NCBI GenBank assembly: GCA_044238845.1
Contig: JBIICN010000004.1
Location: forward strand, 73,785 to 97,784
DNA length: 24,000 nucleotides
Source: Bacteroidia bacterium
Lineage (GTDB): Bacteria > Bacteroidota > Bacteroidia > B-17B0 > Aurantibacillaceae
Reading direction: 5' to 3'
In this document: positions 1-24,000 of the stretch, piece after piece
Layout: every line of letters starts with the position of its first letter
Position numbering within the stretch: position 1 is the first letter of the stretch
Position numbers and translations under genes: made by a program
The notes under the pieces: generated by a model
Databases searched by the model: none
The model's input: the letters and a program-made list of their open reading frames with translations, nothing else
Told to the model about the DNA's origin: nothing

Positions 1-1247
1 TCATAACCTCCTGTGATTTCAGCAATTAAAAATATAGCCGTTAATGGTGCGTGAAATACTCCACTTAAAATACCTGCCATTGCCACAATCGTAAAATTAC
101 TTACAGGAATATCATTAAAACCAATCAATGTTAAAAAGAATGAAAATGCAAATCCTAAATACGCACCAACAAATAATGAAGGTGCAAAGTTACCGCCATT
201 ACCACCACTACCTAATGTAATAGCAGCAGCAAATGCTTTTAAAAGCAATGTTACTGAAATAAAAACAAGAAGAATCCATTTGCTATTGATGAAACTTAAA
301 AGTAAACTGTCCTTGAATAGATCATCTGTTCTAAATTCAGAAAGGGCTTTGATGCTTTCATAACCCTCACCAAATAATGAAGGAAACAATGCAAATAAAA
401 ATGCTAATGAAATACCACCAACAAGCCATTTAGTAAAACCTGATTGTATTTTATGAAATTTAGATTCAATTTTATCGAAAAAATTAACGTAGTATAAAGA
501 TGTAATGCCTGCTAATAAACCTAATAATATGTAAAAAGGAACATTGTTATAATCAAAAGGTTGCTTTAGTTTAAAAAACAACAAACTACTTTCGTGCAAA
601 ATAATTTTTGATAGTAAAGCACCTGATGCCGCAGCAATTAATAAAGGAATAAAAGCACTAATACTAATATCTACTAAGATAACTTCTAAGGCAAATAAAA
701 CTCCTGCAATAGGTGCATTAAAAGCACCTGCAATACCACCCGCAGCACCTGCCGCTAATAATAGTGTTCTTTCTTTATAAGTTAATTTATATGTTCGGGC
801 AAAGTTTGAACCTATTGCCGAACCGGTACTTACAATCGGAGATTCTAAACCAGCTGAACCACCAAAGCCAACAGTAAGTCCACTTGTAATAATGTGTGAA
901 TACATTTGATGGAATGGTAAAAAACTACTTCGTTTAGCAATTGCAAAAAGTATTGCTGTATTACCTCTGTTTAATTGGTTTTTAAAGAAATATTTTACAA
1001 TTAATACAGTTGCACCAATACCAATAACAGGCAATATTAAGTATAAATATTTGAAATCGTATTTTATGAAAAAACCGTCAACTAAATAGTGTCTTATACC
1101 AAACACAAATAATTTTAATATAACTGCTGCAATACCTGATGAAATACCAACTAATATACTTGCGAAAATTAGAAATTGCTTCTCATTGGTTTTCTCGTGA
1201 ATCCAATTAATGGCTTTTTCTATATAATTAATTCTTTTAAAGTTCAT
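1..1247 (-). CDS. ClC-type voltage-gated chloride channel, N-terminal ~415 aa (gene continues past the left edge)
   Basis: Absent from the ORF track because it runs off the window. My translation from the ATG at 1247 is MNFKRINYIEKAINWIHEKTNEKQFLIFASILVGISSGIAAV... It contains the ClC-like blocks GFGGSAGLESPIV and GGIAGAFNAPIAGVLFALE, and I saw no stop in the parts I translated. Confidence 0.85.
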   Translation of the reverse strand, partial: MNFKRINYIEKAINWIHEKTNEKQFLIFASILVGISSGIAAVILKLFVFGIRHYLVDGFFIKYDFKYLYLILPVIGIGATVLIVKYFFKNQLNRGNTAILFAIAKRSSFLPFHQMYSHIITSGLTVGFGGSAGLESPIVSTGSAIGSNFARTYKLTYKERTLLLAAGAAGGIAGAFNAPIAGVLFALEVILVDISISAFIPLLIAAASGALLSKIILHESSLLFFKLKQPFDYNNVPFYILLGLLAGITSLYYVNFFDKIESKFHKIQSGFTKWLVGGISLAFLFALFPSLFGEGYESIKALSEFRTDDLFKDSLLLSFINSKWILLVFISVTLLLKAFAAAITLGSGGNGGNFAPSLFVGAYLGFAFSFFLTLIGFNDIPVSNFTIVAMAGILSGVFHAPLTAIFLIAEITGGY

Positions 1248-1432
1248 TATTTATCTAATGTTATTTAAAGGAAGCATTCTTTCTTCCAATTTAAAATTAG
1301 TAAGGCAGGCATAAATATAGGCGTTTTGTAGCAAAATATGGCGAATTATCTATTCCGAAAAATTGTCCATCACCTTGCCTAAATTATCCATTTTATAACA
1401 GGTATCGTTGTTTCATCTTTGTATCGTCAATA

Positions 1433-2014
1433 ATGACAAACAATTTAAAACTTAATAACATGCAAAGAATTATCGCACTTAACCCAGAAACAACAACAGG
1501 AAAATCAAAAGAATTATTTAATGCCGTGCAAGATAAATTAGGAATGGTACCTAATATGATGAGAACAATGGGAAATTCTCCAGCAGTATTAAATGGTTAT
1601 TTATCATTTAGTGGCGCTTTAGGAGAAAGTTCTATTGGCGCAAAGTTAGGAGAATTATTAGCTTTAACTGTGGCTAATGCAAATAGCTGCGACTATTGCA
1701 ACGCTGCTCACAGTTTTATTGGCGAAAAATTAGTACACATTGATGCAACAAGTATTCAATTAGCTAAAGAAGGAAAATCAAATGACACAAAAATTCAAGC
1801 AGCTCTTACATTTGCAAGAACATTAGTTGCAAAAAAAGGTAGAGTAAATGCTTCTGATGTAGACACTTTAAAAAATGCTGGTTACAGCGAAGCTGCAATT
1901 GCCGAAATAATAGCACACATTGCCTTAAACATTTTCACAAACTATTTTAATAATGCAACAGAAGTCGCTGTTGACTTTCCAACAGTAGATTTAATAGAAA
2001 CTGCCGTAGTATAG
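1433..2014 (+). CDS. Carboxymuconolactone decarboxylase / AhpD-like family protein
   Basis: 193-aa ORF with the AhpD-core CxxC motif (NSCDYCNAAH) and the helical CMD-family pattern. Confidence 0.8.
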   Translation: MTNNLKLNNMQRIIALNPETTTGKSKELFNAVQDKLGMVPNMMRTMGNSPAVLNGYLSFSGALGESSIGAKLGELLALTVANANSCDYCNAAHSFIGEKLVHIDATSIQLAKEGKSNDTKIQAALTFARTLVAKKGRVNASDVDTLKNAGYSEAAIAEIIAHIALNIFTNYFNNATEVAVDFPTVDLIETAVV

Positions 2015-2075
2015 TTAATTATTGGGATGGATAAGTTAAATTCGCTTATCCATTCCTTTTTAAAACCAAAAATAT

Positions 2076-2489
2076 ATGGAAATAAAATTGCCAATACCTC
2101 CGTTTAATATGGAAACTGCTTTGCAAAAAGTGCAATTAGCAGAAGATGCTTGGAATACAAAAGACCCCGAAAAAATTTGCTTAGCTTACACGATTGATAC
2201 CGAATGGAGAAATAGAACAGAGTTTATTAATGGTAGGGATGAAGTAAAGCAGTTCTTAAAACGTAAATGGGAAAATGAACTCAATTACAAACTAAAAAAA
2301 GAATTGTGGGGCTTTAGAGAAAACAGAATGGCTGTAAGGTTTGAATATGAATGGCATAATAAAGAAGGGCAATGGTTTAGAAGCTACGGAAATGAATTAT
2401 GGGAATTTAATGAAAATGGTTTAATGCAAAAAAGATTTGCTAGTATTAATGATTTACAAATTAAGGATTCAGAACGTATATTAATATAA
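2076..2489 (+). CDS. DUF1348 (SnoaL/NTF2-like) family protein
   Basis: 137 aa. The blocks [14 protein letters not shown]..., [31 protein letters not shown] and [22 protein letters not shown] match my recollection of DUF1348 proteins. Confidence 0.75.
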
Positions 2490-2497
2490 ATTTTACA

Positions 2498-3379
2498 ATG
2501 ACAGTTCAAACAGTTTTCACACTTATTAATCCTCAAAACGGTAATCTTGCTTTTAAGATCTATTCATTTGACGATGCTAGTTCATTCGACCATTTACAAA
2601 GACTAAATTATTATTCAATGATTTTAGTGACAAATGGTCGTGCACAAATCAAGGCAGATTTTTCAGACTATCAAATATCAAACAATAGTTTACTTTGTTT
2701 TTCTCCATATCAACCGTTTATGGTTTCTGATTCTGAACAACTTCAAGGTATCGTTCTTAATTTCCATCCCGATTTTTTTTGTATTCATAAACACCATAAA
2801 GAAGTAGCTTGCAATGGCGTATTATTTAATAATGTATATCAACCACCGTTTGTAAACTTAAACGAAAGTCAAGTAAGAAGTTTTCAGTTATTAATTGAAC
2901 AAATGAAAGAGGAAACACAACACGTTGCCCTTGCTCAATATGAATTACTAATTTCTTATCTAAAAATATTTTTAATTAATGCTTCCCGTATAAAAGTTGC
3001 GGCAAATCCACACATACAAGATAGTCTTGAAAAACATACAGAACCGTTTATATTGCAAAATCTGAAAGATGCCATTGAGCAGCATTACAAAGAAAAACAT
3101 ACTGCTAGTGATTACGCAGAACTACTCAATATTTCTCCAAGTGCATTAGCCAAAATAAGCAAGACTCATTTTAATAAAACACTCACCGACTTAATATCTG
3201 AGCGAATTATAATTGAAGCAAAAAGAGAATTATATCTAACATCAAAAGCTGTAAAGCAAATTGCTTTTGATTTAGGATTTAATGACGAACACTATTTTAG
3301 TAGATTTTTTAAAAAGAATGCGGAAATTTCCCCGCAAATTTATAGAGACACAGTTGGTTTTGCAAGAGCAGAGATGTAA
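2498..3379 (+). CDS. AraC family transcriptional regulator
   Basis: 293 aa. The C-terminal double-HTH region (YAELLNISPSALAKISK...IAFDLGFNDEHYFSRFFKK) is typical of AraC/XylS, and the N-terminal part is cupin-like. Confidence 0.85.
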   Translation: MTVQTVFTLINPQNGNLAFKIYSFDDASSFDHLQRLNYYSMILVTNGRAQIKADFSDYQISNNSLLCFSPYQPFMVSDSEQLQGIVLNFHPDFFCIHKHHKEVACNGVLFNNVYQPPFVNLNESQVRSFQLLIEQMKEETQHVALAQYELLISYLKIFLINASRIKVAANPHIQDSLEKHTEPFILQNLKDAIEQHYKEKHTASDYAELLNISPSALAKISKTHFNKTLTDLISERIIIEAKRELYLTSKAVKQIAFDLGFNDEHYFSRFFKKNAEISPQIYRDTVGFARAEM

Positions 3380-3386
3380 CAAAAAA

Positions 3387-3419
3387 ATCCAAATAGAGAA
3401 ATTCTATTTGGATTTTGTG
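3387..3419. terminator. Bidirectional intrinsic terminator between the convergent araC-like and rlaP-like genes
   Basis: Stem atccaaatag / ctatttggat (10 bp, 7-nt loop) with an A-run on the left and a T-run on the right. Confidence 0.6.
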
Positions 3420-3503
3420 TGTCTTAGCGACACAAAAAGTACCCGAACACCTTAACTTATCGAATATAAATGATGGTTTTAATGACATTATTTCCTTTAA
3501 ATA

Positions 3504-4565
3504 TTACTTATAAAGTTCCTCTCTTATCTCAATTAAAACCTCTTCAGCTTTCTCGAGGTTAGGTTGTTCTGGTAAATTAGATTTCTCATAAAGATCTTCT
3601 ATTTGATAGACTTTCTCATTTGCTAATTCTACCAATTCTTCATAAGAAAAAGCGCCTGAACGAATTTTAAGTAAAAATTCACGATCAAATCTCCTAACAT
3701 TTACCTTGCCCTCTTTTGCAATTTCTTCGGCCATATTTAGTAACCTGAAGGTATGCATCATGTTCTTGGCATCGTAATTCTTTCCGTGTTCTATGGTATT
3801 TTCATAGCGAACATCATTACGCTTTTCTACCCATTCCCAATATTCTTTATAATCCTTGCAATATTTAGAGTAACCATCTTTATTGAAGCTTAATATTGCC
3901 AAAGGCTCAATTCCTTTTTCAACTGAGCTTAACGAAATATCATTAGCCTCAATGCCTGAACTTACACCTTTTAAGTATCCTTCTGTTAATTGTCTGTTGT
4001 GGAATAAAGCATAAACCTCACGCATGTGCGAAATATTTACCAAACCACAATGTTCCTGAAGTAATCCTTTTTTAGTTAACCATGAAGTTAAGGGAATGGA
4101 GCCTTGTTGCTGTATCACATGACAAAAATCCACAACCGATTTTCGTTCAAGATCAACAGGATTAACGATTTTTTTATTTAGTCTTTTTGCTTTTTTTATT
4201 TGTGATTGCGCATAGCCGGCAAATGTTTGTTTACATAATTTTGAGAGAAACAATTCAGGTTTCAAAAGGTCCATGATCGGATGCCTGTGTTTGATACAAT
4301 CTACAGGAGTATTTAATAATTCAAGAATATTAGGATTGTTTTTTACTAATAAGTCAACAAATCGTTTTAATTCATAATACACTTCATCATTGGTTTCATT
4401 ATTTACCTGTTCTGTATATTCCAAACCATAATAGGTGCGTTTAGGCAAAAGAAACACACCCTTCATATCTGTATCAGATTGAGGGGTGTGTAATCCATAA
4501 GCTCTACTGCCACTAATGCAATCAAGCAATAACAAATTGTTTTCTTTCATGCCCTTTATGGTCAT
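3504..4565 (-). CDS. RlaP-type (PF10127-like) Pol-beta superfamily nucleotidyltransferase, long form
   Basis: It contains the motif SGSRAYGLHTPQSDTDMKGVF (GS...D.D minimal NTase). I prefer the ATG at 4565 (MTIKGMKENN...), 1 nt after the upstream stop, over the track start at 4604. Confidence 0.7.
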   Translation of the reverse strand: MTIKGMKENNLLLLDCISGSRAYGLHTPQSDTDMKGVFLLPKRTYYGLEYTEQVNNETNDEVYYELKRFVDLLVKNNPNILELLNTPVDCIKHRHPIMDLLKPELFLSKLCKQTFAGYAQSQIKKAKRLNKKIVNPVDLERKSVVDFCHVIQQQGSIPLTSWLTKKGLLQEHCGLVNISHMREVYALFHNRQLTEGYLKGVSSGIEANDISLSSVEKGIEPLAILSFNKDGYSKYCKDYKEYWEWVEKRNDVRYENTIEHGKNYDAKNMMHTFRLLNMAEEIAKEGKVNVRRFDREFLLKIRSGAFSYEELVELANEKVYQIEDLYEKSNLPEQPNLEKAEEVLIEIREELYK

Positions 4566-4566
4566 C

Positions 4567-5331
4567 TCAATAGTTTTTAAGTATGTTCCTGAATAAACCA
4601 TCAAGGCCTACTTCTTTTTCTTTTCTTCCCGCTAAGCTATTAAATATATGCTCTGCTTTTTCTATTTCATTCAAGATAAATTCATTGATAGTTCTTTCAG
4701 CAGGATGCATATAACTTTCGTTCTTACCCGACTTTAAAGATATCAGATCTTTTATTCTTGTTTTCAATTCAGCATCAAAAGACAGCTCGTTAACCATCGT
4801 GATGAATACTATTGGAGGCACCGAATCTTTTTCTATGATCCACTTGCAAGCTAACGTTGCTCTTAACGCATAAAATAATTTCTTTAATTTTATTTCATCC
4901 CTGCCTTCTATTTCCGAAAAACTATTTTTTGCCATACCTAAATAGTGATACATGGTTGCTATAGGCGCAAAACATTTCTCTGAGTATTGTTTTAATAAAG
5001 CAGCTATGTTATTCTCTTCTGTATAAACTACCGGCGATTGAACTCTTTCTAGCAATGCGCCATTTGATTTCCACATCAGCTTTAAACATTTTTTGATATC
5101 CCAACCCGTTATATCCAATTCACCATCCTCCGACATAAATTCGATCGTATCTTTTTTATCTGATAAAGAAAGATACCAATCTAAGTCATGCATATAGATC
5201 ATTCGAACATCAAAATCGCTGTCCGGAGAAGGAAATCCCCATGCTCTAGAACCAGTCTCACACGCATAGAGAACCTTTACTTGATATTTCTGTTCTATGT
5301 CTTTTATTTGATCTTTTATTCTAGTTTCCAT
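4567..5331 (-). CDS. RlaP-type (PF10127-like) Pol-beta superfamily nucleotidyltransferase, short form
   Basis: 254 aa with the motif ETGSRAWGFPSPDSDFDVRMIY. It is a paralog of the next gene, and I recall this family as RNA-repair-associated. Confidence 0.75.
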   Translation of the reverse strand: METRIKDQIKDIEQKYQVKVLYACETGSRAWGFPSPDSDFDVRMIYMHDLDWYLSLSDKKDTIEFMSEDGELDITGWDIKKCLKLMWKSNGALLERVQSPVVYTEENNIAALLKQYSEKCFAPIATMYHYLGMAKNSFSEIEGRDEIKLKKLFYALRATLACKWIIEKDSVPPIVFITMVNELSFDAELKTRIKDLISLKSGKNESYMHPAERTINEFILNEIEKAEHIFNSLAGRKEKEVGLDGLFRNILKNY

Positions 5332-5347
5332 TTTTTATAGTATTTAT

Positions 5348-5480
5348 CAAAGGGCAAAAAAGTAAATAGAGTTTTTTTACTGAGCTATCTTGTTTTAACA
5401 AGAGCAGGAATTGAACCTACGACTTCCAAACATTTCTGGTTGCCGCTCTAACGAAGTATCTCTATTTTACGGCACCTTTG
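5348..5480 (-). ncRNA. Y-RNA-like element Yl-8 with a D-loop-permuted tRNA-like module
   Basis: The minus-strand read begins CAAAGG-U-GC-C-GUAAAAUAGAG-AUACUUCG-UUA-GAGC-G-(CCAGA AAUG UUUGG)-AAGUC. It continues GUAGG UUCAAUU CCUGC (T arm)-UCUUG UUAAAA CAAGA-UA-GCUC-AGU A7-CUCUAUUUAC-U6-GC-CCUUUG. The basal helices pair end to end. Confidence 0.6.
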
Positions 5481-5500
5481 AATTTTTTAATTTTCTTTCA

Positions 5501-6430
5501 TTAGTTTAAAGAGTTTGAAGCTTGATTTATTCTATATATTTCAGTCCTAAAGAGTGAGTTATACTGATTAATAAGGATTTGGGTCATCAATGGAAGTTTT
5601 TCGAATGTTTGCTTTGCATCTTCAAAATAGTAACAATAGTCAACGATAAAAAAACTAATAAGCCATTTTGATAGCTTCATTGTCAAAATACTTGTAGGCA
5701 AGTCATTTCCATCTGAATACATATTCTTAAATTGAAAAACAGAAACATTAGAAGGGTGAGTATTTAAAGATAATGAAGTGTATTGGCCATTAAACAAATC
5801 AGTGGCGCCAGCATTAGACATCATCTCATGCCAAGGTATACCGTGAGCCTTCTCGCCATTTATAATAACTTGCCATATAGCTTTATCAATATTACCTTGA
5901 GCATCTGGATCTAAATTCTGGTATGTCCTAGACATCTTTATAGCTTTTTTAAGCTCCTCAATTTGCAATCTCTCATTTTCACGTTTCTCAATATATTCTT
6001 GTTGTTTTGTTGGGAAACTTTGCCTGTATTTTAATCCACTTAGAACCCATAAAAGGTACTTAAAGGTCTTTTCATCTGCAGATTTGGAAACCCTATAAAT
6101 ATTATTAAAGTTACAAAAAGCCTCATACTGTGTTCTTACAAGACAAGAAAGCGCAAATGGATCATGCAAGTTCTCCATATTAAAATCACCAAGCTCATTA
6201 TAATAGTTTAATGATTGCATAAGATTCAGAATTGATAAATTCTTCATCGCTGTCATCTGAAATAGATACATACCATCTATATCTTCATTTGAACTTAGAG
6301 GTCGACCCTTTTGCGAAGAAATAATTTGAAATGCTGCATCAGTTACGAGTTTGTATGACTCCATTGTAATTTTTAAATCTTCAGGATAAAACAATCTGTG
6401 ATATTCTCTACGTAATTCTTCTTTTTCCAT
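5501..6430 (-). CDS. Hypothetical alpha-helical protein (no family recognised)
   Basis: The long ORF sits between rtcB and Yl-8. I prefer the ATG at 6430 (MEKEELRREYH...), 17 nt after the rtcB stop, because the track start at 6511 would overlap rtcB by 65 nt. Confidence 0.55.
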   Translation of the reverse strand: MEKEELRREYHRLFYPEDLKITMESYKLVTDAAFQIISSQKGRPLSSNEDIDGMYLFQMTAMKNLSILNLMQSLNYYNELGDFNMENLHDPFALSCLVRTQYEAFCNFNNIYRVSKSADEKTFKYLLWVLSGLKYRQSFPTKQQEYIEKRENERLQIEELKKAIKMSRTYQNLDPDAQGNIDKAIWQVIINGEKAHGIPWHEMMSNAGATDLFNGQYTSLSLNTHPSNVSVFQFKNMYSDGNDLPTSILTMKLSKWLISFFIVDYCYYFEDAKQTFEKLPLMTQILINQYNSLFRTEIYRINQASNSLN

Positions 6431-6446
6431 AACTATTAGTTTTTGA

Positions 6447-7874
6447 TTAATCTTCTCTACTTCCGTCATCAGCCATACGCACAATTTTAGGTATAAATTT
6501 AGCAATAACATCCACTAAATCTGTTTGTGCAGCCATAACGGTTTCTATATTTTTATAAGCCATTGGTGCTTCATCTAAGCCTGCGCCAATTAAAGTAACA
6601 CCATGGTCTTTCAAAATAGTTTGCATCTCGTTTTTAGTAATATTTTTAATGGCTTGTGTTCTGCTCATTTGTCTTCCGGCACCATGCGATGCGGAGTTGA
6701 TGGCATTCACTTCACCTTTACCTTTTACTAAAAATCCTGGTGCAGTCATCGATCCCGGAATAATTCCCATCACATCTTTCGATGCAGGTGTTGCTCCTTT
6801 TCTATGCACTATTACTTCTTGCCTGTTCCATGTTTCTTTCCATGCAAAATTATGATGGTTCTCTACTTTCGCTAATACCTGTCCGCCAATAGCTTTTGTT
6901 AAACGCTCATGAATAACTTCGTGACAAGCAGATGCATAATCACCTGCTAAATTCATGGCAATCCAATATTCCTGCCCTTCAGCACTATTCATATCCAGGT
7001 AAGCTAAGTTAGCGGCCTCTTTAGGAAGCTTACATAATTCTTTTGCCAGTTTGGTATAATGTCCTGCAACGGTTGCACCAAATCCACGTGATCCGGAGTG
7101 TGTTAACAACGAAACATATTTTCCTTTTCTAATATTTAATTTTTCATCATCGTTTTCAAATTCGATAATTCCAAATTCCACAAAGTGATTTCCTCCACCT
7201 GATGAACCTAATTGCGTAACTGCTTTATCGTGCAGGTTTTTTACAAAAGGCGTCATGTTAAAAGTAGAGTTATCCAATATACCATGTTCAGCTCTATATC
7301 TTCCATGCCATCCAGCACCAGCACCAAATTTTGTCCAGGCAATTAACTCTCTTTTATATTTTGCTTCATTTTCTAAGAAATGAGTTTCAGGAATATCATA
7401 AATAGATAAGGCCATTCTACATCCAATATCCACACCCACACCATAAGGGATGATGGCGTTATTGGTAGCTAATACTCCGCCAATTGGCAAACCATAACCC
7501 TGATGCGCATCCGGCATTAATGCACCGGCAACTGTAACAGGTAATTTCATGGCAACTTCCATTTGATCGATAGCGCCTTGTTCGATATGAGCTGCACCAA
7601 AAACCGAATAACTGTTTGGATTTTCAATTAAAGCAATGGTCTCTATATCTTTTGAAGCTGTGAACTCAATCAAAGCTTGAGCAACACCTTGCAAAAAAGT
7701 ATGGTCCAAATACTGAGACGGATTTTGCAACACATTAGAAAATAGGTCTAATGTTTTTTCTTCCGATGCCTCCGTAAAACTTTTTCTTATAGTTTTCAAT
7801 GCTTTTCCTATAGGTGCTCCTTCAGGGTATCCTAAATTTAAAAGTGTTTCTCCTGTGATATTTATTGTACTCAT
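6447..7874 (-). CDS. rtcB: RNA 3'-phosphate/2',3'-cyclic-phosphate ligase RtcB (copy 1, Rsr/Y-RNA context)
   Basis: 475 aa with the RtcB blocks MPDAHQGYGLPIGGV, GVDIGCRM, SSGGGNHF, THSGSRG, NHHNFAW and HRKGATP. Confidence 0.95.
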   Translation of the reverse strand: MSTINITGETLLNLGYPEGAPIGKALKTIRKSFTEASEEKTLDLFSNVLQNPSQYLDHTFLQGVAQALIEFTASKDIETIALIENPNSYSVFGAAHIEQGAIDQMEVAMKLPVTVAGALMPDAHQGYGLPIGGVLATNNAIIPYGVGVDIGCRMALSIYDIPETHFLENEAKYKRELIAWTKFGAGAGWHGRYRAEHGILDNSTFNMTPFVKNLHDKAVTQLGSSGGGNHFVEFGIIEFENDDEKLNIRKGKYVSLLTHSGSRGFGATVAGHYTKLAKELCKLPKEAANLAYLDMNSAEGQEYWIAMNLAGDYASACHEVIHERLTKAIGGQVLAKVENHHNFAWKETWNRQEVIVHRKGATPASKDVMGIIPGSMTAPGFLVKGKGEVNAINSASHGAGRQMSRTQAIKNITKNEMQTILKDHGVTLIGAGLDEAPMAYKNIETVMAAQTDLVDVIAKFIPKIVRMADDGSRED

Positions 7875-8362
7875 GATTGTTTATTTAATTTATTAGTTAC
7901 TCTTTTTTCAAATACTTCTTGTATAATTCGTTGTTCTTTAAATTCGTATACATCTTCATAAAACGATGTTACTAGTACTTTTTCTTTTGTGATCTTATAC
8001 AAGATCGGTAGTTTAAATCCGATGGATTGATTTTGCAGATAATTTACTATTTCTGCATCAAGATTGCATTCTATTGTGTTCCTGTTGTTATAGATGATGC
8101 CATACTCAAAATCAAATAAAGGTTTAAGTTCTGTTTCAATGGTTGGTCTCAACCTTTTATTAGAGCTATACAATATAAAACCCTTCTTGTCGTTTTTTTT
8201 CATGAAGTGCTTAATCCTTTTTTTTCTTAAAATATCTTTTATCCATAAAATAGCTATAAGCAATGCGATAACACCAACAATCCCAAGCACAGTTTTTGGA
8301 AAGGTTTTAATGATAAAGCAAGCTATAATTATCGCTGCTATATTTCCCGCTGTTTGTTTCAT
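7871..8362 (-). CDS. Small membrane protein (two N-terminal TM helices), unknown function
   Basis: 163 aa. The N-terminus IAAIIIACFIIKTFPKTVLGIVGVIALLIAILWI is hydrophobic, and its stop overlaps the rtcB start as ATGA, suggesting translational coupling. Confidence 0.55.
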   Translation of the reverse strand: MKQTAGNIAAIIIACFIIKTFPKTVLGIVGVIALLIAILWIKDILRKKRIKHFMKKNDKKGFILYSSNKRLRPTIETELKPLFDFEYGIIYNNRNTIECNLDAEIVNYLQNQSIGFKLPILYKITKEKVLVTSFYEDVYEFKEQRIIQEVFEKRVTNKLNKQS

Positions 8363-8458
8363 GATACAAATTAATAGCCTAAGTGCGCAGTGGAATTGAG
8401 TAGATAATAGATTTCTTTAAATTAGTTATAACTTCTTGATTTTGAGGCTTAAAATTAT

Positions 8459-8529
8459 AAAAGGGCAATAATATAACGAGAGCTTGTTAGTCGTTAAAAG
8501 CGAAGTAACTCTCATCAACGGCACCTTTT
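8459..8529 (-). ncRNA. Y-RNA-like element Yl-7 (minimal hairpin form, no tRNA module)
   Basis: AAAAGG-U-GC-C-GUUGAUGAGAG-UUACUUCG-CUUUUAACGACUAACAAG-CUCUCGUUAU-AUUAUU-GC-CCUUUU. It lies 2 nt downstream of Yl-6. Confidence 0.55.
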
Positions 8530-8531
8530 AT

Positions 8532-8605
8532 AAAAGAGGCGATAGGCCAGGATAGTTTTTGTTTTGCGTGACAGGCGAAGTAACTATACTGAACGGCACT
8601 CTTTT
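8532..8605 (-). ncRNA. Y-RNA-like element Yl-6 (minimal hairpin form)
   Basis: AAAAGAG-U-GC-C-GUUCAGUAUAG-UUACUUCG-CCUGUCACGCAAAACAAAAA-CUAUCCUGGCC-UAUC-GC-CUCUUUU. Confidence 0.55.
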
Positions 8606-8618
8606 TCTTTAATTATAT

Positions 8619-8939
8619 TTATTTGAAACTTTGTATGTCTCCTTTGTATTCACTTTCTATAGCTTTTCCATATATGGTATGTGTCCAACCGTTCTCATAA
8701 CCATGATTGTTTGCAATTAAAAAGCCTTTTGCAGGATCTGTTTTTACTATTTTATGGGCGTCGATCCATCGCCCTTTTACTTTACAAAATACAATGTCCT
8801 TTATGTTGTAATGTTCTTCTTTTTTAAAGGTGAGTAATGAACCGCTTTTTAATATGGGTAACATTGAGTTTCCGAAACATTTCATTTTTCCAGTGCCGGA
8901 GGTTTCGAGCTCCAGCTGTAATCTTTGATATTTATTCAT
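8619..8939 (-). CDS. Stand-alone S24/S26 (LexA/signal-peptidase-like) peptidase-fold protein
   Basis: 106 aa. GNSMLPILKSGSLL resembles the G-x-SM-x-P Ser nucleophile block. ...DIVFCKVKGRWIDAHKIV... provides a candidate general-base Lys. The layout is that of an S24 catalytic core without a DNA-binding domain. Confidence 0.5.
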   Translation of the reverse strand: MNKYQRLQLELETSGTGKMKCFGNSMLPILKSGSLLTFKKEEHYNIKDIVFCKVKGRWIDAHKIVKTDPAKGFLIANNHGYENGWTHTIYGKAIESEYKGDIQSFK

Positions 8940-8952
8940 TTTTGTTTTAATA

Positions 8953-8978
8953 AAAAGACCTGATAATTAAGGTCTTTT
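8953..8978 (-). terminator. Weak hairpin between tRNA-Lys and the S24-like gene (attenuator or processing site rather than a strong terminator)
   Basis: Stem aaaagacc / ggtctttt with a 10-nt loop. The U-tract is only the stem arm. Confidence 0.3.
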
Positions 8979-8979
8979 G

Positions 8980-9052
8980 TCGGCCTACATGGATTCGAAC
9001 CATGGACTCCCGTCTTAAAAGGACGGTGCTCTGCCAGCTGAGCTATAAACCG
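8980..9052 (-). tRNA. tRNA-Lys (anticodon UUU)
   Basis: Hand fold: CGGUUUA UA GCUC AGCUGGCA GAGC A CCGUC CUUUUAA GACGG GAGUC CAUGG UUCGAAU CCAUG UAGGCCG A. It has a C1-G72 pair and no encoded CCA. Confidence 0.85.
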
Positions 9053-9058
9053 ATGAAT

Positions 9059-9203
9059 GAATGGGCAAAATGTAAAAAAAGTTTTTTAGTGCTCTAACCA
9101 CTGAGCTACAAAAACAATCTGTCTCCAGAGTTGATTAAGGCAGGATTCGAACCTGCGACCCCTACGGTTATAATCGAAGTATCTTTTTTCTACGGCACCA
9201 TTC
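9059..9203 (-). ncRNA. Y-RNA-like element Yl-5 with a YrlA-style tRNA-like module (complete D arm plus T arm)
   Basis: The read begins GAAUGG-U-GC-C-GUAGAAAAAAG-AUACUUCG-...UAG-GGGUC-GCAGG UUCGAAU CCUGC. It continues ...UA-GCUC AGUGGUUA GAGC-A-CUA-A5-CUUUUUUUAC-AUUUU-GC-CCAUUC. Its 3' end is 6 nt from the tRNA-Lys 5' end. Confidence 0.65.
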
Positions 9204-9212
9204 AATAATTGT

Positions 9213-13938: not shown

Positions 13939-14010
13939 TTGTCGGAAATGGACTCGAACCACTATTCTCAGATTCAAACTCTGACGTCCTGCCGATTAGA
14001 CGATCCGACA
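13939..14010 (-). tRNA. tRNA-Gln (UUG)
   Basis: UGUCGGA UC GUCU AAUCGGCA GGAC G UCAGA GUUUGAA UCUGA GAAU AGUGG UUCGAGU CCAUU UCCGACA A. The U1-A72 pair is as in bacterial tRNA-Gln. Confidence 0.85.
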
Positions 14011-14020
14011 ATACATTCAC

Positions 14021-14051
14021 AAAAAAAGCCCGGTCGTTTTACGGATCGGGC
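14021..14051 (-). terminator. Intrinsic terminator abutting the 5' end of the tRNA array
   Basis: Minus-strand stem GCCCGAUC / GACCGGGC followed by UUUUUUU. The U-run ends 10 nt before tRNA-Gln. Confidence 0.6.
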
Positions 14052-14234
14052 TTATGTTAAAACATACCAATCCTGGTCAATCATTAAGTTGTGATTGAAA
14101 ACTATATATAAAACTATGCGGTCGTAAAGCCATTAATTTATTTTTTTGTTTTTTAATAAGGACTGCACCATTTCTTTTGTTTCGGCACAGTCCTTCCTCT
14201 CCGATGATACTTGCATTATTTTTTGTTTATTTAA

Positions 14235-14266
14235 TAAAAAAGCCCGGTCTTATTGAAGACCGGGCT
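14235..14266 (-). terminator. Intrinsic terminator (minus strand)
   Basis: Perfect 11-bp stem agcccggtctt / aagaccgggct with a 4-nt loop and a U-run on the minus strand only. Confidence 0.7.
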
Positions 14267-14367
14267 GCTATCAGACGCGCTGATACATACGATCTCCTTT
14301 CAGGAATATCCCGGTATAAAATAAAATAGGGGTTGCGTACTTCGTTTCATGTTTTTTTCTTTTAAAT

Positions 14368-14398
14368 AAAAAACCCCGATTCATCATCGGGGTTTTAA
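14368..14398. terminator. Bidirectional intrinsic terminator
   Basis: Stem aaaaccccgat / atcggggtttt with a 5-nt loop, flanked by A and T runs. Confidence 0.65.
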
Positions 14399-14509
14399 AA
14401 TATTTTATGTTTTAATAAAAAATAAATTACTGACCCCATAAGCACAATAGCGGCGAATGCCCTATTGGACTGAACTTTTGGCGATATGTAAAATAATTTT
14501 TCATGTGTT

Positions 14510-14716
14510 TTTTATAATTTATGTGACAAATGTAAATCATTTTTTTTGATCTCCACCTATTATTTTAAAAATAAATTTTAATAATAATTTGTTTTTATTT
14601 ATTGTGTGCTCTGTACATATTGATTTTACTGATGATTCAGGGGCTAATTAAAATTACTATAAATTGAAAAATAATTCATTACACTGAGTGAACTATACTT
14701 TTAAATTAGTAATCTG
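14510..14716. repeat. Direct repeat copy 1 (~205 bp, AT-rich), overlapping the last codons and stop of the AAA/M41 gene
   Basis: Collinear with 19099-19306. Shared anchors are ttttataattt, aaatgtaaatca, ctattatttt, ataaatttta, attgattttact, ataattaaaat, ataaatt, ttacactgagtgaa and ttaattagt. Anchor spacing is 171 versus 170 nt. Confidence 0.7.
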
Positions 14717-16717
14717 TTTTTTTAGGATAGATGAAAATGAAAAATAGTTTTCTTTTTTCTTAAATCCTTCTTCATTGATCCAGCTCTCAGTTGCGTATTT
14801 CCTAACAAAATCAGCTATTCCGACTTCTTCTATTTTGTGATTTTCAGTTAAGTATTCAGATAGTTTAAGGAGTAATAATTTATTTTTTTGTAGTATTTCT
14901 TCCGCTTCCTGTTCACATTCATTGATCAAGTGCAGAGCTTCCTGTTTATGTTTCTCTCCCATAAAAAAGTACTCATTATTATTTGGTGCAGAAACAGCAA
15001 TGGAAATGGGGTCTGATCCCATTGCATAATACTTGATAGCTTTATTTGCCAAATTGGTTGCGTTCTCAATATCAGAACAAACACCCGAAGATGTGTTCTC
15101 TTCTCCAAAGATCATTTTTTCGGCTACATAACCTCCTAATGAAATAATGATTTCTTTTTTAAGAATATCTCTGGTCAGCAAGCCGTCCGGTGAGTTTACC
15201 ATACAAAACCCATCGCAGCCATCAGAGGCAGATTTGGACACTATGAGTGATGGAAGAATCTTTAATGTCATAACAGCCAGTACTGCGTGACCAGATTCAT
15301 GAACGGCAGTGTGTGCTTGAAGATCTTTATCAACGGTTCTTCTTAACGTGTCAATTTTAAGCAATACTTTTTCCTCGTAAATATTAAGCACGCAATTTTG
15401 TTCGTCTTTAAATACAAATACATACTTGTCGTCATGATATGACCATTCAACATTGGTTACCTTCAGGTTTTTGCCTATCACTTCAATGGCAATTTTACTT
15501 ACCCAGGTTTCCACATAATTTTTTATGGTTGTTAAAACAGGTCTGGTGCCTTGTGCTGGAAAAACACCTTCTTTATAAACCAAGTCGTGAACAGATGCAT
15601 GATAACTGATCTCAAAATTGAATTGTGTTTTTATAAACACATTGATACGTTGAAGTTCTCTTTTAATTAATTCTTTAAAGTTCTCATTTTTAAAAGCCCT
15701 GTAGATAATGTGATTATTTCCTAATCGTGCTATTTGTTCTGAACGAAATCTTTTCTTTAAAGCAGATTTGATATTGGTAATATTTATTTTAAGAGTATCC
15801 TCGTGTAGTTCGTCTGCGCTTATATCAGGATTGATGGAATGACTCATTCCATAAGCTTCATCGAGATTGCCTAAAACAAAAATGATGGCTTTAGATAGAT
15901 CTAACTCTTTAAGTGCACTTCTTGTTTTTATTCCCCTCACCAGAAGATCAGTAATTCCTTTTAGATCAGCCTTTAAAATTTCTTGCTTTAAAGATTCGCG
16001 AATGATATCATCATTATTTGTTAGATAAAATAGACCATCAATAAAGTCGGAGGATAAAAAATAGTTTTTATCAAGTGTCTCGTTTCTATTTTGATTCTCG
16101 AAGTAAAAACTTTTAAAGATCTCTAGGAATGTATCTTCATTTTTTGTCACGATACCGTTTTCTATTTCCACACCTTGCTCTTTAGCTTTTAAAAGGTTAA
16201 TTAAACAGACATCTGCACGTTTTACATAAAATGCGTTGTTATACGGGATGTAGTTAATGCGACCGCTATCAATCAAGTCCCAAATAACTCTTAATTTATC
16301 TTTGCCTAATTCTTCTCCATTTTTATCTATTGTGCGGGCAAATTGAAACTCGTCGAGACAGATCATACATGGTTGTTCATGAAAAAATTCTAGGTCATCT
16401 GTCAATGTACTTTTAAACCAGGATGCTGAATCCGATTCAAATTCGCCCATATCCATTTGCGCATAGAGTTTTTTATATTCCAGTAATTCAACTAGTTTTT
16501 TTACAAGAGCGGTTTTGCCTGAGCCAGTCATGCCCCAAAGATTAATAACCAAAGGTCTTAATTGCGCCTGCGGGAATAGATACCATGCTGAAACTAAATT
16601 CATCACTTCATCAATGATTAGATCAAGACCTATGAAGTGAGTTTTTAGTTCATTACTTATTTCACTTATTTTTTCTTTCTTCAGGAGTATCTCCTGATGT
16701 AATTTATTATGTTCCAT
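14693..16717 (-). CDS. Soluble P-loop ATPase fused to an FtsH/M41-like zinc metalloprotease domain
   Basis: It has Walker A (WGMTGSGKT) and Walker B (MICLDEF). The C-terminal domain carries HESGHAV (HExxH) plus LGGYVAEKMIFG and SDIENATNLA, resembling the FtsH blocks LGGRAAE and NDIE.AT. No TM segment is present. I prefer the ATG at 16717 (MEHNKLHQ...), which overlaps the prfH stop by 11 nt. Confidence 0.8.
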   Translation of the reverse strand: MEHNKLHQEILLKKEKISEISNELKTHFIGLDLIIDEVMNLVSAWYLFPQAQLRPLVINLWGMTGSGKTALVKKLVELLEYKKLYAQMDMGEFESDSASWFKSTLTDDLEFFHEQPCMICLDEFQFARTIDKNGEELGKDKLRVIWDLIDSGRINYIPYNNAFYVKRADVCLINLLKAKEQGVEIENGIVTKNEDTFLEIFKSFYFENQNRNETLDKNYFLSSDFIDGLFYLTNNDDIIRESLKQEILKADLKGITDLLVRGIKTRSALKELDLSKAIIFVLGNLDEAYGMSHSINPDISADELHEDTLKINITNIKSALKKRFRSEQIARLGNNHIIYRAFKNENFKELIKRELQRINVFIKTQFNFEISYHASVHDLVYKEGVFPAQGTRPVLTTIKNYVETWVSKIAIEVIGKNLKVTNVEWSYHDDKYVFVFKDEQNCVLNIYEEKVLLKIDTLRRTVDKDLQAHTAVHESGHAVLAVMTLKILPSLIVSKSASDGCDGFCMVNSPDGLLTRDILKKEIIISLGGYVAEKMIFGEENTSSGVCSDIENATNLANKAIKYYAMGSDPISIAVSAPNNNEYFFMGEKHKQEALHLINECEQEAEEILQKNKLLLLKLSEYLTENHKIEEVGIADFVRKYATESWINEEGFKKKENYFSFSSILKKQITNLKV

Positions 16718-17348
16718 GTTTTTTTTCTTTTTTAAAATCCTTTCCTGTGTATACACGTTTTGGATTTCCTCTTTCGAGTTCGTTATGATTTTGCCACATT
16801 GATTGTAAATTCTTTTCAATGGATGTGATTTGCCATTTCATAAAAAGTACTTTCAATCTTTCGGTAGCTGATTTTTTATTTTGAAGTTGTGAGCGCGAGT
16901 CGTTTGCCATGACTTGTAAACCAGAAGGCTGATGGATGGCCCTTACAGCTGATTCTACTTTATTTACATTTTGTCCACCAGGCCCTGAAGACCGCATGGT
17001 TTGATAAACAATATCTTTTTCATCCCATTTTGGTAAAACCGATTCATCGTAACAATGAATACCAATAAACCAGTTCTTTCGTTTATGAAATTTACGATAT
17101 GGACTTTGTGCGATCCAGAGTAAACTTCCGTCCCAACTCTCCGCTAATGAACCCGCATATTTTCCATGCAATTTTACGGTCGCCGAAAATAAGGTTCCAT
17201 TCTCATCTGCAGGAACGCGTTCTATGACTTCATGTAATAGGTTGTATTCTTTTGCTTCTTTTAATATTTCTTTTAACGCCATGGCAACTGCAAGACAGCA
17301 TTCTGCCGGACCTTTACCTGATGTTATCTGTATTATTTTTGTTTCCAT
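16707..17348 (-). CDS. prfH: Peptide chain release factor H (PrfH)
   Basis: 213 aa with the GGQ motif in SSGPGGQNVNKVESAVR. It has the short RF-H-type architecture and sits immediately downstream of an rtcB paralog. Confidence 0.9.
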   Translation of the reverse strand: METKIIQITSGKGPAECCLAVAMALKEILKEAKEYNLLHEVIERVPADENGTLFSATVKLHGKYAGSLAESWDGSLLWIAQSPYRKFHKRKNWFIGIHCYDESVLPKWDEKDIVYQTMRSSGPGGQNVNKVESAVRAIHQPSGLQVMANDSRSQLQNKKSATERLKVLFMKWQITSIEKNLQSMWQNHNELERGNPKRVYTGKDFKKEKKHGT

Positions 17349-17360
17349 TTTTTTGTTTTT

Positions 17361-17390
17361 AAAGAGTCTTTCAAATTTGAAAGACTCTTT
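17361..17390. promoter_or_regulatory. Perfect 30-nt palindrome between rtcB2 and prfH
   Basis: aaagagtctttcaaa|tttgaaagactcttt has 15 nt per arm, beginning 2 nt after the rtcB2 stop and ending 12 nt before the prfH ATG. Confidence 0.5.
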
Positions 17391-17392
17391 TT

Positions 17393-18796
17393 TTAGCTTT
17401 TATTCATCCTTACTATTTTAGGCGTGAATGATCCTTCAATCTTAACTAGTTGTTGTTGGTTGCTCATAACAGTTTCAATATCCTTATAAGCTAATGATGC
17501 TTCCTCAACACTGCCACCGATCAGTTTTATTTTATTCTCTGAAAGAATGTTGTTCAGTGCCGATTTAGAAATGCTTTCTCTTGCTTCTTTACGTGACATT
17601 TTTCTGCCTGCACCATGTGATGCTGAGTTTAATGAACCTTCTGCTCCCATACCACTTACGATGTAACCATTGCTGCTCATACTTCCGGGAATAATTCCTA
17701 GTTCGCCTTTTGAAGCTGGTGTGGCACCTTTGCGGTGAACGATCAGTTCTTGTTCATCATGTATTTCTTTCCAAGCAAAATTGTGATGATTCTCAACTTT
17801 ACATATCGCTTCAAGCCCCATCACGCGTTCCATGTTTTTATGAATTACATCGTGGCAAGCTTTTGCGTAATCACCGGCTAAGTTCATCGACAACCAGTAT
17901 TCCTGTCCCGCTTCTTCATCCATATTAAGCCATGCCATCGATTGCATTTCGCGCGGTAGTTTACATTTCTCTTTGGCAATTTTTGTATACATCGCCGCAA
18001 TAGCTGCACCCATTCCTCTTGAACCACTATGTGATAGCAAACCAATATACTTTCCAGGAGCAATCCCAAGGTTATTGTCGCTCTGAATATTCACATCTCC
18101 GAATTCCACAAAGTGATTTCCTGTGCCTGATGAGCCCAATTGATACCAGGCTTTTCCATGTAGGCGTCTTAATAATTCGGTTGATTGAAATTCTGGACGT
18201 TCCAGTACTTCATGGTCTACTTCAAAATCGAGTGTGCCTTCGTTACCAAAATGCGTATAGCGTCTTAACGCTTTTTGAAGATCATATTCTTTTTTCTGAA
18301 TATAATTTTCAGGCAGTGCATAAATGCTTAATGCCATACGACAACCTATGTCAAGTCCTACACCAAACGGTATCACTGCATTTTTTGCTGCTAATACTCC
18401 GCCAATTGGCAAACCATAACCATGATGAGCATCCGGCATCAAAGCACCTTTTACGGAGATCGGTAATCTCATTGCTGCTTCCATTTGCAGGATAGCATTT
18501 TGTGAGATCTGTCTTTGTCCATAAATTGTAAAGTCGCCTGTATTCTTGAGCATATGAACTTCATAGTCGGTTTTCATTTTTGGTTTTCCAACAAGAGCTC
18601 TGGCCAAAGGCATCAGGTATTCATGCTCTAAGTAAGTTTCAGGATCTAAAAGAACGTTATTAATAATTTCTAATTTTTCTTCATTTGAAACATGTTTGTA
18701 ATGTTTCGTCATTATATTGATAGCAACACTTTTTGCTATATCCGAAGGGAAATCTACTTTACGTAAATGTTTTCCCTTCAATCGGTTTTTTCCCAT
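17393..18796 (-). CDS. rtcB: RtcB-family RNA ligase, copy 2 (PrfH-associated)
   Basis: 467 aa with the same catalytic blocks as copy 1 (MPDAHHGYGLPIGGV, GLDIGCRM, GTGNHF, HSGSRG, NHHNFAW, HRKGATP). Confidence 0.95.
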   Translation of the reverse strand: MGKNRLKGKHLRKVDFPSDIAKSVAINIMTKHYKHVSNEEKLEIINNVLLDPETYLEHEYLMPLARALVGKPKMKTDYEVHMLKNTGDFTIYGQRQISQNAILQMEAAMRLPISVKGALMPDAHHGYGLPIGGVLAAKNAVIPFGVGLDIGCRMALSIYALPENYIQKKEYDLQKALRRYTHFGNEGTLDFEVDHEVLERPEFQSTELLRRLHGKAWYQLGSSGTGNHFVEFGDVNIQSDNNLGIAPGKYIGLLSHSGSRGMGAAIAAMYTKIAKEKCKLPREMQSMAWLNMDEEAGQEYWLSMNLAGDYAKACHDVIHKNMERVMGLEAICKVENHHNFAWKEIHDEQELIVHRKGATPASKGELGIIPGSMSSNGYIVSGMGAEGSLNSASHGAGRKMSRKEARESISKSALNNILSENKIKLIGGSVEEASLAYKDIETVMSNQQQLVKIEGSFTPKIVRMNKS

Positions 18797-18981
18797 GATT
18801 GAGTTTTTTTGGATCAGGCAAAAGTTTTCCAGGGCCGAAAATTTCCGACAGTTTAAAATGCTAATGCATTCTGGTTTAAATCTTACCTGAAGATTTACAA
18901 TAAAATTTATTTTTTTGATTCCCGGATTTTTTCTGACTCCCCAGAAAATTTTGCTTCAATGTTTATTTAATTGAGGCAAAC

Positions 18982-19006
18982 AAAAAACCCGGCTTATAAA
19001 CCGGGC
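18982..19006 (-). terminator. Intrinsic terminator ~185 nt upstream of the rtcB2 start (leader or attenuator position)
   Basis: The minus-strand stem CCCGGUU / AGCCGGG has 7 bp including one U-G pair that is a C-A mismatch on the plus strand. It has a UAUA loop and is followed by UUUUUUGUUUG. Confidence 0.6.
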
Positions 19007-19098
19007 TGAAAGTATTGATATTAGCTTATCCGGCTTAAGTGTGCTTATTTAAGTTTAATGCTAACATAGTTTCTCTTTCTTATGAATTTGGTTGTTTA

Positions 19099-19306
19099 TT
19101 TTATAATTTGTGATGCAAATGTAAATCAAATTTTTTATTCACCAACTATTATTTTTGAAATAAATTTTAAGTAGGATAAGATTTGTTTTTTTATATTCTT
19201 TGAAGTCATTGATTTTACTATGAATTCGGAGCATAATTAAAATCAATATAAATTATAAAATAATCTTTACACTGAGTGAATATTCTTTTTTAATTAGTTA
19301 AATGTG
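19099..19306. repeat. Direct repeat copy 2 (~205 bp)
   Basis: See copy 1. It lies in the divergent intergenic region between rtcB2 and the M48-like gene. Confidence 0.7.
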
Positions 19307-19447
19307 TTTGAAATAGAATTTAGGTGAAAGCAAGACAATAACGAATTATGTATCATTAAACCTTTTTGTTCATAATCATTAAAAAAATGATTCATCTATA
19401 ACCTTAACATAATATTTGGTTTGATGAAAAATCATTAAATTACTGTC

Positions 19448-20659
19448 ATGAATCTACAACCATTTGATTATCATACAAAGCTTCGAAGCAACCTTAAAGG
19501 TCAGAAAAAGACTTGGGATTGGTTCTCATCAATTAAAGTAAAAGACGAGCAATTGAAAGAGTTTAAATCAAACTTATTGAAGAACACATATCGTCTTGAT
19601 AAAGAAAGCAATCTTGAGTTATATGAAAAAGTTCAAGTAGCAAAGGATAAACTAGGATTGAATATTGATGTGACCATTTATCAAGCACAGAACTCAGTTG
19701 ATAACAATGCAGGAATTTCTTACTTACCAGGAGAGGCTCATATTGTTCTTTCAGGTCAAATAATGAAACTGCTAACTGGTGATGAACTTCTTTCTATAAT
19801 TGCTCACGAGTTATCACATGTTCGTTTATTTACTATTGAAAATTCAGAATTTGAAGTAGCAGATCGTATTATTACTTCGATTGCGAATGATTATAGAAGT
19901 GAAGATGTTTACATTGAAACAGCTCGTTTATTTAGACTATATATGGAATTATATTGCGACAGAGGCTCCTTATTGGTTACTGATAGTATAGACACTGTTC
20001 TCTCGGGCTTGATAAAAATAAACACAGGACTTGATAAAGTATCAGTAGAAAGTTATCTGAAACAGGCTGAAGAAATATTTGTTGCTGAGAAAGCTAAATC
20101 CGAGTATCAAACACATCCAGAAAATTATATTAGAGTTAGAGCTTTGAAACTCTGGGAAACTGAAAAAGAGAAATCAGAAAAGCAAATTAGAGACATGATA
20201 GAGGGTGATATTCAACTTAACGGCTTGGATCTCTTTAAACAAAATAAGATAAAAGATTTGACCTTTAGTTTGATTAAACTTCTACTAAAGCCCAAATGGA
20301 CAAGAACAACAGCAGTTCTAAGTTTGGCAAAACAATATAAAAGCGATTTTAAAACTGATGCTACAATTGTAATCAATGATGAATTAGTAAACACTATAAG
20401 TTCTTTATCCAAATCAGTTAAAGAATATTTATCTTATGTCTTACTTGATTTTGCGCTTGTTGATCCAACACTAGAGGATGTTCCCATGGGATTTGCTTTT
20501 CAATTGGCGGAAGATTTGACATTAAAAGATTTCTTTAATGAAGTTGTGAAGAAAGAATTGAAATTGGGAGAACGTAAATTGTCTGATTTACATAAAAAAG
20601 CAGCCAAAGCATTATCTGAAATAAAAGAATCAAATCAAGAACATATTTACGAAGACTAG
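19448..20659 (+). CDS. M48-like zinc metallopeptidase (soluble)
   Basis: 403 aa with the HExxH motif in IIAHELSHVRLF and the downstream block QTHPENYIRVRAL, resembling the M48 third-ligand region. No TM helices are evident. Confidence 0.7.
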   Translation: MNLQPFDYHTKLRSNLKGQKKTWDWFSSIKVKDEQLKEFKSNLLKNTYRLDKESNLELYEKVQVAKDKLGLNIDVTIYQAQNSVDNNAGISYLPGEAHIVLSGQIMKLLTGDELLSIIAHELSHVRLFTIENSEFEVADRIITSIANDYRSEDVYIETARLFRLYMELYCDRGSLLVTDSIDTVLSGLIKINTGLDKVSVESYLKQAEEIFVAEKAKSEYQTHPENYIRVRALKLWETEKEKSEKQIRDMIEGDIQLNGLDLFKQNKIKDLTFSLIKLLLKPKWTRTTAVLSLAKQYKSDFKTDATIVINDELVNTISSLSKSVKEYLSYVLLDFALVDPTLEDVPMGFAFQLAEDLTLKDFFNEVVKKELKLGERKLSDLHKKAAKALSEIKESNQEHIYED

Positions 20660-20661
20660 AC

Positions 20662-23600
20662 ATGGAACCTATAGTAAAAAATAATTTTGTTGCGTTTTTG
20701 AATGAAGGCATTGAAAATGGTGGTTTTCATAACGATGATATTATTGCCATAGCAATACCTTTACTACAAGAAGTATTGTCGTTTCATGAGCAAGGGAAAG
20801 TTGCGCCATTGGAAGGATTACAACATATACTTATTACAAATGACCTATTAGATATTGACGAAAATTTTATTTCATCGCCAAAATATAATAATAGGAAACT
20901 ATCTGAAATATCACAGCCTATAAGTAAAGTGTTTGATATTCTTGATGAAACCAAACAAACTACAAACGTGGAAGAATCCCATATTAAGGAAACTACTCTT
21001 TCAATTCAATTAGAAAAGGATAAGGAAGTAACTAAGCCAGTATATTTACCAGGATATCTTTCATATGAATTTCTACTTGGGCATCATGATGCGCTATCTG
21101 ATATTTTTGTGCTTGGATTAATCATTGGCAGTTTGGCTGCCGGACTAGATCTGAATAGTGAAGATGACTTAAAAACCTTTGTAGCTAATAGATCTGGGTT
21201 AGTTCATTTAAACTCTAAAATCCATCCTACCATTGCAAACATTGTTATGGAGATGACTGAGTTAGACAGAAAGAAAAGAGCAAGGGATCTTCATGAAGTA
21301 ATAGAAAAGCTTAAAAACTATCGTGACTATAATCCTGAAAAGGAAATTGATTTAACTTCATTAGAAGGGTTTAAAAATCAAGATATTTCAACAAGAAGTA
21401 AATGGATTTTAAATAAATTGAAGAGCAGACTTTTTGATATAAGTAGAAGAAACCGATTGCTGTATTTTAAAACCAGTTCAAAATTCTTGAATCTTACTGT
21501 TGCTTCAGTGCCAACTACTTTAAATTACAGAAATATTGATCCAAATAGTTTATTTATTTGGAATGATGATATTTCTTCAAGAATTAAAAGTGGAAAGCAA
21601 ATACCTCTATCTAAATTCTTAAAAACAGAAGACAATCCTTATATCCCTTCAATTTTAGATAAAATCAGAAGTGAATCAACTCGTGATATAAATGAATATG
21701 GATTTAGTCAACTAAGATTAATCATCTGCTCCTTGAGTTGGTATAATTTGAAAGATGATAAATATGAAAAAATTAATTCCCCTTTATTATTAGTTCCTGT
21801 TGAAGTAAAAAAGAAAAAAGGAGTTAAAGATCAATATACACTTGATATAACAGGAAACGAAGCAGAAGTAAATCCTGTATTAGTTTATTGGTTAAGAGAG
21901 TTATATGACATTAAACTTCCTGACTCAATTGTTTTGGATGATTTTGAAATGAGTAAATTGTATCAAAGTATTCAAGATCAGATCAAATTAAGTAATTCAG
22001 GAATTTCAATTGAGTTTATTGATAAGCCAAGGATAAAACTAATCTATAGTTTAGCAAAACAAACCCTATCTCAATTTAATAGAAAGTTAAAGCGAAACAA
22101 AAGTTTAAGTCACTATAGAGAAGTTGATTATTCGTATCAACGTGAAAATTTTCAACCTTTAGGACTAAGTATATTCAAGCAGAAAATAGAACCTGCTGCT
22201 TCATATCTTGAGTTTTTGATTAATGAAGATGTTAAACTAAACACCTATAACATTACTGATACAGAAAAAGAAAGAAGTTTATTTACGTTAGTAGACGAAG
22301 GTAATGCAAATCCATATTTGTGGGAATTTGATACTTGTAATATGACGCTAGGTAATTTTAATTACAAAAAAATGTCCCTAGTTAGAGATTATAATGAAGT
22401 AATTGATGAAAACATAAGTGATCCTATTTTTGAACAATTATTCTCGGATCAGCCGAAAAATATTTTAAATAAGGAAGATGTCGAGAAAGAAAATTTAAAG
22501 GAAAAATATCACATTATTTCTTGTGACCCAACGCAATCAAACGCTATAAAAATGGCCAAGAGTGGGGATAGTTATATTATTCAAGGGCCTCCGGGCACAG
22601 GAAAATCTCAAACTATCACCAATTTAATCGCTGATTACATAGCGAGAGGAAAAAGAGTATTATTTGTATGCGAAAAACGAGCGGCTATTGATGTTGTTTT
22701 TTATCGTTTAAAACAACAAAAACTGGATGAGTTATGTTGTCGTATCCATGACTCACAAGCTGATAAAAAAGAATTTATCATGAACTTGAAGGAAACGTAT
22801 AATGACTTCATGAAAAATAAATTCAACTTAACTGAAATTGAAAATGAACGAAATAAAATTATTTCTATCATTGAAAACGAATTAAGGAGTTTAGAAAAGT
22901 ATAACAATACTGTAACAAAAGAGTTTGAAGATGTTGGAACATCGTTCTTAAAATTAATAGAACGTCTTATTGAACTAAAGACCAATCATGTTAACGTTTC
23001 GTTTGATATGGAAGAATTAGTTCCAGGCTACAAAGAGTGGGTTTCAAATGGCAATCTCATCCAGCAGTTGTCAAAACAACTAAAAGAAATTAATCACGAA
23101 CCATACATTTCTTCTCACCCAGCAAGTTTGCTTAATAAAGAAGCATTAACGCAAGAACATCCCATAAATTATATTAAACAACTTGCTGAACAACTAGAAG
23201 ATCTTTTTGAATTTATAAGTAATGAGTTAAGTAAAGCAAATATTCCTGACAATTTAAAGGAACATTTTTTAATTATCAAGGAATTAGTGACGGATGCTTA
23301 CAGATTTAAACCATATGCAGAGAATGGAAATTTATTCCTTTACGACAGCAACAATCCATCAACTAAACAATTTGAAGGAGTTGTATATGATTATAAAGAA
23401 CTTAAAAATAAAGTAGAGCAGGCCAGTAAAAAGAATGGTAATTGGAAGAATAAATTTTCTGAAGGTGATCTGCAATCTGCTAAAGAGCAATTAACTGCTT
23501 TTCAAAGTTCCATATTTTCATTTCTAAATCCAGGGTTTTGGAAACTAAAAAAGACAATTAAGTTTTCGTATGATTTTTCAAAACATGATGTAAAACCTAG

Positions 23601-24000
23601 CTTAAATCAAGTTTTAGAGGAACTTCAAGCTGAGTATAATTTAATTAATCAATCAAAGGACTTAGAAAAGAAAGCAGAGTTTACTTATAAGATTAATAGC
23701 ATTAGTGGAACGTGGGATACTATTGAAAATTTCAGAAAAGAAAAAAGCAAGCCTACTTTATCTTACTTAAGTTCTGTTAATCAGGAACAATTGATTCTTG
23801 AACTATGCGATTTAAAAGACAAAGTTGACACAGCCCATAAATTACTTGATAAATCAATCAGCGATTATGAAAATAAAAACATAATTGATCTCTTAGAAGA
23901 TATTGAAAATATTAAACTATCCTTAAAGTCATTACCTGAAATACTGCCATTATTAAATGAACTGAACGAAACTTCGAGAAATTTTCAAGCATTTATCAAG
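20662..24000 (+). CDS. Large DUF4011-type SF1 (Upf1-like) helicase, N-terminal 1113 aa (continues past the right edge)
   Basis: Absent from the ORF track because no stop falls in the window. It is in frame from the ATG at 20662, 2 nt after the M48 stop. My translation is MEPIVKNNFVAFLNEG... It contains the DUF4011-like block SRRNRLLYFK, then Walker A IIQGPPGTGKSQTITNLI at about 22580-22630, followed by a long coiled-coil-like insert. Confidence 0.8.
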   Translation, partial: MEPIVKNNFVAFLNEGIENGGFHNDDIIAIAIPLLQEVLSFHEQGKVAPLEGLQHILITNDLLDIDENFISSPKYNNRKLSEISQPISKVFDILDETKQTTNVEESHIKETTLSIQLEKDKEVTKPVYLPGYLSYEFLLGHHDALSDIFVLGLIIGSLAAGLDLNSEDDLKTFVANRSGLVHLNSKIHPTIANIVMEMTELDRKKRARDLHEVIEKLKNYRDYNPEKEIDLTSLEGFKNQDISTRSKWILNKLKSRLFDISRRNRLLYFKTSSKFLNLTVASVPTTLNYRNIDPNSLFIWNDDISSRIKSGKQIPLSKFLKTEDNPYIPSILDKIRSESTRDINEYGFSQLRLIICSLSWYNLKDDKYEKINSPLLLVPVEVKKKKGVKDQYTLDITGNEAEVNPVLVYWLRELYDIKLPDSIVLDDFEMSKLYQSIQDQIKLSNSGISIEFIDKPRIKLIYSLAKQTLSQFNRKLKRNKSLSHYREVDYSYQRENFQPLGLSIFKQKIEPAASYLEFLINEDVKLNTYNITDTEKERSLFTLVDEGNANPYLWEFDTCNMTLGNFNYKKMSLVRDYNEVIDENISDPIFEQLFSDQPKNILNKEDVEKENLKEKYHIISCDPTQSNAIKMAKSGDSYIIQGPPGTGKSQTITNLIADYIARGKRVLFVCEKRAAIDVVFYRLKQQKLDELCCRIHDSQADKKEFIMNLKETYNDFMKNKFNLTEIENERNKIISIIENELRSLEKYNNTVTKEFEDVGTSFLKLIERLIELKTNHVNVSFDMEELVPGYKEWVSNGNLIQQLSKQLKEINHEPYISSHPASLLNKEALTQEHPINYIKQLAEQLEDLFEFISNELSKANIPDNLKEHFLIIKELVTDAYRFKPYAENGNLFLYDSNNPSTKQFEGVVYDYKELKNKVEQASKKNGNWKNKFSEGDLQSAKEQLTAFQSSIFSFLNPGFWKLKKTIKFSYDFSKHDVKPSLNQVLEELQAEYNLINQSKDLEKKAEFTYKINSISGTWDTIENFRKEKSKPTLSYLSSVNQEQLILELCDLKDKVDTAHKLLDKSISDYENKNIIDLLEDIENIKLSLKSLPEILPLLNELNETSRNFQAFIK

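What the first reader, a model, noticed from the sequence alone, without database searches (positions are those of the whole stretch)
14693..18796. rtcB2-prfH module extended by a soluble ATPase-FtsH/M41-like protease
RtcB2-PrfH pairs are, as I recall, implicated in rescue (GGQ-dependent peptide release) and religation of ribosomes cut in 16S rRNA by colicin E3-type nucleases. Here a third gene is translationally coupled to prfH through an 11-nt overlap. It encodes a divergent P-loop ATPase (GMTGSGKT, LDEF) fused to an FtsH-type HExxH protease domain (HESGHAV, LGGYVAEKMIFG, DIENAT) with no membrane anchor. A cytosolic unfoldase-protease coupled to ribosome rescue could dispose of the released truncated nascent chain, a bound toxin or damaged ribosomal proteins. 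I do not know of a characterised three-component version.
Basis: partly seen in the sequence, partly recalled or inferred. Interest (0 to 1): 0.7.

Follow-up and report, generated by a model that had tools for sequence, protein, structure and literature searches.

The report
Soluble AAA-metalloprotease joined to RtcB-PrfH operon
A bacterial operon known for rescuing and re-ligating nuclease-cut ribosomes carries a conserved, uncharacterised third gene for a soluble ATP-driven zinc protease, so this RNA-damage response probably includes a protein-destroying step that has not been studied.

Summary
On the minus strand lie rtcB (17393-18796), prfH (16707-17348) and a 674-aa ATPase-protease gene (14693-16717) that overlaps prfH by 11 nt.

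The linkage is real and old. In 51 informative species-level loci, RtcB sits directly upstream of the protease gene in 39, and PrfH lies between them in 20. The gene junctions are overlaps or gaps of a few nucleotides.

- The ATPase is not FtsH-like. It is an Hsp100/Clp D2-type AAA+ module with a variable ~120-residue insert, fused to an FtsH-type M41 domain. It has no membrane anchor, and all catalytic residues are invariant.
- RtcB, not PrfH, is the more constant partner.
- Distant family members (27-39% identity) sit in WYL-regulated cassettes in defence islands and in huge phages.

The characterised PrfH systems (E. coli, Capnocytophaga type) lack this gene, and I found no literature on it.

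The window is a ~16 kb RNA-repair island with a conserved tRNA array, Ro60, two RlaP, a second RtcB and a WYL regulator. The rtcB operon and the tRNA array share a duplicated promoter and have leaders containing conserved short upstream ORFs (uORFs).

Best reading: the protease is the protein-clearing arm of an RNA-damage response. Its substrate is unknown.

The parts
17393..18796 (-). rtcB: RNA 3'-phosphate/5'-OH ligase with a ~100-residue N-terminal extension. First gene of the operon.
   Evidence: Pfam RtcB 2e-76 over residues 104-460. Motifs MPDAHHGYG, GTGNHF, HSGSRG, HHNF and SHGAGR are visible in the translation. It scores below the TIGR03073 cutoff. The closest solved structures are archaeal and Thermus RtcB, at about 1e-25.
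17361..17390 (.). Perfect 15+15 nt palindrome in the 44-nt rtcB-prfH spacer.
   Evidence: (I22). Its function was not tested. On the gene strand it is followed by an A-run, not a T-run.
16707..17348 (-). prfH: peptide chain release factor H, the short form without the long basic C-terminal tail.
   Evidence: TIGR03072 scores 246 bits against a cutoff of 166.65. The GGQ motif is SGPGGQNVNKV. phmmer gives 4e-59 to PDB 9mor (231-aa PrfH) and 4e-45 to 7sa4 (E. coli PrfH).
14693..16717 (-). Soluble AAA+/M41 protease, 674 aa. Domain order: N-terminal helix; Hsp100-D2-type AAA+ large domain (51-343) interrupted by a variable insert (about 151-270); D2-small domain (344-414); small beta linker (415-462); M41 zinc protease (463-640); C-terminal tail.
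   Evidence: Pfam and NCBIfam results. PDB profile search: the M41 region matches YME1/FtsH (4e-19), and the ATPase region matches ClpC/ClpB/Hsp104 D2, ClpE and CLPB. The AF2 model has pLDDT 72, and Foldseek hits FtsH, YME1, FtsHi and ClpB-D2. Walker A/B, N284, R331, R392, H473/E474/H477 and D549 are invariant across 32 proteins of 29-53% identity. No transmembrane segment.
16707..16717 (-). 11-nt overlap of the prfH stop codon with the protease start codon (translational coupling).
   Evidence: An overlap or a gap of at most 1 nt is found in 17 of 20 three-gene loci.
19082..19309 (-). Promoter region of the rtcB operon. This is copy 1 of a ~220-nt direct repeat and contains TTGG-N19-TTGATTTACATTTG (19116-19129).
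   Evidence: The core motif occurs 18 times in 826 kb of related loci. It is always on the island strand and lies 257-386 nt (where the next call is a recognised island gene or array) upstream of rtcB, thg1, rnl or a tRNA array.
19035..19067 (-). rtcB leader uORF, MLALNLNKHT*.
   Evidence: A 10- or 14-codon uORF of consensus M-L-V-L-x-x-H-T/I-K/P-P/K lies 190-320 nt upstream of rtcB in 34 of 37 loci (two more by eye, not re-run), against 3.8% of random windows.
18982..19008 (-). Intrinsic-terminator-like hairpin with a U-run in the rtcB leader. Its 5' arm can instead pair with UUAAGCCGG, which overlaps the uORF stop codon.
   Evidence: The alternative pairing has a free energy of about -10 kcal/mol.
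14493..14721 (-). Copy 2 of the promoter repeat. It starts inside the last 26 nt of the protease gene and faces the tRNA array.
14427..14504 (-). Leader uORF of the tRNA array, MKNYFTYRQKFSPIGHSPLLCLWGQ*. It is followed by terminator-like hairpins at 14396-14370 and 14266-14241.
   Evidence: Related peptides precede thg1-rnl operons and tRNA arrays in L003-5, L009, L011, L012, L017 and L052.
13104..14010 (-). Array of nine tRNA genes directly downstream of the operon on the same strand: Gln-UUG, Leu-UAG, Ile-UAU, Pro-UGG, Phe-GAA, Arg-ACG, Pro-UGG, His-GUG, Tyr-GUA.
   Evidence: Arrays with the same anticodon set lie within 8 kb of the protease gene in 18 of 47 loci scanned, window included.
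11934..13082 (+). WYL-WCX transcription regulator (probable start at 12072). Candidate regulator of the island.
   Evidence: Pfam WYL 6e-13 and WCX 6e-11. Orthologues lie within 8 kb in 12 further loci. WYL genes directly precede distant members of the protease family.

Best explanation
The third gene encodes a soluble ATP-dependent zinc metalloprotease that presumably forms a ring. Its architecture has not been described before: a Clp/Hsp100 D2-type AAA+ unfoldase module carrying a variable ~120-residue insert, fused to an FtsH-type M41 proteolytic domain. It is a genuine, translationally coupled component of a Bacteroidota RtcB(-PrfH) operon. That operon belongs to a larger RNA-damage island containing a tRNA array, Ro60, RlaP, a second RtcB and a WYL regulator. 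The operon appears to be switched through a leader whose short uORF reports whether ribosomes can still translate.

Proposed mechanism, with shown and inferred steps marked:
1. Damage to tRNA or rRNA stops translation of the leader uORF, and the operon is read through. This is inferred from the uORF, antiterminator and terminator layout.
2. PrfH releases the peptide from the damaged ribosome and RtcB reseals the RNA. This has been shown for homologues, not for this operon.
3. The protease, made in step with them, unfolds and degrades proteins that would make repair futile or impossible. The most likely target is the attacking ribonuclease or another protein clamped on the broken RNA or ribosome. 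The second most likely is the untagged polypeptide that PrfH releases. This step is inferred.

The shown facts are the architecture, the intact catalytic residues and the conserved linkage. The substrate is not known.
For: Architecture and active sites.

Conserved linkage in one genome per species: RtcB is directly upstream in 39 of 51 informative loci, and PrfH lies between them in 20. This was replicated in metagenome contigs, where 12 of 14 have RtcB and 6 have PrfH, and in 3 of 3 PrfH-anchored look-ups. The linkage recurs in a 35%-identical lineage, L125: RtcB-PrfH-HExxH protein-AAA/M41-KptA.

Gene junctions are overlaps or a few nucleotides.

Neighbourhoods are rich in RNA-repair genes: Thg1, Rnl ligases, HD-kinase, KptA, Band_7, RlaP, Ro60 and 2OG oxygenase.

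There is a shared promoter and uORF leaders.

Conflict context of the wider family: WYL cassettes lie beside BREX and McrBC, and 182 IMG/VR contigs carry the gene, many of them 200-500 kb and some with adjacent tRNA clusters.

The most variable parts of the protein are the insert, the linker and the tail, as expected for a substrate-recognition surface under diversifying pressure.

Literature: PrfH rescue leaves an untagged product (PMC1586002), and it is unclear whether further factors are needed after PrfH (PMC9304027).
Against: No experiment or structure touches this protein, and no substrate can be deduced from sequence.

E. coli RtcB2-PrfH protects against colicin E3 without such a gene (PMC9223846, PMC9304027). 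Flavobacteriia PrfH-CT operons lack it in 3 of 3 cases, so it is not required for PrfH/RtcB chemistry.

Twelve of 51 loci, and most distant relatives, lack RtcB and PrfH nearby, so the protease can function in other settings.

A general way for one protease to recognise diverse ribotoxins is not obvious.

The AF2 model is only moderate (pTM 0.46), and the oligomeric state is inferred from homology.

The regulatory logic of the leader differs between clades. In some, the uORF 3' end lies inside the terminator's 5' arm. Covariation support is absent: 0 compensatory pairs.
Confidence: 0.4

Rival explanations
1. One reading: the protease is dedicated to PrfH. It degrades the truncated, untagged nascent polypeptide that PrfH releases. 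This would be the bacterial counterpart of tmRNA tag plus ClpXP/FtsH, or of Vms1 plus Cdc48/proteasome.
For: The 11-nt prfH/protease overlap is conserved as an overlap or a gap of at most 1 nt in 17 of 20 loci. The triad is stable from 46% to 96% protease identity and recurs at 35%. PrfH release adds no degradation tag (PMC1586002).
Against: Nineteen loci couple the protease just as tightly to RtcB with no PrfH. Distant family members have neither gene. Characterised PrfH systems work without it (PMC9304027). Cells already have general proteases for released fragments.
Confidence: 0.2
2. Regulatory protease. Its substrate is the island's repressor (the WYL protein, or another labile regulator). 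Induction would then be self-reinforcing or self-limiting, as with ImmR/ImmA, DdrO/PprI or CapH/CapP repressor-protease pairs.
For: A WYL(-WCX) gene lies within the two upstream genes in 26 of 49 informative distant loci and directly upstream on the same strand in 3 of 4 look-ups. A WYL regulator lies in the window and in 12 related loci. In Anabaena the repressor of the tRNA-array/rtcB regulon is thought to be degraded by an unknown pathway under translation stress (PMC10272220).
Against: Adjacency of a transcription factor usually means only that it controls the operon. In the RtcB-linked subfamily, WYL lies within 8 kb in only 13 of 55 loci, whereas RtcB is adjacent in 39 of 51. Phage copies have no WYL. 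A 674-aa unfoldase-protease is an expensive device for cleaving one repressor.
Confidence: 0.15
3. Independent conflict effector that merely shares an island. The protease would be a defence or counter-defence weapon, for example degrading phage or host proteins or causing growth arrest. It would have been captured next to rtcB because both ride on the same mobile, co-regulated islands, with no mechanistic cooperation with RtcB or PrfH.
For: Family members lie in defence islands beside BREX, McrBC, DUF2779 and integrases and in huge phages. The window's right flank carries an M48/SprT-like gene and a DUF4011 SF1-helicase gene. There is a weak PADLOC hit to the ClpB-like DolB.
Against: Mere co-residence does not predict fixed gene order, 2-7 nt or overlapping junctions, and persistence of the same order across about 40 species and two deep lineages. 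No PADLOC system matches.
Confidence: 0.15
4. Turnover or timer for the repair enzymes themselves. The protease would remove RtcB or PrfH (or dead-end RtcB intermediates) once repair is finished, limiting off-target ligation or premature peptide release.
For: [quoted passage not shown] The genes are co-transcribed and show coupled stoichiometry.
Against: This does not explain the WYL-cassette and phage members, which lack RtcB and PrfH. There is no sequence evidence of degrons. Systems without the protease tolerate PrfH and RtcB.
Confidence: 0.05

Closest known systems
E. coli RtcB2-PrfH ribosome rescue-and-repair module (colicin E3 damage; PMC9304027, PMC9223846, PMC13166195)
   Same: Same gene order, rtcB then prfH. 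The PrfH is a bona fide member (TIGR03072 above cutoff; 4e-45 to the E. coli PrfH structure 7sa4). GGQ and RtcB catalytic motifs are present.
   Different: The E. coli module has two genes. Here a third, translationally coupled AAA+/M41 protease gene follows. The RtcB has a ~100-residue N-terminal extension and does not reach the TIGR03073 cutoff. The operon sits in a large island with a tRNA array and has a uORF leader.
Capnocytophaga gingivalis PrfH-CT system (PMC12829566)
   Same: Closest solved PrfH (9mor, 4e-59, alignable over residues 1-207), and the same phylum.
   Different: PrfH-CT has a long basic C-terminal tail, and its operons (Capnocytophaga, Chryseobacterium) lack the protease in 3 of 3 cases; one look-up (Chryseobacterium) shows a faint TPR hit, the other small neighbours are unannotated. 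The window's PrfH has only a short Lys-rich end that overlaps the protease start.
FtsH / YME1 / AFG3L2 (M41 AAA proteases)
   Same: Same order of modules (AAA+ then M41). The HExxH motif plus the Asp zinc ligand are conserved. The protease domain is superposable (TM 0.77 to 2di4). A hexameric degradation chamber is the likely result.
   Different: There are no transmembrane helices. The ATPase is not the classical-clade FtsH AAA but Hsp100-D2-like. It carries a ~120-residue insert before sensor 1 and a beta linker before M41. It scores 60 bits against a cutoff of 600 for TIGR01241.
Clp/Hsp100 D2 modules (ClpB, ClpC, ClpE, Hsp104, CLPB/Skd3, ClpV)
   Same: The N-terminal helix, Walker A region, the sensor-1/arginine region and the D2-small domain align to D2 of these proteins (Pfam ClpB_D2-small and NCBIfam ClpV1/ClpK).
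   Different: It has a single ring module. It lacks an N-domain, D1 and M-domain, and no ClpP-docking loop was identified. The canonical GYVG pore loop is replaced by a shorter segment. The protease is fused in cis.
Ribosome-rescue pathways coupled to proteolysis: tmRNA tag with ClpXP/ClpAP/FtsH/Lon; RqcH Ala-tails with ClpXP; eukaryotic Vms1 (release-factor-like) with Cdc48 and the proteasome (PMC6514570)
   Same: Same logic: a release or rescue factor working beside an AAA+ unfoldase-protease.
   Different: No tagging step is evident here. The coupling is by operon, not by degron. The protease is equally coupled to RtcB where PrfH is absent.
Stress-induced tRNA-array plus rtcB regulon of Anabaena (TrcR; PMC8421152, PMC10272220) and the Salmonella rsr-yrlBA-rtcBA operon (RtcR; PMC7790460)
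   Same: A tRNA array, RtcB and Ro-type components are co-regulated through shared promoter repeats and induced by translation or tRNA damage. Here a shared ~220-nt promoter repeat precedes both the rtcB operon and the tRNA array.
   Different: The candidate regulators here are a WYL protein and leader uORF/terminator units, not the RHH protein TrcR or the CARF/sigma-54 activator RtcR. Neither of those systems is reported to include an M41 protease.

Membership tests
PrfH (peptide chain release factor H, TIGR03072 / IPR017509) | Scores above the curated equivalog cutoff | tested here: met
   246.1 bits against a cutoff of 166.65.
PrfH (peptide chain release factor H, TIGR03072 / IPR017509) | GGQ peptidyl-hydrolase motif, and absence of the N-terminal domain of RF1/RF2 | tested here: met
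   SGPGGQNVNKV is present. The 213-aa protein aligns to RF2 residues 118-322 only.
PrfH (peptide chain release factor H, TIGR03072 / IPR017509) | Encoded immediately downstream of an rtcB gene | tested here: met
   44-nt spacer after rtcB.
PrfH-CT subfamily (C-terminal basic tail; PMC12829566) | Length of 225-250 aa with a conserved basic C-terminal helix | tested here: not met
   213 aa. The alignment to 9mor (231 aa) ends at residue 207, and only KKEKKHGT follows.
RtcB RNA ligase (PF01139) | RtcB domain above the gathering cutoff, with metal-binding and His-GMP motifs | tested here: met
   258 bits against a cutoff of 27. DAHHGYG, GNHF, HSGSRG, HHNF and SHGAGR are in the translation.
PrfH-associated RtcB equivalog (TIGR03073 release_rtcB, 'RtcB2') | Scores above the curated cutoff | tested here: not met
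   142.1 bits against a cutoff of 271.8. The best NCBIfam hit, PRK09588, is also below its cutoff.
FtsH (TIGR01241; membrane-bound M41 AAA protease) | M41 peptidase domain with HExxH and a third zinc ligand | tested here: met
   PF01434 scores 69 bits against a cutoff of 29.9. H473, E474, H477 and D549 are invariant in 32 diverse relatives.
FtsH (TIGR01241; membrane-bound M41 AAA protease) | N-terminal transmembrane anchor(s) | tested here: not met
   No hydrophobic segment. The N-terminus is an amphipathic helix.
FtsH (TIGR01241; membrane-bound M41 AAA protease) | Classical-clade AAA module and whole-protein equivalog score | tested here: not met
   PF00004 scores 18.7 against a cutoff of 21.2. 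TIGR01241 scores 60 against 600. FtsH/YME1 chains align only to residues from about 437 onward, while the ATPase region aligns to Clp/Hsp100 D2.
Clp/Hsp100 D2-type AAA+ (HCLR clade) | D2-small domain and D2-like Walker, sensor and arginine motifs | tested here: inconclusive
Known anti-phage defence systems (PADLOC-DB v2) | Match to a model of a described defence protein | tested here: not met
   Only a weak local hit to the ClpB-like DolB (1.6e-6, residues 12-101). RtcB and PrfH give no hit.
RNA-repair gene neighbourhoods in the sense of Burroughs and Aravind (ligase + end-modifying enzymes + nucleotidyltransferase + scaffold) | Co-location with RNA ligase, RlaP/Thg1 nucleotidyltransferases, kinase/phosphatase, and Ro or Band-7 scaffolds | tested here: met
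   The window holds 2 RtcB, 2 RlaP and Ro60/TROVE. Related loci hold Thg1, Rnl, HD-kinase, KptA and Band_7. Whether the 2016 survey lists this protease could not be checked, because the paper is not held.

The most novel reading that the evidence does not exclude
Bacteroidota run a three-armed, translation-sensing RNA-damage response: replace (a spare tRNA array), repair (RtcB, PrfH, RlaP, Ro) and remove (a dedicated soluble Hsp100-D2/M41 protease that destroys the attacking ribonuclease or proteins jammed on broken ribosomes and tRNAs). The arms would be switched by conserved leader peptides that report ribosome failure. The same new protease family would be used as a weapon or shield by WYL-controlled defence cassettes and by huge phages that also carry tRNA arrays.
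Probability: 0.25. Interest if true: 0.9.

Novelty: new variant of a known kind. Interest (0 to 1): 0.74.

Why it matters
PrfH-RtcB is currently the only known pathway that rescues and re-ligates nuclease-cut ribosomes, and it is described as a two-protein system. The open questions are what happens to the untagged released peptide, whether further factors are needed after PrfH, and how repair avoids being undone by a still-active toxin. A conserved, co-translated unfoldase-protease gives a concrete candidate for all three.

The protein also defines a large, unstudied AAA+ protease family: about 800-1100 clusters at 50% identity, with 182 viral contigs. It combines a Clp-type motor with an FtsH-type chamber and no membrane anchor, which is of interest for AAA+ protease evolution and for phage-host conflict.

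The associated uORF leaders and the shared promoter of the operon and the tRNA array suggest a regulatory circuit in which translation failure itself induces repair. This can be tested directly with reporters.

Tried and rejected
- A housekeeping FtsH lacking its anchor through mis-annotation. Rejected: the N-terminus is complete and conserved in more than 100 homologues, the ATPase is of a different clade, and the family is large and of uniform length.
- Chance adjacency or a species-specific fusion of operons. Rejected by the linkage counts and junction distances.
- The direct repeat flanking the cassette as a mobile-element end or att site. I consider this less likely than a duplicated promoter, because the conserved core is a Bacteroidetes-type -33/-7 promoter that recurs before rtcB, thg1/rnl and tRNA arrays in other species.
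- The type-2 leader peptide's codons mirror the anticodons of the tRNA array. About 11-12 of 24 codons match, against roughly 31% expected. Related leaders conserve the peptide rather than the codon set, so I treat this as unproven (my own count).
- Covariation support for the leader structure. None was obtained: 0 compensatory pairs in 8 close sequences. I did not build a covariance model.
- Literature. No paper linking M41/FtsH-like proteases with RtcB, PrfH, WYL or defence islands was found. Burroughs and Aravind 2016 (NAR 44:8525) and the supplements of their 2019 paper are not held. Their 2019 text lists TPR, Pol-beta NTase, ZnR and charged-helix accessories for PrfH-RtcB, but no protease.
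- Rfam at gathering thresholds finds only tRNAs. Sub-threshold YrlA, Flavo-1 and leader-family hits are reported as hints only.

Full report
**1. What is in the window**

They are rtcB (17393-18796, 467 aa), prfH (16707-17348, 213 aa) and a long ORF whose first ATG, at 16717, gives a 674-aa protein ending at 14693. The sequence AAACATGGAACATAATAAA shows that the prfH stop codon and the third gene's start codon share 11 nt.

- Pfam and NCBIfam give RtcB (2e-76), release factor H (TIGR03072, 246 bits against a cutoff of 166.65) and Peptidase_M41 (69 bits against a cutoff of 29.9).
- PrfH is closest to the two solved PrfH structures: 9mor at 4e-59 and 7sa4 at 4e-45.
- The RtcB has all the catalytic motifs. 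It also carries a ~100-residue N-terminal extension and stays below the cutoff of the PrfH-associated equivalog TIGR03073 (142 against 271.8).

**2. What the third protein is**

Only its C-terminal third is FtsH-like.

- A profile of 17 homologues matches YME1/FtsH chains over residues ~437-663 (best 4e-19).
- The ATPase region matches the D2 modules of ClpC, ClpB, Hsp104, ClpE and CLPB/Skd3 instead.
- Pfam gives weak Torsin, AAA_14, AAA and ClpB_D2-small hits. NCBIfam gives ClpV1 and ClpK.
- The AlphaFold2 model is moderate (pLDDT 72, pTM 0.46). Foldseek returns FtsH, YME1, Ycf2-FtsHi and ClpB-D2/ClpC.
- There is no hydrophobic segment.

Read along the sequence, the domain order is:
- an N-terminal helix;
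- Walker A (GMTGSGKT);
- a short aromatic segment in place of the GYVG pore loop;
- Walker B (LDEF);
- a ~120-residue insert;
- sensor 1 (GNLDEA);
- an arginine-rich RFRxEQIARLGNNH segment;
- a D2-small domain with GTRP (sensor 2);
- a three-stranded beta linker;
- the M41 domain, with HESGH and the SDIE aspartate.

Across 32 relatives of 29-53% identity, Walker A/B, N284, R331, R392, H473/E474/H477 and D549 are invariant. The insert, the linker and the C-tail are the most variable parts. The protein is therefore very probably an active ATP-dependent protease, but it is not an FtsH orthologue.

Searching 1.84 billion representatives with the ATPase part alone gives 1321 hits, 787 of them below 1e-30. 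Nearly all are 650-780 aa, and 9 of 10 sampled carry M41. The fusion is a stable and sizeable family.

**3. Is the linkage conserved?**

A scan of one genome per GTDB species returned 53 loci of the close subfamily (46-96% identity, almost all Bacteroidota). The search patterns were specific to this subfamily, so the counts below apply to it.

| Arrangement | Informative loci (of 51, window included) |
|---|---|
| rtcB-prfH-protease | 20 |
| rtcB-protease | 19 |
| Neither gene adjacent | 12 |

These counts come, with L003, L019 and L047 corrected by hand from the tblastn table. Further points:

- A neighbour-joining tree puts the PrfH-containing loci in one large clade plus the deepest branch. 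The PrfH-less loci form a Cytophagia-like clade.
- Junctions are tight. PrfH to protease overlaps or leaves at most 1 nt in 17 of 20 loci. RtcB to protease leaves 2-7 nt in 14 of 19. RtcB to PrfH leaves 4-138 nt.
- Independent samples agree. Twelve of 14 informative metagenome contigs of the close subfamily have RtcB upstream, and 6 have PrfH. All three PrfH proteins of 55-59% identity that I looked up lie in the triad.
- A 35%-identical protease (L125) again follows RtcB-PrfH. There it has an extra small HExxH protein before it and a KptA/Tpt1 gene after it.
- By contrast, the Flavobacteriia PrfH-CT operons lack the protease in 3 of 3 cases. These were a C. gingivalis-like contig, C. canimorsus and Chryseobacterium. 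They carry other small, mostly unannotated neighbours (one with a faint TPR hit), in line with the accessory genes that Burroughs and Aravind described.

**4. The wider family**

- Four look-ups of 33-36%-identical members showed a WYL(-WCX) gene directly upstream on the same strand in three. These sat beside BREX (BrxL, PglZ), McrBC, DUF2779, PDDEXK and integrase genes.
- In the metagenome sample, 26 of 49 informative distant loci have WYL within the two upstream genes. None has RtcB adjacent except L125. About a dozen look phage-like.
- IMG/VR holds 182 contigs with full-length relatives (27-40% identity), many of them 200-500 kb. Sixteen of the 80 inspected have tRNA clusters within 6 kb, one has RtcB and none has WYL.
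- The family as a whole therefore belongs to conflict-associated gene neighbourhoods.

**5. The surroundings in the window**

The operon is one end of a ~16 kb island, nearly all on the minus strand:
- nine tRNA genes (13104-14010);
- a divergent WYL-WCX regulator;
- Ro60/TROVE-vWA, followed by 1.2 kb of non-coding DNA with tRNA-like T-arm repeats and weak YrlA hits;
- tRNA-Lys;
- an S24-like gene;
- a second RtcB;
- a DUF5677-like gene;
- two RlaP genes.

Related loci add Thg1, Rnl-type ligases, HD-kinase, KptA, Band_7 and 2OG oxygenase. tRNA arrays with the same anticodon set recur within 8 kb in 18 of 47 loci. By my own estimate of typical bacterial tRNA gene density, about 0.2 tRNA genes would be expected in such a span.

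**6. Regulation**

The three-gene cassette is bracketed by a ~220-nt direct repeat (14493-14721 and 19082-19309).

- Its conserved core is a Bacteroidetes-type promoter, TTGAC/TTGG-N17-19-TTGATTTACATTTG.
- In 826 kb of related DNA this motif occurs 18 times, always on the island strand. Where the next downstream call is a recognised island gene, it lies 257-386 nt upstream of rtcB, thg1 or rnl; for the tRNA arrays it lies about 330-530 nt upstream.

Each unit has a long leader.

- The rtcB leader holds a 10-codon uORF (MLALNLNKHT* here). The consensus is M-L-V-L-x-x-H-T/I-K/P-P/K, with 10 or 14 codons.
- The uORF is found in 34 of 37 loci by a strict pattern. Two more (L040, L041) carry a uORF with Glu at position 3, seen by eye. 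The rate in random windows is 3.8%.
- The PrfH-CT loci lack it.
- The uORF stop codon overlaps UUAAGCCGG. This can pair with the 5' arm of a terminator-like hairpin (19007-18986), with a free energy of about -10 kcal/mol. A ribosome reaching the stop codon should therefore favour termination, and failure to translate should favour read-through.
- This is inference. The alignment gives no compensatory changes, and in the Cytophagia-like clade the helix geometry differs.

The tRNA-array leader has a 25-codon uORF and further short ORFs, each followed by a terminator-like hairpin.

The arrangement recalls the Anabaena regulon. There a silent tRNA array and rtcB share promoter repeats and are induced by translation stress (PMC8421152, PMC10272220).

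**7. Function**

Shown: the architecture, the intact active sites, and the fixed, coupled position after RtcB or PrfH in RNA-repair islands.

Inferred: the protease is the protein-clearing arm of the response.

I rank the attacking ribonuclease, or proteins clamped on broken RNA or ribosomes, as the most likely substrates. This fits the RtcB-only operons, the WYL cassettes and the phage copies alike. The PrfH-released nascent chain comes second. It fits the prfH overlap and the lack of a tag (PMC1586002), but not the PrfH-less loci. Turnover of the WYL repressor, an unrelated conflict effector, and a timer for RtcB or PrfH are lesser rivals. Nothing available here can identify the substrate.

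**8. Known or new**

The papers I could read describe a two-gene PrfH-RtcB module, or accessories other than a protease. Searches for M41/FtsH together with RtcB, WYL or defence returned nothing relevant. The 2016 RNA-repair survey could not be read, so a prior listing cannot be excluded.

I classify the finding as a new variant of a known kind: a three-component RtcB-PrfH system built around a new AAA+/M41 architecture.

Noticed in passing
window 13104-14010 (minus strand); L002-5, L009, L011-13, L017, L021, L023, L025, L033, L035, L036, L038, L052: An array of nine tRNA genes lies directly downstream of the operon: Gln-UUG, Leu-UAG, Ile-UAU, Pro-UGG x2, Phe-GAA, Arg-ACG, His-GUG, Tyr-GUA. 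Arrays with the same anticodon set (sometimes with Lys-UUU and Asn-GUU) recur near the protease gene in 18 of 47 loci. tRNA-Ile(UAU) is unusual for bacteria. Several of these species are known targets of anticodon nucleases (my own knowledge).
   Followed up: partly
window 14493-14721 and 19082-19309: A ~220-nt direct repeat (73-78% identical) brackets the three-gene cassette. It carries a shared promoter, TTGG-N19-TTGATTTACATTTG, which in other species precedes rtcB, thg1-rnl, rnl and tRNA arrays (18 copies, all on the island strand).
   Followed up: yes
window 19035-19067 (uORF) and 18982-19008 (hairpin), minus strand: A conserved 10- or 14-codon leader peptide (M-L-V-L-x-x-H-T/I-K/P-P/K-stop) lies upstream of rtcB in 34 of 37 loci (two more by eye). 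Its stop codon overlaps a sequence that can pair with the 5' arm of a terminator-like hairpin. This is a candidate translation-sensing attenuator with no Rfam family.
   Followed up: partly
window 14011-14540, minus strand: The tRNA-array leader contains a 25-codon uORF (14504-14427), then MKRSTQPLFYFIPGYS* and MYQRV*, each followed by a terminator-like hairpin (14396-14370, 14266-14241, 14052-14015). Related peptides precede thg1/rnl operons elsewhere. Weak Rfam hits to Trp and Phe leader families fall here.
   Followed up: partly
window 8484-10315: Non-coding region downstream of the Ro60/TROVE gene. It holds six copies of a 25-46 nt repeat (CGAAGTA...ACGGCA), three tRNA-like T-arm motifs, sub-threshold YrlA hits (9072-9189 at 29 bits; 9372-9466) and a near-threshold Flavo-1 hit (9659-9741, 39.4 bits against 42). 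It probably contains several Y-RNA-like genes.
   Followed up: no
window 3504-11833: The rest of the RNA-repair island: Ro60/TROVE-vWA (10316-11833), tRNA-Lys-UUU (8979-9052), an S24-like 106-aa ORF (8619-8939), an unannotated 163-aa ORF, a second RtcB with the same N-terminal extension (6447-7874, 50% identical to the first), a DUF5677-like gene (5501-6511), RlaP (4567-5331) and an RlaP-like gene (3504-4604).
   Followed up: partly
window 13678-13761, minus strand: A tRNA-like element inside the array. ARAGORN does not call it, and it scores 35.5 bits on the tRNA-Sec model (below that family's threshold). It may be a degenerate or long-arm tRNA.
   Followed up: no
window 17361-17390: A perfect 30-nt palindrome, AAAGAGTCTTTCAAATTTGAAAGACTCTTT, lies between rtcB and prfH. 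It is terminator-like only for the opposite strand. Its role is unknown.
   Followed up: no
window 19448-24000, plus strand: Divergent from the rtcB promoter is an M48/SprT-like HExxH protein (403 aa). Two nucleotides after it begins a DUF4011 / SF1 (AAA_11) helicase of more than 1100 aa that runs off the window. This looks like a defence-type gene pair. It is not conserved in the related loci.
   Followed up: partly
L061, L062, L065, L092-L146 (metagenome contigs): Distant members of the protease family (33-39% identity) form WYL-protease-small ORF cassettes next to BREX, McrBC, DUF2779, PDDEXK and integrase genes. This is an undescribed candidate defence or stress module.
   Followed up: partly
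L148-L227 (IMG/VR contigs): 182 viral contigs, many of them 200-500 kb, encode full-length relatives of the protease. In 16 of the 80 inspected, a tRNA cluster lies within 6 kb.
   Followed up: partly
L125 203-5497: A five-gene variant: RtcB, PrfH, a 197-aa protein with HELGHHHD, the AAA/M41 protease (35% identical to the window's) and KptA/Tpt1.
   Followed up: partly
L024, L028, L044, L049 (about 6960-7095); L001, L034: In loci where the protease gene lacks RtcB, a single tRNA-Arg(ACG) sits between a divergent WYL gene and the protease gene. In Chryseolinea the gene follows Thg1, 2OG oxygenase, Band_7, ADP-ribosylglycohydrolase and a methyltransferase-like gene.
   Followed up: no
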